A stretch of DNA of 64,000 bases from an uncultured Planctomycetales bacterium (GTDB lineage: Bacteria > Omnitrophota > Gorgyraeia > Gygaellales > Profunditerraquicolaceae): positions 4,084 to 68,083 of the forward strand of contig CAYHBB010000016.1 in assembly GCA_964354795.1 (NCBI GenBank). The letters run 5' to 3'. The notes beneath the pieces were generated by a model. It was not told where the DNA came from, did not search any database, and saw nothing but the letters and a program-made list of their open reading frames with translations. This document shows, piece by piece, positions 1 to 64,000 of the stretch. Position 1 is the stretch's first letter. Every line of letters starts with the position of its first letter. The translations under genes were made by a program, and so were the position numbers.

Positions 1-696
1 CTGGATACTTCCAAGCCCGGCATCTTTGAGCTTGCCAAGTATCCTGCGAGATAGGCTGGTGCCATTTGTCACTAAGGCCGCGTGCATCCTTAAAGATACG
101 CAGCGCGCTATCAATTCTATAAAGTTTTTGTTCAGCGTTGGTTCTCCCCCTGTAATTGTGCAACGCAAGACTCCCAAAGCGGATGCCTCCTCCAGGACTC
201 TTATAAATTCCTTGTAACTCAATTCATTTTTTGCTTGTTTAGATTCGGATCCCACAAAACAATAACAGCAATTCATATTACAACGATTGGTAAGATAAAG
301 GTCTAATTCCACAGGCCGGTCATACGGTATGCCGGTGTCCCAGGGATTACCCGATTGTATATAAGCCTGTTTCGCGAATATAACCGGATCCGGTAATTGT
401 ATAGGTTCGCGCAGTGGAGTACTTCTTAAATGCAAATAGTTCTTTGAAGACTCCTTTATGAAACCTTCCAGGCTATCTTTAGATATTTTCCGGCCATTAT
501 CAAGGGTTTGCGATAAATCAAAGATCTGGTTTTCCGAGAAGCGGCCGTTACAAAGCGAGATCAAAAAAGCATAGCGCGCCTCCAATGGAAGGTGCGAGCC
601 TGAACATAAATCCATCAAAATAGCGTAATCTTTGCACGGCACAAATGCCGTGGTCTTATTTAACACCGGAAAAGTTTCTTTCAGTTCAATTGCCAT
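1..696 (-). CDS. radical SAM enzyme (rSAM-4), N-terminal 232 aa; 3' end lies beyond window start
   Basis: Manual minus-strand translation from ATG 696..694 stays open to position 1: MAIELKETFPVL...TNRCNMNCCYCFVGS (CxxxCxxC)...TITGGEPTLNKNF. Absent from ORF track because truncated. Starts 9 nt after the stop of the upstream rSAM gene. Confidence 0.6.
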   Translation of the reverse strand, partial: MAIELKETFPVLNKTTAFVPCKDYAILMDLCSGSHLPLEARYAFLISLCNGRFSENQIFDLSQTLDNGRKISKDSLEGFIKESSKNYLHLRSTPLREPIQLPDPVIFAKQAYIQSGNPWDTGIPYDRPVELDLYLTNRCNMNCCYCFVGSESKQAKNELSYKEFIRVLEEASALGVLRCTITGGEPTLNKNFIELIARCVSLRMHAALVTNGTSLSRRILGKLKDAGLGSIQ

Positions 697-704
697 ACGT
701 TTTT

Positions 705-2177
705 CTATTTACAGGCCAACACCGGATTATCCGAAAGTTTGACCTTCGGGCAGTGCGGATCAGGAGCAAACGGGTTATCTGAATAAAGCAAGGCGTAGGC
801 GTGGCAGCCGCCGCGGCAGTGGCTAAGGTGCCTGCATTCAAGACAGGTATCCGTCAATTCATCCTTCGGCGTATTTGCTATACGTTCCGCCTCCTGGCTA
901 TTCCATAAATCCTTTAGCGAAGTTTCCCGAATATTGCCTATTTTTAATGATTCCACGCTTGGCAGCAACTCGCACGGCCCAACATCACCGTTTGGCTGGA
1001 TAACCATGCTTGAAATAAATCCACCGCAGGTTGTGCAATGATCAGGAAGGTTTTTCCACTGCATAGGTTTCTTTAACCCTGTTCCCATGATTGTAACGCG
1101 ATGACCAAAATGTTCTTCTGCCTCATTAAGCCTGTTTAGACAATCTTTGCGCTGCGCGTCACTTAACAATAACTCCTTGCCTCCCCTGCCAAACGGCGCG
1201 TTTCCGTAAGGAGCGAAATCAACGATACGGACCCCTAAATCCAAGCAGGTTTCTATAATTTTTCCCGCAAATTTATAATTTAGCGGAATAACCACGGATT
1301 TGACCATTACCTCAATTCCTGCATCAGATAACTTACGGATATTATTTAAGACTATTTCAAATCCCTTTTGAATTCCTGTCATTTTGTAAAATAAATCTTC
1401 CTCAGCCGCATCAAGGCTCACTTGAATTCTTCTCAATCCCGGCTTGACTAAACCTTTTATTATTTCATCGTTTAAATATAATGCATTAGTGCTTATATAC
1501 GGGTATATGCCTCGTTCAAGTAACGCAGAAATAATCGGCAGAAAGCCTTCATGTAAAGTTGGTTCTCCGCCTGTCACAAAACAACGCACAACTCCCATGC
1601 CAGAGGCCTGCTCAACAATATTAAGCCAATCTTGTGTGTTCAATTCGGATTTGGCCTGGGTTCCTGCGCTGCGGAAACAATAAATGCAGCGCATATCGCA
1701 TTTCTGTGTTAATACTGCTACCAAAAACAAAGGGTTAGGACAGCGCCGGCCCTGAGGCGTCTTTCCATTTGTGGCTTCCTTAAGAATTAATTCCGGCGCG
1801 CATAAAGATTTGGTAGCGCCTGCCTGGGCAAGCGGACCTATTGCGAACATTTCTTTATCAAGGCATTTTTCAAATATAGGCCTTATTTCCTGTTTTGCCC
1901 TAGAGGGTGAAATTTTAAAGGCATAACTTACTATATCCAGAAGCTGCGATAAGCTAAATTTGCCATAGCAAAGACAAAGGGCAAACGCCTGCTCTATCGA
2001 AACTCGCAATTGAGCGCCTGTCCACTTATTGACTATCAGGCAATATTGCCCCCATTGTTTCAGGCATATATCTTTGGTTAATTGCGGAAAGGCTTCTTTG
2101 GGATTATCCCAATCAAGCATCGGCTTTGCCAATAAGTTCTTTTTTACTAATACAGCTGTTTCAGTATTACAAGGCAC
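705..2177 (-). CDS. radical SAM / SPASM-domain peptide-modifying enzyme (rSAM-3)
   Basis: 490 aa. CDMRCIYCF (CxxxCxxC), GGEPTL, C-terminal Cys clusters CTTCGG...CLECRHLSHCRGGCHAY typical of SPASM. About 150-aa N-terminal extension could be a peptide-recognition element. Confidence 0.8.
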   Translation of the reverse strand: MPCNTETAVLVKKNLLAKPMLDWDNPKEAFPQLTKDICLKQWGQYCLIVNKWTGAQLRVSIEQAFALCLCYGKFSLSQLLDIVSYAFKISPSRAKQEIRPIFEKCLDKEMFAIGPLAQAGATKSLCAPELILKEATNGKTPQGRRCPNPLFLVAVLTQKCDMRCIYCFRSAGTQAKSELNTQDWLNIVEQASGMGVVRCFVTGGEPTLHEGFLPIISALLERGIYPYISTNALYLNDEIIKGLVKPGLRRIQVSLDAAEEDLFYKMTGIQKGFEIVLNNIRKLSDAGIEVMVKSVVIPLNYKFAGKIIETCLDLGVRIVDFAPYGNAPFGRGGKELLLSDAQRKDCLNRLNEAEEHFGHRVTIMGTGLKKPMQWKNLPDHCTTCGGFISSMVIQPNGDVGPCELLPSVESLKIGNIRETSLKDLWNSQEAERIANTPKDELTDTCLECRHLSHCRGGCHAYALLYSDNPFAPDPHCPKVKLSDNPVLACK

Positions 2178-2254
2178 TTTTGTTTAATCTCCTTACTTTT
2201 GATAACATAAAGCCGGTGACATAATAAAGCCACCGGCTTTATGTATCCTTATTT

Positions 2255-2431
2255 TTAGATATCTGTCCAAGCGATACATGGTGAACAGCCACCGTGTACT
2301 TCCTGACCTTCCACGCCTCCACGAGCCGCCTTCTTCATCATTGGAGCAGCTTTCCTGCGGAATTTTTTGAATTCCGTGGAGATTTTTTTCAGTTCTCTTT
2401 TAAGACACGCTACATCTTTCGCACTTGCCAT
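2255..2431 (-). CDS. 58-aa precursor-like peptide (third candidate RiPP precursor, no NHLP domain)
   Basis: Manually translated: MASAKDVACLKRELKKISTEFKKFRRKAAPMMKKAARGGVEGQEVHGGCSPCIAWTDI. Strong SD (AGGAGGGAGG) 6 nt upstream. Shares a VEGQ junction and an RKELKKAA-like segment with the two NHLP precursors. Below the 60-aa track threshold. Confidence 0.5.
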   Translation of the reverse strand: MASAKDVACLKRELKKISTEFKKFRRKAAPMMKKAARGGVEGQEVHGGCSPCIAWTDI

Positions 2432-2479
2432 TTTTCCTCCCTCCTTTTTTAATTTTTGTTTACCTGCTTGTTAATTTAA

Positions 2480-2911
2480 TTATCCGCGCAGCGAGCAAGC
2501 GTTGGGACAGGTCCAAGGAAATCTCCATGGCTCCCACCATTCTTGCCCTTCCACGCCCAGTGTTTCAGCTTTCCAGGCCAAGGCAGCCTTTTTAAGCTCT
2601 TTCCTATCCCTGACCGCAAAGATTGACAGCATGCTTTTAGGTACCTTATAGAATATACCGCCCTTATCCATTGCCAGGATTGAAGGCTCTGCCTTGGCTG
2701 TGCCTTTGGGCCTTTGGGGAATAGCTATGTGCCAGGTCTTTGGGGTTTCTTCGATGACAATAATCTTGGCTCCGGGACTGAATTTAACCTTAAGCTCTTT
2801 TTCAATGGTAGCCTTGGGGTTTTTGATCAGACGCCTGCGAAAGGCCTTGTCTTTGTTCGCCTTCGCAACAAGATGCGATTCAGCAGCAAAACGCGAGGTG
2901 TTCCTTGCCAT
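2480..2911 (-). CDS. NHLP (nitrile hydratase-like leader) family RiPP precursor peptide B
   Basis: From internal ATG (MARNTSRF...) with AAGGAGG SD. Leader ...AKANKDKAFRRRLIKNPKATIEKELKVKFSPGAKIIVIEETPKTWHIAIPQRP matches the NHLP pattern. C-terminus ...LGVEGQEWWEPWRFPWTCPNACSLRG. Confidence 0.8.
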   Translation of the reverse strand: MARNTSRFAAESHLVAKANKDKAFRRRLIKNPKATIEKELKVKFSPGAKIIVIEETPKTWHIAIPQRPKGTAKAEPSILAMDKGGIFYKVPKSMLSIFAVRDRKELKKAALAWKAETLGVEGQEWWEPWRFPWTCPNACSLRG

Positions 2912-3794
2912 TCTTAGCCTCCTTTGTTTTTCCGTATGAGATAGGTACGCCAAATAGCTGGACAGCCTCAAACTGCATGCCGTAACAACGCCTTTTAAAT
3001 TGGCATTGCAGACATGGCTGGCCTCCTATCCGGTTATAATGACTTCCTACTCCGTCAAACGCCAGTTCCGCCCCTTCTGGAACATGTAATTCCTCCGCTA
3101 CTTTAAAATTCCTGCCTAAAAGGCAAAAAGGGATCAGTTCAGATCTCAAAGGAACGCGCCTAGATTTACCTAAAAGCGAAACTATCACCTTGATCACCTC
3201 TTCGTATTCCGGGATCAGTTCGCTATGTTTTAAAATATCTCCCATCAAAGCAGGATAAGTTATCCTGTGATTTAAGGCATCCGGGAATCGCTCTTGGACC
3301 AATAGGTGTATTGCCGGTATATCGCGCATGTTGGAGTTGACCGCAACCGTGTTAATGATTGTTTTTACTCCTAATTCAAGGGCATTTTCAATCCCCGCTA
3401 AAGCCTCCTCAAAATGCCTTGTTCCTACTATCCTGTTATGGATATCTGCGCAAGAACCATGTAGCGAAAGCATGGCGCTGTGCAAGCCATGCTGCGAAAG
3501 CTCCTTGGCGAATTTTTTGTCGCAAAAACGAGTTGCGTTGGAAAAAAAGCTGATCCTCTTAAATCCCTTCTTTACAGCCGCATCCATGATCTCGAATATT
3601 TGCGGATGCAAAGTAGGTTCTCCCCCGCTTAACACAATAGTATCGCAGTTGCACAGCGACTTTGCTTTATTAAGGTTGCGCCTAATCTCCCGCAGCGGCC
3701 GATGGAAACAATTTCTTCTCCGGCCTATATAACAGAAACTGCACCGCTGATTGCAATGCGTGGTGATATTTAAAAAAACCTGATTATAGCGCAT
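2880..3794 (-). CDS. radical SAM enzyme (rSAM-2), short C-terminal Cys cluster
   Basis: Start placed at MRYNQVFLNITTHCNQRCSFCYIG (CxxxCxxC near N-terminus). ORF could also begin at 3848 or 3863, overlapping precursor A. GGEPTL present; C-terminal CLQCQFKRRC. Overlaps the start of precursor B by about 30 nt. Confidence 0.75.
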   Translation of the reverse strand: MRYNQVFLNITTHCNQRCSFCYIGRRRNCFHRPLREIRRNLNKAKSLCNCDTIVLSGGEPTLHPQIFEIMDAAVKKGFKRISFFSNATRFCDKKFAKELSQHGLHSAMLSLHGSCADIHNRIVGTRHFEEALAGIENALELGVKTIINTVAVNSNMRDIPAIHLLVQERFPDALNHRITYPALMGDILKHSELIPEYEEVIKVIVSLLGKSRRVPLRSELIPFCLLGRNFKVAEELHVPEGAELAFDGVGSHYNRIGGQPCLQCQFKRRCYGMQFEAVQLFGVPISYGKTKEAKNGKEHLAFCC

Positions 3795-3802
3795 AATACC
3801 TT

Positions 3803-4234
3803 TTATCCGCGAATCCCGCAAGTGGGATAAGCCCAAGGACGATTCCATGGAGATTCCCACCATCCTTGCCCTTCCACATCAGGTGTTTCAGCTTTCCAGG
3901 CCCTAGCAGCGCTTTTAAGTTCTTTCCTGCCCCTGACTGCAAAGATTGACAGCATGCCTTGGGGAACCTTATAGAAAATACCTCCTTTATCCTTTACCAG
4001 GATTGAAGGCTCTGCCTTGGCTGTGCCTTTGGGCCTTTGGGGAATAGCTATGTGCCAGGTCTTTGGGGTTTCTTCGATGACAATAATCTTGGCTCCGGGA
4101 CTGAATTTGACCTTAAGCTCTTTTTCAATGGTAGCCTTGGGGTTTTTGATCAGACGCCTGCGAAAAGCCTTGTCTTTGTTCGCCTTTACGACAAGCTGCG
4201 ATTCAGCAGCAAAACGCGAGATGTTCTTTGGCAT
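3803..4234 (-). CDS. NHLP family RiPP precursor peptide A (paralogue of B)
   Basis: From internal ATG (MPKNISRF...) with AAGGAGA SD. Near-identical NHLP leader. C-terminus ...PDVEGQGWWESPWNRPWAYPTCGIRG. Confidence 0.8.
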   Translation of the reverse strand: MPKNISRFAAESQLVVKANKDKAFRRRLIKNPKATIEKELKVKFSPGAKIIVIEETPKTWHIAIPQRPKGTAKAEPSILVKDKGGIFYKVPQGMLSIFAVRGRKELKSAARAWKAETPDVEGQGWWESPWNRPWAYPTCGIRG

Positions 4235-4253
4235 TTTTAGTCTCCTTTCTAAA

Positions 4254-5642
4254 TTAATTGTCACTATACTCAAGCATTAACCTTTTCTCTATGTTATATT
4301 TAAATGTCGGGCATGGCGCGTCGCATTCAAGCCAGCGCCTTGGACATGCACCGCCGCATAATGGCAAGACTCTGCAGGTCCCGCAAGGAACTTCTCCCTG
4401 CTCTATGCGATCATTAAATCCGGATAAAAGAACCCGATTCCCCGGATTTTTGCCGCCGGATAATGACCCTATAGAAAAAATATTCCTGCCTGTTCCATTT
4501 TTAGAACTTGACCCTGCTGGCTTTTCATACATCTGAGAGATTACGTCCGCGCAGTTAAACAGATTGCCAAAAGCATCCACTACCTCTGATGACGCATCTA
4601 TCGCAAAGCAAGCCTTCTTCAGGCGATGCGGGATAAGGTTTATGTTTTGTAATCCGAGATGCTTCATCTGTTCGAGCCATTTAATTTCCCGCGAAGCGAT
4701 CTCCTCTGTTTTGCCAAAAATTCTGTCAGTTAAGCTGCCCCGATCATGCACAGGTATTATAGAAAAACCGTTTAGCCGTTTAAAAACGGCCTTATCCGCC
4801 AGTTCCCGCATCAAGGCGGAAACTCCTTCATAATTGCGATGGTCAACATTACACCGTACCTGGATCTTCATTTTAGATTTTTCATTACGCGCAATCGCGA
4901 TCACATTTTTAAGGATTTTGCCAAATGTCGGCATCCCATTCTTTCCGCATCTTCTCTTATCGTGATACAATTTCGAGCCATCAAGCGTCACTTCGGCAAG
5001 AGTAATGCCGCATTCTCTCGACAGTTCTGCGGCAATTTTGGGGGTAAAAAGCAGGCCATTGGTCATAATATCAGAGATATAATCACACTCAAATTCTCTG
5101 GCCAAGGACATAAACTTCGGGCTCATTTTCCGGATAACATCCAAAGCCAATAAAGGCTCCGCCCCGGTCCAACAGACTTTTAGTTCCCGGTATGGATGCC
5201 TTTCTAATTTGTTTCGCACCCGCTTTAAAAAAAGTTTCTGATTAGCGCTGCTTATTTTTTTTTTCTTGTGCGCCTGGCCGCAGTAGGAACAATCAAACTG
5301 GCAATCTGCCGAAGGCAACACCCCAAAAGCAAGCCTATGGCTATTTACAATGACCTGATGATTCTCCTTCAAGACAGATGCCAATTCATCTTCATCTAAG
5401 CTAACTATAATCTTGGATGCTTTTAACGCCTCCATTAAGCCGTGGGATAACGAATCAAAATCCCCGGTATAGATATGCTCCCACTGCTTGGCAGTTACAA
5501 TTTTAACTGCATCGGTTCTCGTTGCAAAAATAATGCGTTTCTCTTGTCTTTCCAAAGGGCTGAAAAATTTATCCGTTACTATGAGATAGCGCGAGAGTTT
5601 ATAATTGCCTATATCGCGATTTACTCTTAACGCAGTAATCAT
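4254..5642 (-). CDS. radical SAM / SPASM-domain peptide-modifying enzyme (rSAM-1)
   Basis: 462 aa. CQFDCSYCGQ (CxxxCxxC), C-terminal CGTCRVLPLCGGACPRRWLECDAPC SPASM-like clusters. About 110-aa N-terminal domain before the cluster. Confidence 0.8.
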   Translation of the reverse strand: MITALRVNRDIGNYKLSRYLIVTDKFFSPLERQEKRIIFATRTDAVKIVTAKQWEHIYTGDFDSLSHGLMEALKASKIIVSLDEDELASVLKENHQVIVNSHRLAFGVLPSADCQFDCSYCGQAHKKKKISSANQKLFLKRVRNKLERHPYRELKVCWTGAEPLLALDVIRKMSPKFMSLAREFECDYISDIMTNGLLFTPKIAAELSRECGITLAEVTLDGSKLYHDKRRCGKNGMPTFGKILKNVIAIARNEKSKMKIQVRCNVDHRNYEGVSALMRELADKAVFKRLNGFSIIPVHDRGSLTDRIFGKTEEIASREIKWLEQMKHLGLQNINLIPHRLKKACFAIDASSEVVDAFGNLFNCADVISQMYEKPAGSSSKNGTGRNIFSIGSLSGGKNPGNRVLLSGFNDRIEQGEVPCGTCRVLPLCGGACPRRWLECDAPCPTFKYNIEKRLMLEYSDN

Positions 5643-6433
5643 TCTATGTTTACATGCCTTTTTAAAATGGAAAATTTATCAAGCACCGCTTTTACCTGGC
5701 AGCTTCGGATATCAGGAAAAACACTGAGCAAAAGAGCTGCTATTCCGGTTATGTGCGGCGTGGCAAAACTAGTTCCTGAGCTGCGATGATATTCCCCATT
5801 CAGATACACCAGCTCCAGATCCTGGCCCCTTGCGCCGTATTGAATCCTATTTTTTAAATAACGCGTTACTTTATATTTATCTTCGTAATCTTCGCAATCC
5901 ACGCTTATAACAGAGGAAAACATCGCCGGATATCCTAAGGGCCCGAAGTTTCGTTTTGAGACAACCAAAATAGTATCCTGAACATAGGCTTGTTCGCATA
6001 AATCAAAAAGCGCCGGAACGAATTTTTCGTTTATGGTAGCCAAGCTCATATTGATGAGCTTAAATTTTTTATCCAGCGCCCAACGCAACCCTGCTATTAA
6101 GGCCTCGCCTGAGCCTGTATTATTTTCTCCGAGGACTTTTACGCTTGTTATTTCTACATCAGGAGCTAAGTCTAAGATTATTCCCGCAACGCCGCTGCCG
6201 TGGCCGAATGAGTCAGAACTTTTTTTGCCCGGGATTCCCTGGCATCTGATTTTGCCATTATGGTCATGGACGACGCAGGCTCGTTTTACTTTTCCGCGCA
6301 GAGCCGGATGTGATGCGTCAACACCGCTGTCAATAATAGCTACCTTTACTCCCTTACCGGTACTATTGCTAACTAGCCATTTTATATTTAAGCGAGGATT
6401 TATAAGTGGCAGGATGTGAGCCTTGGTTTTCAC
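5639..6433 (-). CDS. subtilisin-like serine peptidase (S8), no signal peptide or prodomain; candidate leader peptidase
   Basis: Catalytic motifs VAIIDSGVD (Asp), FGHGSGVAGII (His), GTSFATPHITG (Ser). 264 aa, begins directly at catalytic domain. 4-nt overlap with rSAM-1. Confidence 0.8.
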   Translation of the reverse strand: MKTKAHILPLINPRLNIKWLVSNSTGKGVKVAIIDSGVDASHPALRGKVKRACVVHDHNGKIRCQGIPGKKSSDSFGHGSGVAGIILDLAPDVEITSVKVLGENNTGSGEALIAGLRWALDKKFKLINMSLATINEKFVPALFDLCEQAYVQDTILVVSKRNFGPLGYPAMFSSVISVDCEDYEDKYKVTRYLKNRIQYGARGQDLELVYLNGEYHRSSGTSFATPHITGIAALLLSVFPDIRSCQVKAVLDKFSILKRHVNIE

Positions 6434-6436
6434 TGC

Positions 6437-7174
6437 TTATTTTCCTTCTCGCAAGCTGCCCTTCCAACTCAGCTCGCCGGCAATCCGGCCGATAATCTCA
6501 ACTAAATCCGCGCAAAGCGGCATTAAATCTTTCCGCTTTTGAGAAAGGTTCCCAAGATTGCGCGCAATATCCACAGCTGCTTTGTCAGAACGCTTTAAAA
6601 ACTTAACCCCGCCCTTTTTTCCCAAAAGCATATTGCGCACAGCTTCCTCGCGCCTGAGCTGGCGTATAACCATTCCGCAGAGCTGGGAAAAACGGCTGTA
6701 AAGCTTTACATCTTGGCTTGAAAAAACTCGGCCCTTTTTAAAGGTAACTGCTGTAATTACTCCAATAACTTCACCTTCAACAAGCATCGGAGCGGCTAAC
6801 ACAGCTTCGGGTTCATTTGGATGCTTCTTTTCATAATCTGCCTGTTTTACGCCGTGATAAGTAGGAGCACCCGTCTGAGGCTCTCCTGTTGACGCGGCTA
6901 ATCCGGTAATTCCTTTGTGCATTGAAAAACGCTGCCCCTTAAGGCGCTGCTGGACTTCATGCTCGCCGATAGTAATCATAAATTCCAGTTCCTGCCTTTT
7001 CTTATCCAACAAGAGCAACGAACCTTCGTCGGCGCTCATCATCCCTACTCCTATTTCCATAATAAGGCGAAGAAGCTCATCGTCTTTTAATTCTTCCCCG
7101 AAGGATAGATACGCGGCAAGCGCCACAAGATTCTTAAATGGAAGCTCTTTTCTTGATGCTTTTTTCTTAACCAT
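6437..7174 (-). CDS. GAF domain protein
   Basis: 245 aa; GAF-like pattern (GSLLLLD...GITGLAASTGEP...VIGVITAV). No DNA-binding or kinase domain. First gene of the co-directional cluster. Confidence 0.5.
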   Translation of the reverse strand: MVKKKASRKELPFKNLVALAAYLSFGEELKDDELLRLIMEIGVGMMSADEGSLLLLDKKRQELEFMITIGEHEVQQRLKGQRFSMHKGITGLAASTGEPQTGAPTYHGVKQADYEKKHPNEPEAVLAAPMLVEGEVIGVITAVTFKKGRVFSSQDVKLYSRFSQLCGMVIRQLRREEAVRNMLLGKKGGVKFLKRSDKAAVDIARNLGNLSQKRKDLMPLCADLVEIIGRIAGELSWKGSLREGK

Positions 7175-7468
7175 ATATTCTTTCCCTTTTTACTAGCGTT
7201 TATAATTTATAATACATTTTGCCTATCTTTATTTTACAATATGGGATTAAAGAGGATCTGCCATAACGGCAGTGCCATAGCACAACACTTCTGATTAAGC
7301 GCAGATAACTCTATTATAAGACAACTAGCTAAAATCTCAACCATAATTGTATAAACAGATATAGCCATACATACGTGGTAATGAATTTACGAGCCATTGC
7401 TGCATGTCTCTGTTGACTACAAACGTATGTACTGCGTTTGTTGAGAAATGGTGATCTGAATATCTGAA

Positions 7469-8878
7469 TTATTTTTTGGAAGGAACCAGGAACACTACCT
7501 CTCCCTCTCCTTCGAGACGACCGTACTGCGGCGTCTGCAGATTGTCCGAGGCACGCGAGACCTGAGGCATGAGGTAGGCGCCAAGCTCCGAGGCGGTCAC
7601 CACCCCATCGTTGTCCCGGTCAGCCTCCCCGTCAATCCCTTGCAAAAAATATTGCGTGAAGAGACCGTGCCCATCAAGTTCGACGACCTGCTCCGCTTTA
7701 CCACCCGCGGTGATCATCTGCACCGAACGTAACGACGTGATCTTCTGGATGTAGCCGTTGATCCCCGGATCCACGCCTAAGGCCCGGGTGAACCCTAGAC
7801 CAGAATAACAGGCGTCCATCGCATACAGGATGTGCTTGGCCGGAATCCGCTCGGATATATCACGCACCTGCTGCATGGAGATGGCCGTCGTAAAATAGTT
7901 GGTGATATCACCGTCGACCGGAATAATGTAACCCTTCTCTTTCCCGTCGGGCATGGATTCGGTCTGTCCGTGGCCAGCAAAGAAAATTAGCACACGATCA
8001 TCCGGCCCGACGTTTTTGGGAAGTTCGGACCCGAGCACGGTCAGAATGCGTTCCCGAGTCGCTTCTTTATCCAGTATCTCGATGACCTCATCGAAACCGA
8101 TCTCTCTAAGCTTCTTCGCAACGACCTGCGCATCGTTTGCCGCATACTCCAGCGGCGGCCAGAGATCGTATTTGTTGATCCCGATCACGACCGCCCAGCT
8201 TTTGCGGTAGAAACTCCCGGCTTTAAGCTCGGCGGGTTCCGCGGACGACTCCGCTGTTCTAACGACAGATGCCGGTAAGCTACGCCGCTGGGCAAAGGAA
8301 GTCATCAGTTCAGACTTGTCCAGGCCGCTCTCGAACTGCTTGAACGCTGGCCCCAGCGCCGCATCGAAGCCATAGCTAAAGGAAACATACGCCGGTGTCG
8401 AGAGCCCGCTGCCTTTAATGGTGTCAATAATGTGCCCCTGCCGATTCGTAAAGGTGCTGGTGATGTCCACCGTGGTGTTCTGGTCGACTTTTTGGCAGAT
8501 CGTACAGCGATAATCAAATGCAAGGATCAGATCCACGTCGGATTTGACCGCATCGTCCATGCTGGCAAACTTCGTCACGCGTTTGAAACGCGACTGAATG
8601 ATTTTGTTCAATCCTTGAGTCACCTTTTTCGGATCGCACTTTTCGAGGAACGGAACAAAGACTCTGTGCCCGTGACGCATATGTTTTCTCATGTAGTCGA
8701 AAGCTTGTTCCGTGTTCTCGGTGTACACCAGTCCAAGATGGATACTCGCTAATGGACCGCCCTGCCCGTAGACCGCTCCTGGTACGACAACTTGTTCCTT
8801 ATAGCTTGGCGTTGCGAGGCATCCAAAGAGAGAAAAACAGGCAATAGTAATAAGCCAATAAAATTTTTGTAAGTTCAT
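7469..8878 (-). CDS. caspase-like (peptidase C14) lipoprotein
   Basis: Start moved to MNLQKFYWLITIACFSLFGC (lipobox, GGAGA SD); the longer track ORF overlaps the upstream gene. C-terminal half has the caspase His/Cys dyad: FFAGHGQTE and DACYSG. Confidence 0.65.
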   Translation of the reverse strand: MNLQKFYWLITIACFSLFGCLATPSYKEQVVVPGAVYGQGGPLASIHLGLVYTENTEQAFDYMRKHMRHGHRVFVPFLEKCDPKKVTQGLNKIIQSRFKRVTKFASMDDAVKSDVDLILAFDYRCTICQKVDQNTTVDITSTFTNRQGHIIDTIKGSGLSTPAYVSFSYGFDAALGPAFKQFESGLDKSELMTSFAQRRSLPASVVRTAESSAEPAELKAGSFYRKSWAVVIGINKYDLWPPLEYAANDAQVVAKKLREIGFDEVIEILDKEATRERILTVLGSELPKNVGPDDRVLIFFAGHGQTESMPDGKEKGYIIPVDGDITNYFTTAISMQQVRDISERIPAKHILYAMDACYSGLGFTRALGVDPGINGYIQKITSLRSVQMITAGGKAEQVVELDGHGLFTQYFLQGIDGEADRDNDGVVTASELGAYLMPQVSRASDNLQTPQYGRLEGEGEVVFLVPSKK

Positions 8879-8915
8879 GGGTTTTGTCTCCTCATTGCCT
8901 TGTGATACGTTTGTA

Positions 8916-9860
8916 TTAGTAATGGAGGTTTGAATATCTGATTTGAAGCAGCTTTTCCCGGCGTTGCCGTATTGCCTCGCTTTGGCTATGTGTTGCACAG
9001 ATAATTCCATACTGCGTAAGCGCGGCATCATAGAGGCGGTAATTCTCAAGAAACAGAATAAATGCCAGGCGCGTAGCTGTCTTTTGAGCATTACGCGACA
9101 GTTCCTCCTGGAAACGCGCTATGTCCGCGCTTAAATACGCGACATCCCTTTCTTTTAACAAATAAAAATAACTGCGTTTCTCAGCGATGACTCTTCTATT
9201 TTTTAAACCTTTGACGTCCCATTTGTAACGGGCGCCAAAGGTAAGGGGGGTTTCAGATTGAGGGTAGGGCAGCTCTTCCCCGGTAGTCGTACTCTGCCAG
9301 AGAAATTTAGCGCCCGGCTCAAGATAAAGGGTCACCGTATAGCTGTCCGCGCCATTCACCGGCTTCCAGCTAAAGGTCGGCCGTTGCTCAAGTATAGCGG
9401 TATTAGAAAGCCCGGTTACTTCTATTTTGCTGTTGAGCGTAACCTCATCTGAACTACTCAGCCCCCTCAGTGTAAAACTACCCTTCTGCGGAGAATCTAT
9501 CTGCGGTAATACCACTTTATTGTTTGCAATAAGCACTCCAGAAGGAATGTGCTTGCTTTGGGCAATTCCCACAACAACTTTCATGCTTCCCGGCCATTGT
9601 TCTTGCTGGCCGGATTCCAAATAATTAATCGTAAAGGAGGCATCCTTTGCGAGCTCTACCATATCACCCGAATACAACAGTTCTCCTAAACCAACTTCTC
9701 TCTTTTTCCCATTCCGCACCAAAGAAACATTCCCTCCTGTATCCATAATAATCGCGCTATAGGAACTATTTTCTGCGACCGCGATCTCGGGCAGAGTGAA
9801 AACGAGAAACGTAAGTGCGGCAACAAGAGAATAAAGGTATGTGTGGCTATTTTTCATCAT
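8916..9860 (-). CDS. secreted protein with FecR-like N-terminal domain and Fn3/Ig-like middle region
   Basis: Signal peptide MMKNSHTYLYSLVAALTFLVFTLPEIAVA. GNVSLVRNGKKREVGLGELLYSGDMVELAKDASFTI resembles the FecR fold pattern. Weak assignment. Confidence 0.4.
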   Translation of the reverse strand: MMKNSHTYLYSLVAALTFLVFTLPEIAVAENSSYSAIIMDTGGNVSLVRNGKKREVGLGELLYSGDMVELAKDASFTINYLESGQQEQWPGSMKVVVGIAQSKHIPSGVLIANNKVVLPQIDSPQKGSFTLRGLSSSDEVTLNSKIEVTGLSNTAILEQRPTFSWKPVNGADSYTVTLYLEPGAKFLWQSTTTGEELPYPQSETPLTFGARYKWDVKGLKNRRVIAEKRSYFYLLKERDVAYLSADIARFQEELSRNAQKTATRLAFILFLENYRLYDAALTQYGIICATHSQSEAIRQRREKLLQIRYSNLHY

Positions 9861-9983
9861 TAAGAGTTATTAAGAAACTTCATTAGTTTATTTTCTGCGT
9901 TATAGAATCGTTGCGTTTGCACCTTAAGCATTTTAAGGGCAACCTCAGGAAACTTTGAGCAGTTTCATGGTTATGTAACTATG

Positions 9984-10955
9984 TTATACGTGTATCGCGC
10001 GAGGAATTGGAATACTGTGGCAAGGGGTCTTTGGCGATATCTCCTCGACCATCTTTTCCAAAAGCCCCACCTTCCCTTCGAAATCAAGCCAGGCCCATTC
10101 GCCATTGGCATTCACCTCTAAAAAGAAGTAGTCCCCATTTGCATACAGCATATCCAGCCGGCCGAAATGAAGCCCTAAGTCGTGCATAAAATGAACTATG
10201 GAATGCTCAAGGGATCTAGGAAGGTGATGGATACACCAGGCGTCCGTAGCGGTATCGGGGCCCATTTCGCGCCAGTCCACGGTTTTGTCTAAAAAAGGTT
10301 CTCGGTTGAGTTCAAACCCATACATCTTACCCCTGACAAAGACAATGGTAATATCGGATGAAGCATTTACATAGTCCTGTATCAGCCATGGAGTCGAGGG
10401 GTCTAATTGATCCTCTTGAACCCTCGTGGTATAGAGAACCGCGTTTTCATTCACTCGTTTTGAGGTGAGACTTTTAACGATGGAAGACTTTCCTTTTTCA
10501 AAAAATTCCGCCGAGCCACTTACGAATTTGTATGGCGGAATTTTAAAATACTTGCTCGCGACTTTGAGCTGAACAAGCTTTCCTATCCTGGCATCTGCCA
10601 TGGGCTCTACGAGAACAAGCTTGCCTTTCGACCAGGCCAGATTGACCATATCGCGCAGCGCATACGAAACTTCTTCTTGCATATAGACAATCTCAGTGCG
10701 GATCTTGCGGTTAGGATACAGCTGCTGTGTCATAAACGGCCTGCGCCAATAGAACTTAGCGATATCGCTGCTGGTAATACAGCGACCGGCCGGGTTTTCG
10801 ATGGAGAATTGAGAATGGTCAATTTTTATTTTGTATTCTTGCCATAAATCAAGATTAAAGCGAAAAACATTCTCGCTTCCAATTTTAGAGATCAATAGAT
10901 CAACCGTGAGATCTAAAGAATTGGTGTAGATAAAAGTGACGGAATTCATCCCCAC
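9984..10955 (-). CDS. ATP-grasp family ligase (peptide-maturase-like)
   Basis: 323 aa. C-terminal GRLDMLYANGDYFFLEVNANGEWAWL matches the ATP-grasp Mg-binding E-x-N region. Size and layout fit RiPP-type ATP-grasp enzymes. Recalled homology only. Confidence 0.55.
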   Translation of the reverse strand: MGMNSVTFIYTNSLDLTVDLLISKIGSENVFRFNLDLWQEYKIKIDHSQFSIENPAGRCITSSDIAKFYWRRPFMTQQLYPNRKIRTEIVYMQEEVSYALRDMVNLAWSKGKLVLVEPMADARIGKLVQLKVASKYFKIPPYKFVSGSAEFFEKGKSSIVKSLTSKRVNENAVLYTTRVQEDQLDPSTPWLIQDYVNASSDITIVFVRGKMYGFELNREPFLDKTVDWREMGPDTATDAWCIHHLPRSLEHSIVHFMHDLGLHFGRLDMLYANGDYFFLEVNANGEWAWLDFEGKVGLLEKMVEEISPKTPCHSIPIPRAIHV

Positions 10956-10983
10956 TGCTTTCGGTGCTTAGTTTCCGCTATTA

Positions 10984-11163
10984 TCACGCATCAGCCTCTT
11001 GTGAGCCTTCACCGTCAAACAAGGTGCTGCTCTTAAGGGCGTGCTTAAGCCCGGGGCACGTAAGATCCAGCTCGCGGCGCTGAGTGTGATGATCATAGGG
11101 CGCCTTCTCTACTTCTTTAATGACACTGCCTTTGCAGCGAGCCAACTCTAAAATTGTCTTCAT
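10984..11163 (-). CDS. 59-aa peptide, candidate ATP-grasp substrate/precursor
   Basis: ATG at 11163 with AAAGGAGGTGA SD 8 nt upstream (the track's GTG start is 3 codons earlier). MKTILELARCKGSVIKEVEKAPYDHHTQRRELDLTCPGLKHALKSSTLFDGEGSQEADA. Tail is rich in S/T/K and D/E. Confidence 0.4.
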   Translation of the reverse strand: MKTILELARCKGSVIKEVEKAPYDHHTQRRELDLTCPGLKHALKSSTLFDGEGSQEADA

Positions 11164-11249
11164 TGCGTTCACCTCCTTTATTTGAAATTGTTATTTACCA
11201 CACACGTCTTCCCTTTTTAAAACAATGGCAAGAAAGATTTGTTACGCCG

Positions 11250-12689
11250 TCACACACTGATGCTTTTAAGCGCGAACTCGCGAATCCTGTTCTCTAAATT
11301 CCCGCGTATGAACCAATAACAGTGATCGTCGTCTTTTAACTTTCCCGACTGAAAACGTCTTTTATGCGCGCAGCCGCCTGCACATTGAGGCAGTACGGGA
11401 CATTTTTTGCACATATCATACTGGAACCAATCATAATTCAGCCAGGGAATTAAATTGCTGAATATAATAGGGTACTTAAGAAAGATTGAGCCATACGCTC
11501 GTTCAACCAACCCCAGATCTTCGACGCATTTATACAGTTCACCTTCGGGGCCGATAGTTGCAGAAGAGTAGCAGGTCGCTGCGCAGCCAGCGTTGCTGGC
11601 TTTTGTCAACGGAACGAAGGTCATAAAAGCTAAACCTAAGGCTTTGGCTTTAGCGGTTTCGCGTCTTAAAATTTCCAAATATGGCTGTGGAGGGATATGC
11701 TGGATTACACAGCCGTCCCTGGCGCACTCCGGCTCAAAAACATTGGCTATATTGATTGATTGTATCCGTTTGTGCAAGTTTCTTCGGATAAGACCGTCAT
11801 AGAGTTGGTCAAACTCCTTTTCATTATCCTGAGTAAGATTAATACGGACGTGTATTCTTAACTTTTCTGCCGCGATACTTAAATTTTCCAGCACTTTATC
11901 CAGAGTATCCCGCCCTTGTTTGTCTTGTTTTGTTGATTTCGGAATATCAACTGTTACCTGAACCAAAGAAACCCTGTATTTATGGAGTAAATTAACAACA
12001 TCCCGGTTTAATAAAGTTCCGTTGGTGGACGACAAGCCGTGGTATTCAATTCCGGCCTTATCAAATGCGGGAATAATCCGGGAGCTGATGCGCTCTATCG
12101 TTCCTACGGCAAGTAACGGTTCTCCTCCGAACCAAACAATCTGCACTCTCTTTTTCTCTCGGGATATTCTGGCGATGTAAGAAACAACTGCATTTTCAGT
12201 TTCCCGGGACATCATTTTGCGATTACGGATAATCTGGGCTTTTCCTTCAAAGCAATAAGGACATTGTAAGTTGCAAAGCAGTGTGGGTACGACATTCAAA
12301 CTTAATATATCATTCCTGTAGCGGGAAAATAAAAGCTGCTGTTTGACAATTTCAAGTTCGTTAATATTTTTGGAGACAAAGAAACCTTTTGAATAAAGAA
12401 GGTGCATGGGCTGCGGAATAGATTTTCCACGCATTTGATATTCAGAACCACGAGATAGGTATTTACGCCAGGCATCGCGATTCAGAATAGCGAGAGTTCC
12501 GGTGAGTGTATTATATACTGCCTTCTTATTGTCAGGTAAATCAACCGATACATTGAACTGCGAGGGGATCCAAGTATCCGAAAACAACTCGTATGCTCTT
12601 TTTACAGATGCCGTTGCGGAAAACAAATTTACTTCTGACTTAGCTTCGGGTGACACTTCAAAAACAGCAGTGGGGTTTTCGTTAGGCAT
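11250..12689 (-). CDS. radical SAM / SPASM-domain enzyme (rSAM-5)
   Basis: CNLQCPYCFEG (CxxxCxxC), GGEPLL, C-terminal CKKCPVLPQCAGGCAHKR SPASM motif. Track start is TTG; ATG start at 12689 (MPNENPTAVF) chosen. Confidence 0.8.
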   Translation of the reverse strand: MPNENPTAVFEVSPEAKSEVNLFSATASVKRAYELFSDTWIPSQFNVSVDLPDNKKAVYNTLTGTLAILNRDAWRKYLSRGSEYQMRGKSIPQPMHLLYSKGFFVSKNINELEIVKQQLLFSRYRNDILSLNVVPTLLCNLQCPYCFEGKAQIIRNRKMMSRETENAVVSYIARISREKKRVQIVWFGGEPLLAVGTIERISSRIIPAFDKAGIEYHGLSSTNGTLLNRDVVNLLHKYRVSLVQVTVDIPKSTKQDKQGRDTLDKVLENLSIAAEKLRIHVRINLTQDNEKEFDQLYDGLIRRNLHKRIQSINIANVFEPECARDGCVIQHIPPQPYLEILRRETAKAKALGLAFMTFVPLTKASNAGCAATCYSSATIGPEGELYKCVEDLGLVERAYGSIFLKYPIIFSNLIPWLNYDWFQYDMCKKCPVLPQCAGGCAHKRRFQSGKLKDDDHCYWFIRGNLENRIREFALKSISV

Positions 12690-12863
12690 ATCTATTAAGC
12701 CTTTGGTTTTGCAAATAGCAGCAGGCAATTTAAAAAAAATCAATTTGCATTGCCGGGGCAGAATTTATCCAATCATCCACGTCAGGATTACTATCTACCC
12801 AGCGGCAGCATGCAATCTTAAGATTTCAGTTCTCTTAGGTATAATACAGCAGCGGCAGTTGTA

Positions 12864-13064
12864 TTATAAGCAAGATGCAAAATAACTTCTCTTGTCCATG
12901 CAGCAGGTGGTCAAATCCACGACATAATCGCAACTTTGACCCGCTACTTCTGCAGATTTTTTCTTGTTGGCTTTTTCAAACTTCGCCTTTGAAATCTTAC
13001 ATTTTTTTAAAACACTGGTTGGTATTGCGTAATATTTTTTCCCTGATTTAATTAGTATCGACAT
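12864..13064 (-). CDS. 66-aa Lys-rich/Cys-rich peptide, candidate rSAM-SPASM substrate
   Basis: SD AGGAGGGG 6 nt upstream. MSILIKSGKKYYAIPTSVLKKCKISKAKFEKANKKKSAEVAGQSCDYVVDLTTCCMDKRSYFASCL. Four Cys in last 24 residues. Immediately upstream of rSAM-5. Confidence 0.45.
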   Translation of the reverse strand: MSILIKSGKKYYAIPTSVLKKCKISKAKFEKANKKKSAEVAGQSCDYVVDLTTCCMDKRSYFASCL

Positions 13065-13314
13065 GGTTTTCCCCTCCTAGCTTTTTGTACCCACACAAAG
13101 GTTGCTTTTAACACCCATTTGGGTCATTCTTTACTACTGAACTACTGAATCTTATCTTGCTATTTCTCTATTTTTTCATCACCTCCTTTTTTTTATAACT
13201 TTCTTTAGTTTTAAAGAAAATTTATCCTTATCCATTGTAGGGTATTATAGCATAAAAAAACGCCTTGATAGCAAAATAAAATCGGCGGAACTTCAGCTGA
13301 CACAACAGCCAAAC

Positions 13315-14259
13315 TCAAGGTTTTCCCTCCAGATAAGCAATAATTGCGGGTGCCGCTTTGCCGTATTCTTCACGCAGCATCTCACAAAACATTTTCCAAT
13401 GACGCGCGGTATCGTCTGTAGCTAATGTACGAGCAATTTCATAAAAGTTATTTCCTGCTGTCGTGGCATGTGGAACCACTATGCTCCCCTGAAATGAATT
13501 CTTATCATCCTTGTTAAGTTCGCAATGAAGCACTTCTTTATCTCCCACTACGTAATCAAGGGCGTTTGTGTAGGTGGGATTGTTTTTACGTATTTTATAT
13601 TCCTCATCCGTATGAAACCGTATCTCAGGATGCTGCGTATGCAACTCCTTGAGTAACTCCTCCGCCGAACCAGCCCTGGGGCGAAACATCTCATTATCTA
13701 ACAGCCAACTGAAATAATAATAGCCGGAACGAATTCCGGGAGGAATTCCTGCCTTCCAGTCCATAGGCACAAGGGGTTTATTGTCGCGTAAAAGCCACTC
13801 TACATAATTGGAATGCGAGTAAAAATCCTGGAGAGTATGAAATGCCTCTCCCAGCATGTACAGCACCCTATTTCTGGATTTCGGATTACCAACTACATTC
13901 GCGGCAGCTATTTTTGCAATGTTCAACTGATGCGTAATATATTCATAACTATCACGAATGCGATTATCATCAAAATGGTGATGGGGGGAATTGGTGAATT
14001 TAGAGCTGAAAGGCCAATCCTGGCTATTGCAGCCTTCAATAATCTTACCTATGCTTTGTTCTTGGAATCCCAGAGGAGTGAGGGCATCTTTCAAGATGCT
14101 TTCGTGAATGGGCTCGCCGAAACCAAAGCGGGTCTTAAAGGCATGGCTATTGTGCGGCACACAAAAAATAAATAGCGCTGCTATCCATATCCACAAACAA
14201 CCATGTTTTGACACCTTATTTACAGACCTTATGTTTATTTCGCTAAACACTATAGACAC
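13315..14259 (-). CDS. secreted Het-C-like / zinc-phospholipase-C-fold protein
   Basis: Signal/TM MSIVF...LWIWIAALFIFCVPHNSHA. Motif HTLQDFYSHSNYVEW resembles the Het-C domain signature. Memory-based. Confidence 0.4.
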   Translation of the reverse strand: MSIVFSEINIRSVNKVSKHGCLWIWIAALFIFCVPHNSHAFKTRFGFGEPIHESILKDALTPLGFQEQSIGKIIEGCNSQDWPFSSKFTNSPHHHFDDNRIRDSYEYITHQLNIAKIAAANVVGNPKSRNRVLYMLGEAFHTLQDFYSHSNYVEWLLRDNKPLVPMDWKAGIPPGIRSGYYYFSWLLDNEMFRPRAGSAEELLKELHTQHPEIRFHTDEEYKIRKNNPTYTNALDYVVGDKEVLHCELNKDDKNSFQGSIVVPHATTAGNNFYEIARTLATDDTARHWKMFCEMLREEYGKAAPAIIAYLEGKP

Positions 14260-14312
14260 TGTATAAGCCGATTATTAAGAACATCCCGGGATTAGAGAGA
14301 CGATTTTTTATT

Positions 14313-14915
14313 TCAATAAAGACTGGAGAGAATAGTCTTAACCGCTTTTTGAATTTCCTTTTCCTTATCTAAAGATGGAACGGTTGCCCTGATTTTGCAA
14401 ATATAACCCTTTAACCCTGTAATGTATAGATAAGAAAGCCTATTCCCCAGCGAAGCGCCGTCTAAGGGATCAATTGACTCCAATGAAAAAGACACAGAGA
14501 GCACCTTGAGCGTTTTGCTATTGCTTAATGAGAAATCCATCTGGGTTTCAGAAAGAATCTTCACATTACGATACAGGATATTCTCAAGTGATTTTATTTC
14601 TTCTAAGGCAGAATCTTTTGCTTTACGAATTGCTTCTGAACCAACGCCATCTTTTATTCCTTGCTCACCAAGGTTATAGACATACACAGTTAAATCTGAG
14701 CCAAAAGAGGATAGGCTGTGATAACCCAGAGAAGCACCCATTGCTTCATCCTCATAGGTCATTATGCTGCTCTCGGCAGCAAAATCTCCGATCTGTAAAG
14801 GAAGAGTACTTAAGATTTCTTGCGCTTTCTCAGCATAGGCAGAAGAAACGCTTAAGGATAATACCCCCATTAAGAAAAATATCATTATTCTTGAAATCTG
14901 AAGTTTCATTTCCAT
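14313..14915 (-). CDS. secreted hypothetical protein
   Basis: Signal peptide M(E)MKLQISRIMIFFLMGVLSLSVSSAYA. Its RBS and first 8 codons are nucleotide-level homologous to the serpin gene head. Confidence 0.5.
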   Translation of the reverse strand: MEMKLQISRIMIFFLMGVLSLSVSSAYAEKAQEILSTLPLQIGDFAAESSIMTYEDEAMGASLGYHSLSSFGSDLTVYVYNLGEQGIKDGVGSEAIRKAKDSALEEIKSLENILYRNVKILSETQMDFSLSNSKTLKVLSVSFSLESIDPLDGASLGNRLSYLYITGLKGYICKIRATVPSLDKEKEIQKAVKTILSSLY

Positions 14916-14955
14916 CCCCCCCTGTTAGTTGGCCTAATTTTCCCTGCCGAAGTGG

Positions 14956-15402
14956 TCATTGACCTTCTATATAATCTTTTATCATCTTCCAAACACCATC
15001 TTCTTTTGTAAGAGTAACTTTACCCGAAAAACCAGGATGTCCTTTTCGTCCGTAATTTATTGTAACAATATCTCCTTGAGTAGAAACATCTTTAATTTCC
15101 AGCTCAGATATATCAAAAAATGATGACTTCATCATTTTAAACATATTTTCCTTAAACTCCTGCGTAAGATCTTCCGTTTGCTCCTGCCCTTCAGGCGAAT
15201 CTAATTGCCTAAGATTTTCTTTTGTTCCGATTTCCCTGTTTAACTTTTCAAATTCATCATAATTAGCGCAAGCGTTCTTCTTCAGAAAAATAGATTTGAA
15301 AGCCCCTACAGCCTCATCTTCCATTGGAGTAGCAGAAGATAATGTAAATAACCCAAATACACAAAAACTAATTATTGCCCCAATCAAAAGATTATTTTTC
15401 AT
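14956..15402 (-). CDS. secreted hypothetical protein
   Basis: Signal peptide MKNNLLIGAIISFCVFGLFTLSSA. Directly downstream of promoter cassette copy A. Confidence 0.5.
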   Translation of the reverse strand: MKNNLLIGAIISFCVFGLFTLSSATPMEDEAVGAFKSIFLKKNACANYDEFEKLNREIGTKENLRQLDSPEGQEQTEDLTQEFKENMFKMMKSSFFDISELEIKDVSTQGDIVTINYGRKGHPGFSGKVTLTKEDGVWKMIKDYIEGQ

Positions 15403-15444
15403 ATTCCCCCTTTATCTCCTTTTTTCTTTATTCTACTCCAACCA

Positions 15445-15531
15445 AAAACCATCTACAATATATTCTATCACAGCGGGTTAAGAAGTCAAACTCCCCTTTT
15501 AACTTCGCATTCTATCCAAATTGTGAAGTTA
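15445..15531 (-). promoter_or_regulatory. repeated promoter cassette, copy A (hairpin 1 degenerate)
   Basis: Read on the minus strand: TTGACT (rc of 15484..15489), 16-nt spacer, TG-n-TAGAAT (rc of 15463..15468). Followed on plus strand by hairpin TAACTTC...GAAGTTA (15500..15531). Confidence 0.5.
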
Positions 15532-15810
15532 AACTACCCTTTGTCACCTTTTTAAAAGGCAAGTTTTCCCTAGCCTATGGGTAAACAGAGATTTAACTAA
15601 TACCACCTTAACCTATAGTAACATCTTCCAAAGGCCCCTTCTCCTGCGTGTCACTTTAAAAATCCCAGTTTTGGTAACAAAAAATAAATCCTTTGCCTTC
15701 TTATTCTTTTTTTGTTTTACCTGTTAATTATCTGTGATAAAATGTGAAATAAGATGTTTCTTAGATCAGATTTAGATGTACGAAATTTACCCAATATTGA
15801 AAGATGAAAC

Positions 15811-17067
15811 ATGCATAAAATATTTGGCTTGGCATTAGTAGGTATATTAAGCATCAATGCATTTGCGCAAAATCCTTCTCAAAAGGATTTGCCAAGAGAT
15901 TTTGATATCGATGGAATTCGGACTTTCTTAATGCATCAGCAAAGTCCCGAAACCAAAATTCTGGAAAGCTTCATCAATACTACCGATGAGATGCTTTCTA
16001 ACCAAGCTTCTACTTATGACCAGGCGCTAGCGGGTTTAGGCTTTCTTGAGCTGGGGGATCAGAATGGAGCAAAGGGAGTTCTCTCTTTTTTTAAGGCAAA
16101 GTGGTCCGATTTGGGCTTATGCAATTTTTATAACACAGAAAATGGTTCATGCGGTATAGAAGAAACTGTGCATTTAGGCCCGAATATGTGGATAGCCTCG
16201 CTGGCTTTACAATATGGTCAGAAAACAGGAGATGCCAGATTTAATAATCTAGCAGAAAAGATAGCGTTCTGGAGTATAGAATTAAACCACAATAACGGAG
16301 GAATCAGCATGGGGCCTGTTGCTGACTGGGGCGGAGATTGGCCTAATGTCTATTCTTCAGAAAATAATATTGTTGCCTTTGCGGTATTCAGGGCTTTATA
16401 TAATCATGAAAATAACCAGACTTATAGAGAGATTTATTCCCAACAAATGCAAGGGATCATTAATTTTATCAACGAAGTGACTTTACAAAGAAGTACTGAT
16501 GGAAAAATCATTAATGTAAGCGTCGGTTATAATCCCGAGGAAGGAATCTCTAGCATTTCATCATGTGATGTAGTAACCATGCTGCTTTTAGTATTTAATC
16601 CACAAGAACTTCAGCAGTTTTTTTCTATAGATGAATCGGATTTGTTAGAATTTGCTAAGGATAATTTCTTCGTCTGTGTGGATGGAATTTGTGGATATGA
16701 TTTTACCAGTGAATCTTCTACCATTTTGATCGGCAGACAGAGGATGATTTCTTTGGAATGGACAGCGCAGATGGCACAGGCGGAGATTGCAGTAGCGCAA
16801 TTCTACCAGATTAATTCGCCTCATGAAGAAAGAGCTGCAGATTATTTTAAGGAATCTGATCAACTTTTATCTGAGATCGATAAAACAATTATTAACTATC
16901 AAGAGATGTGTTTCTATCCGTATGCGACAAAAGCCGCAGAACAACCTTTTACTTTTGCGCCCTGGTGGAAAACGCCACAGGGTGACCCGGAATTTTGCGG
17001 AGCACTTTCATCGACCTTATGGAGATTGTTTGCGTATAAAGAATTTAACCCATTGGATTTACGCTAG
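15811..17067 (+). CDS. secreted hypothetical protein (418 aa)
   Basis: Signal peptide MHKIFGLALVGILSINAFA. Only large plus-strand gene in the island. No recognisable catalytic motif. Confidence 0.55.
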   Translation: MHKIFGLALVGILSINAFAQNPSQKDLPRDFDIDGIRTFLMHQQSPETKILESFINTTDEMLSNQASTYDQALAGLGFLELGDQNGAKGVLSFFKAKWSDLGLCNFYNTENGSCGIEETVHLGPNMWIASLALQYGQKTGDARFNNLAEKIAFWSIELNHNNGGISMGPVADWGGDWPNVYSSENNIVAFAVFRALYNHENNQTYREIYSQQMQGIINFINEVTLQRSTDGKIINVSVGYNPEEGISSISSCDVVTMLLLVFNPQELQQFFSIDESDLLEFAKDNFFVCVDGICGYDFTSESSTILIGRQRMISLEWTAQMAQAEIAVAQFYQINSPHEERAADYFKESDQLLSEIDKTIINYQEMCFYPYATKAAEQPFTFAPWWKTPQGDPEFCGALSSTLWRLFAYKEFNPLDLR

Positions 17068-17119
17068 ATTTAGATAGACGTAGCACTCTTTCCTCTAACT
17101 TCGCATTCTACATCTACTA

Positions 17120-17160
17120 GGATGTATAAATAAAAAGGGCTGAACGGTTAAGTCCAGCCC
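17120..17160 (-). terminator. rho-independent terminator (minus strand), copy 1 of duplicated module
   Basis: rc: GGGCTGGACTTAACCGTTCAGCCC followed by TTTTTATTTATAC. Confidence 0.5.
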
Positions 17161-17208
17161 TGAAATTTGCTCCCCATCGTGAAAGATTTTCGAACTTTTC
17201 TGGCTTCA

Positions 17209-17266
17209 GGGGAGGTGGAAAAATTATGTCAAGAACTGGCTTTTAGTGCTTAATACCACCTCCCCC
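17209..17266. repeat. long inverted repeat GGGGAGGTGG ... CCACCTCCCC (10-bp stem, about 38-nt loop)
   Basis: Seen directly. Followed on plus strand by TTTTCTTATTTT. Lies between the converging ends of 15811..17067(+) and 17291..17668(-). Confidence 0.4.
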
Positions 17267-17290
17267 CTTTTCTTATTTTAAACTAAAATT

Positions 17291-17668
17291 TTATTCGGTG
17301 CCAATACGGGGAGGAATTTCATTTGCGATAGCGGTGGCTAATTCATGTTTACCATTTTTTTCATAAATTTTTATTATTTCGCTTAAATAATACCCTACGG
17401 GGCTTATTGCATAAGCTTCGTAAAAGTCAGCGATAGCTCGGTTTAGGTCACCTTTTTTAGAATAAACTGCAGCCCGCTCACCATAGGCTTCCGCATAATT
17501 AGGATTCATTGAGATAGCTTGATTAAACTTACTTATTGCCTCGCTATATTTACCTTGTTTAACAAATTCCATTCCTTTATTAAACGCATCAGTTGATGTT
17601 TCTGCAAAAGAATTGCTAAATATCAAGAGTATTAAAAGCAGAACTATGAAACCTATTTTCTTTCTCAT
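17291..17668 (-). CDS. small secreted TPR-repeat protein
   Basis: Signal peptide MRKKIGFIVLLLILLIFSNSFA. TPR-like AxxYxxxGxxYxxxG spacing (EAISKFNQAISMNPNYAEAYGERAAVYSKKGD). Confidence 0.55.
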   Translation of the reverse strand: MRKKIGFIVLLLILLIFSNSFAETSTDAFNKGMEFVKQGKYSEAISKFNQAISMNPNYAEAYGERAAVYSKKGDLNRAIADFYEAYAISPVGYYLSEIIKIYEKNGKHELATAIANEIPPRIGTE

Positions 17669-17713
17669 CTTTACTTTCTCCTTTCTACTTTTTTCATTAA
17701 TTTACTTTATAAC

Positions 17714-17800
17714 AAAAACCCGCTGCAATATATTCTATCACAGCGTGTTAAGAAGTCAAACTCCGCCTAACTTCGCTTTTTTCCCAATTACGAAGTTCAA
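17714..17800 (-). promoter_or_regulatory. repeated promoter cassette, copy B
   Basis: -35 rc of AGTCAA 17754..17759, -10 rc of ATTCTA 17733..17738. Stem CCCGCTG/CAGCGTG flanks conserved CAATATATTCTATCA. Second hairpin TAACTTCG...CGAAGTT. Confidence 0.55.
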
Positions 17801-17854
17801 GGCACTATATATGCGTCCTAGTTTATTCGAATAGCGAAGTATCCCTTGATCTAA

Positions 17855-17891
17855 TTATAAATAAAAAGGGCTGAACGGTTAAGTCCAGCCC
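17855..17891 (-). terminator. rho-independent terminator of serpin gene (copy 2 of duplicated module)
   Basis: rc: GGGGGCTGGACTTAACCGTTCAGCCC + TTTTTATTTAT. About 35 nt downstream of serpin stop. Identical hairpin to the one at 17137..17160. Confidence 0.6.
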
Positions 17892-17926
17892 CCGTAAGAA
17901 TGATGGTATTTACTTGAACTACTCCT

Positions 17927-19126
17927 TTACTTCGCTGGATTACTAACTCTACCCACAAATAAAATATTTCCTGTTTTATTATCGTGGATTAAGAATATAA
18001 ACGGATGATCTGCTTTAAATACTTTTCTTATTTTTCGCTCTACCATACTTGTGATGCCCATCCTAACAGCGGTTGCGGCAGCAGCTTCGGTACCCTCTTC
18101 ATTTACATCCACAAAAGCTTTGTGGATCACTTGGCTTATATACAAATCCTTTTGTCCCGTCATCCCGGAGAAATCTGCATTTTCACCAAAGGCAGTTGGC
18201 ATCCCCATCGCAGCCAAGTCTACGGACATAGAATACTCAGTTTCAAACTTGAACTTAGGCAGATAAACATCCACTTCCTCCCGGCTAAGCATCCCCTCCA
18301 AATCAGACAGTCCTTTTGAACTCAAAGATTCTTCCATAGCCCCTAAGTCATTATCTTTTGGCAGGATGATAAACATGGATAATTCCTTGCCTTCATAGGG
18401 CAATTCCAGAACCTGAAGCTTGTCTGTCTCCGCGTAATATAATTCTTTAGCAAACAACTGCATCGTTTTTACCTTAATTGTATTCACCGGGCTTGTCCTG
18501 AAATCCTGGTCTTTGGTATTACTCTTTTCAAACTGTTCTACCCATTTTCCTTTGAAGTAAACCGCATTGGTGATAACTAAGCGTGTGTTACCATCAAGGG
18601 AAGAGATCAGATTTCTTATCTTATAATTTGTCTGCTCCTCAATCCAGCTGTTTATTATCCTGCACGATTCGCTATTTTCGTTTTTAAAATCGAGGTTTCT
18701 TGCTTCCCCGCCGTAATAATCTTTTATTACCTTAAGGTATTCTTCCGGGAAGGGATATTTTTTCTGTGCCCATAAGGCATTTGCCGTATAGAGTTGGTAT
18801 TGTTCGTGCCCCTTGTTGATCTGATTATATATTTCTAGAAAAGAATTCCTGCGCACAGAATCATCTTTAGGAAAATGAAAAACTGACTGAATTTCATCTG
18901 CTGTTAGTCCTCTAGCTCCTTCATATGTCATGGCTAGTGCCGAAGAGATGCTAAACGGAGAAAAGAAAATATTGCCTTGTTTTGATTTATATTTGGAATA
19001 AAGCTCAAAGGTGAATTGATTATTGGCATTGACAACGCTACTTACGTCTTGGGCAAACGCCATATGAGATATAAATAATACCCCTATTAAGACAAACATC
19101 ATTACTTTGGAATTCTGAAGTTTCAT
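17927..19126 (-). CDS. serpin (serine protease inhibitor), secreted
   Basis: Start at MKLQNSKVMMFVLIGVLFISHMAFA (AAAGGAGGAT SD). The track's MIEYIAAGF N-terminus is encoded by the promoter repeat. Hinge/RCL EEGTEAAAATAV and C-terminal FKADHPFIFLIHD...ILFVGRVSNP are serpin signatures. Confidence 0.8.
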   Translation of the reverse strand: MKLQNSKVMMFVLIGVLFISHMAFAQDVSSVVNANNQFTFELYSKYKSKQGNIFFSPFSISSALAMTYEGARGLTADEIQSVFHFPKDDSVRRNSFLEIYNQINKGHEQYQLYTANALWAQKKYPFPEEYLKVIKDYYGGEARNLDFKNENSESCRIINSWIEEQTNYKIRNLISSLDGNTRLVITNAVYFKGKWVEQFEKSNTKDQDFRTSPVNTIKVKTMQLFAKELYYAETDKLQVLELPYEGKELSMFIILPKDNDLGAMEESLSSKGLSDLEGMLSREEVDVYLPKFKFETEYSMSVDLAAMGMPTAFGENADFSGMTGQKDLYISQVIHKAFVDVNEEGTEAAAATAVRMGITSMVERKIRKVFKADHPFIFLIHDNKTGNILFVGRVSNPAK

Positions 19127-19145
19127 TTTCATCCTCCTTTTCAAA

Positions 19146-19250
19146 GCAAAGCCCGCTGCAATATATTCTATCACAGCGAGTTAAGAAGTCAAACTCTCCC
19201 TAGCTTCGCTTTTTACCCAATTCTCACTTTCGCTTTTTACTCGATTTTGG
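19146..19250 (-). promoter_or_regulatory. repeated promoter cassette, copy C
   Basis: -35 rc of AGTCAA 19187..19192, -10 rc of ATTCTA 19165..19170. Stem CCCGCTG/CAGCGAG. Confidence 0.55.
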
Positions 19251-19363
19251 CGGGTTTTCCGTGCTTGGATGGGTTTCCGAGCTTCGCATCCTGCTTCCGA
19301 AGGCGAAGCATTCTTTGACCTACTTATAAATTACTCTCTTAAGTTTAACTCTTTGTTTCATAG

Positions 19364-20005
19364 CTAATATTGATTATAATTAAAGCCTCGCCCTTCTTCC
19401 AAGCATACAGGGATACCCAACTTTTCTATCGCTTGAACAATCTTTTCGTCTTTTGGCTTATATATTTCTTCCATTCCTTCTTTCATCCAGGAATGAAATT
19501 CGACATATAACTTATCAATATATTTAATGCTCCCGTCTTTCAACATTTGATCAAGTATCGGATATTCAGCCGCTTCTATGTCCATTTTTACATAAATAAT
19601 ATCTTCCTTCTTAAAGTCTCTCTCCAACCATTTGCCAAAATCAATAGATTCAACATGTACTGGCACCTTCTTCTTATCTGAACCTAGGGCGTTCACGACA
19701 TTCCCACCTAAATCATTAATTCCAAAGTAAAAATTTACTCCTTTATCATCAATCCACATTGCCTTATTAATCACTGTCACATTTGGCTTCTTCGGTATAA
19801 AACGAATCAACTCAGGATTAGCTTCAAAAGCAAATATCTCCCATTGATATTTTGAATACAAATTACTTTTTTCGAATGCTTCAATACTATCTCCCTTATA
19901 AGCTCCCCCATCTATAAATATATGCCTCCTGCCGGGCACGCAGCCATAAATTATTATTGTTAATAGAAATATTATAAATATTTTCACGAATATTCGATTT
20001 CTCAT
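19364..20005 (-). CDS. FkbM-family methyltransferase-like protein with N-terminal TM/signal
   Basis: Start at MRNRIFVKIFIIFLL... (the track's MIEYITEGF comes from the promoter repeat). DGGAYKGDSIEAF...FAFEANP resembles the FkbM methyltransferase motif. Confidence 0.4.
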   Translation of the reverse strand: MRNRIFVKIFIIFLLTIIIYGCVPGRRHIFIDGGAYKGDSIEAFEKSNLYSKYQWEIFAFEANPELIRFIPKKPNVTVINKAMWIDDKGVNFYFGINDLGGNVVNALGSDKKKVPVHVESIDFGKWLERDFKKEDIIYVKMDIEAAEYPILDQMLKDGSIKYIDKLYVEFHSWMKEGMEEIYKPKDEKIVQAIEKLGIPVCLEEGRGFNYNQY

Positions 20006-20040
20006 TCTATCGCCTCCTTCGTTACTCTCTTGCCGTAAAT

Positions 20041-20125
20041 AAAAACCCTCTGTAATATATTCTATCACAGAGGGTTAGAAAATCAAACTACTCTAACTTC
20101 GCATCCTGCTTCCAATCACGAATAT
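20041..20125 (-). promoter_or_regulatory. repeated promoter cassette, copy D (compensated stem)
   Basis: Stem CCCTCTG/CAGAGGG around the same loop AATATATTCTATCA. -35 rc of AATCAA (TTGATT), -10 TAGAAT (rc of 20058..20063). Confidence 0.5.
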
Positions 20126-20184
20126 AATCGAGCAAACAAAAGTTCTATTTAAGCGGATTGCCGAACTGGTAAAAACCTAAGATA

Positions 20185-22026
20185 TTAGTGACCGGTGCTA
20201 CGGGTTGGCCTAGTCGCGTCGCGCAAGACAATGGGGCTTGCGCCAAAATTATAGGTAAGGCTTAAATAACCCCCTCTTTTTTGATACGAGCGCTGTCCGT
20301 GATCCGGCCAGGTGGTAAAATTATCTCCCGAAGCGGAGAGCAGCCAATTTTCAGTCAGTCTGTAATTTAAGCTGGCTGCCGCATAACAAGTGGGATGATT
20401 TGACTTTTTGTGGTTGACATCGGGCTTATTTTGAAATTCATATCCTCCGGATACTTTACCTTCCACAAAAAACTTCTTGCTCAAATCAACTCCGGAGTAG
20501 ACGCCTAATGCGTGTGAAAGAAGCGAACGGGGATTAAAATAGCCGTGATTCAGCTGAGGTTCTGCCCAGCTTGAATAATAATAATTATAATAAAGTTTAA
20601 CGTAAGGCTTTTGTTTAATGCGGTACTCGGCTGTGCCAAAGATCTGGTTCTGCCGGTTGTCATCAGTAAAATAACTCCGCTTATATTTTACATTAAAGAA
20701 CCAGAAACGATTCGGCCTGAAATCTGTGGAAAATGTCGAACTATTGGTGATAACTTTATAAGCCAGTGCGTCATTATCCTCGAACGTCTCGCGGTCATAA
20801 GCAAGGTCAAATCTCCAGAGATCATCCGGCTTGTAAGTAAACCAGGTATTGGTGGTAAAAGGAGTAAAATCGACTTTTCTAAAGTGCGTCTCATATACAA
20901 AGGTGTTGAATTCAAAGGCGTCTCCTAAAACCTTGCTCAGACCCAGGCCCCAGCGGTTCGCCGCTATGGTCGGGTCAAGGCCGTTTAGCGGGAAAGCAGG
21001 ATCCGCGGAAACCGCCCCCTTCTTGCGCAACACCTGACGCTCGTATATGGCGTCAACCGTCGTCGAGTAATTCAAGTGCATGCCTGAGCGCAGGCCTTGT
21101 GTAGACACTGTCTGCGGAGTGCTGTCCCTTGAGAAACGGCCATACGACCTGGCAAAGGGAAGCTGAGAATTCTTTATTTGATAATAAAGATCTTCTGCCT
21201 CTTTACGGTTAGGTTCGAATTCCAACAATTCTTTTACTTTTTCAACCGCCCGCACGTCATCTCCAAGCCAATGCAGGGCAAAAGCCATCCCTTCGATAGC
21301 GTCGAGATTTTTGGGATAACGCCTCAGTATCTCCTCGTACCGGTTGACACCCTTACGATGATAACCCTGCCACACTAAAACTCTGGCCTGATTATTAAGC
21401 GCGTTAAGGTTCCCGGGATCTTTATCAAGGACCTTTTGATATAGGGCGTACGACTCCTCAAGCTTATCCTGAAAGCTCAAGACATTAGCCTTGCCAAGGA
21501 GAGCATCCAAGTTATCCGGCCAACGATTAAGAGCAACGTCATAAATTTCTATAGCTTCGCTTTTTTTATCATTCCAAACAAGTGCTTCGGCCAATCCCAG
21601 AAATATCCGCTGGTCTTCGACTTTTAACGCAAGGCCTTCCTTATATACCTCTATTGCCTTAGGTATTTGACCGCTCCACTTATACTGCTCAGCCAGCTCC
21701 CGGATTATCTCATTGGTGCGCTCCGGATGCGTCGAACGCACCTCTTCGAAAAGCTCAATTGCCTCCTCATGCTTATCTGCATACGAATAAACACGTGCCC
21801 ACTCTATGACTAAGCCCGGATCCTTACGCAGGCCTTCGCTGATACCAGGATAAACCTCAAGAGCTTCGCTATATGCCTTTTTCTCTACCAGGCTCCGTGC
21901 TTTACTTAATTCGTTATTAAAATTATCGTCGGCAAAAGCGCTGCCTACCAAACATGCGCCGATAAAAAATGCCAAAATTAATTTGATATTCCGGTTTTTC
22001 ATTTTTACCTCTTCGAAACTACCCAC
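20185..22026 (-). CDS. TPR-repeat outer-membrane beta-barrel protein (PgaA/BcsC-like exopolysaccharide exporter)
   Basis: Signal peptide; multiple TPR-like repeats in N-terminal half. C-terminal half Tyr/Asn/Gly-rich amphipathic strands ending ...LSLTYNF. 22-nt overlap with the upstream GT2 gene. Confidence 0.55.
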   Translation of the reverse strand: MGSFEEVKMKNRNIKLILAFFIGACLVGSAFADDNFNNELSKARSLVEKKAYSEALEVYPGISEGLRKDPGLVIEWARVYSYADKHEEAIELFEEVRSTHPERTNEIIRELAEQYKWSGQIPKAIEVYKEGLALKVEDQRIFLGLAEALVWNDKKSEAIEIYDVALNRWPDNLDALLGKANVLSFQDKLEESYALYQKVLDKDPGNLNALNNQARVLVWQGYHRKGVNRYEEILRRYPKNLDAIEGMAFALHWLGDDVRAVEKVKELLEFEPNRKEAEDLYYQIKNSQLPFARSYGRFSRDSTPQTVSTQGLRSGMHLNYSTTVDAIYERQVLRKKGAVSADPAFPLNGLDPTIAANRWGLGLSKVLGDAFEFNTFVYETHFRKVDFTPFTTNTWFTYKPDDLWRFDLAYDRETFEDNDALAYKVITNSSTFSTDFRPNRFWFFNVKYKRSYFTDDNRQNQIFGTAEYRIKQKPYVKLYYNYYYSSWAEPQLNHGYFNPRSLLSHALGVYSGVDLSKKFFVEGKVSGGYEFQNKPDVNHKKSNHPTCYAAASLNYRLTENWLLSASGDNFTTWPDHGQRSYQKRGGYLSLTYNFGASPIVLRDATRPTRSTGH

Positions 22027-23339
22027 TCACGCTTACCCAAAAGCTCATCCTTGATAGCAACTACCTGTATTGTGTTCTTGAATAATGTATACCAGAAAGC
22101 GCAAAATGCATAGTAAAAGTACTGCCAGACTGGGGCTCTCGGCAGCGATGCGTTTTTATAAGCGACCAGGGCTTCAAATGGCCCACTAAGCATCACAAAG
22201 AATAAAGCAAACCAGATAAAGCTGTTCATGGGAAAATCTATCTTGCCTCTTGTCAACCAGAACGCGAACACTACTGGAAAAAGTAAATGGCTTAAGATAT
22301 CGTAAACAACGCGCCACATCAACAATGTAGTCCACATAAACTTCTGTAAAATATTAAGGAATTTGCTCTTTAAGATAGCTATCTGGTATTTCACTGATAC
22401 CTGGAACCACCCCTGGGCCCAGCGCTTCCTCTGGAACCAAAGCCCTGCCAGCGTCTCAGGGGCCAGCTCAGTCGAGATTATGTTACGGTCATGGACAATA
22501 TGGTTTCCTTGCAGTATGGCGCGCAGGGTGGCGTCAATATCTTCAGTCAGCCTATCCGGAGAAAACTTTATTTCCTTGATAACCGAGCTGCGCCAGTAGC
22601 CGTTTGTGCCGCCGAAAAGCGTAGAATCAAAAAGCCTAGACTTAGCGTAATGACTAATGCCATAAATAGCCTCAAACTCCACCTCAACCAATGAGCATAC
22701 TGGGCTACTTTTTCCGTTTCGGATCTTGCACCTGCCCTGGACTACATTATAACCTTCGTCCAGCCAACGCCAGGCAAGCTTCAAGCAATCCGGAGCCACC
22801 AGGTGATCGGCATCCAACAATACGATCATCTCCCCGGATGCAATCTCAAGGGCATAGTTTAGATTTTCACTCTTGCTCTTGGAGCCGTAAGCGTTTGCCA
22901 ATATGAGTTCAGGCCACTTATAAGCAAGCTCCCTTAAACGCGGCTCTATCTCCTCCATATGCGGAGTGTTGTAGGCCAGGATCAGCTCAATCCCGGCCTC
23001 CGGACGCTGGATACGCTCTAGAATATTTAAAAGCGTATCTTCAATAACCTCAAGCTCATTAGGAAGATAAGCACTGACGATAAATGTGGTTTTGGGCAGG
23101 ACAATATGCTTTGCGGTAGGCAACTCTTTGAATGCTCCCCGCCTGAAAGCGCTAAGGGAATACATATACGACAACCCAGCCTGGAATATAAATAGAGAGA
23201 CAAGAAAATAATAAGAGTAATTCAGGAAAGCCGGCTTGCGTAATCCAATGAGGTAGAAAATAAGGGTGGGAATTACCAGAAGAATAAGTAAAATCTCAAA
23301 GATTTTGCTCCATTCTACCGCACGCTTCTTCTCGCCCAA
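22005..23339 (-). CDS. processive family-2 glycosyltransferase (PgaC / cellulose-synthase-like polysaccharide synthase)
   Basis: TM helices at both ends, DADHL (DxD), QRKRW (Q-x-x-R-W processive GT2 motif). Confidence 0.7.
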   Translation of the reverse strand: MGEKKRAVEWSKIFEILLILLVIPTLIFYLIGLRKPAFLNYSYYFLVSLFIFQAGLSYMYSLSAFRRGAFKELPTAKHIVLPKTTFIVSAYLPNELEVIEDTLLNILERIQRPEAGIELILAYNTPHMEEIEPRLRELAYKWPELILANAYGSKSKSENLNYALEIASGEMIVLLDADHLVAPDCLKLAWRWLDEGYNVVQGRCKIRNGKSSPVCSLVEVEFEAIYGISHYAKSRLFDSTLFGGTNGYWRSSVIKEIKFSPDRLTEDIDATLRAILQGNHIVHDRNIISTELAPETLAGLWFQRKRWAQGWFQVSVKYQIAILKSKFLNILQKFMWTTLLMWRVVYDILSHLLFPVVFAFWLTRGKIDFPMNSFIWFALFFVMLSGPFEALVAYKNASLPRAPVWQYFYYAFCAFWYTLFKNTIQVVAIKDELLGKREWVVSKR

Positions 23340-23342
23340 CTT

Positions 23343-23534
23343 TTATCTCTCCAGTAGCGATAGCATCTCTTCACCTAAAGCGATATGGCGTTTTTCATCT
23401 TCAGCTATGCCGGAAAATAATTTGCGCTTAGCCTCATCTTTTGTTAATTCCGATAATTCCGTATATATGGCAAGAGCATTTTTATCGGCTGCCGTAATCT
23501 GGCGCAATCTTGCTATCAATGTATTTCGGTCCAT
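23343..23534 (-). CDS. small hypothetical protein (possible C-terminal half of a split ferritin-like protein)
   Basis: 63 aa with EDEKRHIALGEEM (E-x-x-H-like). Starts 2 nt after the stop of the preceding small ORF in a different frame. Confidence 0.25.
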   Translation of the reverse strand: MDRNTLIARLRQITAADKNALAIYTELSELTKDEAKRKLFSGIAEDEKRHIALGEEMLSLLER

Positions 23535-23536
23535 AG

Positions 23537-23752
23537 TTATGCCAAGCTTTCTCTTGTTTCTGACACTATTTTCTTATGGCGTAATGTATCTGCCTTGATA
23601 CCGAGAAGTATATCTTCTATGCGCTTACGCGCCCCTTCGGACAGATCATCAGGCAAAGACTTAGGATGACAAAGGTCAATGAGCGTACTCGCCATTTCTT
23701 CTTCCATTATATAAGCCCGTTTAAGCTTGTCTAAAAGTTCTTCTTTATTCAT
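23537..23752 (-). CDS. small hypothetical protein (possible N-terminal half of split gene)
   Basis: 71 aa, helical, Glu-rich (YIMEEEMASTLIDLCH). Confidence 0.25.
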   Translation of the reverse strand: MNKEELLDKLKRAYIMEEEMASTLIDLCHPKSLPDDLSEGARKRIEDILLGIKADTLRHKKIVSETRESLA

Positions 23753-23796
23753 AAATACTCTTCTTTGCCCATATACAGGTAACGATTATAGGAAAA

Positions 23797-23982
23797 TTAT
23801 AACCTTTTTTTCATTTGCCCTTTTACGATCTTTTCAGCCTGCAACCAATAATCAAAATCACGGCCACTCTTGCATCCATCCTTTTCCCACAGCTCCTTCG
23901 CCTTCTCTTTAATACAACTCAATAATTCTTCCTTTTCAAATCTCTTTTCCATGACTTCCTCCTTTTTAATGTCACTCTGCAA
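23797..23982 (-). CDS. small DUF2934-like protein
   Basis: KELWEKDGCKSGRDFDYWLQAEK resembles the DUF2934 consensus (memory-based). True start may be the internal MEKRFEK. Confidence 0.35.
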   Translation of the reverse strand: MQSDIKKEEVMEKRFEKEELLSCIKEKAKELWEKDGCKSGRDFDYWLQAEKIVKGQMKKRL

Positions 23983-23989
23983 TTTTAAT

Positions 23990-24140
23990 TCTACTCCAAA
24001 TATAAACCCTCTGCAAGTGTTTTACTTACAGAGGGTTGAAGTATTTTCTCATCACAGTGGACGAAATTAGAAACTATTTGATAGCGGCTATTATGTCAAA
24101 TACTCTTTCCCCTAACTTCGTATCCTGCTCAGAATGTGAA
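23990..24140 (-). promoter_or_regulatory. divergent copy E of the repeated cassette
   Basis: Hairpin CCCTCTG...CAGAGGG (23998..24026) with a different loop. GTCAAATACTC (rc TTGACA) and terminal hairpin CTAACTTC...GAAGTTAG. Longer spacing than copies A-D. Confidence 0.35.
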
Positions 24141-24185
24141 GTTAGTTTCTTTAGTCAGGCGGAGAATTTCAAGGCAATAAAGGAG

Positions 24186-24455
24186 CTAGACTCTGTAGCG
24201 CTTGTAGAGCTCGACCCGGACCGGGCATTTGCAGATACCGGCGATACCGTAGGAGAGGAATTTCTCGCACTTGCGGCCTTCTCTTTCCTTCACAAAGAGA
24301 TTCTGATCAGCCAAGAGGTATTCGGCTTTGCATACTGTGCCATCGGGATCAGATAAGCATCTATGGGAATGCAGACATTCTCCGGATTTGGTCAGGATCT
24401 CCGGGCTCACGTCATATTTTTTTGTTTCCATAATAACCTCATACAGGCTACACAA
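24186..24455 (-). CDS. Cys-rich hypothetical protein
   Basis: 89 aa with 8 Cys (CLHSHRC, CKAEY, CEKF, CKCP). Confidence 0.3.
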   Translation of the reverse strand: MCSLYEVIMETKKYDVSPEILTKSGECLHSHRCLSDPDGTVCKAEYLLADQNLFVKEREGRKCEKFLSYGIAGICKCPVRVELYKRYRV

Positions 24456-24596
24456 TTTAATTACATATTATACGTGTTACACATTATATGTACCAGTTGA
24501 GGCCTGTCAAGGGAATATTTAAGAATTACCTTGCCAAAAATGTAAGTTTGTATAGAATAAGGGGGCTTAAAACCTAATAAACCCGAGGAGGAAAAT

Positions 24597-24926
24597 ATGC
24601 TTAAAAGATATCAGGTATTATTGACCGACTGGCAGGAAGAATACGTGAAGTTTCTGGTAGAAAAATACGACCTAAGCTTTTCTGAGGTCATCAGGATACT
24701 GATCGTGCTGGAGGCGATCATGATCACCGGCCACCTTCACCCCGAATATAAAACCGGTATATCTATGAAAAAACTGGCGGTAGAGCTTAAGAAAATGGCT
24801 AATCCTAACCGCAACGAAGCTGAGATGTATAAGCTGATCTCAGCCGGATATTTCGAGGCGCGTAAAGCCATTGAATACCGGATGAGCAAAGAAAAACAGA
24901 AAGCAAAGAAAACAAAGAAAGCTTAA
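24597..24926 (+). CDS. ribbon-helix-helix-like small DNA-binding protein (hypothetical)
   Basis: N-terminal RYQVLLTDWQEEYVKFL...SFSEVIR fits a beta-strand then helix RHH pattern. GGAGG SD upstream. Confidence 0.4.
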   Translation: MLKRYQVLLTDWQEEYVKFLVEKYDLSFSEVIRILIVLEAIMITGHLHPEYKTGISMKKLAVELKKMANPNRNEAEMYKLISAGYFEARKAIEYRMSKEKQKAKKTKKA

Positions 24927-24940
24927 GCACCCCTTACGCG

Positions 24941-25465
24941 TTAACTCTTTTTTAGCTGTAAAGCTATAAATCCGGCTACACCCGCAAGACCCATCCCCAG
25001 ATACCCGTAGAGCGTAAGCCAGAGACCCACCCCGATCTTCACATTCAAGACCAGTTTATTCATATCGGTGGAAGCTATCTTATATACCCCGAGGACAAAT
25101 ACCAACGCGCATACCGCTCCAATCACCAGGCTCACCCATTTATTATTTCCAAAAGCTGCGAGCGCAAAGGCTACGGCAATAGCAAAAATGGGCGTAAACC
25201 AGACCAGATAGCTTTTCTTGTGGGCGTCTTTTACGTCTGGATTGAATATCTTGATCACGCTGATGGCCAGGCGCGAGTCGTCGCTATTTGCCATACGCGG
25301 GATACCGAATCCGCTGACGCTAGCGATATTGGCCTGAGCTTTACCGGTAAGGATTTTTGAGATCATTCCCACTTCCTGAGACTCAACATTCGCCCAAGGG
25401 AGAAAAAACGAGATGACGATCACCGCAGCCAGTGCTATGACGATAACGTTAGGCAACTTAGGCAT
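24941..25465 (-). CDS. integral membrane protein (4-5 TM), hypothetical
   Basis: Hydrophobic segments throughout. Confidence 0.45.
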   Translation of the reverse strand: MPKLPNVIVIALAAVIVISFFLPWANVESQEVGMISKILTGKAQANIASVSGFGIPRMANSDDSRLAISVIKIFNPDVKDAHKKSYLVWFTPIFAIAVAFALAAFGNNKWVSLVIGAVCALVFVLGVYKIASTDMNKLVLNVKIGVGLWLTLYGYLGMGLAGVAGFIALQLKKS

Positions 25466-25479
25466 CTCAACCCTCCTTT

Positions 25480-25866
25480 TTATTTAATGTTGACAACAAA
25501 TTCTTCAATTTTTACCGGCGCTACACCCTTTTCCCAGGAACGTAAATATTGAAAGGATATATTTGTGCTACCGGGTTTAAGCGCTTTAAAGGTCCACTGC
25601 TGCTCGCATCCTGCTCCGATAAGAGTCGTATCTTCGGTCAGATATTCAGTGCCTAATAGCTGCAGGAATTGCGGATCAAGCGGCTTTGCCAGCTGCCACT
25701 CATAGCCGGTAGAAGGATTGGCGTAAACAGAGATGGCAAACTCCTCCCCTGCTTTAACTTCCATCAACTTCTTACCGTCAACAACCTTGACCACTGAGCT
25801 GTCTTTGCAGGCAAATAAACTCAAACAGCATAACAAAAAACCAAGCGCGAATATCCTGCTTTTCAC
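25480..25866 (-). CDS. chagasin-like (I42) peptidase-inhibitor lipoprotein
   Basis: Lipobox MKSRIFALGFLLCCLSLFAC. Motif NPSTGYEW matches the chagasin NPTTGY(S/E)W signature; about 110-aa mature size. Confidence 0.5.
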   Translation of the reverse strand: MKSRIFALGFLLCCLSLFACKDSSVVKVVDGKKLMEVKAGEEFAISVYANPSTGYEWQLAKPLDPQFLQLLGTEYLTEDTTLIGAGCEQQWTFKALKPGSTNISFQYLRSWEKGVAPVKIEEFVVNIK

Positions 25867-25937
25867 TTGCTACCTCCTTAATCCAGGGACGGTTCTCATT
25901 GAGAACCGTCCCTGCTTGTATTAAGAACCGTCCCTGG

Positions 25938-28900
25938 TTATTCCGCGCCTTCCATGCGTTTGCGCGCGGCTTCTGAACGGGTAAGCTCAAATTTATCCAA
26001 GACCTGCGACTGGAATTTCTGCATATAGAGGAATAATCCGGGGGTGACAAATAATGTAATGACCTGCGAGAAGATCAAGCCACCTACGACGATAAGACCA
26101 AGCGGCCGGCGCGAAGAGCCATCAGCGCCGAAGCCAAGCGCGATAGGCACCGCGCCCATGATGGCGGCCAGGCCGGTCATCAGGATGGGGCGGAAACGCA
26201 CAATACAGGCGTCGTAAATAGCGTCGAAATCGCTGACATTACCCTTATTCAGGTTGGCGTTAGCGAAGTCCACCATCATAATGCCATTTTTAGCTACAAT
26301 ACCCAACAACATAAACATGCCGACATAGCCGTAAAGAGAAAGTTCTGACCCAAAGAGAAAAAGCGTAAGCAGGCCTCCGAAAGTAGCTACAGGCAAAGTA
26401 GTAAGAATGGTCAAAGGATGCACGTAGTTTTCATAAAGTACGCCAAGAACGATGTATTTAAGAAAGACCGCGATGATGATCAAAATACCAAGGCTTGCCA
26501 CTGCCTCCTGAAACTGCTGGGCTTCGCCCTGAAAGAATCCAGTGACACCCGGGGGAAATGCCTTGGCCGCGGAATCTTGCAAAAGTTTGGTGGCGTTGCC
26601 TATCGGCACACCGGGATCCACGTTAAAAGAAAGCGTGGCGGAATTAAGCTGGTTATAGTGCGGCACATTCTGAGGCCCCACACCCTGCTCCCAACTGGCA
26701 ATTGCGCTTAACGGCACAAGGCTCCCCCCTTTGCTTCCGTGAGGAACAAGGGACGCGGCCTGTGTCGAATGCAGATAAATATGCGATAGGTTCTCGGGAT
26801 TCTTCTGAAATTTCTTATCCAACTCTACAATAACATTGTAGATATCCACGTCAGTCTTAAAAGTGGTGACTTTACCTTGAGCGTAGGACAGAGCCAGCGC
26901 GTTTTCGATATCCTGGGCAGTGATGCCAAAGGTGGATGCCCGGTCGCGGTTGATCTTGATATTAAGCTGGGGCATATTCAGCTTGACGCTGTTTTGCACG
27001 TCGCGGATACCGGCAAGCCCGCGCATGGTCTTTTCAAAATCCAGAGCTGTCTTATAAAGTTGGGTCTGGTCCGGACCAGTCAAGACATAGGAATACTTAG
27101 CGCCCGAAGCCGTACTCTCGGCACCCGCGCTTATCTTTAAGGTCGGCACCGGCTCCAAAAACACGAACCCGCTGGGAATCCTGCCCAGCTTTACGCGCAT
27201 TTTTTTGGTGAACTCCTGGATGCTCATCTTTCTTTCATCAAGAGGCTTCAGAACGCAGACGAAAAATCCGGTGCTTTGATCCGCTCCGGGATTTAACCCG
27301 GTCACGGTCAGGAACCTGTCCACAATTTTATCCTCGATCACTACCCGGTCAATAGCGTCCTGATAATTCCGCACTTTAGTAGTGGATGTGCCAAGGGGCA
27401 CCAGTATCCCGCCGGTTATAAATCCACTGTCTCCTTCAGGCAAAAACGACTGCGGCAAAATAAAGAAAAAGACGATCGTCCCCACAAAACAGAATATCCA
27501 GGCAAAGAGCGTAGTCAGAGGCCGCTTCAGGGTCCAGGTAAGCCAGACTCCGTAAGTGTCAATCACCCCTTTCATAAATTTATTCATATGCTTCTGCAGG
27601 GCTTTTTCTTTTTCCTTGCCCTTTTCTTTAAGCATGCGCGCGCACATCATCGGGCTTAAGGTCAGTGAGATCACCCCCGAGCAAAGAATAGCCAGGATTA
27701 CGGTGATAGCAAACTCCTGAAATACCCTTCCTACTGTCCCTCCCATAAAAACCAGCGGCACGAAAATGATCGTGAGAGACAAGGTCATGGAAATGATGGT
27801 AAAGGTGATTTCTTTAGCGCTTTCGATAGCCGCGGCCAGCGGCTTCATCCCCTTTTCTATCAGGCGCACGGTATTTTCCAGGACGACGATAGCGTCATCC
27901 ACGACAAACCCGACGGAAAGGGTGAGGCCCATCAACGACAGGTTATCCAGGCTAAAATTCAGAGCGTACATCAGGATAAAAGTGGCCACAATGGATAAAG
28001 GTAGGGTGATACTGGGGATGATAGTATCTGAAAGGCTGCCCAGGAAAAGATAAATGATCAGAATAACCAGGATAAGCGCGATTATGATAGTGAGCTTTAC
28101 GTCATTGACTGATTCTACAATTGTAATGGACTTATCATAAAATATATCCAGCTTTACCGAGCCGGGGATCTCCTTTTGCAACTGCGCCACCGTATCCCTC
28201 AGGCGCTGGGCAAGGGCTACGGTATTGGCACCGGCAACACGGGAAACCGCGACCACTACTGTCCCGCCTCTTACTCCCTCTTTGGCTTTTCCATAATCGA
28301 CGTTCATCACGTCGTTATCTACGCTATCAATGCACCTGCCGATATCCTTAAGCCGGATAGGCGCGTTATTGCGGTAGGCGACGATGACATTCTCGTAATC
28401 CTTGGCCTTAAACAGCTGACCCTTGGGCTCAATGGAGAAGGTGCGCACTTCTCCGTTAAGGCTTCCTCCGGGGACAGTGACTGTGCCGTTATTCACGGAG
28501 TTAGCCACCTCAGCCATACCTATCTGATAAGCGGACATTTTATTGGGATCGACCTGCACTCTTACCGCAGTCTTGGCCCCCCAGGTCTGCACCTGCGAAA
28601 CATCCTCGACCATACTCAGGCGCTGGCCGATAGTGCGATTTCCGAAATCAAAAAGCTGTCCGGGAGTAAGGGTGTCGGAATTTACCAGAAAATACATGAC
28701 AGGCGTGTCGCTGGGGTTGGTCTTGGAATAGCTTGGCGGCGCCGGAAGGTCCGTTGGCAGGTTCCCGGTAGCCCGCTGGATAGCCGCTTGCACGTCAGGG
28801 GCAGCCAGATCGACGCTGCGGCTAAGCTCGAAAGTAAGCATGATACTGGTCTGGCCTTCGGTGTTAGTGGAAATAATGGTGTTGAGGCCGGGGATCTGGG

Positions 28901-29114
28901 TAAACTGGTTCTCTAGAGGGGAAGCCACAGTCATAGCCATGGTGTTAGGGCTTGCCCCAGGATAGGCTACGCTTACGGTGATGACCGGATAATCCACAAC
29001 CGGCAGGTCGCTGATAGGTAATTTAAAGTATGCCGCGATACCAAATATCAGAACCACCACCATTACCAGGGTGGTCATTACGGGCTTTTTAATAAAGTTT
29101 TCTGAAAAATTCAT
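25938..29114 (-). CDS. RND efflux permease (AcrB/HAE1 family)
   Basis: 1058 aa, 12-TM with two large periplasmic loops, typical AcrB N-terminus MNFSENFIKKPVMTTLVMVVVLIFGIAAY. Confidence 0.9.
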   Translation of the reverse strand: MNFSENFIKKPVMTTLVMVVVLIFGIAAYFKLPISDLPVVDYPVITVSVAYPGASPNTMAMTVASPLENQFTQIPGLNTIISTNTEGQTSIMLTFELSRSVDLAAPDVQAAIQRATGNLPTDLPAPPSYSKTNPSDTPVMYFLVNSDTLTPGQLFDFGNRTIGQRLSMVEDVSQVQTWGAKTAVRVQVDPNKMSAYQIGMAEVANSVNNGTVTVPGGSLNGEVRTFSIEPKGQLFKAKDYENVIVAYRNNAPIRLKDIGRCIDSVDNDVMNVDYGKAKEGVRGGTVVVAVSRVAGANTVALAQRLRDTVAQLQKEIPGSVKLDIFYDKSITIVESVNDVKLTIIIALILVILIIYLFLGSLSDTIIPSITLPLSIVATFILMYALNFSLDNLSLMGLTLSVGFVVDDAIVVLENTVRLIEKGMKPLAAAIESAKEITFTIISMTLSLTIIFVPLVFMGGTVGRVFQEFAITVILAILCSGVISLTLSPMMCARMLKEKGKEKEKALQKHMNKFMKGVIDTYGVWLTWTLKRPLTTLFAWIFCFVGTIVFFFILPQSFLPEGDSGFITGGILVPLGTSTTKVRNYQDAIDRVVIEDKIVDRFLTVTGLNPGADQSTGFFVCVLKPLDERKMSIQEFTKKMRVKLGRIPSGFVFLEPVPTLKISAGAESTASGAKYSYVLTGPDQTQLYKTALDFEKTMRGLAGIRDVQNSVKLNMPQLNIKINRDRASTFGITAQDIENALALSYAQGKVTTFKTDVDIYNVIVELDKKFQKNPENLSHIYLHSTQAASLVPHGSKGGSLVPLSAIASWEQGVGPQNVPHYNQLNSATLSFNVDPGVPIGNATKLLQDSAAKAFPPGVTGFFQGEAQQFQEAVASLGILIIIAVFLKYIVLGVLYENYVHPLTILTTLPVATFGGLLTLFLFGSELSLYGYVGMFMLLGIVAKNGIMMVDFANANLNKGNVSDFDAIYDACIVRFRPILMTGLAAIMGAVPIALGFGADGSSRRPLGLIVVGGLIFSQVITLFVTPGLFLYMQKFQSQVLDKFELTRSEAARKRMEGAE

Positions 29115-29117
29115 GGT

Positions 29118-30299
29118 TTACTTCTTCTTATTCTTCTGGGCAGCAGCCTGCGCCGCTTCCATAGCTTTCATTTGCGCGGTATCAATGACCAAAGCCCCCG
29201 GGCTTAACCCAAGCTGTCCGGCAGTGACCACTTTTTCACCGGATTGTATACCCTGATAGATCACAATATTGCCCTCCTGGCGGCTGCCGCTTTTGACCAG
29301 CCTAAGGTCCGCTTTATTATCAGCAGTGACCACAAAAACATAAGGGCCGTTTTGGCCAAGCTGTACCGCTTCATACGGCACCTGTACCGCATTTTTATCT
29401 ATGTTTAAAATAAGCCTGACAGTAACAAACTGCCCGGCCCACAATTCTCTGTTTTTATTAGAAACGATAGCCCGCAGGAGAAATGACCCGGTAGTGTTAT
29501 CTACGGCGTTATCCAGCAATAACAGCTCACCCGTATACACCTTATCCGGAGCGTCGTTTGAGGCGATCTCGACTTTAAGCGTACCCTTGCTCATCGCCTC
29601 ACGCACCCTGCCCAGATCCACCTCAGTGACCATAAAGTCAATATTCAACTCATCAATAGTCTTGATGTTGACCAGCGTCGGGCCGTCATTGGCAATGATG
29701 ACATTTCCGATATCCACCTGGCGCTTTCCCGTGAGCCCGTCCACCGGAGAGCGGATAAAACAGTATTCGAGATTTATCTGAGCAATATCCACGCCAGCTT
29801 TATCCATACGCACCTGCGCCTCAGAGCCCGAGAAATCAGCGGAGTAGCTATCGTAATCCTGCTTAGAAATAAGCTGCTTCTCAAAAAGAACCTTGTTTCT
29901 CTCGAAAGTCACTTTCTTAAGCTTCAGGTCGGCAAGAGCCTGGTTTAAAGCTGCCCGGGCTTTATCCAGCTGAGCCTGATACGAGGCCGGATCAATGGTG
30001 ATAAGCAGGTCTCCCGTTTTTACGTCCGAGCCCTCAGTGAAGTTTATTTCTTTGATCTGCCCGGTGACCTGGGCTTTTATATTTACGTCGTTAAGTGAAT
30101 AGAGATTGCCGAAAGACTCCAAATAAACAGGCGCGTCTTTAGTGAAGGCCACTCCCACATCCACCGGGCGGGGGAACGCCTGCGGCGCGAGCTTTTTGGC
30201 AAAGCAGCCTTTGAAGATAAAGAAGGCTCCCACGAGCGCGCAACCGATGATGATCAATTTTGTAAGCTTATTGGATTTCTTAGGTTTATCCATTATCAT
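29118..30299 (-). CDS. RND efflux periplasmic adaptor (membrane fusion protein)
   Basis: N-terminal anchor, coiled-coil/lipoyl/beta-barrel pattern of the HlyD/AcrA family. Immediately upstream of the RND permease. Confidence 0.85.
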   Translation of the reverse strand: MIMDKPKKSNKLTKLIIIGCALVGAFFIFKGCFAKKLAPQAFPRPVDVGVAFTKDAPVYLESFGNLYSLNDVNIKAQVTGQIKEINFTEGSDVKTGDLLITIDPASYQAQLDKARAALNQALADLKLKKVTFERNKVLFEKQLISKQDYDSYSADFSGSEAQVRMDKAGVDIAQINLEYCFIRSPVDGLTGKRQVDIGNVIIANDGPTLVNIKTIDELNIDFMVTEVDLGRVREAMSKGTLKVEIASNDAPDKVYTGELLLLDNAVDNTTGSFLLRAIVSNKNRELWAGQFVTVRLILNIDKNAVQVPYEAVQLGQNGPYVFVVTADNKADLRLVKSGSRQEGNIVIYQGIQSGEKVVTAGQLGLSPGALVIDTAQMKAMEAAQAAAQKNKKK

Positions 30300-30312
30300 T
30301 ATCCCCCTAGAA

Positions 30313-31848
30313 TTAATTTTTTGCCGCTTCTATCTTAATATTAGGCGTGCCGGTGGAATGCGCTAGTGCCGCCAAAAACACGAACACGTCCTGCTTTGAC
30401 TGGATCAGGCGGCTGCGCGCCGAAGAAAGGTCGCTTTGCGCCTGAGTTAGGTCAAGAATGCTTTTTAATCCAGCGTTGTAACTTTCTAAAGCCAGGTCAT
30501 AAGAATTCACCGTAGTGTCGAAATACGACTGGCTGAATTGAAGCTTCTGCACCGCGGTGTTGAAATCATAATATTTCACCCAGACATCCGAACTGGCCGA
30601 TAGCTCGGCCTGGATCAACTTATCCAGGGCCACCGCGCTCTCAGCGTCCGCCTGCTTCTTAATGTTTAGGTTGCTGAACCCGTCAAAAATATCCCAGTTG
30701 ACGCTGGCGTAACCGGAATAATCCCGCTGATTGTCTTTAAGGCCTCCAGAATTAACATATTTATATTTATTATCCGAGACAGTGCCCCCCACGCTTACGC
30801 TCGGCAGCATATTCGAAAGCGCCGCCTTTACCGCGGCCTGCTTAGATTTTAACTCGGCCTTGAGCGCCGCTATATCCGGACGCTTTTGCATAGCCTCTTC
30901 TATCAGGCGGCTTACATCATCCTCATTGATCCCCGTAGGCAATTCTTTGGTTGGGGCCACAATATCAAAATTAGTGTCAGCAGATACTCCGATCGCCAGG
31001 GCAAGATCAGCCTTGGTGGTCTTTACTTTTCCCTTAGCGCTTTCCAGATTATACAGGGAATTCTCGTAATTAGATTTTGCCTGAAGCACATCCAGCTTTG
31101 GTACCAGGCCCACGTCGAATTTAGCCTGGGCCGCGTCGTAATCCACCTTGGTATTCTGCACATCGAGCTTCGCCGCCTCTACCTGAGATTGCGCGGCGTA
31201 ATAATTATAGTAAGTCTTTTGCACATTGAGGATCAGGTCCTGCAAAGACTGGTCATACTGGGCATTGGCCTCAAGCACCTTTTGGAATTTAGATTCGATA
31301 TTCGCTCCCCTGCCTCCGAAATCCAGGATCAGCCAGGTAAGCTGTGCGCTGGGTCCGTAATGCGTATCGTTAAAGCGGTTGGCGGGGATATTGGAGACCT
31401 GCTTCTCCCTGGTTCCCGTTGCCGCAATGGTAAGCTGCGGGTAAAGATTGCTCTCCGCCTGCTTCTCAATCGCCCGGGAAACCCGGATCTGATCCCAGTC
31501 CTGGCGGGTCTGGGGATTATTGGTAAGCGCCATGTCGATAAGCTCGGTCAGGGTGTAATTCTTTTCGGATTTTGTCTTTTGCTTTTGAATTGACTTCCAG
31601 GCAGGGTCAATGATCTTGGCCGGTTTAACTGGCTTAGCTTTTACCTTTGGCTCTGAAGACTGTTTAGCCTCGTTCTTCTTTTCGTAAGCGAAACTTTGAG
31701 CAAAATCCCGGGCATCTTGCGCCTGTTCGGTCTTATCGGCATTGACGCTCATGAACGAAGGCGCTGGAGGCGTCTTAAGATAATGACAACCGGAGGTCAA
31801 AAGTGATAAACTTAAAATCAAAGTTGTCTGTCGCGCGAAAATATTCAT
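30313..31848 (-). CDS. outer-membrane efflux protein (TolC-like OMF)
   Basis: 511 aa, signal peptide, duplicated coiled-coil repeats of the OEP family. First gene of the OMF-MFP-RND operon. Confidence 0.8.
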   Translation of the reverse strand: MNIFARQTTLILSLSLLTSGCHYLKTPPAPSFMSVNADKTEQAQDARDFAQSFAYEKKNEAKQSSEPKVKAKPVKPAKIIDPAWKSIQKQKTKSEKNYTLTELIDMALTNNPQTRQDWDQIRVSRAIEKQAESNLYPQLTIAATGTREKQVSNIPANRFNDTHYGPSAQLTWLILDFGGRGANIESKFQKVLEANAQYDQSLQDLILNVQKTYYNYYAAQSQVEAAKLDVQNTKVDYDAAQAKFDVGLVPKLDVLQAKSNYENSLYNLESAKGKVKTTKADLALAIGVSADTNFDIVAPTKELPTGINEDDVSRLIEEAMQKRPDIAALKAELKSKQAAVKAALSNMLPSVSVGGTVSDNKYKYVNSGGLKDNQRDYSGYASVNWDIFDGFSNLNIKKQADAESAVALDKLIQAELSASSDVWVKYYDFNTAVQKLQFSQSYFDTTVNSYDLALESYNAGLKSILDLTQAQSDLSSARSRLIQSKQDVFVFLAALAHSTGTPNIKIEAAKN

Positions 31849-31855
31849 AAAATCT

Positions 31856-32848
31856 TTACCACTTAACCTGCCTCAAAAACTCCGCCGACTCTTCGGGGAG
31901 CGCGGTATTAATAAACATGCCGCTTCCTAACTCAAATCCCGCCGGCTGCGTGACCCTGGGAATGATGCTGATATACCAGTGAAAATATTCCGTGCCCCGC
32001 TCTTTTACCGGGATGGAGCGGATATTAAAATTGTAGTCCGGATTATCCAGGCCATAATAAAGTTTCTGCAGGACGGTCTGAAGATTTACCGCTAGGTCCT
32101 TTATCTCATCATCGTTTATATGCGCGAAATACGCCGTGTGCCTGCGCGGAAATAACCAGGTGGTAAACGGCGACGGCCCGGCAAAAGGCATAAACGCCAC
32201 AAATTTATCTGTTTCAAAAATAATACGCTTCTTAGTTTTCAGCTCCTCTTCCATCGTCTTACAAAATACGCATTGACCAGTCATATCAAAATAATGTACA
32301 GCTTTTTCCACGCGGCCCCTCATCTGCGGCGGCACGATCGGTGTGGCGATCATCTGCGAATGCGAGTGCTCGATGGAGGTCCCGGCCATGGCCCCATGGT
32401 TCTTGAAGATGGTTATCGCCTCGATCCCTTCGACGCGAGTCATGGCGGTATATCGCAGCTTGTACATGCGGATGATGTCCTCGACTTCCTCTTTTCTCAT
32501 CAAAGGGATGATCATGTTGTGCAGCGGATGCTCGATCAGGACCTCGGAGACGCCGAAACCTCCCATCGATAAATAGATGCTATCCAAATTCCTCAGGCGC
32601 GGGGTGTTCGGGGAAAACGCTCCGAACAGGTTGGTCACCGAACGCACCTTCCAGCTCTTTTCGTCTCCTAAGCGGTATATCTCGCCAGGTGTCTTAACTT
32701 CGTTGCCGGGACAAAAAGGGCAATCCGCCCTGTACTCAGGCAGGGACTTCTTCTCTCTTACCTTGACAAATTCCTCCGGCCGCTTAGCGCGCTCAGTCGC
32801 CATCACCACCCACTCTCCGGAAACCAGATTATAGCGTAATTCTGACAT
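31856..32848 (-). CDS. galT: galactose-1-phosphate uridylyltransferase (HIT family)
   Basis: Zn site CPFCPGNE and HSHSQ (HxHxQ). Confidence 0.7.
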   Translation of the reverse strand: MSELRYNLVSGEWVVMATERAKRPEEFVKVREKKSLPEYRADCPFCPGNEVKTPGEIYRLGDEKSWKVRSVTNLFGAFSPNTPRLRNLDSIYLSMGGFGVSEVLIEHPLHNMIIPLMRKEEVEDIIRMYKLRYTAMTRVEGIEAITIFKNHGAMAGTSIEHSHSQMIATPIVPPQMRGRVEKAVHYFDMTGQCVFCKTMEEELKTKKRIIFETDKFVAFMPFAGPSPFTTWLFPRRHTAYFAHINDDEIKDLAVNLQTVLQKLYYGLDNPDYNFNIRSIPVKERGTEYFHWYISIIPRVTQPAGFELGSGMFINTALPEESAEFLRQVKW

Positions 32849-32863
32849 AACGAGTCTCCTCTA

Positions 32864-33460
32864 CTACGGTTGGGCTTTCTCTTGAGTAAGCGCGGTTTCT
32901 TTTATAGCCGCAAAATCTTCCCTGAGCGTAATAAGTTTATTTTCTAAGGCTTCGATTTTACGGTCAAAGGCTGATCCCAAATTTATCACCTGAGCCTTGA
33001 CCTGAGAGCTTACTTCCCGCAGCGCTTTAAGCGCATCCAAATTTTCTTTATTAAAAGCTAAAGATTCCTGCCTGTTCAAATCCAGCTGAGTTGCAAACTT
33101 AGATTCTGACTGCTTACTAGAGTCATCAAGCTGTTTTAATGAGACAACAAGCGCACTGATACGCTCCTGCAGAGATCTATCCAGCTCATCAAGCGTAGTC
33201 TTTAATCCGTCCAGCCCCTGGGAATAATCTTGGACTATCTCTTTCTGGCTATCAATGCGCTCGATAAAATTCCGCGCGTCTTTCTTGGTCTCCACCTGCT
33301 TCTGCACGTTCTGGGCTATCTGCCAACGATCCTCTATCTCTCTTGCCACATCCTCCTGCATTAGAGAGAACTTTTCCTGCTGATTTTTGTGCAGATAATA
33401 TAAAGCCACGCCGTCCAGTAAAACCAGGACTACAAGAAAAGTTACTAACGCCTTTTTCAT
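32864..33460 (-). CDS. membrane-anchored coiled-coil protein, hypothetical
   Basis: N-terminal TM then heptad-rich sequence. Confidence 0.4.
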   Translation of the reverse strand: MKKALVTFLVVLVLLDGVALYYLHKNQQEKFSLMQEDVAREIEDRWQIAQNVQKQVETKKDARNFIERIDSQKEIVQDYSQGLDGLKTTLDELDRSLQERISALVVSLKQLDDSSKQSESKFATQLDLNRQESLAFNKENLDALKALREVSSQVKAQVINLGSAFDRKIEALENKLITLREDFAAIKETALTQEKAQP

Positions 33461-33942
33461 TTATGCATCAATTTGTGCGTGACCAAAAGCGTGAGGATTA
33501 CTATAGGTATGAGTATGTCATTTACAAAAAGCACCGGCCCGACGTTATAGATAGCGAAGTTCTGTTTTAAGATCATATCCCGGATATGCCCGCTTGCCGC
33601 GCCCAGCGAGAATATCGCGCTGCCGATCCCGGTCGCCCACCAGAAATTGCCTCTTATCCACATGCAAAGGACCCCCAGGACCCCAAAAGCAAGATTAGCG
33701 ATAGCTACCTCAAACTGAAACGGGCTTCCCGTAGGCCAGCCGATGCTGGTGGCTACTCTGTCGGCAAGAAAAGCGTGGCCGGTAAAACTGAATAGCCCGG
33801 TGCAGCCGATATTGATAAAAAGAAAATAAGCCAGGATCACCTCGATAATGCGCCTGGGGCTGAGGCGCTTTTTAGATTTACGTAAAAGCAGATGAATTGC
33901 CGCGACAACCAAAGTTATGCTTAAAAATACTAATGGATACAT
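33457..33942 (-). CDS. integral membrane protein, hypothetical
   Basis: 4 hydrophobic helices. Confidence 0.4.
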   Translation of the reverse strand: MYPLVFLSITLVVAAIHLLLRKSKKRLSPRRIIEVILAYFLFINIGCTGLFSFTGHAFLADRVATSIGWPTGSPFQFEVAIANLAFGVLGVLCMWIRGNFWWATGIGSAIFSLGAASGHIRDMILKQNFAIYNVGPVLFVNDILIPIVILTLLVTHKLMHK

Positions 33943-33953
33943 TGCTAACCTCC

Positions 33954-34349
33954 TTAATTTGCCCGCCGAATTCTCTTTTCCATTTTCTTTATCTTATGCC
34001 AGTTCCTGATGATCTCATGGGCTGACTTTACTTTTGTGGTGCCGAAAACATGCGGATGGCGGCGCTTTAGCTTTTTGATCAGCCCCTCTATCACATCCTC
34101 GATGTCAAAGCTACCTTCTTTGGAAGCGATCTGGGAGTGAAACATCACCTGAAGCAAAACATCTCCCAGCTCTTCTTTCATGTGATGCGTGTTGCCCTTA
34201 CGCACAGCATCACAAAACTCACCCGATTCTTCTCTCAAATATTTAAGCAGTGATCTATGCGTCTGCTTCTTGTCCCAAAGGCAGCCGCTTGGCCCATGGA
34301 GGGTCTGAAACAGCTCTTTAAGCTGGATAAACTTCGTTCGCTTGGCCAT
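33954..34349 (-). CDS. mazG: MazG-like nucleoside triphosphate pyrophosphohydrolase
   Basis: EESGEFCDAV...EELGDVLLQVMFHSQIA MazG EExxE/D motifs. Confidence 0.7.
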   Translation of the reverse strand: MAKRTKFIQLKELFQTLHGPSGCLWDKKQTHRSLLKYLREESGEFCDAVRKGNTHHMKEELGDVLLQVMFHSQIASKEGSFDIEDVIEGLIKKLKRRHPHVFGTTKVKSAHEIIRNWHKIKKMEKRIRRAN

Positions 34350-34437
34350 ATTAATGTTTTATTCTATCCTATATATATACTTATTTCAACCAGATTTTAG
34401 TGGTTTTACCATAAATTTAAGTGTAAAATATAAACCA

Positions 34438-35304
34438 ATGAAAATCAATCTGGCTAAATCCGCGGGGTTTTGTTTCGGGGTAAAGAGAGCAATCGACATC
34501 GCGCTTAACAGCGCGGCTTCGGCTAAAAATATCTACATGCTCGGAGATATTGTGCATAATGAAACAGTAGTCAGGCAGATCAAGAAAGCGGGGATCAAAA
34601 AAATCAGCAGGCTAAGCGACGGCGCCGGAAAAACAATTCTTATCCGCGCCCATGGGGTGCCCCTTTTGACCCTGAATAAAGCGATCAAGTCCGGATACCG
34701 GATCATCGATGCCACCTGTCCCATGGTCAAGGAAATCCACAAAATCGCCAAGGATATGGAAGAAAAAAATTATACTATCATCGTTATCGGAGATAAAAAT
34801 CACGATGAGGTGCGCGGGATCGTCGGACAGCTTCGGGGTAAAGCCATAGTAGTCGATGATATTAGAAATACACCGGGTAGGACATTCAAGAAAGCATGCG
34901 TGGTCGTTCAGTCGACCCAAAATATACAAAAAGTCCTCAAGATCATAAAGGCTTTGCAGCCCCATACAAAAGAACTAAAAGTTTTCAACACTATCTGCAA
35001 ACCCACTACCATGCGCCAGGATGAAGCAAGGCGCCTGCCGCTGGAAAACGACGTGATGCTGGTCATCGGCTCAAAAGAAAGCGCCAATACCAAAAGACTT
35101 TATGAGATCTCTAAATCGCTAAATACCAGAAGCTACTGGGTGGGCTCAAGAGAAGATATTAAGAAGTCCTGGTTCAAAGGTGTTAAAAGTGTCGGGATCA
35201 CTGCCGGAGCCTCTACTCCCGAATCAACCACGCAAAACATCATCAACTACTTGAAAACGTTTAAAATCAATCCCCGGCAGGTTTTATCTTTTGTGCCGGC
35301 TTAA
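34438..35304 (+). CDS. ispH: 4-hydroxy-3-methylbut-2-enyl diphosphate reductase
   Basis: Start at MKINLAKSAGFCFGVKRAIDIA (IspH/LytB N-terminus with Cys ligand). Conserved Cys at CPMVKEIH and ICKPT. Confidence 0.85.
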   Translation: MKINLAKSAGFCFGVKRAIDIALNSAASAKNIYMLGDIVHNETVVRQIKKAGIKKISRLSDGAGKTILIRAHGVPLLTLNKAIKSGYRIIDATCPMVKEIHKIAKDMEEKNYTIIVIGDKNHDEVRGIVGQLRGKAIVVDDIRNTPGRTFKKACVVVQSTQNIQKVLKIIKALQPHTKELKVFNTICKPTTMRQDEARRLPLENDVMLVIGSKESANTKRLYEISKSLNTRSYWVGSREDIKKSWFKGVKSVGITAGASTPESTTQNIINYLKTFKINPRQVLSFVPA

Positions 35305-36154
35305 AAAATCCCTTGTTTCCCTCCGGTTTCGCTACTTCCGGCTTTTCTTCCTTAACTTGAGTTTCCTGAGGTTCTGTGACAGGCTGCGCTTTTGCCGCCT
35401 TTACATCAACCGGGATCTTTAGTTCATTATTGCCCGCGTTCATATCCTCTTTGCACTCCACGCTAATGCTTATATTCTGCGCTCCCGGATTACGGGCCAT
35501 CCAGGAGAATACGACTACTGCCGAAGACTTTGGCAGAATAGACGTCCGCTTAAAATCCTTAAATCCGTCATCCGTATTCAAGATGACATTGGCTTCCCGG
35601 ATCTGGACATCCGCATCATTGAAGATTTCCGCCTCAATGTTTACCAGGCTACCGGAATAAAGCTCGGGAGGGATCTTGGCGGAAACGATCTTTAAATCCA
35701 CATAGGTCTCGCTGCTGACCTCAACAAACTCCACCTGCTGATTATTTAAAGGGCTGGTATCGTTTTTGGAAGCAACAGAGACGACAATCCTGTGCTTTCC
35801 TGCGCTTTTAGGAGCCCAACTAAAACTGACCCGCTCTCTTGCTTTAGGCCCAAGCGCGATTACCTGCCTGTCGGCAGAGCCGTCATCCGAAGCAAAGCCT
35901 ACCCTCACATCCTGAGCCTGAGCGTCAGAGTTATTGGCAATCTCTACTTCTATCCTTGCGAGAAGCCCGATGTAAAGATCATTAAAAAGGCGGATGCTTT
36001 CAATGGAAATATCTATTGGCAAATCCGACTGAGGTCCAGCCTGCGCCTCAACAGCGACAGGCGTTTGAGCAAAAAGCGATCCACAACTTAATAAAAAAAA
36101 GCTAATAATGATCATCGAGCCGGATTTAATAAATCTTATGCACATATTATTCAA
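35267..36154 (-). CDS. secreted hypothetical protein (repeated beta-domains)
   Basis: Signal peptide MIIISFFLLSCGSLFAQ; two similar about 100-aa segments. Confidence 0.45.
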   Translation of the reverse strand: MNNMCIRFIKSGSMIIISFFLLSCGSLFAQTPVAVEAQAGPQSDLPIDISIESIRLFNDLYIGLLARIEVEIANNSDAQAQDVRVGFASDDGSADRQVIALGPKARERVSFSWAPKSAGKHRIVVSVASKNDTSPLNNQQVEFVEVSSETYVDLKIVSAKIPPELYSGSLVNIEAEIFNDADVQIREANVILNTDDGFKDFKRTSILPKSSAVVVFSWMARNPGAQNISISVECKEDMNAGNNELKIPVDVKAAKAQPVTEPQETQVKEEKPEVAKPEGNKGFFKPAQKIKPAGD

Positions 36155-36896
36155 TTGCGAAACTGACCGTAACTACCGCGGTCACCCTCTTCTCAAGAGA
36201 GCTAGTGTCATTTACCCCGTAATCAGAGACTTCCGTGGAATTCATAGGAGTGATCTGAAAGACCCCCATCTTTGCGGAGCGCATAAAGCCGATCTTGTTA
36301 CCCGTAGCCTGCGCCATATTCCAAGCCCGCTGCTTGGCGTTTTCCGTGGCTTTAGCCAGCATCTCTATCTTAAGTTCATCCAGCTTGGTGTAAAAATACT
36401 CCGGAGAAAAAGAGGTAAACTCAACTCCCTGATTGATCAACTCGGTGGACTGCCGGGACAGCTGTGTCACCTTATCCACATCTTTTGAATGTATCTCGAC
36501 AGATTGGCTAAGACGGTAAGCCTCGATATCATTAGTGTCATTACCCTTGTCGTTTTTATTATAAATAGTCTCGGTGTTAATGGGAGTTGCCACAACCTCA
36601 TTCTCCGAGGCCCCTTGACTGACTAAATAACTTCTTACCTTACTTAGATCATCCTGCAAAGCCTTATAGGCCAGGCTTAAGGAAGGTTCCCTACGGGAAA
36701 ATGACCCGCTCCACACCGCGTAATCGCTCTTAATGTCTTTTTGAGCTGAGCCGGTGACTGAGATCACCTCGCGAGTGAATTTCATCACCTTCAAAAAGCC
36801 TTGAGAAAGGATCACGCTTGATACGATGGTCGCAACCGCGATACAAATCCCCAGAATTATGATCTGAGAGTTACGCAACATCTTTGAGCCTTCCAT
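36147..36896 (-). CDS. SIMPL/DUF541-like membrane-anchored protein
   Basis: N-terminal TM, size and pattern (VTGSAQKDIKSDYAVWSGSF...) like the BP26/SIMPL family. Memory-based. Confidence 0.45.
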   Translation of the reverse strand: MEGSKMLRNSQIIILGICIAVATIVSSVILSQGFLKVMKFTREVISVTGSAQKDIKSDYAVWSGSFSRREPSLSLAYKALQDDLSKVRSYLVSQGASENEVVATPINTETIYNKNDKGNDTNDIEAYRLSQSVEIHSKDVDKVTQLSRQSTELINQGVEFTSFSPEYFYTKLDELKIEMLAKATENAKQRAWNMAQATGNKIGFMRSAKMGVFQITPMNSTEVSDYGVNDTSSLEKRVTAVVTVSFAIE

Positions 36897-36962
36897 AAAA
36901 CCTCCTTAATTCCCATCTTTTAACTTGTCAGGAATTAACCCCACAGGGGTAGCCCTTCCTAT

Positions 36963-37035
36963 ACCTATTAAGGAAGGGGCTAACCCCGCCGAATGCCTGC
37001 AAAGTTTATGAAAGAAACTTTGCGGCGTTTATGAG
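36963..37035. repeat. structured intergenic element (family member 1 of 2)
   Basis: CCCCGCC-GAAT-GCCTGCAAAGTTTATGAAAGAAACTTTGCGGCG-TTTATGA-GGCGGGG, a nested hairpin. Homologous to 57885..57950. Confidence 0.4.
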
Positions 37036-37047
37036 GCGGGGTATTCA

Positions 37048-37476
37048 TTAATCCTTATATTTAATGATCTGGCCTTTAACAGTATAAACTTTGTAGGAAT
37101 ATCCCGGTGAGTAAGTGGGAGTAATCTCCGCCGGCCGCGTCCTCTGATCGATCCCCAGCTTCGCGGCCTCGGATTCGATCGTTGTAGTCAAATCCGAGAT
37201 GATCACCGCGTCTCCTCCCACCTTGCGCGCCCTGGCCCTAAGGATGGCCTTGGGCTCGCCCACAATACTGCCGCTAATTTGAGCGATCACATCATACGGC
37301 TTTGCCGGCATAGTCGAGAAAAATAGCTCTACGTCTGTCTTCTTAGGCTTAGAGGGATATTTGACTGTACCCACGAGAGTAATAGTCAGCTCCTTTTCCT
37401 GAGCCGCGGCCATTGAAACAAACCCTAAGATGAGAAAAACCCCTGCCAAAGCAATCAAGAAATTTAATTTTCTCAT
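37048..37476 (-). CDS. secreted hypothetical protein
   Basis: Signal peptide MRKLNFLIALAGVFLILGFVSMAAA. Confidence 0.4.
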   Translation of the reverse strand: MRKLNFLIALAGVFLILGFVSMAAAQEKELTITLVGTVKYPSKPKKTDVELFFSTMPAKPYDVIAQISGSIVGEPKAILRARARKVGGDAVIISDLTTTIESEAAKLGIDQRTRPAEITPTYSPGYSYKVYTVKGQIIKYKD

Positions 37477-38201
37477 TACTCCTTCTCCTTTTCAGCAAGC
37501 AATCTATTTCGTACATCATCGCGCAGGCGGGCAAAATCCTTAGTTCCGTATGAAACGGTATCCACGGCCGGCAGCACCCGCAAAGTACAATCCGCTCTGC
37601 CCTTAAAAATCCAGCTTCCCCGCTTCATGATCTCCCGCGCCCCTCCGATATAAAGCGGCAATACCGGCACCTGCTCTTTTACCGCCAGCTTAAACGCCCC
37701 GTTTTTAAAAGGCCCCATCTCTTCGCTATTTGCTCGCGTGCCTTCCGGAAAAAACAACACAGATACGCCGTCCCTAAGCCAGAGCGCAGCCTGGTCATAG
37801 ACATCCTTTATGCTGCCGAACTCACCCCTGGCAAGCCTCATGTATTTCATCAGCATCATGGTCCAGCCGAATATTGGGATCCTGTAAAGCGCGTCTTTTG
37901 CCACCCACTTAAACTGCATACGCGTTTTATAGACGATCACGATATCCGCCATACTCTGATGGTTGGCCACCAATACGTAAACCTTATTTCTATCGATATT
38001 CTCAAGGCCCTCGATCTTTAAGCTCCAAAAAGGATTTATCACCGCCAGGCAATCCGACCACCAGAACCCGCATGTATGGGCCAGCTTACGCTTGCGGTCA
38101 AAAGGGTACAATACCGTGGCGCAGAAAAGCGCGCCCAAAAATACCCCCAGTGTAAATATCCCGGCCATGATCCAGAAAAATATAGAGATCAATACTCTCA
38201 T
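37476..38201 (-). CDS. plsC: 1-acyl-sn-glycerol-3-phosphate acyltransferase
   Basis: NHQSMADI (HX4D) and FPEGTR motifs, N-terminal TM. Confidence 0.75.
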   Translation of the reverse strand: MRVLISIFFWIMAGIFTLGVFLGALFCATVLYPFDRKRKLAHTCGFWWSDCLAVINPFWSLKIEGLENIDRNKVYVLVANHQSMADIVIVYKTRMQFKWVAKDALYRIPIFGWTMMLMKYMRLARGEFGSIKDVYDQAALWLRDGVSVLFFPEGTRANSEEMGPFKNGAFKLAVKEQVPVLPLYIGGAREIMKRGSWIFKGRADCTLRVLPAVDTVSYGTKDFARLRDDVRNRLLAEKEKE

Positions 38202-38231
38202 GCCGCCCCTTTAACGCATTACGCTTTCCTC

Positions 38232-38425
38232 GTAACGCCCCGCCATATAGGAATGGCGGGCGTTACACCTTCTGCTACACCCAACCTTATAGGAAAGGTT
38301 GGCTGCACAGAAAGTGCGCGCTCGCCCATCCTTTTGGGCGAGGCGTGTGCCGCTTTCTGCTACACCCAACCTTATAGGAAAAGTTGGTGTGCCGCTTTCT
38401 GCGGCAAAAAAACGGTCCCGGCACT
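38232..38425. repeat. cluster of REP-like GC-rich hairpins incl. tandem direct repeat
   Basis: AACGCCCCGCCAT-ATAGGA-ATGGCGGGCGTT. CCAACCTT-ATAGGAAA-GGTTGG occurs twice (38281.., 38367..) within a 2x tandem repeat of GCCGCTTTCTGCTACACCC.... Confidence 0.5.
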
Positions 38426-38464
38426 TTCTTTAAAAAAGCGCCGAGACCATTGTTTGTTTTTAGG

Positions 38465-38665
38465 TTATAGCTTCACTACGTTAGTAGCCTGCTCGCCCTT
38501 GGGCCCTTTTTCGATATCAAACTCCACTTCCTGCCCCTCATCCAGAGTCTTGTAACCCTCGCCCTGAATCGCGGTGTGATGAACGAATACGTCGCTGCCT
38601 GATTCCGGAGTGATGAAACCGTACCCCTTCTGATTGCTGAACCACTTCACTTTACCTTTTGCCAT
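38465..38665 (-). CDS. cspA: cold-shock protein (CspA family)
   Basis: [33 protein letters not shown]; RNP1/RNP2 motifs. AAGGAGGT SD 9 nt upstream of this ATG. Confidence 0.85.
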
Positions 38666-38713
38666 TTCTTTACTACCTCCTTCCACTTGAAATTAGCGGA
38701 TTTCAGGACTACA

Positions 38714-38732
38714 CCTGGCCTTATAGGCCAGG
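38714..38732. repeat. REP-like hairpin CCTGGCC-TTATA-GGCCAGG
   Basis: Seen directly; same loop family as the other REP-like elements. Confidence 0.3.
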
Positions 38733-38878
38733 CCAGTGTGGTGTCTCTACACCAAAAACAATTGCGCCGAAAGGTTAGTTATCCACACCTTCCGGCTGCT
38801 GACTTCTAATCCCTTATCCACTGCGCTGTTACTGTAACACATTCCGCTTTTCCTGTCAATTTCAAATACCGATAATTC

Positions 38879-40918
38879 TTAAGGTAATTTCCAAATCAAC
38901 TGCTTGTATTCATCAAGCATCCGGTAGGTGTTGAAATGCGCGCTTGCCACGATGCAGCTGATCATGTAATCTATCCATGGTGAAGTAAGATCGACTTCAT
39001 TCTTACTACCATGCACAGTTTTATAATAAAGACCGACCAGCTCCTCAAGGGCCTGATACAACGCAACGGAATCCTCCTGCATGTGCAAATCCATTTCGTT
39101 TCCGATCTTACCCTCGCCGTTTTTATAACCGAAGATCATGCCTATGCCCTTATCCGCCGCCTCCACCACCCAACCGTCGAGAGTGGACAGCTGCACCACG
39201 CCGTTTAAAAGCGCCTTCATCCCACTGGTGCCGGAAGCCTCAAAAGGCGGCAAAGGATTGTTCAGCCAGACATCCACACCGCTGGTCAGAGCCTTTCCAA
39301 AATACATATCGTAATTCTCCAGGATCACAATCTTTAAATAATCATAGGCATTAGACAGCCCGTCCACCTTATCCATCATCTCATTGACAAAGGTTGACCC
39401 CAGGTTGTCGTTAGGATGAGCCTTGCCGGCGAGGATCAGCTGTATAGGACCGGTAATTTTAGCGATCCCTATCAGCCTTTGCACATCATAGAGCACAAGG
39501 CTCGGCCGCTTGTAGGCAGCGATCCTGCGCGCCCAGCAAACGGTAAAGGCGTCTTTTTTAAGGGACCATTTCTCAAGCAGGCCGCAAAGCCCGGACTTGC
39601 TTTCCTGATGCGCCTGCCAAACAGCCTTGCGAAAACCCTCATCGCTCCTTAACTCCTCAGCTTTGGCCAGGATCATGGGATTATCTTCGAAATTTTTGAA
39701 AACCGCAGGAAAGCTCTTATACACCTGCATGAAAGGCTCAGAGATCCAGGTATAAGGATGCACTCCGTTAGTCACATATTGAATCTGCTCTTTATATTTA
39801 GGAAATTGCAGGTGCATCACCATCTGATGGTTCTTGGAGACCGCATTTATGGCGCTGCTTGAGTTCATGGCTAAAAGCGTAAGGTTCACTACGCCTGCCC
39901 GGTCTTTACCCAAACGCTGAGCCAACAAAAAATCGCTCTCGGGGAGGATATTGCGCAATTCCTCCGATGGAAAACGGTCGTGCCCTGCCTCTACCGGCGT
40001 ATGGCAAGTATAGACAAAATGCTTTTTCAGATTTTCGACCTCCGCCTCAGACATACCGCGGGATTTCTCAATAAAAGCGAACGCCGCATGCCCTTCGTTC
40101 AAATGGAACGTGTCAATATCATGCCCTAGCTCTTTAATAGCCGCGATACCGCCATAGCCCAAGATTATTCTCTGCATAGCTTTAAGCCAATTGTTATCGC
40201 TACGATAAAGCTGATCGGTAAGTCTGCGAACATCCTCTCTGTTTGGCTCCACATCGGCATCCAAAAGGATCAATGGTATAACGTAATCGTGCTTATAGCT
40301 ATAGACGTAATATTTCCATAATCTTAAAAATATTGTCTCCTGCTTAAGAGAAATCTTTATGATGTTCTTAAGCGGGATCAGCCCGGGGTAGCTTTTGGGG
40401 TCCCACTTCATCTTCTCCGGCACCTGGCCATGCTTGAACCAGAACCGCTGGCGAAAATACCCCGAACGCCAGAGTATCCCCACTGCCAATGCCGGCAGCT
40501 TGTAATCAGCCATGGTCTTAACCGTATCTCCGGCTAAAACCCCCAAACCTCCGCTATATATAGGTAAATCAATAAGGCTATCCACCTTGACGTCAAAGAA
40601 ATAATCCGCCAGGCGGTAGTTGGAAAACACAGTGTTTTCGGGGATCTTATTGTCGGGGTTCAGCGGACGCACAGAAGTAAAAGTGTTGTAAAAGCTCGGG
40701 GCCAACCCGTACTCCATGGAAAAATAACCTAGGCGCCGGGCTGCCTGGTCTTTAAGCTTATTCTCCGCGCGGATGATGGAAGCGATGGGCATGCCGAAAT
40801 AATTATCGGCGGTGATATCCTGGGCGTAATTCTCCCCAAACCCCTCCACCTGATTCAAAGCGAGGAATTCAGCCAGGTAATCAATATTCTGCGTCTGTTT
40901 ATCCACTGTTGATTCCAT
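38879..40918 (-). CDS. glgP: alpha-glucan phosphorylase (GT35, short glgP-type)
   Basis: GGLGVLAGD motif and PLP-lysine region EASGTSGMK. Confidence 0.85.
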   Translation of the reverse strand: MESTVDKQTQNIDYLAEFLALNQVEGFGENYAQDITADNYFGMPIASIIRAENKLKDQAARRLGYFSMEYGLAPSFYNTFTSVRPLNPDNKIPENTVFSNYRLADYFFDVKVDSLIDLPIYSGGLGVLAGDTVKTMADYKLPALAVGILWRSGYFRQRFWFKHGQVPEKMKWDPKSYPGLIPLKNIIKISLKQETIFLRLWKYYVYSYKHDYVIPLILLDADVEPNREDVRRLTDQLYRSDNNWLKAMQRIILGYGGIAAIKELGHDIDTFHLNEGHAAFAFIEKSRGMSEAEVENLKKHFVYTCHTPVEAGHDRFPSEELRNILPESDFLLAQRLGKDRAGVVNLTLLAMNSSSAINAVSKNHQMVMHLQFPKYKEQIQYVTNGVHPYTWISEPFMQVYKSFPAVFKNFEDNPMILAKAEELRSDEGFRKAVWQAHQESKSGLCGLLEKWSLKKDAFTVCWARRIAAYKRPSLVLYDVQRLIGIAKITGPIQLILAGKAHPNDNLGSTFVNEMMDKVDGLSNAYDYLKIVILENYDMYFGKALTSGVDVWLNNPLPPFEASGTSGMKALLNGVVQLSTLDGWVVEAADKGIGMIFGYKNGEGKIGNEMDLHMQEDSVALYQALEELVGLYYKTVHGSKNEVDLTSPWIDYMISCIVASAHFNTYRMLDEYKQLIWKLP

Positions 40919-40961
40919 AATTGTTATATTCTACAACGATAAAGCGGATTTAGCAACCGAT

Positions 40962-41126
40962 CTATCTATCTTTTTTATCGGTCCTACGCAAAGCCTTGAC
41001 CATACGCTCATAGGCCTCATGCTCGGTCTTGCCCTCAGTCAAATGGTCGCAGCAAACCGCGGCGTACCCTACGCGGTTTTTGATCTTGAATATATCTACT
41101 TTCAGGTGGCCAATCTTAGTCTCCAT
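40962..41126 (-). CDS. 54-aa hypothetical small protein (not in ORF track)
   Basis: METKIGHLKVDIFKIKNRVGYAAVCCDHLTEGKTEHEAYERMVKALRRTDKKDR. AAGGAG SD 8 nt upstream. Confidence 0.3.
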   Translation of the reverse strand: METKIGHLKVDIFKIKNRVGYAAVCCDHLTEGKTEHEAYERMVKALRRTDKKDR

Positions 41127-41154
41127 AAAGCACTCCTTGATTCTCCGGCCTGCG

Positions 41155-41937
41155 TTATTTTACCGCCAGTATCTTGAATACCTCCGGAGGATTGATCCTC
41201 ACATCCCCGGTAAAAGGATAATCCAGCGAGAAGATGGTAAACATGCTCAAAGAGATAATTATCGCAAGCAGCACCGACATAGCCGCCTGGGTCCTTAAGC
41301 TTTCCGCTCCGAAAAAGAAAGTGAAGGCTATGGTGACTATCCCGCCGACGGTCAGCACCATCAACAGGATGGGATGTATACCGTTATGCGCATCGACGAT
41401 ACGCATCACCCTCAGCTCTCCGAATTCATTAAGTTTACGCACTGACTCCTCGAAAAAAGCCTGTTCCGTAGCATTACGCGGCAGGTATCCTGAGTAAAGA
41501 GTCCACATCTTATTCACTATCTCTCCCACCTTCGGGCTCATTTCTCCTTTAGCAAGTATGTCCCACTCTTCACTGACCACTACCTTGCTATATTCCCTGA
41601 ATAACCCCTGCGCCTTGCCTTTAAACTCCGGGGTAAAAGCCTCGGAGTCTCTCCACAGATCCACCAGGCAATTAGCTTCCTTTTGCGCATTCATATCAGA
41701 CTTATCAAACCTCTCCCAAACTACAATCACCACAAACGCCAGAAGCACGGCGTACACCACGCCCAGGGTGCTGAAAATCGGTCCGGAGACGTCATTATGC
41801 GCCTTTAATTTGTGATGCGGCACGAAGCGGCGCACCACCAAGAGGCCAAGAATCGTCAAAATAACCGAACCGCACACCATCATCAAGCACAAAACAACCG
41901 ACGGAACGCTCAATAATATCTGCTGAGTAAAAGACAT
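41155..41937 (-). CDS. integral membrane protein, hypothetical
   Basis: Start at MSFTQQILLSV with AAGGAGGAT SD. The track's longer N-terminus (..ATPNFIGKVG..) is encoded by a REP-like repeat. Confidence 0.45.
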   Translation of the reverse strand: MSFTQQILLSVPSVVLCLMMVCGSVILTILGLLVVRRFVPHHKLKAHNDVSGPIFSTLGVVYAVLLAFVVIVVWERFDKSDMNAQKEANCLVDLWRDSEAFTPEFKGKAQGLFREYSKVVVSEEWDILAKGEMSPKVGEIVNKMWTLYSGYLPRNATEQAFFEESVRKLNEFGELRVMRIVDAHNGIHPILLMVLTVGGIVTIAFTFFFGAESLRTQAAMSVLLAIIISLSMFTIFSLDYPFTGDVRINPPEVFKILAVK

Positions 41938-41959
41938 ATATCCTCCTTGCGCAGTAAGC

Positions 41960-42040
41960 GCAACACCAACTTTTCCTATAAAGTTGGGTGTAGCGGAAAG
42001 CGACACACTGGCCTATCCTTTAAGGCCGGGTGTATAACCT
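41960..42040. repeat. REP-like hairpins (inverted orientation copy)
   Basis: CCAACTTTTCCTATAAAGTTGG (rc of the CCAAC..TTATAGGAAA..GTTGG unit) plus CTGGCC-TATCCTTTAA-GGCCGG. Confidence 0.45.
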
Positions 42041-43632
42041 TATACCGCTTTTATGATCATTATGGTTATATCGTCAAACTGGGGCTGCTTACCGACAAAC
42101 TTCTTAAGATCATCCTCAATTCTATGCATCAGCTGATCAGCCGATAAATGGCGGTTATCCTTGACTATTTCCCCAAGTCTATCGACATTAAATTGTTCTC
42201 TTTTATCGTTAATCGCCTCAGTCACTCCGTCAGTGTAAAGTATCACCAGATCTCCCGGCTTAAGAGTGAGCTCTTCCGTTGTCGCCTCAATATCCTGGGT
42301 TATGCCCAAAGGCATAGTCTGGGCCTTTAGCAGCACTATATCATTGCTGGCTGCAGAGACCAGAAGCGGCGGATTATGCCCGGCGTTGGCATATTTAAAA
42401 GTTTTAGTCTCAGCGTCAAGTACAGCATAAAAAAGCGTGACGAACATGTTCGCCTTTGAGTCCTGGCAGATAAGGTTATTGGCGTGATTAATAGCCTTAT
42501 CCGGAGAGGTGGTCACGGTTGCGCTTGCGCGCATCAAAGCCCGGGAAAGCGCCATAAAGAGTGCTGAAGGAATGCCTTTGCCCGAGACATCGGCTATGGC
42601 CAGGCCCCAGGTATTTTTATCTATAGGTATGAAATCGTAGAAATCCCCGCCCACCATGCGCGCCGGCAGGGTCATCGCCGCGATATCGATACCGGCCATC
42701 TTAGGATATGAGTCAGGAAGGAAACTCCGCTGGATCTCCTGGGCGATCTCGATCTCGCGCACCAGACGCTCTTTTTCCGCGGTTGTACGCTTAAGCTCCT
42801 CGATATGCAGCTTTAAATCCTCGGACATCGAATTAAAAACGCAAGCAAGCTGGGCCAACTCATCTGCCCCTTTTACAACCACCTTGCAGTCAAGGTCTCC
42901 CTTTCCGAAATGCTGGACCCCCTTCATTAATTCCCTCACCTGCCGGGTTACCCCTCCGGAGATAAAGAACCCGAGCAGTATAGCCGCCAGTATCTTGATC
43001 AGAAAAAAAAGCCGCATCCTTTGGCGCACTACCGTCTGCACACCGCGCACATCCTCGGCCGTCATATCCACTCCCAGCACGGCGACAACAGCGCCGTCGC
43101 GGCTGCGGACAGGAGCGTAGCCGGAAAGAAACACGCCCCACTGATCCGCCCCCATTTCCTTATCCGCGGAAGCTTTCTCAAAGCCCTCTAGCATTTCCGG
43201 GAAACGCGTTGCGTCATACTCATCCCCGGGATACGCAATCGCGGTTTCGCTCTGTTTTTCTTCAGTGCTGTCATTTACCACAAACTGCAGGATCCCAGGC
43301 TTAGCGGTTTTTGCAAGAATGTAAATGTATCTTATACCAGGGACCTTGTGTTTTATTTCCAAAAGCTTTCCGACGACATCCTTATATACCGGGGCTTGTG
43401 CCCCTTCTTTATTAAGAGGTATGCTTTGCAGGCTTGAGCCGTCGATAGAAACAGCCGCGGTCTGGGCGATGCTCTCAAGCTTTGAGCGCAGCTGCTCGAA
43501 CTGCGAGCGAAGCGCGTAATTAGTCACCAGGATGTTCGTTGCGGTGCCGGCTGCCACCATTGTCAGCACGAAAAAAAACATTATCTTAAACCGCAAGCTC
43601 CTGAATAAAAAGAACGGCTTCTTCACTTTCAC
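42040..43632 (-). CDS. membrane sensor with HAMP and PP2C (SpoIIE/RsbU-type) serine phosphatase domains
   Basis: N-terminal TM, periplasmic segment, second TM + HAMP; PP2C motifs (GGDFYDF, DVSGKGIPSALFMA, DGVTE). Confidence 0.75.
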   Translation of the reverse strand: MKVKKPFFLFRSLRFKIMFFFVLTMVAAGTATNILVTNYALRSQFEQLRSKLESIAQTAAVSIDGSSLQSIPLNKEGAQAPVYKDVVGKLLEIKHKVPGIRYIYILAKTAKPGILQFVVNDSTEEKQSETAIAYPGDEYDATRFPEMLEGFEKASADKEMGADQWGVFLSGYAPVRSRDGAVVAVLGVDMTAEDVRGVQTVVRQRMRLFFLIKILAAILLGFFISGGVTRQVRELMKGVQHFGKGDLDCKVVVKGADELAQLACVFNSMSEDLKLHIEELKRTTAEKERLVREIEIAQEIQRSFLPDSYPKMAGIDIAAMTLPARMVGGDFYDFIPIDKNTWGLAIADVSGKGIPSALFMALSRALMRASATVTTSPDKAINHANNLICQDSKANMFVTLFYAVLDAETKTFKYANAGHNPPLLVSAASNDIVLLKAQTMPLGITQDIEATTEELTLKPGDLVILYTDGVTEAINDKREQFNVDRLGEIVKDNRHLSADQLMHRIEDDLKKFVGKQPQFDDITIMIIKAV

Positions 43633-44180
43633 CGGCCGGCCCCCTTATCCGTTTCCGAAACAAAAAGTACGACGATCGTAAAACGCCCCTCCAAAGCCTG
43701 ATTTCCCGGGCGCAGGCTCAATTGGAACTTTTTTATCTTCAAAAGAGTTAGGCTGTTTTCCAGCTTGTAGATAAAAGCGAAAAACCCTTTTACTTCTCCC
43801 TCAGCCCTTAATTCGATAAGCGCTTCTTTGTGCTGACCGCTCGACTTCACCTGCGGGTCCGGACGTATATCGATTATGCGGATATTGGATTGTTGCGCCA
43901 GGAGCTCTATCGCGGAAAGCCCGGATAATAACGGATCATCCTGATCGGAAGTATTACCGGAAGAGCCACCTGCCGCGTATTTAGCCATTAGAAAATCTTT
44001 CTGAGAAAGAAGCCAGGAGTATTTTACCAGCTTCATTCGGGTAAGAGCGATTTCCTTGTTAAGCCGGCTGATCCTGGCGAACAATGGCACGAGCAGAAAA
44101 TTAAAGGTCAGGGCGAAAACGATCAGTCCTGCGGTAAGATAAAAAATAGTTTTTTCCCTGCCCGTAAAGATTTTAAGCAT
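43629..44180 (-). CDS. PilO/GspM-like pilus/secretion assembly protein
   Basis: Single N-terminal TM + periplasmic domain. Position in the operon after the PilM/N-like gene. Confidence 0.4.
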   Translation of the reverse strand: MLKIFTGREKTIFYLTAGLIVFALTFNFLLVPLFARISRLNKEIALTRMKLVKYSWLLSQKDFLMAKYAAGGSSGNTSDQDDPLLSGLSAIELLAQQSNIRIIDIRPDPQVKSSGQHKEALIELRAEGEVKGFFAFIYKLENSLTLLKIKKFQLSLRPGNQALEGRFTIVVLFVSETDKGAGR

Positions 44181-45563
44181 TTATTTCCTCGAAGCCATTA
44201 TTTCAAAACTTATGGACTCGCCAGCGCTGGTATTTTTCTTGGTGGCATAGCGCACCTTGAAGCTGAATTTTCTGAATACGCTTGAGCCTTCCAACTGCGA
44301 GACCAGCGAAAGCACGGAATTAAGCTGCTGGGCCTGGCCTCGTAAAGTCAACTCTCTTCCCGCTTCATAAATAAAATCAGTCAAAAGTACCTGTGGCGGG
44401 ATGATACGGTAGACTTCGGAGAACCCCTCGGGATTTCCCGGCTTTTCCGCAGAAGTTCCCGCGGCGATAGAAAGCCTCTTCTCAATATCTTTAAGCGGTT
44501 TTACCTCAACAGAAATACTGTCCAACCGGGCTTTAAGCTTAAACAGATAGCGCTCCTTATTATCTAGGCTCTTGAGTACTCCCAGGCCAAAAATAATCAC
44601 GGCGGCAGATACCATAATCGCGAATCTGGAGTATTCCAGGCGCTTCAATCCCCTCTTGCTTTGCTCTTTCAGCCCCTTCGGCATCAGGTTCAGGGAATAC
44701 GCCACATCCTCTAACCCTAAGCCGATCAATGCCGCAAATGACACATCGGCATCCGATTTCTTGCAAGCAATGACCTGTGCCTTAAATCCCGCATATCCAT
44801 CCAGCGCTTGAGCGAAATCCCGGGCTGATATCTCCTGGCCGGTGACGAATATATTTTCCGGAGCCTTAAATCCGGTTTCCTTAGCGTAAGCATCCCGGCT
44901 CTTTGCCACCTCATCAATGAATACACTATGCGAATCCACGCCGGCATTTACCTTAAAATACCGGCTAAAAAGTAATTTGCCCTGCGCCACGATCACCAGT
45001 TCCATGTGCGAAGCGTCAATATCCACGATTATTGAAGGAGTTTTTAACTGCGGCTGCGACCAACTAAGAAATTTCGCCAAGCCGTAAGAAGTCAATGCGA
45101 CGCAAGCCTGCGGGATAAACGCGTCCTTTGAGATATTGATATAGCGACTGATCACATCCCTGTGCGCGATCACCAGCGTTATAGCGGAGTATCCGTCTTT
45201 ATCAGTAGAAACCACCTCGTAGCCGGTGACTAGCTCTTCCTGCGGATAAGGAAGATAGCGCGAGGCCTGTAAAGATACGATGCTCTCTAATTCCTGAGCG
45301 GAGTGTGCGGGAACGGAAAGGTACCTGCAAGTGACTTTGCTGCGGGGTATAGCCACAACCACCGGATGGTTGTGGTATCCCAGCGAGACAAGTTGCTGCC
45401 GGAGCCTTGCGGCTATCTCCTTGTCATCGGCCTGCGGCGAGAGTTCCTGCGCCAGAAAGTCAGTGCTTTCGCGCTTCGATTTGCCGACAGACTGAAACTT
45501 GACCACCTTAAGATACGTTTCGGTGATCTGACAGATAAAGACTGTATTCATACGATTCATCAT
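44181..45563 (-). CDS. PilM-like actin-fold protein fused to PilN-like TM/periplasmic region
   Basis: N-terminal about 330 aa actin-like ATPase fold pattern. Hydrophobic helix (AIMVSAAVIIFGLGVL) then a coiled periplasmic tail. Start chosen at MMNRMN; track uses GTG further upstream. Confidence 0.5.
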   Translation of the reverse strand: MMNRMNTVFICQITETYLKVVKFQSVGKSKRESTDFLAQELSPQADDKEIAARLRQQLVSLGYHNHPVVVAIPRSKVTCRYLSVPAHSAQELESIVSLQASRYLPYPQEELVTGYEVVSTDKDGYSAITLVIAHRDVISRYINISKDAFIPQACVALTSYGLAKFLSWSQPQLKTPSIIVDIDASHMELVIVAQGKLLFSRYFKVNAGVDSHSVFIDEVAKSRDAYAKETGFKAPENIFVTGQEISARDFAQALDGYAGFKAQVIACKKSDADVSFAALIGLGLEDVAYSLNLMPKGLKEQSKRGLKRLEYSRFAIMVSAAVIIFGLGVLKSLDNKERYLFKLKARLDSISVEVKPLKDIEKRLSIAAGTSAEKPGNPEGFSEVYRIIPPQVLLTDFIYEAGRELTLRGQAQQLNSVLSLVSQLEGSSVFRKFSFKVRYATKKNTSAGESISFEIMASRK

Positions 45564-45588
45564 ACTATAGCCACCATGATTTTCAAGC

Positions 45589-46512
45589 CTAGTTTTCATG
45601 CCAAAAAACCACCTTGGACTTAGAGCGGTCATACACTGCTTCAACACTCCTTACCACCCTGTTGACGCGGTCCAAAGCTTTTATACGGATAAAATCCGAC
45701 TTCACCCCGATTATATTATTCACAACAGCCTGCTGCAGGATCTCCAGCTCCTTATCGTTTAAATCAAGCTCGCCTGAGATCAGCGCGGTATCGCGAAACA
45801 CCCGATCATCCGCGGAGCCGGTGACATTATCGGGGCCGCTACGCCAACTGACTATTTTTTGCACGAGGCTCTCGGCATCAGCCGCAGTCACACCGCTGAC
45901 CCCGTTATTGCTAAGGAAAACGGCCTGCGAATGCATGATCATGGTCAGCACCTCCTGCGAAACGGTATTAATATTTGTCTTCTTGGCGAAAACGGTGACA
46001 TAATCCCTTACTTTCCTATAGTCTTCTGCCGTCAAATCCTTTATCATTACCAACTCTTCGGCAGCAGCGAAGTCCGCGCCCTTTGGGCTATAGCCCAGGC
46101 TCTCATAAACCTTCGCGCTATCCTGGGCATCGCCGCGCCAAATAAGCAGGTTATTCACGAGGTCAGTAGTTACAGGCACCCCGGACTCCTCGAAAAGCGC
46201 GGTAAGTAGCACGGAAGGAGCCTCGTTTAAATTCAAGAGCCGGTCTTCGTCGGAAATCTTATAAAGCGCGGGCTCCCCGGGGTTCATCCACTCCTCTAGC
46301 CTAGAATCATACCCGACGCTGGTATCCGCCAATATCCTGGAGATCGCCAGGTTCACCTGCGCCTTAGCCTGATAAAGCGCCTGCAGGCTGTCGCGCTCAT
46401 AACGGCTCATCCTTAAAGACATGGCCACGCGGTGCCCGATGCCCACGGCCATAACCGCCAAGATCGCCAGGACCCAAAGGCTGATGATCAGCGCCTGCGC
46501 TTTTTTATTCAT
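45589..46512 (-). CDS. GspK-like minor pseudopilin
   Basis: Start at MNKKAQALIISLWVLAILAVMAV; about 310 aa, no Glu+5. Confidence 0.5.
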   Translation of the reverse strand: MNKKAQALIISLWVLAILAVMAVGIGHRVAMSLRMSRYERDSLQALYQAKAQVNLAISRILADTSVGYDSRLEEWMNPGEPALYKISDEDRLLNLNEAPSVLLTALFEESGVPVTTDLVNNLLIWRGDAQDSAKVYESLGYSPKGADFAAAEELVMIKDLTAEDYRKVRDYVTVFAKKTNINTVSQEVLTMIMHSQAVFLSNNGVSGVTAADAESLVQKIVSWRSGPDNVTGSADDRVFRDTALISGELDLNDKELEILQQAVVNNIIGVKSDFIRIKALDRVNRVVRSVEAVYDRSKSKVVFWHEN

Positions 46513-47107
46513 TTTCCTGCGGCGCGGACGACGGCACGCTGACAAAATAAACAGTCCGCTCAAAATCATAAGTAAATTTTTTCTTCAACGATAGTTTTAC
46601 TTTAACCGCTGCCGGAAGTTTCTTGGCGAAACCCCAGGCAACGGCCTCCTTTAAAGCGCCATTATCTTCATATATATAGGAAAAAATCAGCTTATCTATA
46701 TCAGGGTCCATCTCATCTGCCTTAACCCGAGAAGAATCTTTCAGGCACTCCTGACCCCTGCGGCATAAGCGCATCAGCGTATTACCTTCTAGATAGTAGC
46801 TGACAAACGCCACATTGCGGACAAATTCCAGCAAACTGTAATCATCCACTAACGCCATAAAGCTGACCTTATCGGCGGTACCGCTGAACTTAGTATCGCC
46901 GGAAGAATAGGCGTAGCTGTTGCGAATATCGCGGTTAATACGCCCCAAAACCTGGCGCGCCTGCTGATAGGCCGAGACACGCTCATTGATATTTCGGTAA
47001 CCGAAAACTCCGGAGCTAAAGGCCGCATATAGCGCCACCATTACTACCGCGAATATGGATGAGGCGATCAAAAGCTCTACTAGAGTAAAAGACTTGGACT
47101 TTTTCAT
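46505..47107 (-). CDS. GspJ-like minor pseudopilin
   Basis: Prepilin N-terminus MKKSKSFTLVELLIASSIFAVVM (Ser at -1, Glu+5). Confidence 0.5.
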   Translation of the reverse strand: MKKSKSFTLVELLIASSIFAVVMVALYAAFSSGVFGYRNINERVSAYQQARQVLGRINRDIRNSYAYSSGDTKFSGTADKVSFMALVDDYSLLEFVRNVAFVSYYLEGNTLMRLCRRGQECLKDSSRVKADEMDPDIDKLIFSYIYEDNGALKEAVAWGFAKKLPAAVKVKLSLKKKFTYDFERTVYFVSVPSSAPQENE

Positions 47108-47478
47108 TTTCGAAAATACGTCTGGACGCCGAAGCTCTCCTGCCAAGATTTCGTCTTCCATTTCAGTTCCATATCCATTACGTACAGCCCGACTCCGGGG
47201 TCAAGCTTAAACGTGCGCTTCCAACTGAATTTATCCCGCGCCCCTTCGGACTCTTCGGGCTCATTTGAGATTATAGAATTCGCCTCTTTATATTCCAGCT
47301 CCTGCAGTTTGTCCTCAGCCAGAAATACCGCGCTGACCACATCGCAGGATAATCCCGCAGCCCTGGTACTGAACACTATAGCCTCCATGACCACCACAAT
47401 GCCCGCCGATAATATGGCGATGGCAATGATCATCTCCAGCAAAAATATACCTTTATTACTGTTCTTGAGATTTAACAC
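47104..47478 (-). CDS. GspI-like minor pseudopilin
   Basis: KGIFLLEMIIAIAILSAGIVVV prepilin N-terminus. Confidence 0.5.
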   Translation of the reverse strand: MLNLKNSNKGIFLLEMIIAIAILSAGIVVVMEAIVFSTRAAGLSCDVVSAVFLAEDKLQELEYKEANSIISNEPEESEGARDKFSWKRTFKLDPGVGLYVMDMELKWKTKSWQESFGVQTYFRK

Positions 47479-47899
47479 CTGCGAAAACTCCTTTTGTAGT
47501 AAGAGTAACGGAATGCCCTTCGGAAGAGGTGAGCTTTATGGTGCAGGGATCTATGCTGCCGTCAGGATAGAAGATTATCTGACTTTGGTCTGTTTCGATA
47601 GTTATAGAAGAGGGAATATTGTATGACCTTATCCGGATACTGCTGTCTTTAAACTTAGCCCAGTAAGCCTTGCCTTCGGGGTCTATATGAAGGTAAACGC
47701 TTGTCCCTTCGGCTACCGCGCGGCCATCCAGATAATTCATAAATGTCTGCAATTGACGGCAGCTGTCATCAAGCTGCAGACTGACAAAGGTCCTGCGCAA
47801 AGCAGGATATGACACTCCCGCCAAAATACCGATGATGATGATGACAAAAAGAAGCTCAAGCAGGCTAAACCCCGTTAGATGCTTACGCTTCTTACGCAT
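47456..47899 (-). CDS. GspH-like minor pseudopilin
   Basis: MRKKRKHLTGFSLLELLFVIIIIGILAGV. Confidence 0.55.
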   Translation of the reverse strand: MRKKRKHLTGFSLLELLFVIIIIGILAGVSYPALRRTFVSLQLDDSCRQLQTFMNYLDGRAVAEGTSVYLHIDPEGKAYWAKFKDSSIRIRSYNIPSSITIETDQSQIIFYPDGSIDPCTIKLTSSEGHSVTLTTKGVFAGVKSQEQ

Positions 47900-47927
47900 T
47901 AACGCCTCTAACGGGGCAAGTGAGCGC

Positions 47928-48326
47928 TTACCAGTTGCCGATGTCGTCATTATCCCCCTGCGTGCCGTTAGGCCCGGAAGAGTAAAGGTCATAGTCGGTA
48001 TTGTGAGTCCCGGGGCAGATATAGATATACTCCTTGCCCCACGGATCCTTGGAAGCTTTCTTTAAATACGGGCCTTTCCAGGTGTCAGGGTTAGAGCCCT
48101 TCTGCATCAGCTCATCAAGAGTAGCCGGATAATGGCCCATATGCATCTCAAACATATCCAGCCCTAATGCAATGTTCGAGTTGATATCGGCTTTAGCAGC
48201 GGAAATCCGCGCCTCTTCGGAGCGGCCCACAAGCCTGGGCATGACCATGGCCGCAAGCACGCCGATAATAATCACCACTAACATAAGCTCGATCAAAGTA
48301 AAAGCTTTTCTACGTGACTTGACCAT
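47928..48326 (-). CDS. gspG: major pseudopilin (GspG-like)
   Basis: MVKSRRKAFTLIELMLVVIIIGVLAAMVMPRL; note Ala rather than Gly at -1. Confidence 0.75.
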   Translation of the reverse strand: MVKSRRKAFTLIELMLVVIIIGVLAAMVMPRLVGRSEEARISAAKADINSNIALGLDMFEMHMGHYPATLDELMQKGSNPDTWKGPYLKKASKDPWGKEYIYICPGTHNTDYDLYSSGPNGTQGDNDDIGNW

Positions 48327-48334
48327 TCTTCCTC

Positions 48335-49543
48335 CTATCTTACAATCAGATTAATCTGAAATATCGGCAATAACATTGACAGGACAATAAAACAGACTAT
48401 CAGGCCCATCAGCAGTATTATAACCGGTTCGATCAAACGCGCAACTGTCTTTAAGTTGCGCTCGACCTCTGACTCGTAATCCTGGGCGACTCTGAAAAAC
48501 GCTTTTTCAAGCGAACCCGTCTCCTCCCCAACGGAGATGATGTTCACCGAAAACTGGGGGAAAAATTTCGAGCCCTTCATGGCCTGAGATAACATAGATC
48601 CTGAGGCTATAGCGCCTTTAAACTTTTCCGCCTCCTGGCGCAGAATATAGTTGGAAAATGTTGAATTCGCTACTTCCAACGCCGGGGTGATAGGCATTCC
48701 GCCGGCTACCAGCAAAGACAGCGTGCGCATAAACCTGCCGATCTCGGCCTTTACAATGATATTGCCCAATAGCGGCAGCTTAAGCCTGAAAGTGTCTAAA
48801 GCTATTCGCCCCTGCGGATTCTGCTTCATGCGCTGCAGAAAAAATATTATAAAGAAAATAACGACCGGAAAAACCCACCAGAAACTGCGCATTAAGCCTG
48901 ACACGGCGATCAGGATCTTGGTAGGCAGCGGCAACACCTGTCCCATATCGGAAAACATGCTCACTAGGCGGGGGATGACAAATGCAAGAAGCACGATTAT
49001 GGTCAAAACGCTTACCGAGAATATAAATGCCGGATAGATCATTGCCTGGCGCAAAGAGTCCCGGAACTCCTCCTCTTTCTCAAGGTAGCCACTTAAACGC
49101 CGCAAAGCCTCTTCGATATTCCCGCTTGCCTCTCCCGAGCGCACCATGGAAGTATAAAGCGCGGGGAAAACTTGCGGGTACATGGAAAGCCCGTCTGAAA
49201 AAGCCTTGCCACCCTTGACCTGATCGGCGACATCCAATAATACCGCCTTAAGATACTTGTTCGGCAGCTGCTCGATAACGATGCCAATGGCTTTTAAGAT
49301 GTGTACGCCGGAGCCGACAAGCGCGGACAGCTGCGTAGTGCACAGGACCAGCTCTGAAGTCTTGAATTTTGAGAAAGCCCAGCCGCTTTTTTTATCCAGC
49401 GGGCTTTCTTTGGGATGGACAGAAACGGGGAAATATCCCAAGCCGGTGATCTTCGAAATGGCGTCCTGAGCGGAATCCGCCTCAATATCTCCCCGGATGG
49501 TTTTGGATGGATCAGTCTTGGCTGTATAGGCGTATCGCGTCAT
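48335..49543 (-). CDS. gspF: type II secretion / type IV pilus inner-membrane platform protein (GspF/PilC)
   Basis: 402 aa, duplicated cytoplasmic domain + 3 TM pattern of the GspF family. Confidence 0.8.
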   Translation of the reverse strand: MTRYAYTAKTDPSKTIRGDIEADSAQDAISKITGLGYFPVSVHPKESPLDKKSGWAFSKFKTSELVLCTTQLSALVGSGVHILKAIGIVIEQLPNKYLKAVLLDVADQVKGGKAFSDGLSMYPQVFPALYTSMVRSGEASGNIEEALRRLSGYLEKEEEFRDSLRQAMIYPAFIFSVSVLTIIVLLAFVIPRLVSMFSDMGQVLPLPTKILIAVSGLMRSFWWVFPVVIFFIIFFLQRMKQNPQGRIALDTFRLKLPLLGNIIVKAEIGRFMRTLSLLVAGGMPITPALEVANSTFSNYILRQEAEKFKGAIASGSMLSQAMKGSKFFPQFSVNIISVGEETGSLEKAFFRVAQDYESEVERNLKTVARLIEPVIILLMGLIVCFIVLSMLLPIFQINLIVR

Positions 49544-51261
49544 CAGTCCTCGGACAGCTCTTCCTGTTGCGTCACGCGCACCACTTCAGAAAACGTAGTC
49601 AGCCCGGCCAGCACCTTGCGTAAGCCATCCTGGCGCAGGGTGCGCATCCCCTCAGAGATCGCCTGACGCTTGATCTGCTGGCTGGAGGAACGGCTTAAGA
49701 TCAGTTCTCGGATCTTCTCGCTCATCAGGATGATTTCATGGATCCCGGTCCTGCCGCGATAGCCGGTGAACCTACACTCCTGGCAACCCTTACCTTCATA
49801 TATCTGAGTGGTCTTGATATCGAAATCTATATCCTTATGCATCTGGGCCAGGAACTCTTCCCCGGCCTTTACCACGGTTTTGCATTTAAGGCAGATCAGC
49901 CTGACTAGCCTTTGCGCGATAAGGCATTCCAGCGATGAGGAAACCAAAAACGGCTCTACCCCCATATCCAGCAAGCGGGTCACTGCTCCCGCCGCATCAT
50001 TGGTGTGCAGGGTCGAGAATACCAAGTGGCCCGTAAGAGAGGACCTGATGGCTATCTCCGCAGTCTCATAGTCGCGTACCTCTCCCACCATGATCACGTC
50101 CGGGTCATGCCTAAGCATGTGCCTGAGCGCCGTGGCGAAGTTAAACCCTATCTGCGCGTTTACCTGTATCTGGTTTACCCCGCGCAGCTGATATTCAACA
50201 GGATCTTCGATAGTGATGATCTTTACCGCGTTTGAATTGATACGGGCCAATGCCGCATACAGCGTTGTAGACTTTCCGGAGCCGGTAGGCCCGGTTACGA
50301 AAATAACCCCATGCGGCCGGGTGATAACGCCCTCAATAATCTTAAGCTCATCCGCAACAAGCCCGATCTTCTCAAGCTCTAAAAACGACCCCTGACTCAA
50401 CACCCTTATCTGCACCGCCTCCCCAAAAACGGTGGGGATCACCGACACGCGCAGGTCCAGCTCATAATCCACGACCTTGATCTTTATGCGCCCGTCCTGC
50501 GGAAGCCTGCGCTCGGCGATATTCATGCCGGCCATGATCTTTATGCGCGAGACGATCGCGGGATGAAAATATTTTATTGTTTCCGGGATATGAATATCAT
50601 AAAGAATACCATCGATCCTGAAACGCACGCGCAGCTCATCCTGAAACGGCTCCAGATGCAAGTCAGTAGCCCTGTCCTTGATCGCCTCCTGCAAAATCTG
50701 ATTTACGAACTTTATGATAGAGGCGTCTTCCGCCATACCCTCCAGATCCTCGACCTTTCCGGCTACCGAAACTAAAGACTCCTGCGCCGGCTTCTCGGCG
50801 ATCATACGCTCCAGGGTCTCCGCACCCACGCCGTAATACTTGCGTATCGCCTCCTGAATACCGATCTCGCTTGCCAATACCCCCTTCACCTCAATACCCA
50901 AAAGCAGGCGAAGATCATCCAGAGTCCGGATATCCAGCGGGTCTGTCATAGCAATGACCAAAACGTTGTCCTTGAAATCAACGGGAATGATCTTGTAGTG
51001 GCTGGCGAACTTTGCGGGGACTTTCTGGATTATCAAACTATCAATATCAGTATCCTTAAGTTTTATATAAGGAATCTCCAGTTTGCGGGCAAGGACGGTT
51101 AAAGCCTTTTCTTCGCTGATAAACCCAAGCTTTATCAACGCCTGGCAGACAAAACTTCCGGTCTTTTTCTGCTCTTTTAGTCCGGCCTCTAGCTGCTCAG
51201 AGGTGATCAATCCCTCCTCAACCAGCAGCTGCCCGATCAGCAAACTATCTCTCACCGACAT
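49543..51261 (-). CDS. gspE: type II secretion / type IV pilus assembly ATPase (GspE/PilB)
   Basis: Walker A GPTGSGKST, N-terminal T2SSE_N-like domain, tetracysteine CLKCK...CQEC. Confidence 0.85.
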   Translation of the reverse strand: MSVRDSLLIGQLLVEEGLITSEQLEAGLKEQKKTGSFVCQALIKLGFISEEKALTVLARKLEIPYIKLKDTDIDSLIIQKVPAKFASHYKIIPVDFKDNVLVIAMTDPLDIRTLDDLRLLLGIEVKGVLASEIGIQEAIRKYYGVGAETLERMIAEKPAQESLVSVAGKVEDLEGMAEDASIIKFVNQILQEAIKDRATDLHLEPFQDELRVRFRIDGILYDIHIPETIKYFHPAIVSRIKIMAGMNIAERRLPQDGRIKIKVVDYELDLRVSVIPTVFGEAVQIRVLSQGSFLELEKIGLVADELKIIEGVITRPHGVIFVTGPTGSGKSTTLYAALARINSNAVKIITIEDPVEYQLRGVNQIQVNAQIGFNFATALRHMLRHDPDVIMVGEVRDYETAEIAIRSSLTGHLVFSTLHTNDAAGAVTRLLDMGVEPFLVSSSLECLIAQRLVRLICLKCKTVVKAGEEFLAQMHKDIDFDIKTTQIYEGKGCQECRFTGYRGRTGIHEIILMSEKIRELILSRSSSQQIKRQAISEGMRTLRQDGLRKVLAGLTTFSEVVRVTQQEELSED

Positions 51262-51283
51262 CCTTGACTCCTTGCGCAGAAAG

Positions 51284-51385
51284 CTGCACCCCAGCTAAAA
51301 GGTATGCTGGGTGCGTCCTTTTTAGGACGCACACTGGCCTATCCTATAAGGCCAAGTGCCTTCATAAAGTGCGGCTACCTGTGCC
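51284..51385. repeat. REP-like hairpin cluster
   Basis: GCACCCCAGC..GCTGGGTGC, GCGTCC-TTTTTA-GGACGC, CTGGCC-TATCCTATAA-GGCCAAG. Confidence 0.45.
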
Positions 51386-51715
51386 TATACGCAACATCTC
51401 CATCAGCCTGTACCACAGATCCATGAAAAACGAGCTGAAATCCTTAAAATAATTATCAAATCCCTGAGGCAAACCGGGGAAATTCGGCAAATGAGGAACA
51501 TTGGTGAACACCTTAAAAATAACAAACTTAAGTGCCAGAAAGCTAAGAATAGAAAACAATATCGTCAGTATGACCATGCCGGCGATAACCGAAAGACAGC
51601 CGATAAGGCAGCCCTTCCACGCCGCAAGTTTAATCTTACGAAGATCTGCCTGGCAGAAACGGCATTTTACAGCTTCATCCTGGATCTCTTCCGCGCAATA
51701 CGGACATTTTTTCAT
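51362..51715 (-). CDS. zinc-ribbon + TM small protein, hypothetical
   Basis: [19 protein letters not shown] followed by two hydrophobic helices. Confidence 0.4.
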
Positions 51716-51720
51716 ATTCC

Positions 51721-52338
51721 TTACCTGCCTTTCGCCGTTTTTATGAACTGCCTCACTAAAACGTGATCTTTCTTCCCCGGGATCAATTCGATCGAACTAC
51801 ACACATCCACCCAGCTTGGTTTAGCTGTCTGAATAGCTTTTCTTACGTTATCCGTAGTCAAGCCGCCTGACAAAAATACCGGAATCTTTATCTCCCTTAA
51901 ATGCCTGATGAGTTTCCAGTCGAAATTTTTCCCTGTGCCGCCAATCCTGGATTTCACATAAGTATCAAAGAGATAAGCAAAAGACTTATACCGCAATATA
52001 TCAGCCACATCCAGCTTATCTTTGACCCGAAAAACTTTGATGAACTTGTAATTTTTGAACTTCTTGCAGTATTCGGGAGATTCTGTCCCGTGAAACTGCA
52101 GCATATCCAAACGGCACATACGGGCAATACGCTTAACCGCCTGTTCTTTGGCATTGACAAAAACACCGATCTTAATAATGCGCGGCGGGACCTGCTTGAC
52201 TATGCTACTGACCTTCTTAGGAGAAACATAGCGCGGGCTCTTTTTATAAAAAGCAAACCCCAGAGCATCGCAACCAGCTTTTACCGAAGCAAGGGCATCT
52301 TTTAGATTAGTTATCCCGCATATCTTTACTTTCACCAC
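51721..52338 (-). CDS. trpF: phosphoribosylanthranilate isomerase
   Basis: [30 protein letters not shown]. Confidence 0.8.
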
Positions 52339-53135
52339 CCCATGACCTCTTCGACTTTAGCCCTGATATTCTCCGATTCCATAAAAACACTGCCTATAAG
52401 CACAGCGCTCACTCCAAGAATCTTCAGGAAACTCACATCCTGACGGCAAGTCAATCCGCTCTCAACAACTACAGGCTTTCCCTTGGGGATCAGGGTATAA
52501 AGTCTCTCAGTGGTCTTAGGATCGACTTCCAGCGTATGCAAGTCGCGGTTATTGATCCCGATAAGCTGGACTTCTTTAAGCTTAAGAACTTTCTTTAACT
52601 CCTTTTCCGTATGCACTTCTACCAGGCAATCCATCCCCAGCCCAGTTGCGACCTGGATCAGCCCAGAGATTGTTTCCTGAGTAAGTATGTCGGCAATGAG
52701 TAAAATAGCGTCCGCCCCGAAACAGCGTGACTCATACACCTGATACGGCTCAAGGATAAAATCTTTTCTTAAAATCGGCATAGTGGTAACGCTTTTTACG
52801 TCATCAAGAAAAGAGACATTCCCCTGAAAATAATCTTCTTCAGTCAAGACAGATATCGCCTGGACTCCGGCATCCTGGTAAATCTTTGCGATATCGATAT
52901 GATTGAAGCTCTCCCGGATCACGCCATGCGTAGGCGAGGCTTTCTTGATTTCAGCGATAAGCGAGATCTGGCGCTCCTTGGTGATAGCCTTGATAAACGG
53001 CCGCGTCGGAGCCAAGCCCTGCGCCTTAGCCTTTAATTCCTCCTCGGGCAGCTGGACCTTAGCGAAAACCAGCCTTTCTTTTTTCTTGGCTACTATTTCC
53101 TTAAGCATGTCGTTTTTACTCATCGTCGTGAACAC
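52332..53135 (-). CDS. trpC: indole-3-glycerol phosphate synthase
   Basis: IAEIKKASPTHGVIR..., ILRKDF..., LVEVH. Confidence 0.85.
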   Translation of the reverse strand: MFTTMSKNDMLKEIVAKKKERLVFAKVQLPEEELKAKAQGLAPTRPFIKAITKERQISLIAEIKKASPTHGVIRESFNHIDIAKIYQDAGVQAISVLTEEDYFQGNVSFLDDVKSVTTMPILRKDFILEPYQVYESRCFGADAILLIADILTQETISGLIQVATGLGMDCLVEVHTEKELKKVLKLKEVQLIGINNRDLHTLEVDPKTTERLYTLIPKGKPVVVESGLTCRQDVSFLKILGVSAVLIGSVFMESENIRAKVEEVMGW

Positions 53136-54130
53136 TCCCTTAGCTGCTCCAGCTTTTCCAGGGCTTTACCTGAATCAACGGCTTCGGCCGCAAGCTTCAC
53201 CCCTTCTTTTATGGACTTAGCCTTGTCCGCGACATATATGGCTGCCCCGGCGTTTAAAACCACGATATCGCGCTTTGGCCCGGGCTTTCCCTCGAGAATA
53301 TCTAGGAGTATCTCGGCATTTTCGTGGGCATTGCCTCCGGCCAAATTCTTAAGCCTCGCCCTCTTGATCCCGAAATCCTCAGGATAAATCATTCTGGTTG
53401 AGACCTTGCCATTACGGACTTCTGCCACATGCGTGCCTGCGGTAGTAGTGATCTCATCAAGGCCGTCCTCTCCGTGCACCACAAGCGCGTGCTTTGAACC
53501 AAGATCATTTAAAACGTTAGCTAATACCTTTACCCAATGCCGCTCATATACTCCCACCAGCTGATGCGTGGCCCCAGCAGGATTACTCAAAGGCCCGAGG
53601 ATGTTAAAAATAGTACGGTGTCCTATAGCCTTACGCGCGGGCATGGCGTATTTCATCGCCGGGTGCAAGCTCTGAGCAAATAAAAAAGCGATGCCTACCT
53701 CATTCAGGCACCGCTCTATTCTTTCTTTATCGCCATTGATCTCTATAGCCAGAGCTTCCAGTATATCCGCGCTTCCGCAAAGGCTGGATATGGAGCGGTT
53801 CCCGTGCTTGGCCACCGCTACTCCCGCTCCCGCAGCCACGAAGCCAGCGGCTGTGGAAATATTGAATGTCCCCTTTGTATCACCTCCTGTGCCGCAGGTA
53901 TCCAGGATTGTCTTATGCTTCGGCCTTATCTTGATGGCGTGCCTACGCATTACCCTAACGGCAGCTACCACCTCTCTAACTGTCTCGCCTTTCTTAGAAA
54001 GCGTGGCCAGGAACGCCACGATGCTTGCCATATCCGCTTTACCGGTGAGGATCTCCTCCATGGCTAAACGCATCTGCGGTCCGGTAAGATCAACTTTCTT
54101 CGAAAGTATCGCCGTTACTTTCTTGATCAC
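53120..54130 (-). CDS. trpD: anthranilate phosphoribosyltransferase
   Basis: [21 protein letters not shown] and KHGNRS motifs. Confidence 0.85.
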
Positions 54131-54690
54131 CGTTTTACGAAGTTTTCCAATAGATCCATCCCGGATTTAGTCAGGACAGACTCTGGATGAAACTGCACCC
54201 CCCACACCGGATACTTTCTGTGTTTTAAGCCCATGATCTCTCCCTCCTTGGTCCAGGCAATTATCTCAAGACACGGGGGAAGGCTCTTCTTCTGGACCAC
54301 CAACGAGTGATACCGGGTCGCTTCGAAAGGAAGAGGCAGGCCCTTAAAAATTTCTTTTTTATTATGGTATATTTTTGAGGTTTTTCCGTGCATCAGCTCT
54401 TTAGCGTGTACGATCTTTGCGCCAAACACAAACCCGATAGACTGGTGACCGAGGCAGACTCCCAGTATCGGAACTTTCCCGGCAAAAGACCTGATTACCT
54501 CACAGGATATCCCGGCACCCTCAGGCCTGCCCGGACCCGGGGAAATGACGATCTTACGGGGTTTGAGCTTTCTGATCGCCTCAACCGTGATCTTATCGTT
54601 ACGATACACCTTTATCTCCTGTCCCAGAGAACTTAAATACTGGACCAGGTTATAGGTGAAGGAGTCATAGTTGTCTATCATGAGAATCAT
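54127..54690 (-). CDS. trpG: anthranilate synthase component II (glutamine amidotransferase; could also be PabA)
   Basis: GVCLGHQ catalytic Cys motif, about 187 aa, adjacent to trpD. Confidence 0.75.
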
Positions 54691-55955
54691 TCTTTCTCTC
54701 TCCAGATCTTAGCGCCCAACTTCTGCAACTTCTCTTCGATATTTTCGTACCCGCGCTCTAGGTGATATATCCTTGAAATCTGGGTTTTACCTCTGGCAGC
54801 CAAGCCGGCTAACACCAGGCCGGCGGATGCGCGCAAATCAGATGCCATTACCGGAGCTCCGGACAACTCCTTGATCCCCTCGACTATGGCGTGCGGCCCC
54901 TCTCTTTGAATATGCGCGCCCATACGGTTAAGCTCAGCCACGTGCATGAACCGATCAGGGTAGATCTTCTCGGTGATCACGCTGATCCCGGGGGTAACGC
55001 TCATCAGGCTCATCATCTGCGCTTGCATATCCGTGGGAAAGCCCGGATAGGGAAGTGTCGTAATATTCACGGCATTAAGCGGCTTCTGATAACGCACATG
55101 AAGAGAACCCTCGGTTCGCGTGAACTGCGCCCCGGCATCTTCCAATTTATCGATCACAGCACCCAAGTGGCGGTAATGACAATTCTTTATTACAATGTCC
55201 CCTTTAGTGATCAAAGCAGCTAAAATCAACGTCCCCGCCTCGATCCTATCGGCGATCGCGGTATGCGTTGCTCCGTGCAGATGACGCACTCCATCAATCT
55301 CAACGATTGGAGTGCCGTGCCCTTTGATCTTAGCACCCATCTTGATCAGGAACTCAGCAAGGTCCACCACTTCCGGCTCGCAGGCTGCTGACTCGATCAC
55401 TGTCTTTCCGTGAGCTAAGACCGCGGCCATCATCACGTTATCAGTAGCTAAAACCGATGAGCCGTAAGCTCCGCCCAGATACATGTGAGCGCCGATGAGC
55501 TTACTGGCCTTGGCGATCACGTATCCGCCTTCGACCTCAAGATCGGCTCCTAATAATTTTATCCCTTTTAAATGCAGGTCAACCGGCCGGGTCCCAATAG
55601 CGCATCCTCCGGGTAAAGATACGCGCGCTTTCTTTAATTTACCCAACAGCGGCCCTAAGACGCAAAATGACGCGCGCATAGTAGAGACGATTTTGTAATC
55701 GGCGATGTAATTCGCGGTCTTTCCGGCGGTAACTATAGCCACTCCCTTATCCACTTCCACGTTCTTGCCCAGTGAACGCAAAAGCTTAAACATGGTGGAG
55801 GTATCGCGTAAATCCGGAATGCCCTTGATAATACAAGCGTCATCGGTCAATAATGTGGCGGCGAGTATTGGCAGGGCCGAATTCTTAGCTCCCGAAACCG
55901 TCACCTCACCCCTTAGCTTTACTCCACCCTCGATCACTAACTTATCCATTTGCAC
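54687..55955 (-). CDS. murA: UDP-N-acetylglucosamine 1-carboxyvinyltransferase
   Basis: [33 protein letters not shown]; catalytic Cys region PGGCAIG. Confidence 0.9.
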
Positions 55956-56745
55956 CTATCCTTTTAGCTACAATGACCCGTTCGATTAAATTGAAATCCG
56001 TGACTACATGTATTATCTCAAAATCCCGCGCGGTTGCAAAAAGATTTCTTATCGGCTCAAGTTGTCCAAAACCTATCTCTAATATAAGCAATCCGTCCCT
56101 TGCCATGTAATGCGGCGACTCCTGGATTATGCGCCGAAAAAAAAGTAAACCATCTTCACCTGCGTCAAGGGCGATGCGCGGCTCATGCCGCACCTCTGGC
56201 TGCAGGGAATCGATCGCTGAATTTGCGACGTAAGGCGGATTGCTGATGATCACGTCATACGCCCGGTTGCATAAATAAAACATGTCGCTTTGAATAAAAT
56301 TTATCCTGCCGCTGACCTTATTTACAAAAGCGTTTTCCCGGGCTACACTTAACGCGTCAGGCGATATATCTATCGCGGTAAGAGAAATATTCTTAGCCAA
56401 TAGCGCTAATGTTACAGCGATGCAACCGGAGCCGGTTCCCAGCTCCAGGATCTCAAGGGGCAAATCTTTTTCAATCTGCGCCTTGGTGATATAGCCAAGC
56501 GCTGCCTCTACCAATAGCTCTGTCTCAGGGCGCGGGATAAGCACGCGGGGATCCACCTTGAATTCCCGGCCCATAAAATGAGCTTTACCCAAAATATACT
56601 GAAGAGGCTCTCCCCCGGACCTACGCTTTAGGACCGAGGCAACAAACTTGGCTTTTTCTTTATCCAGAGCTTTATCGCGGTTCTGATAGAGAGTAAGTCT
56701 ATCGCAATTTAAAAGTTCGGTAAATAATAATTCCGCTTCATCCAT
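55942..56745 (-). CDS. prmC: release-factor glutamine N5-methyltransferase
   Basis: IISNPPYV (NPPY), SAM-binding [11 protein letters not shown]. Confidence 0.8.
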
Positions 56746-57811
56746 TTCGCTTGGCTTCCTGCTTCTTTTCTTCCGCTGCCTTGATCAGAGCGTCAGAGAG
56801 CTCTTCCAGCTTGCCCTCAAGCATCCCTTCCAGCTGGTGCGAGGTAAAATTTATCCGGTGGTCAGTGACCCTGCGGTCGGGGAAATTATAAGTACGGATC
56901 TTTTCGCTGCGGTCTCCAGTGCCGATCTGGCCCTTGCGCTCAGCGGAGACCTTCTTTGCCTCAGCTTCTATCTTCATATCCAGAATCTTGGCGCGCAGGA
57001 TCCTCAAAGCCTTGGTCTTATTTTTAAGCTGCGAGCGCTCGTCCTGGCAGGCTACCACAGCTCCCGTAGGAATGTGAGTAATGCGCACCGCGGAATCCGT
57101 TTTTTGCATATGCTGCCCGCCCGGGCCGCTTGAACGGTAAGTGTCTATTCGTAGGTCCGACGGCAGGATCACAAGGTCTACTTCTTCGGGCTCCACAAAC
57201 ACCGCGACAGTCGCGGTTGAGGTGTGGATCCTGCCCTGGGACTCGGTCTCAGGCACGCGCTGCACCCGGTGCACTCCGCTTTCATAGCGCAGCCTTTTAA
57301 AGGCGTCCTTGCCCTTGACGCTGAAAGACACTTCCTTTAAGCCGCCTGACTCATTGCTGCTTGAAGACATCACTTCCACTGTCCAACCCTTGCTGTCCGC
57401 GTACATCTTGTACATGCGGTAAAGGTCAGCGGCAAAAAGACCTGCCTCGTCTCCACCGGTGCCCTGGCGGATCTCGACGATGATATCGCGTCCGGCGAAC
57501 TCATCCTCTTCAGCGAGCTCTTCCTTGATCTTCGCCTCGACATCGGCGACTTTATTTTTCAGCTCCTCAAGCTCAAGTTTCGCCATATCCACGAAATCCC
57601 GGTCATGCTTTTCCTTAAGCACCGTCTCAAGGTCCCGCATCTCTTTAGCCAAGCGTTTATGCTCGCGGTACAAACCCACCGGCTCACGCAAAGACGCCAG
57701 CTCCTTGGCCAGCTTGCTAGACTTCTCCCGGTCAGTAGCTACTTCGCAAGAAGCAAGCAACTGCTCCAGCTCTTCGTAACGAGCGACTAATTTTTGTAAT
57801 TGATCTAACAT
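56738..57811 (-). CDS. prfA: peptide chain release factor 1
   Basis: [11 protein letters not shown] (GGQ), [17 protein letters not shown] (RF1 P-x-T region, here PET). Confidence 0.9.
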
Positions 57812-57817
57812 TTAATG

Positions 57818-57950
57818 AGCCCACAACTTATGGAACGCCTGCCGAAGGCAGGCAGTGAACATAAGTTGTTTGGGCGAATTAATCCCGTCGAATGCGCCAA
57901 AAATTATGAAATAATTTTTGGCAGCGTTTATGAGACGGGATAAATATATT
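57818..57950. repeat. two structured intergenic hairpin elements
   Basis: GCCCACAACTTATG..CCTGCCgaagGCAGGC..CATAAGTTGTTTGGGC; then CCCGTC-GAAT-GCGCCAAAAATTATGAAATAATTTTTGGCAGCG-TTTATGA-GACGGG (homologue of 36963..37035). Confidence 0.4.
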
Positions 57951-57960
57951 ATGTCCTCAC

Positions 57961-58161
57961 TTATTTTTTCCCATACTTCTTCATAAACTTATCTATACGG
58001 CCGGCGGAATCAACCAGCTTATGCTTTCCGGTGAAAAACGGATGGCACTTGGAGCAGATCTCAACCCGGATACTCGGCTTAGTTGAACGGGTGTGGATCG
58101 TCTCGCCGCAGGCGCAAACAATCGTGGCTTCTTTGTAGTTTGGGTGGATTTTCTCTTTCAT
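57961..58161 (-). CDS. rpmE: 50S ribosomal protein L31
   Basis: [29 protein letters not shown]...[11 protein letters not shown]. Confidence 0.9.
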
Positions 58162-58164
58162 TAT

Positions 58165-58286
58165 TTCCTCCTAAATTTACCCGCTATTACGGGTAGGTAA
58201 ATTACCCCGCAGCCTGCCCCAAAAATATCGAAGACTCCCTTGTGGGGCCGAAGAGATTTTTGGGGCGTTTAGGCAAGGGGTTATTC
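58165..58286. repeat. hairpin elements between rho and rpmE
   Basis: AATTTACCCG-CTATTA-CGGGTAGGTAAATT and CCCCAAAAAT...ATTTTTGGGG (29-nt loop). Confidence 0.35.
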
Positions 58287-59530
<1,244 letters not shown>

Positions 59531-59552
<22 letters not shown>

Positions 59553-60154
59553 AACAACACTCTCCTTATTTCATCTACCTGTTTCTTTGTTTGCGCTAAA
59601 CTACCGTCATTATCTATTACAAAATCCGCAATGGATATCTTTTTCTTAAGTTTGATTTGTGAGTTTATGCGTTTTAATATACCGGCTCTATCTAGTGAAC
59701 ACCTCCTTTGGAGCCTTTTTACCTGGTTGATTTGATTAGCCGTAACCACCACAACTTTATCTACTTGCCTTTGCAGCCCTGCCTCGATCAAAAGCGGCGC
59801 ATCCAGGACTACCAATCCGGATTTAGCGGCCCTGACCCTACGCCTGATCTCACGGATCACCTCAGGATGGATGATGCTGTTTAATTTAAGCAGCCTGCGG
59901 TGGTCGTCAAAGACCACCTCCCCCAGGCGCCTGCGATCAATTGTCTTATTTACGCAGAGTACGCCTTTGCCGAATATAGAAATTATTTTTTTGTACGCCG
60001 CGCTCCCCGGACGCAGGCACTCATGAGCCAGAGAATCTGCGTCAATAACGCAGGCACCACTTTTCTTAAAGATTCCGGCGACAGTACTTTTGCCGCTGCC
60101 GAAACTTCCGGTGATTCCGATTACAACCTTAAATCTTCGCTTTTGCCTTGGCAT
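59531..60154 (-). CDS. coaE: dephospho-CoA kinase
   Basis: [19 protein letters not shown]-loop at N-terminus, about 200 aa. Confidence 0.8.
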
Positions 60155-60159
60155 ATAGC

Positions 60160-60273
60160 TTTACGTATTCCGCTCCCCTTAAGCGGCTACCCCCAACTTT
60201 AAAGGTAAAGTTGGGGTGCCGTCCAGAAAGGACGCACCCAGCTTCCTTTTAGCTGGGGTGCCGCCTTCTGCGG
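60160..60273. repeat. REP-like hairpin cluster
   Basis: CCCCAACTTTAAAGGTAAAGTTGGGG; GTCC-AGAAA-GGAC; CACCCAGCT-TCCTTTT-AGCTGGGGTG; flanking CGGCTAC repeats. Confidence 0.45.
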
Positions 60274-63200
60274 CTACTTACCAATTTTTTTGACCCGCAA
60301 TATATGGGCGGGCGTTACGGCAGGATCGAGTTCGACATAGTTCCACTCGCCCTTCCAAGCAAAAGTCTTTTTGCTTAATAAATCCTCGACTTCATAATAG
60401 TCATCGGCCGACAAGCCGAGGTCTTCTAACGGCACGCTTACCAGGCCCGCATGCGTATTGTGCGGGTCGACATTCACAACAGTCAAGATCACATTTGACA
60501 GATCCTCGGTGGCCTTCACGTAAGAAAGCATGTTTGGGTTATTCGTTTCCCTGACGCTTATATTGTTTGTCTCCTGAAGCGCCGGGTTCTCCTTCCTGAT
60601 CTTGTTTATAAGGGTGATTTCTTTCTTGATATTGCCCGCAGCGTTCAGATCCCAATCTTTCAGTTCGTACTTTTCGTTGTTTGCATACTCTTCTTTCCCC
60701 GGATAGGGCTCGTTCTGGCATGTTATATAAGCACCCCCGTATATCCCGTAATTCGAAGAAATGGTCCCGGCAAGGACGAGCCGTATGATAAAAGCGCTCC
60801 TGCCGCCTTTCTGCAGGTACTCATGCAGGATATCGGGAGTATTCGGCCAGAAATTCGGCCTGAAAAACTCGGCGGAGGCGGTCTTCGTCAGGTCATTGAT
60901 ATATTCGGCAAGCTCATTCTTTGTATTTCTCCAGGTAAAGTAAGTGTATGACTGTGAAAAACCGATTTTGGCAAGCATGTTCATCATCTTAGGCCTGGTG
61001 AACGCCTCGGCAAGAAAGAGCGCGTCCGGGTATTCTTTTTTCACCTCAGCTATCACCCATTCCCAGAAGGCGATCGGTTTTGTGTGGGGATTATCCACCC
61101 TGAATATCCTCACCCCCCTTTCCGCCCAGAAAATAAAGATGGATTTTAGCTCTTCCCACAGCTCCTTCCAGTTGTCCGTCCTGAAATTAAAAGGCACGAT
61201 ATCTTCATATTTCTTCGGGGGATTTTCAGCGTATTGGATAGTCTTGTCCGGCCTCCATAAGAACCACTCAGGGTGCTCTTTGATATACGGGTGGTCATTT
61301 GAACACTGGAAAGCGATATCAAGGGCTATTTCCATCCCGTATTTTTCGGCCTTGGCGACCAGTGAGGCAAAGTCATCAAACGTACCCAGCTGGGGATGTA
61401 TTGCCTTATGCCCGCCCACTTTTGCTCCCACTGCCCAGGGGCTGCCCGGATCTAGAGCTGCCGCTTTGAGAGAATTATTCCTCCCCTTCCTGTTCCCGGC
61501 CCCTATGGGATGGATGGGCGGCAAATATAGGACATCAAAGCCCATACCCGCGATTTCCGGGATCAGCTTTTCGCAATCTTTAAAGGTCCCGTGCCTGCCG
61601 GAGGAGCCCGAAGTTGAACGGGGGAAGATCTCATACCAGGTGCTAAACATTGCCCTGTTCCTCTCCACTTTCACTTCGAGTTCGTTGTGATATTGCGCGA
61701 TAAGGGCCTTTTCGGGATATTTTTTCATGACCTCAAGGAGTTCAGTGCTTAGGGCTGCCTTTATCCCATCCTTGCCCTTATGCTTGATTTTTTCAATATA
61801 CCCGGACAATTTTTTTCTGTCTTTATCTTGCGCCCTTGCCAGCGTTTCTTCTATGAGGGAAACGCCTATTAAAAGGTCTACGGCAACATCCTGACTTACT
61901 GCGATCTTTTTCTCAAGGTCATTCTGCCATGTCTTAAAATGGTCGATCCAGGAGCGTATCGTATAAAAGTAGGTTCCTTCTTTCTCGATCTTAAAATCCC
62001 CGAACCATTCGTCGTTATATTTTAGGGTTAGTTCAATTTCTTGCCAAGTTTTATCCGAAGCGTGGCAATAATATAGATATGCCGCCTTCTCATCGTGCCC
62101 GTCTGAAATAATATGGGCTTTTACATTCACGCGCTGCCCGGGCACTCTTTTTATCGGATATTTTCCATTGTCCACCTCAGGCAGGACCTTTTCAATAGTC
62201 ACCCGCTGCTTGCCTAAGATATCCGCCGCGCTCTTTTTCTCAATAAGGTGCTTATAAAAATCAAGTGTCTCTTCGGCAATGCTTTTCCAGCTGAAAAATT
62301 CCACTACCCGCTGCCTGGATCTGAGCCCCATGCTTTTGAGTTTATCGGGGGAGTCTATGATCGAATTGATGGCGAAAGCCAGGTCCTGCGAGAATTTTTC
62401 CGGCTCAACTGGCTCAAAGTCATTCGCGCCTTTGGGTTTGATCGGCACCAGAAACCCTGTCTCACCAGGGACTACGACTTCAGGGATACCTCCCACTTTT
62501 GTCGCGACTACCGGGGTCTCGCATGCCATTGCTTCGATATTGATCATACCGAAAGGCTCGTAAACCGAGGGGCATACAAAAAGCGCTGCCTGCGAATAAA
62601 GCGCTATTGTATCTTCCCTGGAGACCATCTCCTCTATCCATATGACTTTATTTTTTGTTTCCTTTCTGACTTTGCTGACCCTGACTTTCATCTCCTCGGC
62701 AATTTCTTTGGTGTCGGGTGCCCCCGCGCATAAAACCACCTGATGCCCCGCCTTGATGTGCTTAATGGCGTTGACCAGATGGATGATCCCTTTTTGCCTG
62801 GCGATCCTACCGACAAAAAGTATATACGGGATCTTCGGGTCTATTTTATATTTATCAAGGACCGCCTTGTCCCTGACCGGCTTGTAAAGGTTTAAGTCAA
62901 TGCCGTTATAAATCACTCTGATCCTGTCAGAAGGCACGCCATATAGGTCCCTGACATCTTTTCTCATTGCCTTGGAGACCGCTATGACGCCGTCAGCGTT
63001 TTGATAAGCGGTCTTTTCAATCCAGGAACTCGCGTTATAGGCGGTGCCGAGCTGCTCGAATTTCCACGGCCGGTGCGGCTCCAGGGAATGGGTCGTCAGG
63101 ACAAGGGGGACGTTTAGCAGCTGTTTTATCAGCATACCCGCGAAATGGCTGTACCAGGTGTGGCAATGCACTATATCGACACCGTCAAGCTGGCCTGAAA

Positions 63201-63453
63201 TGATGATGTCTTTGAGCATGGCGTCCAGGAACTTCTTGTGCCGCTCGTCCTTGACCGGGAAATCATACTGGGCGTTGACTCCCTCCACGCTTAAGTTGCC
63301 CCTCGCAGCCTTCTGGTTTCCAAAACAAAAGACTTTAACCGTGTGCGCGCCGTTATCCAGCTTGGAAAGTTCGCGGGTCAGATGTTCAACATGAACACCG
63401 GCGCCGCCATATATATTCGGAGGGTATTCGTTTGTCAGGATGGCTATTTTCAT
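60274..63453 (-). CDS. fusion protein: N-terminal GT4 glycosyltransferase (GlgM-like maltose-1-phosphate synthase) + C-terminal GlgE alpha-1,4-glucan:maltose-1-phosphate maltosyltransferase
   Basis: Start at MKIAILTNEYPPNIYGGAGVHVEHL (GT4 N-terminus). GT4 C-terminal PVVATKVGGIPEVV. After a linker: GlgE-type DUF3416 region (PGQRVNVKAHIISDGHD...) and catalytic core (STWYEIFPRS, GFDVLYLPPIHPIG, GH13 motifs). Single 1059-aa ORF. Confidence 0.7.
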   Translation of the reverse strand: MKIAILTNEYPPNIYGGAGVHVEHLTRELSKLDNGAHTVKVFCFGNQKAARGNLSVEGVNAQYDFPVKDERHKKFLDAMLKDIIISGQLDGVDIVHCHTWYSHFAGMLIKQLLNVPLVLTTHSLEPHRPWKFEQLGTAYNASSWIEKTAYQNADGVIAVSKAMRKDVRDLYGVPSDRIRVIYNGIDLNLYKPVRDKAVLDKYKIDPKIPYILFVGRIARQKGIIHLVNAIKHIKAGHQVVLCAGAPDTKEIAEEMKVRVSKVRKETKNKVIWIEEMVSREDTIALYSQAALFVCPSVYEPFGMINIEAMACETPVVATKVGGIPEVVVPGETGFLVPIKPKGANDFEPVEPEKFSQDLAFAINSIIDSPDKLKSMGLRSRQRVVEFFSWKSIAEETLDFYKHLIEKKSAADILGKQRVTIEKVLPEVDNGKYPIKRVPGQRVNVKAHIISDGHDEKAAYLYYCHASDKTWQEIELTLKYNDEWFGDFKIEKEGTYFYTIRSWIDHFKTWQNDLEKKIAVSQDVAVDLLIGVSLIEETLARAQDKDRKKLSGYIEKIKHKGKDGIKAALSTELLEVMKKYPEKALIAQYHNELEVKVERNRAMFSTWYEIFPRSTSGSSGRHGTFKDCEKLIPEIAGMGFDVLYLPPIHPIGAGNRKGRNNSLKAAALDPGSPWAVGAKVGGHKAIHPQLGTFDDFASLVAKAEKYGMEIALDIAFQCSNDHPYIKEHPEWFLWRPDKTIQYAENPPKKYEDIVPFNFRTDNWKELWEELKSIFIFWAERGVRIFRVDNPHTKPIAFWEWVIAEVKKEYPDALFLAEAFTRPKMMNMLAKIGFSQSYTYFTWRNTKNELAEYINDLTKTASAEFFRPNFWPNTPDILHEYLQKGGRSAFIIRLVLAGTISSNYGIYGGAYITCQNEPYPGKEEYANNEKYELKDWDLNAAGNIKKEITLINKIRKENPALQETNNISVRETNNPNMLSYVKATEDLSNVILTVVNVDPHNTHAGLVSVPLEDLGLSADDYYEVEDLLSKKTFAWKGEWNYVELDPAVTPAHILRVKKIGK

Positions 63454-63475
63454 CTTCTTCTTGGCATCGCGATCT

Positions 63476-64000
63476 TCATGCCGGCTCCATTTCCAGCCAG
63501 TTGTCCCCGGCCTTGACATCCACCTTTACTGGGACATCCAGCTTAAGCACGTTCTCCATGCGCTCTCTGACCAGCGCGGTCAGCTCCTCGAGCTCCGCTT
63601 TCTCAACGTCAAAAAGCAGCTCATCATGTATCTGCAGGATCATTTTTGACTTGAGCTTTCTGACTTTAAACTCTTTATGTATATCGATCATCGCCAACTT
63701 TATCAGGTCAGAGGCTGAGCCCTGTATCGGAGTATTTACTGCCTGCCTTTCGGCAAACTGGCGCAGCATCATATTCTTGCTGAGGATCTCCGGGACATAC
63801 CTGCGCCGGCCCATGATAGTGGTGACAAACCCATCGTTTTTCGCCCGCTCGATTTGGCCATCAATATAATCTTTAACTTGCGGATAGGTAACGAAATAAG
63901 CATCAATAAACCCCTGTGCTTCCTCTAATCCGATGCCTAAATCCCGGCTTAAACCGTAGGAAGTAAGGCCATAGACTATCCCGAAATTCACTCTCTTAGC
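63476..64000 (-). CDS. polA: DNA polymerase I, C-terminal part (gene start beyond window end)
   Basis: Family-A polymerase motifs (VNTPIQGSASDLIKLAM, LQIHDELLFD); frame open to position 64000. Confidence 0.85.
   Translation of the reverse strand, partial: AKRVNFGIVYGLTSYGLSRDLGIGLEEAQGFIDAYFVTYPQVKDYIDGQIERAKNDGFVTTIMGRRRYVPEILSKNMMLRQFAERQAVNTPIQGSASDLIKLAMIDIHKEFKVRKLKSKMILQIHDELLFDVEKAELEELTALVRERMENVLKLDVPVKVDVKAGDNWLEMEPA

Follow-up and report, generated by a model that had tools for sequence, protein, structure and literature searches.

A conserved terminator-like hairpin with a built-in predicted sigma70 promoter as a candidate stop-and-restart module in Omnitrophota

Analysis of a 64-kb stretch of DNA (the window) revealed five copies of a short element, each located 5' of one minus-strand gene, and wider scans identified more than 100 further copies in metagenome-assembled genomes and metagenome contigs, nearly all from Candidatus Omnitrophota. 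The element is probably a compact stop-and-restart module, consisting of an Omnitrophota-wide terminator hairpin family with a built-in sigma70 promoter; lower probability is given to an operator, a switch in the 5'-UTR or a site of recombination. Polymerase arriving from an upstream gene or tRNA would copy both arms, followed by formation of the hairpin and release at the U-run. Polymerase starting at either of two predicted promoters, P1 or P2, would yield RNA with the 3' arm alone or with no arm, and the proposal is that this RNA, not having both arms, escapes termination. One 55-nt module could then both insulate and restart transcription 5' of each gene. The start sites and termination itself are predictions from the sequence, and the initial annotation of a shared, functional-looking promoter module 5' of unrelated genes is supported. 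The module is tidier and more conserved than usual, yet built from known parts.

The five repeats were confirmed by repeat search, reading of the minus strand and MAFFT alignment, with A-D near-identical and E diverged (Table 1). The genes downstream belong to unrelated Pfam families. Copies are confined to these five sites within the 64 kb, with five in 10 kb and none in the remaining 54 kb. A 34-nt consensus with up to three mismatches matched A, B and C (0 matches expected), and a 16-nt core matched A-D (0.65 expected). A covariance model run across the window gave 74-81 bits for A-D, which are near-identical along a 62-nt core, and 21.5 bits for E, and matched nowhere else. Core similarity among A-C is 88-100%; B and C share 88% identity along an 84-nt repeat, along which A and D share 63-65% identity with B. 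Copy A is the sole window copy with a divergent upstream neighbour (15811..17067, plus strand).

Table 1 Features of the five element copies and neighbouring repeats in the window.
Feature	Position	Strand	Evidence or remark
Gene downstream of A	14956..15402	-	
Copy A core block	15438..15499	-	covariance-model match 75.6 bits; promoter called by scan
Copy A -35 TTGACT	15489..15484	-	
Copy A -10 of TG-a-TAGAAT	15467..15462	-	
Copy A decayed hairpin	15479..15447	-	fold -6.5 kcal/mol, z = -0.4
Copy A U-run	15448..15444	-	
Copy A putative P2, -35 TTGTAG	15458..15453	-	sequence; 17-nt spacer
Copy A putative P2, -10 TAGAAT	15430..15435	-	sequence; family-wide TAnnnT peak, offset 13 after 3' arm
Copy A upstream hairpin 1 (AACTTCAC ... 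GCGAAGTT)	15501..15530	-	repeat family D5; sequence
Second terminator type (D4), copy 1	17125..17160	-	repeat family D4; terminator called
Antisense 24-codon module (module ii)	17170..17253	+	sequence
Gene downstream of B	17291..17668	-	
Copy B core block	17708..17769	-	covariance-model match 78.5 bits; promoter and terminator called
Copy B -35	17759..17754	-	
Copy B -10	17737..17732	-	
Copy B hairpin, then U-run	17749..17717 (scan: 17745..17721)	-	fold -14.0 kcal/mol, z = -4.2
Copy B upstream hairpin 1 (AACTTCG, 15 nt, CGAAGTT)	17769..17797	-	sequence
Second terminator type (D4), copy 2, just past serpin gene	17856..17891	-	repeat family D4; terminator called 17893..17866
Serpin gene downstream of C	17927..19126	-	
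Copy C core block, 5' of serpin gene	19141..19202	-	covariance-model match 73.6 bits; promoter and terminator called
Copy C -35	19192..19187	-	
Copy C -10	19170..19165	-	
Copy C hairpin	19180..19152	-	fold -16.1 kcal/mol
FkbM-like gene downstream of D	19364..20005	-	
Copy D core block, 5' of FkbM-like gene	20035..20096	-	covariance-model match 80.5 bits; 14-pair terminator called
Copy D -35 TTGATT	20086..20081	-	
Copy D -10	20064..20059	-	
Copy D hairpin	20076..20044	-	fold -20.8 kcal/mol, z = -7.5
DUF2934 gene downstream of E	23797..23952	-	
Copy E hairpin only (AACCCUCUG-UAAGU-AAAAC-ACUUG-CAGAGGGUU)	24005..24037	-	match 21.5 bits; 14-pair terminator called; loop without -10; fold -21.8 kcal/mol, z = -6.3
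Copy E putative P2	23988..24016	-	sequence; family-wide positional peak; 17-nt spacer, U-run included
Copy E putative P2, -35 TTGCAG, overlapping 3' arm	24016..24011	-	
Copy E putative P2, -10 TAGAAT	23993..23988	-	
Copy E separate upstream promoter-like site, TTGACA	24099..24094	-	sequence only; 17 nt to TAGTTT
Copy E separate upstream promoter-like site, TAGTTT	24076..24071	-	sequence only
Copy E upstream hairpin 1 (TAACTTC ... GAAGTTA)	24113..24144	-	repeat family D5; sequence

The conserved block has sharp edges, extending from -7 to +48 as GGGGAGT-TTGACTTCCTAA-CCCTCTG-TGATAGAATATATTG-CAGAGGG-TTTTTGTTT. Across the family, the hairpin is composed of AACCCUCUG, 5 bp, a 5-nt loop, 5 bp and CAGAGGGUU, followed by a U-run in which positions +42 to +45 are 91-100% T in the family alignment. 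The arms of the inverted repeat are as originally described (CCCGCTG/CAGCG(T/A)G on the plus strand in B and C, CCCTCTG/CAGAGGG in D and E), but in place of a 7-bp stem and 15-nt loop there is a 14-bp stem with a 5-nt loop and then a U-run, which is the shape of an intrinsic terminator. A terminator scan called 10-14-bp stems with 5-nt loops and T-tails at B, C, D and E, and these copies fold with energies between -14 and -22 kcal/mol, z ranging from -3 to -7.5. The stem of copy A is decayed, with 5/7 pairs left. Invariance of the loop AATATATTCTATCA across A-D was borne out. The second hairpin, TAACTTCG...CGAAGTTA, had been placed after the element; in gene direction it lies 5' of it instead, and it is intact in A, B and E only. 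Upstream hairpin 1 (copy A type) is lineage-specific, found only in the window and the close relatives L002, L008, L042, L062 and L063, and the copy B hairpin shows an A-U to G-C change in L042.

A sigma70 promoter had been claimed for all five copies. This holds for A-D but not for E, whose hairpin loop contains no promoter. P1 (TTGACT, 16 nt, TG-a-TAGAAT) is a near-consensus promoter that marks the main subfamily of the hairpin family. Copies A, B and C match it exactly, D differs in carrying TTGATT, and an independent consensus scan called it in all of A-D, scoring 9-10/12 with TG. Its -35 lies 6 nt 5' of the stem, the 5' arm makes up most of the 16-nt spacer, and the extended -10 forms the upper stem and loop. 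The P1 start is predicted at about 7 nt past TAGAAT, exactly where the 3' arm begins. P1 transcripts would therefore lack the 5' arm and could not form the hairpin, which argues against the 5'-UTR RNA structure suggested initially. Among copies found with the covariance model, independently of the search patterns, the -10 stays TAnnnT (TAGAAT, TAAAAT, TATAAT) and the -35 stays near TTGAC. The ORFs starting MIEYI (GTG ATA GAA TAT ATT, for example at 19174 and 20068) are indeed artefacts, and the true starts, with Shine-Dalgarno sequences, are at 19126 and 20005.

A second predicted promoter, P2 (TTGCAG, 17 nt, TAAAAT), frequently shares bases with the 3' arm. Its -35 joins the last three bases on the loop side to the three that open the 3' arm, and its 17-nt spacer runs through the remaining arm and the U-run, followed by a -10 of TAAAAT, TAGAAT or TATAAT. 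TAnnnT has a sharp peak at a distance of exactly 17 nt from TTGCAG, present in 21/73 hairpins of the P1 type and 14/28 of the others, over a background of about 2 per offset; only 3/6 positions of the P2 -35 agree with TTGACA. Comparison of copies shows that hairpin and promoter are separable: some copies keep the hairpin and U-run without the -10 and/or -35 (loop UAACA-AUUUA-UGUUG; window copy E), and P1 is kept with the 3' arm lost in L075, L055 and L087.

These promoter positions bear on the possibility of a 5'-UTR attenuator or riboswitch-like leader, in which transcription would start 5' of the hairpin and a regulated terminator would act on the downstream gene's own transcript. The TTGACA-17-TAGTTT site of copy E, 34 nt 5' of the hairpin, would transcribe the hairpin in its entirety, and a few copies, such as L075, carry a different hairpin and U-run just past the P1 -10. 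The consensus promoter scan made no call at the copy E site. In A-D and most copies, however, the sole good promoter is predicted to start inside the hairpin, and the absence of conservation 5' of -8 across the family argues against an aptamer. The tRNA-Asn gene of L005 directly adjoins the block, and Rfam gave no match, whether with the gathering threshold or with a cut-off of E <= 1. We consider such a leader quite improbable.

The initial annotation had regarded the stem changes as compensatory, and a covariation check of 76 hairpins found them to be genuine: six pairs covary, and there are 37 double-change cells versus 4.8 in shuffles (0/500). Overall, 97.2% of cells are paired, where the basal stem reflects pre-selection of hairpins for at least 6/7 pairs and the upper stem is free of pre-selection. 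In the upper stem, the pair at columns 15-23 is UA in 55 hairpins, CG in 7, GC in 7 and UG in 4, and the orthologous serpin copies of L008, L042 and L014 have C-G, U.G and U-A at one same stem pair. The consensus stem carries two G.U pairs, which points to folding of the sense strand, and the fold is better on that strand in 72/76 copies.

The same data weigh on the palindromic operator proposed earlier, in which a dimeric regulator would bind the arms around the -10 and repress or activate all copies as one regulon. Several observations are consistent with it. At the base of the stem, the arms form a near-perfect inverted repeat whose spacing is fixed, and the arm sequence is conserved far beyond the needs of pairing. 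Base pairing alone does not account for the dominance of CCCUCUG/CAGAGGG across species, which also weighs against the stop-and-restart module. The hairpin is also kept in divergent contexts, where there is nothing for a terminator to stop, and a common 20-nt loop insertion has a length of about two helical turns. However, that insertion is recurrent and tolerated, the G.U positions of the upper stem make the DNA palindrome imperfect in 51-59/76 copies, and the half-sites covary, with upper-stem pairs switching among the three Watson-Crick types U-A, C-G and G-C. The better folding of the sense strand, the conserved U-run 3' of the hairpin and the occurrence of same-family hairpins with no promoter to regulate also argue against an operator. 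The RHH protein (24597..24926) suggested as the binder is conserved in the two closest relatives only, and its gene is unlinked to the element elsewhere. An operator is accordingly a doubtful explanation, with a low probability.

Gene context is consistent with the stop-and-restart module. The downstream gene is co-directional in 111/130 copies and convergent in 2, and its start codon, preceded by a Shine-Dalgarno sequence, lies a median of 42 nt beyond the hairpin. The upstream gene is co-directional in 90 copies and divergent in 19. In L005, the 3' end of tRNA-Asn lies one base before TTGA, so the hairpin would be the sole terminator available to this tRNA. Within the window, the decayed stem belongs to copy A, whose upstream gene is the only divergent one. 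Other observations count against the module: stems are intact in most of the approximately 14 promoter-type copies with a divergent upstream gene, and weak stems account for 31% in divergent contexts versus 15% elsewhere, a difference that is not significant. Some copies already have another terminator upstream, as for B after a D4 terminator and L047 after a tRNA terminator. Of the secretome-island regulon proposed at the outset, the secretory bias stands, since N-terminally hydrophobic, secreted or membrane-type proteins are enriched downstream (53/109 versus 80/295 in the background), while island-specificity does not, the same 55-nt block occurring across many Omnitrophota species with many different genes.

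The further copies were found by pattern scans and the covariance model, and cover 17 genome loci and 74 metagenome loci. Most were found with patterns fixing TTGA, TAAC and TGATAGAAT, so the conservation of these motifs is partly by construction. The strict pattern gave only 1-3 matches per genome, and copy number is apparently low. Clusters occur elsewhere, with six copies in 8 kb of L014, in both orientations, and four in 4 kb of L072. The block precedes unrelated genes, yet also orthologues (serpin; a 78-aa membrane protein), and the modules attached to its upstream side are of at least five unrelated kinds. Recent duplication of ordinary paralogous intergenic DNA without a function of its own would fit the 88-100% likeness of A-C along the core. 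This reading is highly improbable and already contradicted by the cross-species comparison: the block recurs in many species in which the coding DNA on either side can no longer be aligned, L014 and the window align solely at the element and at the start of the serpin gene (its 5' end), and compensatory changes and position-specific promoter features are present.

Alternatively, the element, with or without its upstream modules, may be mainly a recombination or cassette-boundary site, at which copies exchange gene cassettes by homologous recombination or through a site-specific enzyme, with promoter and terminator features as passengers, in the manner of mobile promoters. Clustering of copies in the window, L014 and L072, the sharp block edges and the diverse upstream modules are in line with such exchange. 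Synteny with the nearest relative, the 92.5%-identical sister genome L001, stops at 20042, the end of hairpin D, after which the next gene differs, and a second homology block breaks off precisely at the 5' border of C. In total, 21/97 internal homology ends fall within 30 nt of an element, compared with 4.3 expected, and the two D4 copies constitute a perfect 36-nt direct repeat flanking the entire B unit. Alignment ends at conserved blocks are nevertheless partly expected, because flanking intergenic DNA diverges faster. The element has no terminal inverted repeats, target duplications or integron attC features, stays 5' of orthologous genes across species, and occurs in both orientations in L014; of the 66 Pfam families to which window proteins were matched, the 25 most frequent include no recombinase or transposase. 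Together, we regard a recombination site as unlikely.

Comparison with known systems places the stop-and-restart module near several repeat families. In Neisseria DNA-uptake-sequence terminators, Correia elements and REP/BIME, a hairpin stem is conserved through membership of a repeat family, and Correia elements can also supply promoters. The element resembles these in having terminator-like hairpins with a repeat-family stem sequence. The stem 7-mer CCCTCTG is not over-represented outside hairpins in the window (2+2 occurrences versus 4.5 and 2.2 expected, all inside hairpins D and E), which argues against an uptake-sequence type signal. The element further differs in having no terminal inverted repeats, no target duplications and, among the 25 most frequent Pfam families, no RAYT or transposase genes, and its copy number per genome is apparently low. 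Integron cassettes share the arrays of small, unrelated, mostly co-oriented genes and a hairpin-forming repeat with an AAC...GTT base. Their attC sites are characterised by paired R and L boxes, R''/L''-L'/R', together with extrahelical bases and a core of GTTRRRY; the cassettes themselves are promoterless and located near intI. An attC identity was rejected in view of the perfect 14-bp stem without bulges, the 3' core GTTTTTG and the built-in promoter, and the 25 most frequent of 66 Pfam families from 52 scanned window proteins include no integron integrase.

Putative mobile promoters are 50-100 nt long, at least 80% identical and located 5' of non-homologous genes, with several copies per genome, sometimes common to different genera, as is the case here (Matus-Garcia, Nijveen and van Passel 2012, PMC3488235); B and C, 88% identical along 84 nt, fall within these bounds. 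Such promoters are defined by similarity alone, whereas the present element has a terminator hairpin, two predicted promoters and covariation, and its defined anatomy, covariation and conservation 5' of orthologues argue for long-term function over merely recent mobilisation. Coupling of promoters and terminators has been reported at genome scale in bacteria ('Widespread coupling of promoters and terminators of transcription in bacteria', bioRxiv preprint 10.64898/2026.08.19.745784), the likeness being termination and next-gene initiation on the same short DNA. The element appears to differ in being one multi-copy family with phylum-wide, base-for-base conservation, and possibly in its predicted geometry, in which the -10 is apical and transcription begins where the 3' arm begins.

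On the bottom strand, the loop TAGAATA carries TATTCT, facing an antisense mini-ORF. A symmetric -10, TAnnnTA, is the register typical of divergent promoter pairs, and the loop resembles bidirectional promoters in this respect. It differs from them in that sequence inspection of its antisense side revealed no recognisable -35 or Shine-Dalgarno sequence. Module ii lies between the gene B stop and a terminator, with CTCCCC at 17170..17175 and a reading frame from GTG at 17179 to TAA at 17253 that translates as VKDFRTFLASGEVEKLCQELAFSA; its family comprises 63 copies with codon-like periodicity.

Copies A–D, read on the minus strand in the direction of their genes, share a common block, GGGGAGT TTGACTTCTTAA C(C/A/T)C(G/T)CUG TGATAGAATATATT(G/A) CAG(C/A)GGG TTTTTG, situated 25–60 nt ahead of the Shine-Dalgarno sequence and start codon of the gene that follows. 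This repetition is beyond chance, and the genes behind A–E are mutually unrelated by their Pfam assignments; exact-protein lookup of the TPR protein behind B returned no record. A covariance model run over the 64-kb window scored A–D at 74–81 bits and E at 21.5 bits, with no other match. The five copies thus lie within 10 kb, with none across the other 54 kb, which is ordinary chromosome carrying trp genes, RF-1, Rho, L31 and type II secretion/pilus genes. The 'MIEYI' ORF starts, which the initial annotation had taken for artefacts of the element, prove to be just that, and the annotation is improved thereby.

Positions and properties of the element copies and associated features, in the window unless a locus is named (L numbers denote further loci carrying the element; L001 is the sister genome)
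Feature	Position (strand)	Description	P2	Fold energy (kcal/mol)
Element A		Precedes gene for 148-aa protein without Pfam match; stem decayed	17-nt spacer	-6.5
Element B		Precedes gene for 125-aa TPR protein	18-nt version (TAAATT)	-14.0
Element C		Precedes serpin gene	absent	-16.1
Element D		Precedes FkbM-type methyltransferase gene	absent	-20.8
Element E		Precedes gene for DUF2934 protein	17-nt spacer	-21.8
Synteny end at hairpin D	20042; L001:5942
Homology-block end at 5' edge of C	19201; L001:6948
36-nt direct repeat	17125-17160; 17856-17891	Terminator GGGCTGGACTTAACCGTTCAGCCC plus T-run; spacing 731 nt
Antisense module	17170..17253 (+); ~24058-24190 (+)	Second is a split copy inside E
Antisense module, examples	L026:793-864; L014:5418-5489; L040	Four copies in L040
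Loop insertion CTACCTGACGGTAGACAGGTAT	L013:1605-1680; L023; L032; L034; L037; L043; L090
Group I introns in tRNA-Asn(GTT)	L046:6179-6376 (-); L049:9930-10126 (+)	Rfam RF00028; 67-89 bits across all five introns
Further group I introns	L015:2681-2894; L039:7432-7703; L072:3643-3844	RF00028
Serpin gene	17927-19126 (-)
Chagasin-family gene	25480-25866 (-)	Peptidase inhibitor (I42, E = 7e-27)
Cysteine-rich protein gene	24186-24431 (-)	81 aa
Promoter of cysteine-rich gene	24483-24510 (-)	Perfect TTGACA-16-TATAAT
RHH-like gene	24597-24926 (+)	109 aa; divergent from cysteine-rich gene
Promoter of RHH-like gene	24531-24558 (+)	TTGCCA-16-TAGAAT
ORF antisense to cysteine-rich gene	24036..24356 (+)	106 aa; probably spurious
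Hairpin 1	15501-15530; 17769-17797; 24113-24144; additional copy 19280-19308	AACTTCG, 15 nt, CGAAGTT
Hairpin 1, decayed	~19203-19232; ~20097-20122

Copies missed by the search patterns retain AACCCUCUG ... CAGAGGGUU and the U-run, with different 15-nt 'loops': UAACA-AUUUA-UGUUG, UAAGU-AAAAC-ACUUG (that of window copy E), CAAUA-CAUUU-UAUUG and UGCUA-AAAUA-UAGUA. In all of these the outer five bases of each side pair with one another, and the promoter-type loop UGAUA-GAAUA-UAUUG forms two G.U and three A-U pairs in the same way, indicating that the true structure is a 14-bp stem with a 5-nt loop. Analysis of 76 hairpins, selected on the basal and not the upper stem, so that their basal-stem statistics are biased, revealed that 97.2% of cells are paired, that six pairs covary, and that 37 cells carry double-sided changes compared with 4.8 in shuffles, none of the 500 reaching 37. 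The upper-stem pair at columns 15-23, for example, is UA in 55 hairpins, CG in 7, GC in 7 and UG in 4. For the basal stem, the less biased set of pattern-derived copies gave 15 double-change cells compared with 3.4. In orthologous serpin copies, one basal pair goes from C-G (window) through U.G (L042) to U-A (L008), a classical compensatory path. These counts bear out the earlier proposal that the stem changes are compensatory. In 72 of the 76 copies the sense strand is the more stably folding one (medians of -19.3 kcal/mol for sense and -13.5 kcal/mol for antisense), and an independent scan called terminator-like sites in four window copies, B–E.

The sigma70 promoter overlaid on the hairpin, P1 (TTGACT, 16 nt, TG-a-TAGAAT), was called by scan in A–D. 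In the pattern-missed copies, -10 variation is limited to tolerant positions (TAGAAT, TAAAAT, TATAAT), which matches the expectation for a working sigma70 promoter. The promoter proposed in the initial annotation is supported at the sequence level in A–D. The usual distance from -10 to start site is ~7 nt. We infer that P1 transcripts would start where the 3' arm begins, at C34/A35, and would thus hold only half of the hairpin. The -35 of the putative second promoter, P2, is TTGCAG, composed of the last three 'loop' bases and the first three arm bases. Exactly 17 nt past it lies a sharp TAnnnT peak, mostly TAAAAT, TAGAAT or TATAAT, present in 21 of the 73 copies of P1 type and in 14 of the 28 other hairpins, compared with ~2 per neighbouring offset. 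Some copies retain the hairpin and U-run without the -10 and/or -35, and others (in L075, L055 and L087) retain P1 and have lost the 3' arm. Hairpin and promoter are therefore separable, the pattern expected of two functions overlaid on one sequence. As a separate observation, at least seven copies on different contigs carry a 20–22-nt insertion, CTACCTGACGGTAGACAGGTAT, just past TAGAATAT of the element loop; it is able to form its own small hairpin, the outer stem is intact and, if P1 is used, the insertion would lie at the very start of the mRNA.

The sequence evidence makes it reasonably probable that the element is a stop-and-restart module. Incoming transcripts would fold into the hairpin and be released at the U-run, while transcripts born at P1 or P2 would escape termination there because they lack the 5' arm. 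This reading leaves unaccounted for the conservation of stem sequence beyond pairing, across species, and the persistence of the stem where there is no obvious transcript to terminate. The initial annotation had offered a palindromic operator or a 5'-UTR RNA structure. The operator is disfavoured by the G.U pairs in the consensus, the covariation of the stem pairs, the existence of hairpins that have no promoter, and the U-run, and the RHH protein suggested as regulator has no linkage to the element past the closest relatives. Attenuation in a 5'-UTR is also disfavoured, since there is zero conservation upstream of -8 and the sole good promoter has its predicted start within the hairpin. A possible exception is copy E, which carries a TTGACA-17-TAGTTT of its own upstream.

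A pattern with only TTGA, TAAC and CTGTGATAGAAT fixed matched 18 loci in a species-representative genome collection, 17 of them genuine. Thirteen are labelled Candidatus Omnitrophota, and the other genuine loci belong to MAGs labelled Planctomycetales, Patescibacteria or Margulisiibacteriota. The single Thermococcus match falls inside a gene and was discarded as chance. A second pattern, with the stem left free, matched 74 metagenome contigs, and the two patterns pooled gave 93 distinct copies, whose conservation, numbered relative to TTGA, spans -7 to +48 with abrupt edges on both sides. The co-regulation idea of the initial annotation is supported insofar as the element is a shared, functional-looking promoter module ahead of unrelated genes; its presence in the 17 genome loci and 74 contigs argues against a regulon specific to this island. 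The covariance model recovered a roughly equal number of further copies missed by both patterns, often tightly grouped (six in 8 kb in L014, four in 4 kb in L072, three in 1.3 kb in L006). With the strict pattern, only 1–3 matches were found per genome, contigs of 0.35–1.2 Mb included, and the per-genome copy number appears low.

Gene calls were heuristic and the context counts are approximate: the downstream gene is co-directional in 111 of 130 copies and convergent in only 2, with none called nearby in the remainder, and the upstream gene is co-directional in 90 and divergent in 19. The median distance from hairpin to start codon is 42 nt. Within the window, stem decay is confined to A, which is also the sole copy with a divergent upstream neighbour. 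In the full set of loci, weak stems make up 31% when the upstream gene is divergent versus 15%, a difference that is not significant (n = 13), and perfect stems are kept in several divergent-context copies. In L005, a tRNA-Asn gene terminates one base ahead of TTGA, and in L046 and L049 the element is abutted by the 3' end of a tRNA-Asn(GTT) with a group I intron in its anticodon loop. ARAGORN misses these split genes. A tRNA 3'-half att site was considered and dropped, since the 'half tRNAs' of these two loci are complete tRNA-Asn genes split by the intron.

Several homology boundaries coincide with elements and point to a recombination or cassette role, which we nevertheless regard as unlikely. 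The window's closest relative is the sister genome LacPavin_0920_SED3_MAG_45_14 (92.5% identity across 4.9 kb), which places the window itself in an Omnitrophota bacterium. Synteny with this genome ends exactly where hairpin D ends; the next gene there encodes a 241-aa TPR lipoprotein, versus FkbM in the window. The 5' edge of C coincides exactly with the end of another homology block, and there the sister genome has another promoter-like site and a gene for a 72-aa membrane protein. Identical 36-nt copies of a second, unrelated terminator flank the B unit, and internal homology ends fall near elements in 21 of 97 cases versus 4.3 expected, an enrichment partly expected because unconserved spacers diverge faster. 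Against such a role, no recombinase was seen among the 25 of 66 Pfam families listed, nor were terminal repeats or attC features. An integron attC site was rejected on its differing anatomy, with no integrase among those 25 of 66 families. The 36-nt repeat pair encloses element B, the TPR gene and a mini-ORF module, and looks like a duplication or insertion footprint; decayed copies of the repeat follow other genes in L001, L002 and L042.

The GGGGAG at the element's 5' edge is shared with a second repeated module of ~95 nt, which follows the stop codon of the upstream gene and precedes the terminator. Antisense to the flanking genes, this module reads as a 24-codon ORF, (M/V/L)DEFRNWCMTEEAEKLYKELAMVT followed by a stop, with peptide variants DEFRNWCMTEEAEKLYKELA. 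Among 63 distinct copies in the loci, 42 have the stop at codon 25 and only 35 have ATG, GTG or TTG as first codon. Third codon positions are clearly the most variable (entropy by codon position of 0.90, 0.76 and 1.24). The mini-ORF is without a Shine-Dalgarno sequence, RNAalifold found no consensus structure on either strand of the module, and the peptide has no Pfam match. The mini-ORF is puzzling and has no description in Pfam or Rfam. It is rather unlikely that block and antisense module together make up a self-contained cassette of ~160 nt, copied and exchanged within and between Omnitrophota genomes; such a cassette would be a preferred gene-swap breakpoint whose symmetric TAGAATA -10 would fire both ways, driving the downstream gene on one side and, on the other, a conserved peptide of 24 aa. 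It would be a promoter-carrying analogue of integron cassette boundaries.

Searches of Rfam at the gathering threshold (whole window and 15 loci) and at E ≤ 1 (the region and L026) returned no family for the element or the antisense module, the sole matches being tRNAs and group I introns nearby. An uptake sequence was rejected since the stem 7-mer is not over-represented outside hairpins, and a phage origin since the promoter pattern had no match in viral contigs; the stem-only pattern matched four unrelated terminators there. Sigma70 promoters and intrinsic terminators are classical parts, and Omnitrophota are uncultured; we know of no experimental knowledge of how they start and stop transcription. 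Promoter-terminator overlap has very recently been reported as widespread (bioRxiv 10.64898/2026.08.19.745784), and the element also fits what PMC3488235 defines as a putative mobile promoter family. What is unusual in the element is the placement of the putative -10 in the terminator apex with a predicted start on the opening base of the 3' arm, the interleaving of a candidate second promoter with the U-run, and the apparent conservation, base for base, of all 55 nt within a candidate phylum, where the patterns fixed TTGA, TAAC and CTGTGATAGAAT. The element is a 55-nt signal predicted to end incoming transcripts and begin ones on which that terminator has no effect. Confirmation would make it a remarkably clean case of promoter-terminator superposition in nature; it would then also supply a ready-made part for insulated expression and mark variable, secretion-enriched Omnitrophota gene islands.

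The chagasin-family gene lies close to the serpin gene, and the neighbourhood thus encodes two unrelated protease inhibitors. The cysteine-rich protein gene lies at the upstream (high-coordinate) edge of the island and, together with the RHH-like gene, is kept only in L001 and L042. Hairpin 1, a separate inverted repeat preceding the element, shares the 7+15+7 layout of the main hairpin. Its loop in copy A, L002, L042 and L062 again contains TAGAAT, 13 nt past TTGAAC or TTTAAC, and hairpin 1 may be an older copy of the main hairpin's design that has decayed.

Follow-up and report, generated by a model that had tools for sequence, protein, structure and literature searches.

We describe a gene from an uncultivated member of Candidatus Omnitrophota that most probably encodes a bifunctional GlgM-GlgE enzyme, made as one chain. 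On a single polypeptide, ADP-glucose and glucose-1-phosphate would be converted to maltose-1-phosphate (M1P), and M1P in turn to alpha-1,4-glucan. For the fusion, we infer that both halves are active and that ADP-glucose is the donor; kinetic channelling, if any, is inferred as well. The two component enzymes are well known; the fusion itself is apparently undescribed, and no description of one was found in the searchable literature, which omits most subscription journals.

The fused reading frame and its surroundings

In the window, the whole 64-kb stretch of DNA that was analysed, the ORF listing and the sequence place the complete glgM-glgE gene on the minus strand at 60274..63453, with 1059 codons and the stop codon at 60274-60276. 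No stop or frame change separates the GlgM and GlgE halves in this ORF. Its extent is supported by Pfam and NCBIfam matches and by the full-length copies P0001 and L007, and the Pfam matches include Glyco_transf_4 (residues 15-188, 1.5e-36), Glycos_transf_1 (residues 201-339, 1.7e-30) and Alpha-amylase (PF00128, residues 609-763, 5.2e-8), all on the minus strand. The longest version of the ORF, counted from the first ATG, covers 60274..63519 (minus strand, 1081 aa). We adopted the ATG at 63451-63453, which yields the 1059-aa protein with the N-terminus MKIAILTNEYPP, because all homologues and the solved GlgM begin at that point, because the alternative ATG at 63519 falls within the 3' end of polA (stop at 63476-63478), and because L001 is not extended upstream of it. 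The original prediction of a GlgM-like GT4 domain fused to GlgE in one continuous 1059-aa ORF was thus borne out, with the strand (minus) now added, and all the sequence motifs that it quoted are present. It had also described the frame as running on without a stop between the domains; neither a stop nor a frameshift interrupts it in the window or in independent assemblies, the linker is conserved and each half is under purifying selection.

The two halves are joined by a linker of ~11 residues (residues 405-415, EKKSAADILGK; 62209..62241, minus strand), which was delimited by comparing the junction with the unfused relatives L004, L005 and L011. According to the same comparison, the linker is made up of the old C-terminal tail of GlgM and the old N-terminus of GlgE, and the sequence spanning the fusion junction reads ...LIEKKSAADILGKQR... 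An AF2 model was computed from a 13-sequence alignment, no deeper alignment of fused sequences being in existence; it reached a mean pLDDT of 65 and a pTM of 0.45, and its least confident stretch is at residues 408-418. At these values its inter-domain geometry is unreliable, the facing of the two active sites included.

Upstream of the fusion lies the 3' end of polA (63476..63991, minus strand; PF00476 DNA_pol_A, 2.1e-68), whose stop codon is located 22 nt before the fusion ATG, and the two genes are probably co-transcribed. The downstream gene, coaE (59531..60154, minus strand; PF01121, 2.1e-49), belongs to the context and stands outside the glucan system. An alpha-glucan phosphorylase (38879..40918, minus strand) had been put forward as the degradative side of the pathway. 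The gene does encode a member of the alpha-glucan phosphorylase family (GT35; TIGR02094, 397.5 bits vs a cutoff of 191.7; PF00343), whereas its link to the fusion comes down to co-occurrence in 64 kb, since it is 20 kb away and shares no operon with it. It is a possible degradative partner and a possible source of glucose-1-phosphate.

Searches of the 64-kb window by Pfam on every ORF of 150 aa or more and by tblastn revealed no glgC, glgB or other glg genes, and no treS or mak. Another study lists both GlgC and GlgB for the majority of Omnitrophota MAGs from Ace Lake. A GalT/HIT-family gene (31856-32848) was considered as an ADP-glucose-forming enzyme and set aside, as it passes an ordinary galT model. 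Moreover, the window and, except for L062, all loci in which glgE is linked to glgM are without TreS-Mak, the alternative source of M1P, within 10 kb, while glgE-only loci have TreS-Mak.

Family assignment and active sites of the two halves

The GlgM-family GT4 half (residues 1-404; 62242..63453, minus strand) scored 491.8 bits against TIGR02149 in NCBIfam (cutoff 302.4, model positions 1-390 of 391), and far under the cutoff for sucrose-phosphate synthase and all other GT4 models. TIGR02149 is the 'Corynebacterium-type GlgA' family, which we take to be GlgM. The half aligns end to end with M. smegmatis GlgM (6TVP; 47% identity, 330 bits, E=2e-97), and the runner-up solved structures are sucrose-phosphate synthase 6KIH (125 bits) and MshA (92 bits). 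GlgM is thus its closest characterised or solved relative, and not sucrose-phosphate synthase, MshA or BshA; the half groups with GlgM, as the original prediction had it, and apart from sucrose- and trehalose-phosphate synthases.

The ADP-glucose donor site was examined with the residue list published for M. smegmatis GlgM (PMC7137382). Identity was found at seven of eight positions: H122, V159, N183, R216, K221, E299 and G302 of the fusion correspond to Msm H109, V146, N171, R207, K212, E289 and G292, and the exception is the conservative change of Msm I293 to M303. The acceptor site of GlgM is not yet defined by structure, and the enzyme is reported to be a homodimer (PMC7137382). In the literature, GlgM is told apart from GlgA by its co-occurrence with GlgE, and in the window the GT4 half is covalently joined to GlgE. 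It is predicted to be an M1P synthase using glucose-1-phosphate as acceptor (EC 2.4.1.342).

The GlgE half (residues 416-1059) is a full-length match to S. coelicolor GlgEI (4U2Y), with 47% identity (E=7.5e-176) in an alignment that spans 4U2Y residues 20-661. GlgE, too, is reported to be a homodimer in the S. coelicolor structure papers, and a chain with two dimerising halves could assemble into closed tetramers or filaments. The architecture of N/S, catalytic A/B and C domains is found in the correct order (PF11896, PF00128, PF21702). On the minus strand, domains N and S occupy residues 416-598 (61660..62208; PF11896 GlgE_dom_N_S, 4.9e-51, full model 1-179), the 4U2Y alignment places the catalytic (beta/alpha)8 region with GH13_3-type A/B domains at residues 599-967 (60553..61659), and the C-terminal beta-sandwich follows at residues 968-1059 (60277..60552; PF21702 GLGE_C, 1.4e-27, match 968-1054).

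D874 (60832-60834, minus strand) aligns with Sco D480, the third catalytic carboxylate in GH13 enzymes. Sco K355, Y357 and R392, which presumably form the phosphate site, are kept in the GlgE half, the first two as K747 and Y749. The nucleophile D787 (61093-61095, minus strand) and the acid/base E816 (61006-61008, minus strand) correspond to Sco D394 and E423, the M1P-site residues Q716 and N744 are identical to Sco Q324 and N352, and the acceptor-site residues H790, W841 and R842 are identical to Sco H397, W448 and R449; the roles of these seven S. coelicolor residues are taken from PMC7805345. The GlgE half is predicted to transfer maltosyl from M1P to alpha-glucan (EC 2.4.99.16).

Conservation, rarity and origin of the fusion

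An uninterrupted fused ORF occurs in at least nine independent assemblies (JGI, ENA, NCBI, Logan) at 79-97% identity and with a conserved linker; the independent copies come from other samples or projects (P0001-P0005, L007, L008, L009/L001). The full-length copies P0001 and L007 are 95-97% identical to the window fusion, and L007 is also syntenic, with the same polA order upstream. dN/dS is equally low in the two halves, at 0.10-0.17 in each, with synonymous divergence up to ~0.8; purifying selection acts on both. None of the checked donor-site, catalytic and substrate residues varies in an alignment of 11 sequences covering the two fusion clades described below.

The fusion is rare: of 5.8 billion clusters at 90% identity, nine contain it, and NCBI annotation shortens one further copy. 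The named carriers are Candidatus Omnitrophota without exception. The shortened copy, P0006 (85% identity), resembles at first sight a stand-alone GlgE arisen by recent fission; it is a continuous ORF of 1055 aa, in which the NCBI gene call uses the internal start Met375 and so reports a 681-aa GlgE. Two other candidate fusions, P0015 and P0032, were rejected because of high-GC, Arg/Pro-rich stretches that mark frameshifted merges of adjacent genes. An exhaustive phmmer search of 1.84 billion representatives at 50% identity brought up no GlgM-GlgE representative of full length; this library is unfit for counting fusions, because the fusion clusters were apparently absorbed under shorter representatives. 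Among other N-terminally extended GlgE proteins found by phmmer, the GT4 half was absent by Pfam in all nine tested.

Adjacent yet separate glgM and glgE genes were found in Goldiibacteriota, Chloroflexota (Anaerolineae, Chloroflexia), Endomicrobiales and Syntrophobacteraceae, as well as in L004 and L005. In these pairs both genes point the same way, glgM directly precedes glgE across a gap of 20-75 nt, and a stop codon, usually together with a frame change, splits the two genes. Linked pairs occur in at least five phyla besides actinobacteria. The pathway enzymes are treated as essentially actinobacterial in the reviewed literature, and the original prediction drew its contrast with actinobacteria, in which the enzymes are separate. 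That separateness stands; the restriction to actinobacteria is too narrow, as separate adjacent pairs are widespread in other phyla, and the GlgM route is not restricted to actinobacteria. By far most organisms carrying both glgM and glgE keep them separate.

The nearest unfused relatives of the window fusion (L004, L005 and L011/L059) are 68-72% identical to it in GlgM and 64-67% in GlgE, and form the sister group of its clade in the distance-based, bootstrapped trees used for inferring the origin of the fusion. In L011, one in-frame stop stands between glgM and glgE, leaving it a single substitution short of fusion. A second Omnitrophota fusion clade, clade B, comprises P0007-P0010 and L003 (GCA_043808175.1). 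In the tree, the GlgM half of clade B comes out as sister to glgM genes of Chthoniobacterales that are not fused, and the clade B linker of ~35 poorly conserved residues is unrelated to the ~11-residue linker of the window clade. From the trees and the unrelated linkers, two independent fusions seem to have occurred within Omnitrophota, and two such events would argue for a selective advantage. This advantage would not be a general one, because in the vast majority of organisms that have both, they remain two genes.

Proposed coupling of maltose-1-phosphate synthesis and consumption

The fused gene most probably arose when an adjacent glgM-glgE pair lost its stop codon and short spacer. The benefit would lie in the obligate 1:1 co-production and the proximity of the enzymes that make and consume M1P, and coupled production and consumption would keep free M1P low. 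In mycobacteria, M1P accumulation is toxic (PMC7805345). Channelling of M1P in the fusion is plausible. In its strict form, with GlgM handing M1P on to the GlgE site before any cytosolic equilibration, we consider it rather unlikely. The very short linker of ~11 residues, the two independent origins, the toxicity of M1P and the fused occurrence of TreS-Mak, the other M1P-forming pair in the same pathway, speak in its favour; however, the clade B linker, ~35 poorly conserved residues long, looks more like a flexible tether than a fixed tunnel, the AF2 model gives no reliable inter-domain geometry, and co-localisation and stoichiometry account for the same data. We are equally doubtful of the most far-reaching reading, a self-contained M1P-channelling alpha-glucan synthase that arose convergently at least twice and avoids maltose-1-phosphate poisoning.

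Other readings of the gene are less probable still. The GT4 half could be an ADP-glucose-dependent glycogen or primer synthase (GT4 'GlgA'), so that the protein would unite two alpha-1,4 polymerases, as the name 'glycogen synthase', given to TIGR02149 and by NCBI to P0010, and the weak glycogen-synthase activity kept by mycobacterial GlgM might suggest. This is improbable: GlgM of M. tuberculosis and M. smegmatis, the characterised members of the family, are M1P synthases that prefer glucose-1-phosphate to glycogen ~1000-fold, the literature interprets every GT4 'GlgA' found alongside GlgE as GlgM, and fusion or adjacency to GlgE with no TreS-Mak nearby is the pattern expected of an M1P supplier. 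That one half has decayed into a non-catalytic scaffold or regulator, as in the chlamydial GlgA-GlgB fusion, whose GlgB half appears inactive, is very improbable, since the checked catalytic and substrate residues are kept in both halves and both clades save for the one conservative donor-site change, dN/dS is equally low in the two halves, and both are full-length matches to active enzymes. We give next to no weight to an assembly, sequencing or gene-calling artefact (a lost stop, a chimeric contig). MAG data are error-prone and some database 'fusions' are artefacts, P0015 and P0032 among them by their frameshifted appearance; yet the same architecture and conserved linker recur across those nine or more independent assemblies at 79-97% identity, L007 carries a syntenic copy, dN/dS is well under 1 on both sides of the junction at synonymous divergence up to ~0.8, and the sole annotation error found (P0006, a continuous ORF called short) goes the opposite way. 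We therefore retain the bifunctional GlgM-GlgE enzyme as the preferred reading.

Compared with the mycobacterial and streptomycete GlgC-GlgM-GlgE systems (Rv1212c GlgM, Rv1327c GlgE; 6TVP, 4U2Y/3ZSS, 4U33), the fusion has the same families, reaction order and active-site residues, whereas GlgM and GlgE are there separate polypeptides from separate loci and here one chain with a linker of ~11 residues. The unfused pairs of Goldiibacteriota, Chloroflexota and others share its gene order and orientation but retain the stop codon in between, and the clade B fusion has GlgM and GlgE in the same order and likewise conserved active sites, at an identity of only 49-51%. TreS-Mak (TreS-Pep2) of Estrella lausannensis and Pseudomonas aeruginosa likewise fuses consecutive GlgE-pathway enzymes and is biochemically bifunctional; it belongs to other enzyme families and joins M1P-producing steps, whereas the window fusion joins the M1P producer to the consumer. 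The GlgA-GlgB fusion of Waddliaceae and Criblamydiaceae also joins glucan-synthesis enzymes, but those of the classical pathway, whose genes are in various stages of loss according to the authors, while in the window fusion neither half is degraded and purifying selection acts on both.

The GlgE pathway has been validated as a target for anti-tubercular drugs, since maltose-1-phosphate accumulates to a toxic extent when GlgE is blocked. A natural coupling of M1P synthesis and consumption would offer independent evolutionary evidence that control of free M1P matters beyond mycobacteria. The fusion is also a ready-made construct for channelling tests and structural studies of a GlgM:GlgE assembly, and it could be used as a compact two-step module that turns ADP-glucose and glucose-1-phosphate into alpha-glucan. 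Should it prove to be a channelling synthase, it would be the first natural physical coupling of an M1P producer and consumer, and would give a handle on the GlgM acceptor site and on safe flux through the GlgE pathway. Annotation pipelines give the fused gene misleading names, such as 'glycogen synthase' or 'starch synthase (maltosyl-transferring)', or cut it down to a GlgE of 681 aa.

Sequence identity of the two halves

The fusion gene lies on the minus strand, a point missing from the original prediction, whose coordinates and quoted motifs agree with the ORF listing and the sequence of the window. The ORF in its longest form spans 60274..63519. We favour the ATG at 63451-63453 as the likely start (stop at 60274-60276; 1059 residues), because the equivalent MK(I/V)A motif is where homologues and the solved GlgM start, and because the alternative ATG at 63519 falls within the 3' end of polA, the preceding gene, which stops 22 nt short of the preferred ATG. 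The frame is unbroken, with no stop or frame change inside it.

Using Pfam, we found the anticipated domains on this strand in the expected order: GT4 N-domain (residues 15-188), GT4 C-domain (201-339), GlgE_dom_N_S (416-598; 4.9e-51), alpha-amylase catalytic region (from residue 609) and GLGE_C (968-1054). Residues 1-403 covered the whole NCBIfam model TIGR02149 at 491.8 bits (curated cutoff 302.4); this 'Corynebacterium-type GlgA' family we take to be GlgM. Against all the other NCBIfam models of this kind, those for sucrose-phosphate synthase, MshA, BshA and GT5 GlgA among them, the GlgM half scored far under each cutoff. Moreover, in a search of solved structures it aligned end-to-end with M. 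smegmatis GlgM 6TVP (E=2e-97, 47% identity) at 330 bits, compared to 125 bits for the runner-up, a sucrose-phosphate synthase, which upholds its assignment to GlgM over the latter enzyme, a rival grouping that the original prediction had named as refuting. The GlgE half aligned end-to-end with S. coelicolor GlgEI 4U2Y (E=7.5e-176, 47% identity). Judged by sequence, both halves belong to textbook enzyme families.

Eight ADP-glucose-site residues are given for GlgM (PMC7137382); by alignment, seven are identical in the GlgM half (H122, V159, N183, R216, K221, E299 and G302) and the remaining one is a conservative Ile-to-Met substitution. The catalytic D394 and E423, M1P-site Q324 and N352, and acceptor-site H397, W448 and R449 of GlgE (PMC7805345) are kept as D787, E816, Q716, N744, H790, W841 and R842, respectively, as are D480 (D874 in the fusion), K355, Y357 and R392. 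None of the checked positions of either site varied among 11 aligned fused proteins drawn from clade A, which includes the window's protein, and clade B, a second Omnitrophota fusion clade. We considered a decayed module in either half and saw no sign of one, the checked site residues being kept, one conservative change apart.

Distribution and origin of the fusion

Of 5.8 billion protein clusters searched, nine gave full-length fusion matches, from JGI, ENA, NCBI and Logan assemblies: P0001-P0005 in clade A (79-97% identity to the window; 1059-1081 aa) and P0007-P0010 in clade B (49-51%; 1068-1075 aa). A profile search added no further fusion clusters to these nine. P0006, from two NCBI Omnitrophota MAGs (85% identity), was considered as a stand-alone GlgE and rejected as a truncated gene call, since its locus holds a continuous 1055-codon ORF, 86% identical to the window across both halves. 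At L001 (6483-9650) and L002 (GCA_018822885.1, GCA_018824265.1), the NCBI gene call starts at an internal Met (residue 375) and yields just a 681-aa GlgE, while 1.1 kb of GlgM coding sequence, though intact, goes unannotated; the fusion is thus hidden by an annotation error. Database names of the fused proteins are single-function, with one protein truncated.

The ORF is also unbroken in three species-representative genomes (L007, L008, L009), so that the predicted single uninterrupted gene is found intact in relatives' assemblies as well as in the window. In L007, a Lake Pavin sediment Omnitrophota MAG with 95% identity to the window fusion, the order polA-fusion-coaE-rho-prfA is shared. Between the window and these genomes, dN/dS (Nei-Gojobori) ranged over 0.10-0.15 in the GlgM half and 0.10-0.17 in the GlgE half, at dS values reaching ~0.8, indicating that selection has maintained both halves and the open frame over the junction. 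In the Omnitrophota MAG L009, 6475-9646 matches window 60290-63461 with 84% nucleotide homology from 8 nt before the ATG to the gene end, and the flanks are unrelated; the gene thus occupies different contexts among related genomes, by rearrangement or transfer. From the reading frames, we regard the GlgM-GlgE fusion as genuine.

In unfused relatives, glgM immediately precedes glgE in the same orientation. Such pairs occur in Goldiibacteriota (L011, L058, L059), Anaerolineae (L022, L071), Chloroflexia (L010), Endomicrobiales (L042), Syntrophobacteraceae (L062, with a 736-nt gap) and two loci with no taxon given (L004, L005). Each has a stop between the genes, mostly plus a frame change; in L011 a single in-frame stop parts them ('...KNGKKK*FMEGKKRVVIEKV...'). 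The window junction, '...FYKHLIEKK-SAADIL-GKQRVTIEKV...', reads as six new residues between the former GlgM tail and the former GlgE N-terminus.

Neighbour-joining trees were built for each half separately with 200 bootstraps. In both trees clade A joins the unfused Goldiibacteriota/L004/L005 pairs, with 99.5% support for GlgM and 100% for GlgE. Clade B comes out as a monophyletic group apart from clade A (100%); for the GlgM half of clade B, the sister group is the unfused glgM of Chthoniobacterales (100%). Given these separate placements, and that the clade B linker of ~35 residues is unrelated to that of clade A, two independent fusions are much more parsimonious than one; on these neighbour-joining trees a single fusion followed by several fissions is the less likely course.

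Predicted maltose-1-phosphate supply and use

GlgM makes M1P and ADP from ADP-glucose and glucose-1-phosphate, and GlgE uses M1P to extend glucan(n) to glucan(n+2), releasing Pi (PMC11046441). When GlgE is compromised, M1P builds up to toxic levels (PMC7805345). A single chain would render producer and consumer equimolar and co-localised. True channelling of M1P from GlgM to GlgE is no more than a possibility; the clade B linker is long and variable and looks like a flexible tether. The AF2 model of the fusion was of too low quality for use. GlgE is reportedly a homodimer in the S. coelicolor structure papers. GlgM is likewise a homodimer (PMC7137382), and since each parent enzyme is homodimeric, we speculate that the fusion may form higher-order assemblies.

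The fusion is surrounded by housekeeping genes, all on the minus strand (polA upstream; coaE, rho, prfA, prmC, aroA and trpGDCF downstream), outside any glg operon, and no glgC, glgB, treS or mak was found within the 64-kb window. The predicted alpha-glucan phosphorylase is real, a GT35 gene at 38879-40918, and lies 20 kb from the fusion. A GalT-family hexose-1-phosphate nucleotidyltransferase gene (31856-32848, minus; TIGR00209, 112.8 bits, cutoff 102.1) was considered as a nucleotide-sugar link to glucan metabolism, with no evidence found. Among the fetched loci, glgE without glgM has maltokinase and TreS/GlgB-type neighbours; glgM-linked glgE lacks them, except in L062. This pattern fits GlgM as M1P supplier where the two are linked.

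In the Ace Lake supplements, GlgC and GlgB are recorded for most Omnitrophota MAGs (PMC8542988), making ADP-glucose supply plausible at phylum level. Tables in supplementary files 3 and 4 of that study also record a 'GH57 + glycogen synthase (GlgA)' fusion, in the one taken to be Omnitrophota, and GlgM and GlgE as separate genes that overlap, in the one taken to be Cloacimonadota; glucan enzymes are repeatedly fused or tightly coupled in these candidate phyla.

Like GlgM-GlgE, TreS-Mak is a fusion in this pathway, and evolution commonly joins enzymes that catalyse successive steps. According to the 2024 Chemical Reviews survey, GlgM is mostly actinobacterial, other GlgE-pathway bacteria relying on TreS-Mak only. 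No description of a GlgM-GlgE fusion was found in the searchable literature. What is new is the joining of two known enzymes, not a new kind of system; it bears moderately on alpha-glucan enzymology and the question of M1P toxicity.

Other fused glucan proteins and features of the window

Proteins P0051, P0053, P0054 and P0070 (~710-820 aa) combine a maltokinase-like (PF01636) N-half with a GlgM C-half, and would unite both known M1P-forming routes in one polypeptide; the P0051 N-half has 30-35% identity to glgE-adjoining mak genes in many loci. Many GlgE proteins of 1000-1150 aa (P0122-P0148) carry other N-terminal halves: GH57+DUF3536 in P0122, an amylase/hDGE-like domain in P0123 and P0124, and ~360-450 residues without Pfam match in P0126, P0127, P0129, P0133, P0134 and P0148. 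GlgE seems prone to N-terminal fusion. GlgM proteins of ~675 aa (P0016-P0028, e.g., P0020), part of them from 3.2-3.7 Mb contigs that are probably complete genomes, have a ~280-residue N-terminal extension to which the precomputed Pfam listing assigns no domain.

Elsewhere in the window, four radical-SAM ORFs (one with SPASM), an S8 subtilase, a GAF protein and a caspase-domain protein (705-12743, minus) resemble a peptide-maturation (RiPP-like) or protease-linked system. A low-GC stretch at ~12000-20000 (0.37-0.41 vs 0.45-0.50 elsewhere in the window) may be an acquired island; it encodes a full-length serpin (17927-19174; PF00079, 1.7e-122) and an FkbM methyltransferase, and several of its ORFs lack a Pfam match. 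At 43629-51261 (minus), a T2SSE ATPase with MshEN domain and T2SSF are encoded together with a PilM/PilN fusion, a T2SSK-like protein and a pseudopilin bearing an N-methylation motif, in a cluster like those for type II secretion or type IV pili; adjoining it are genes for a bestrophin-like protein and a HAMP-SpoIIE phosphatase.
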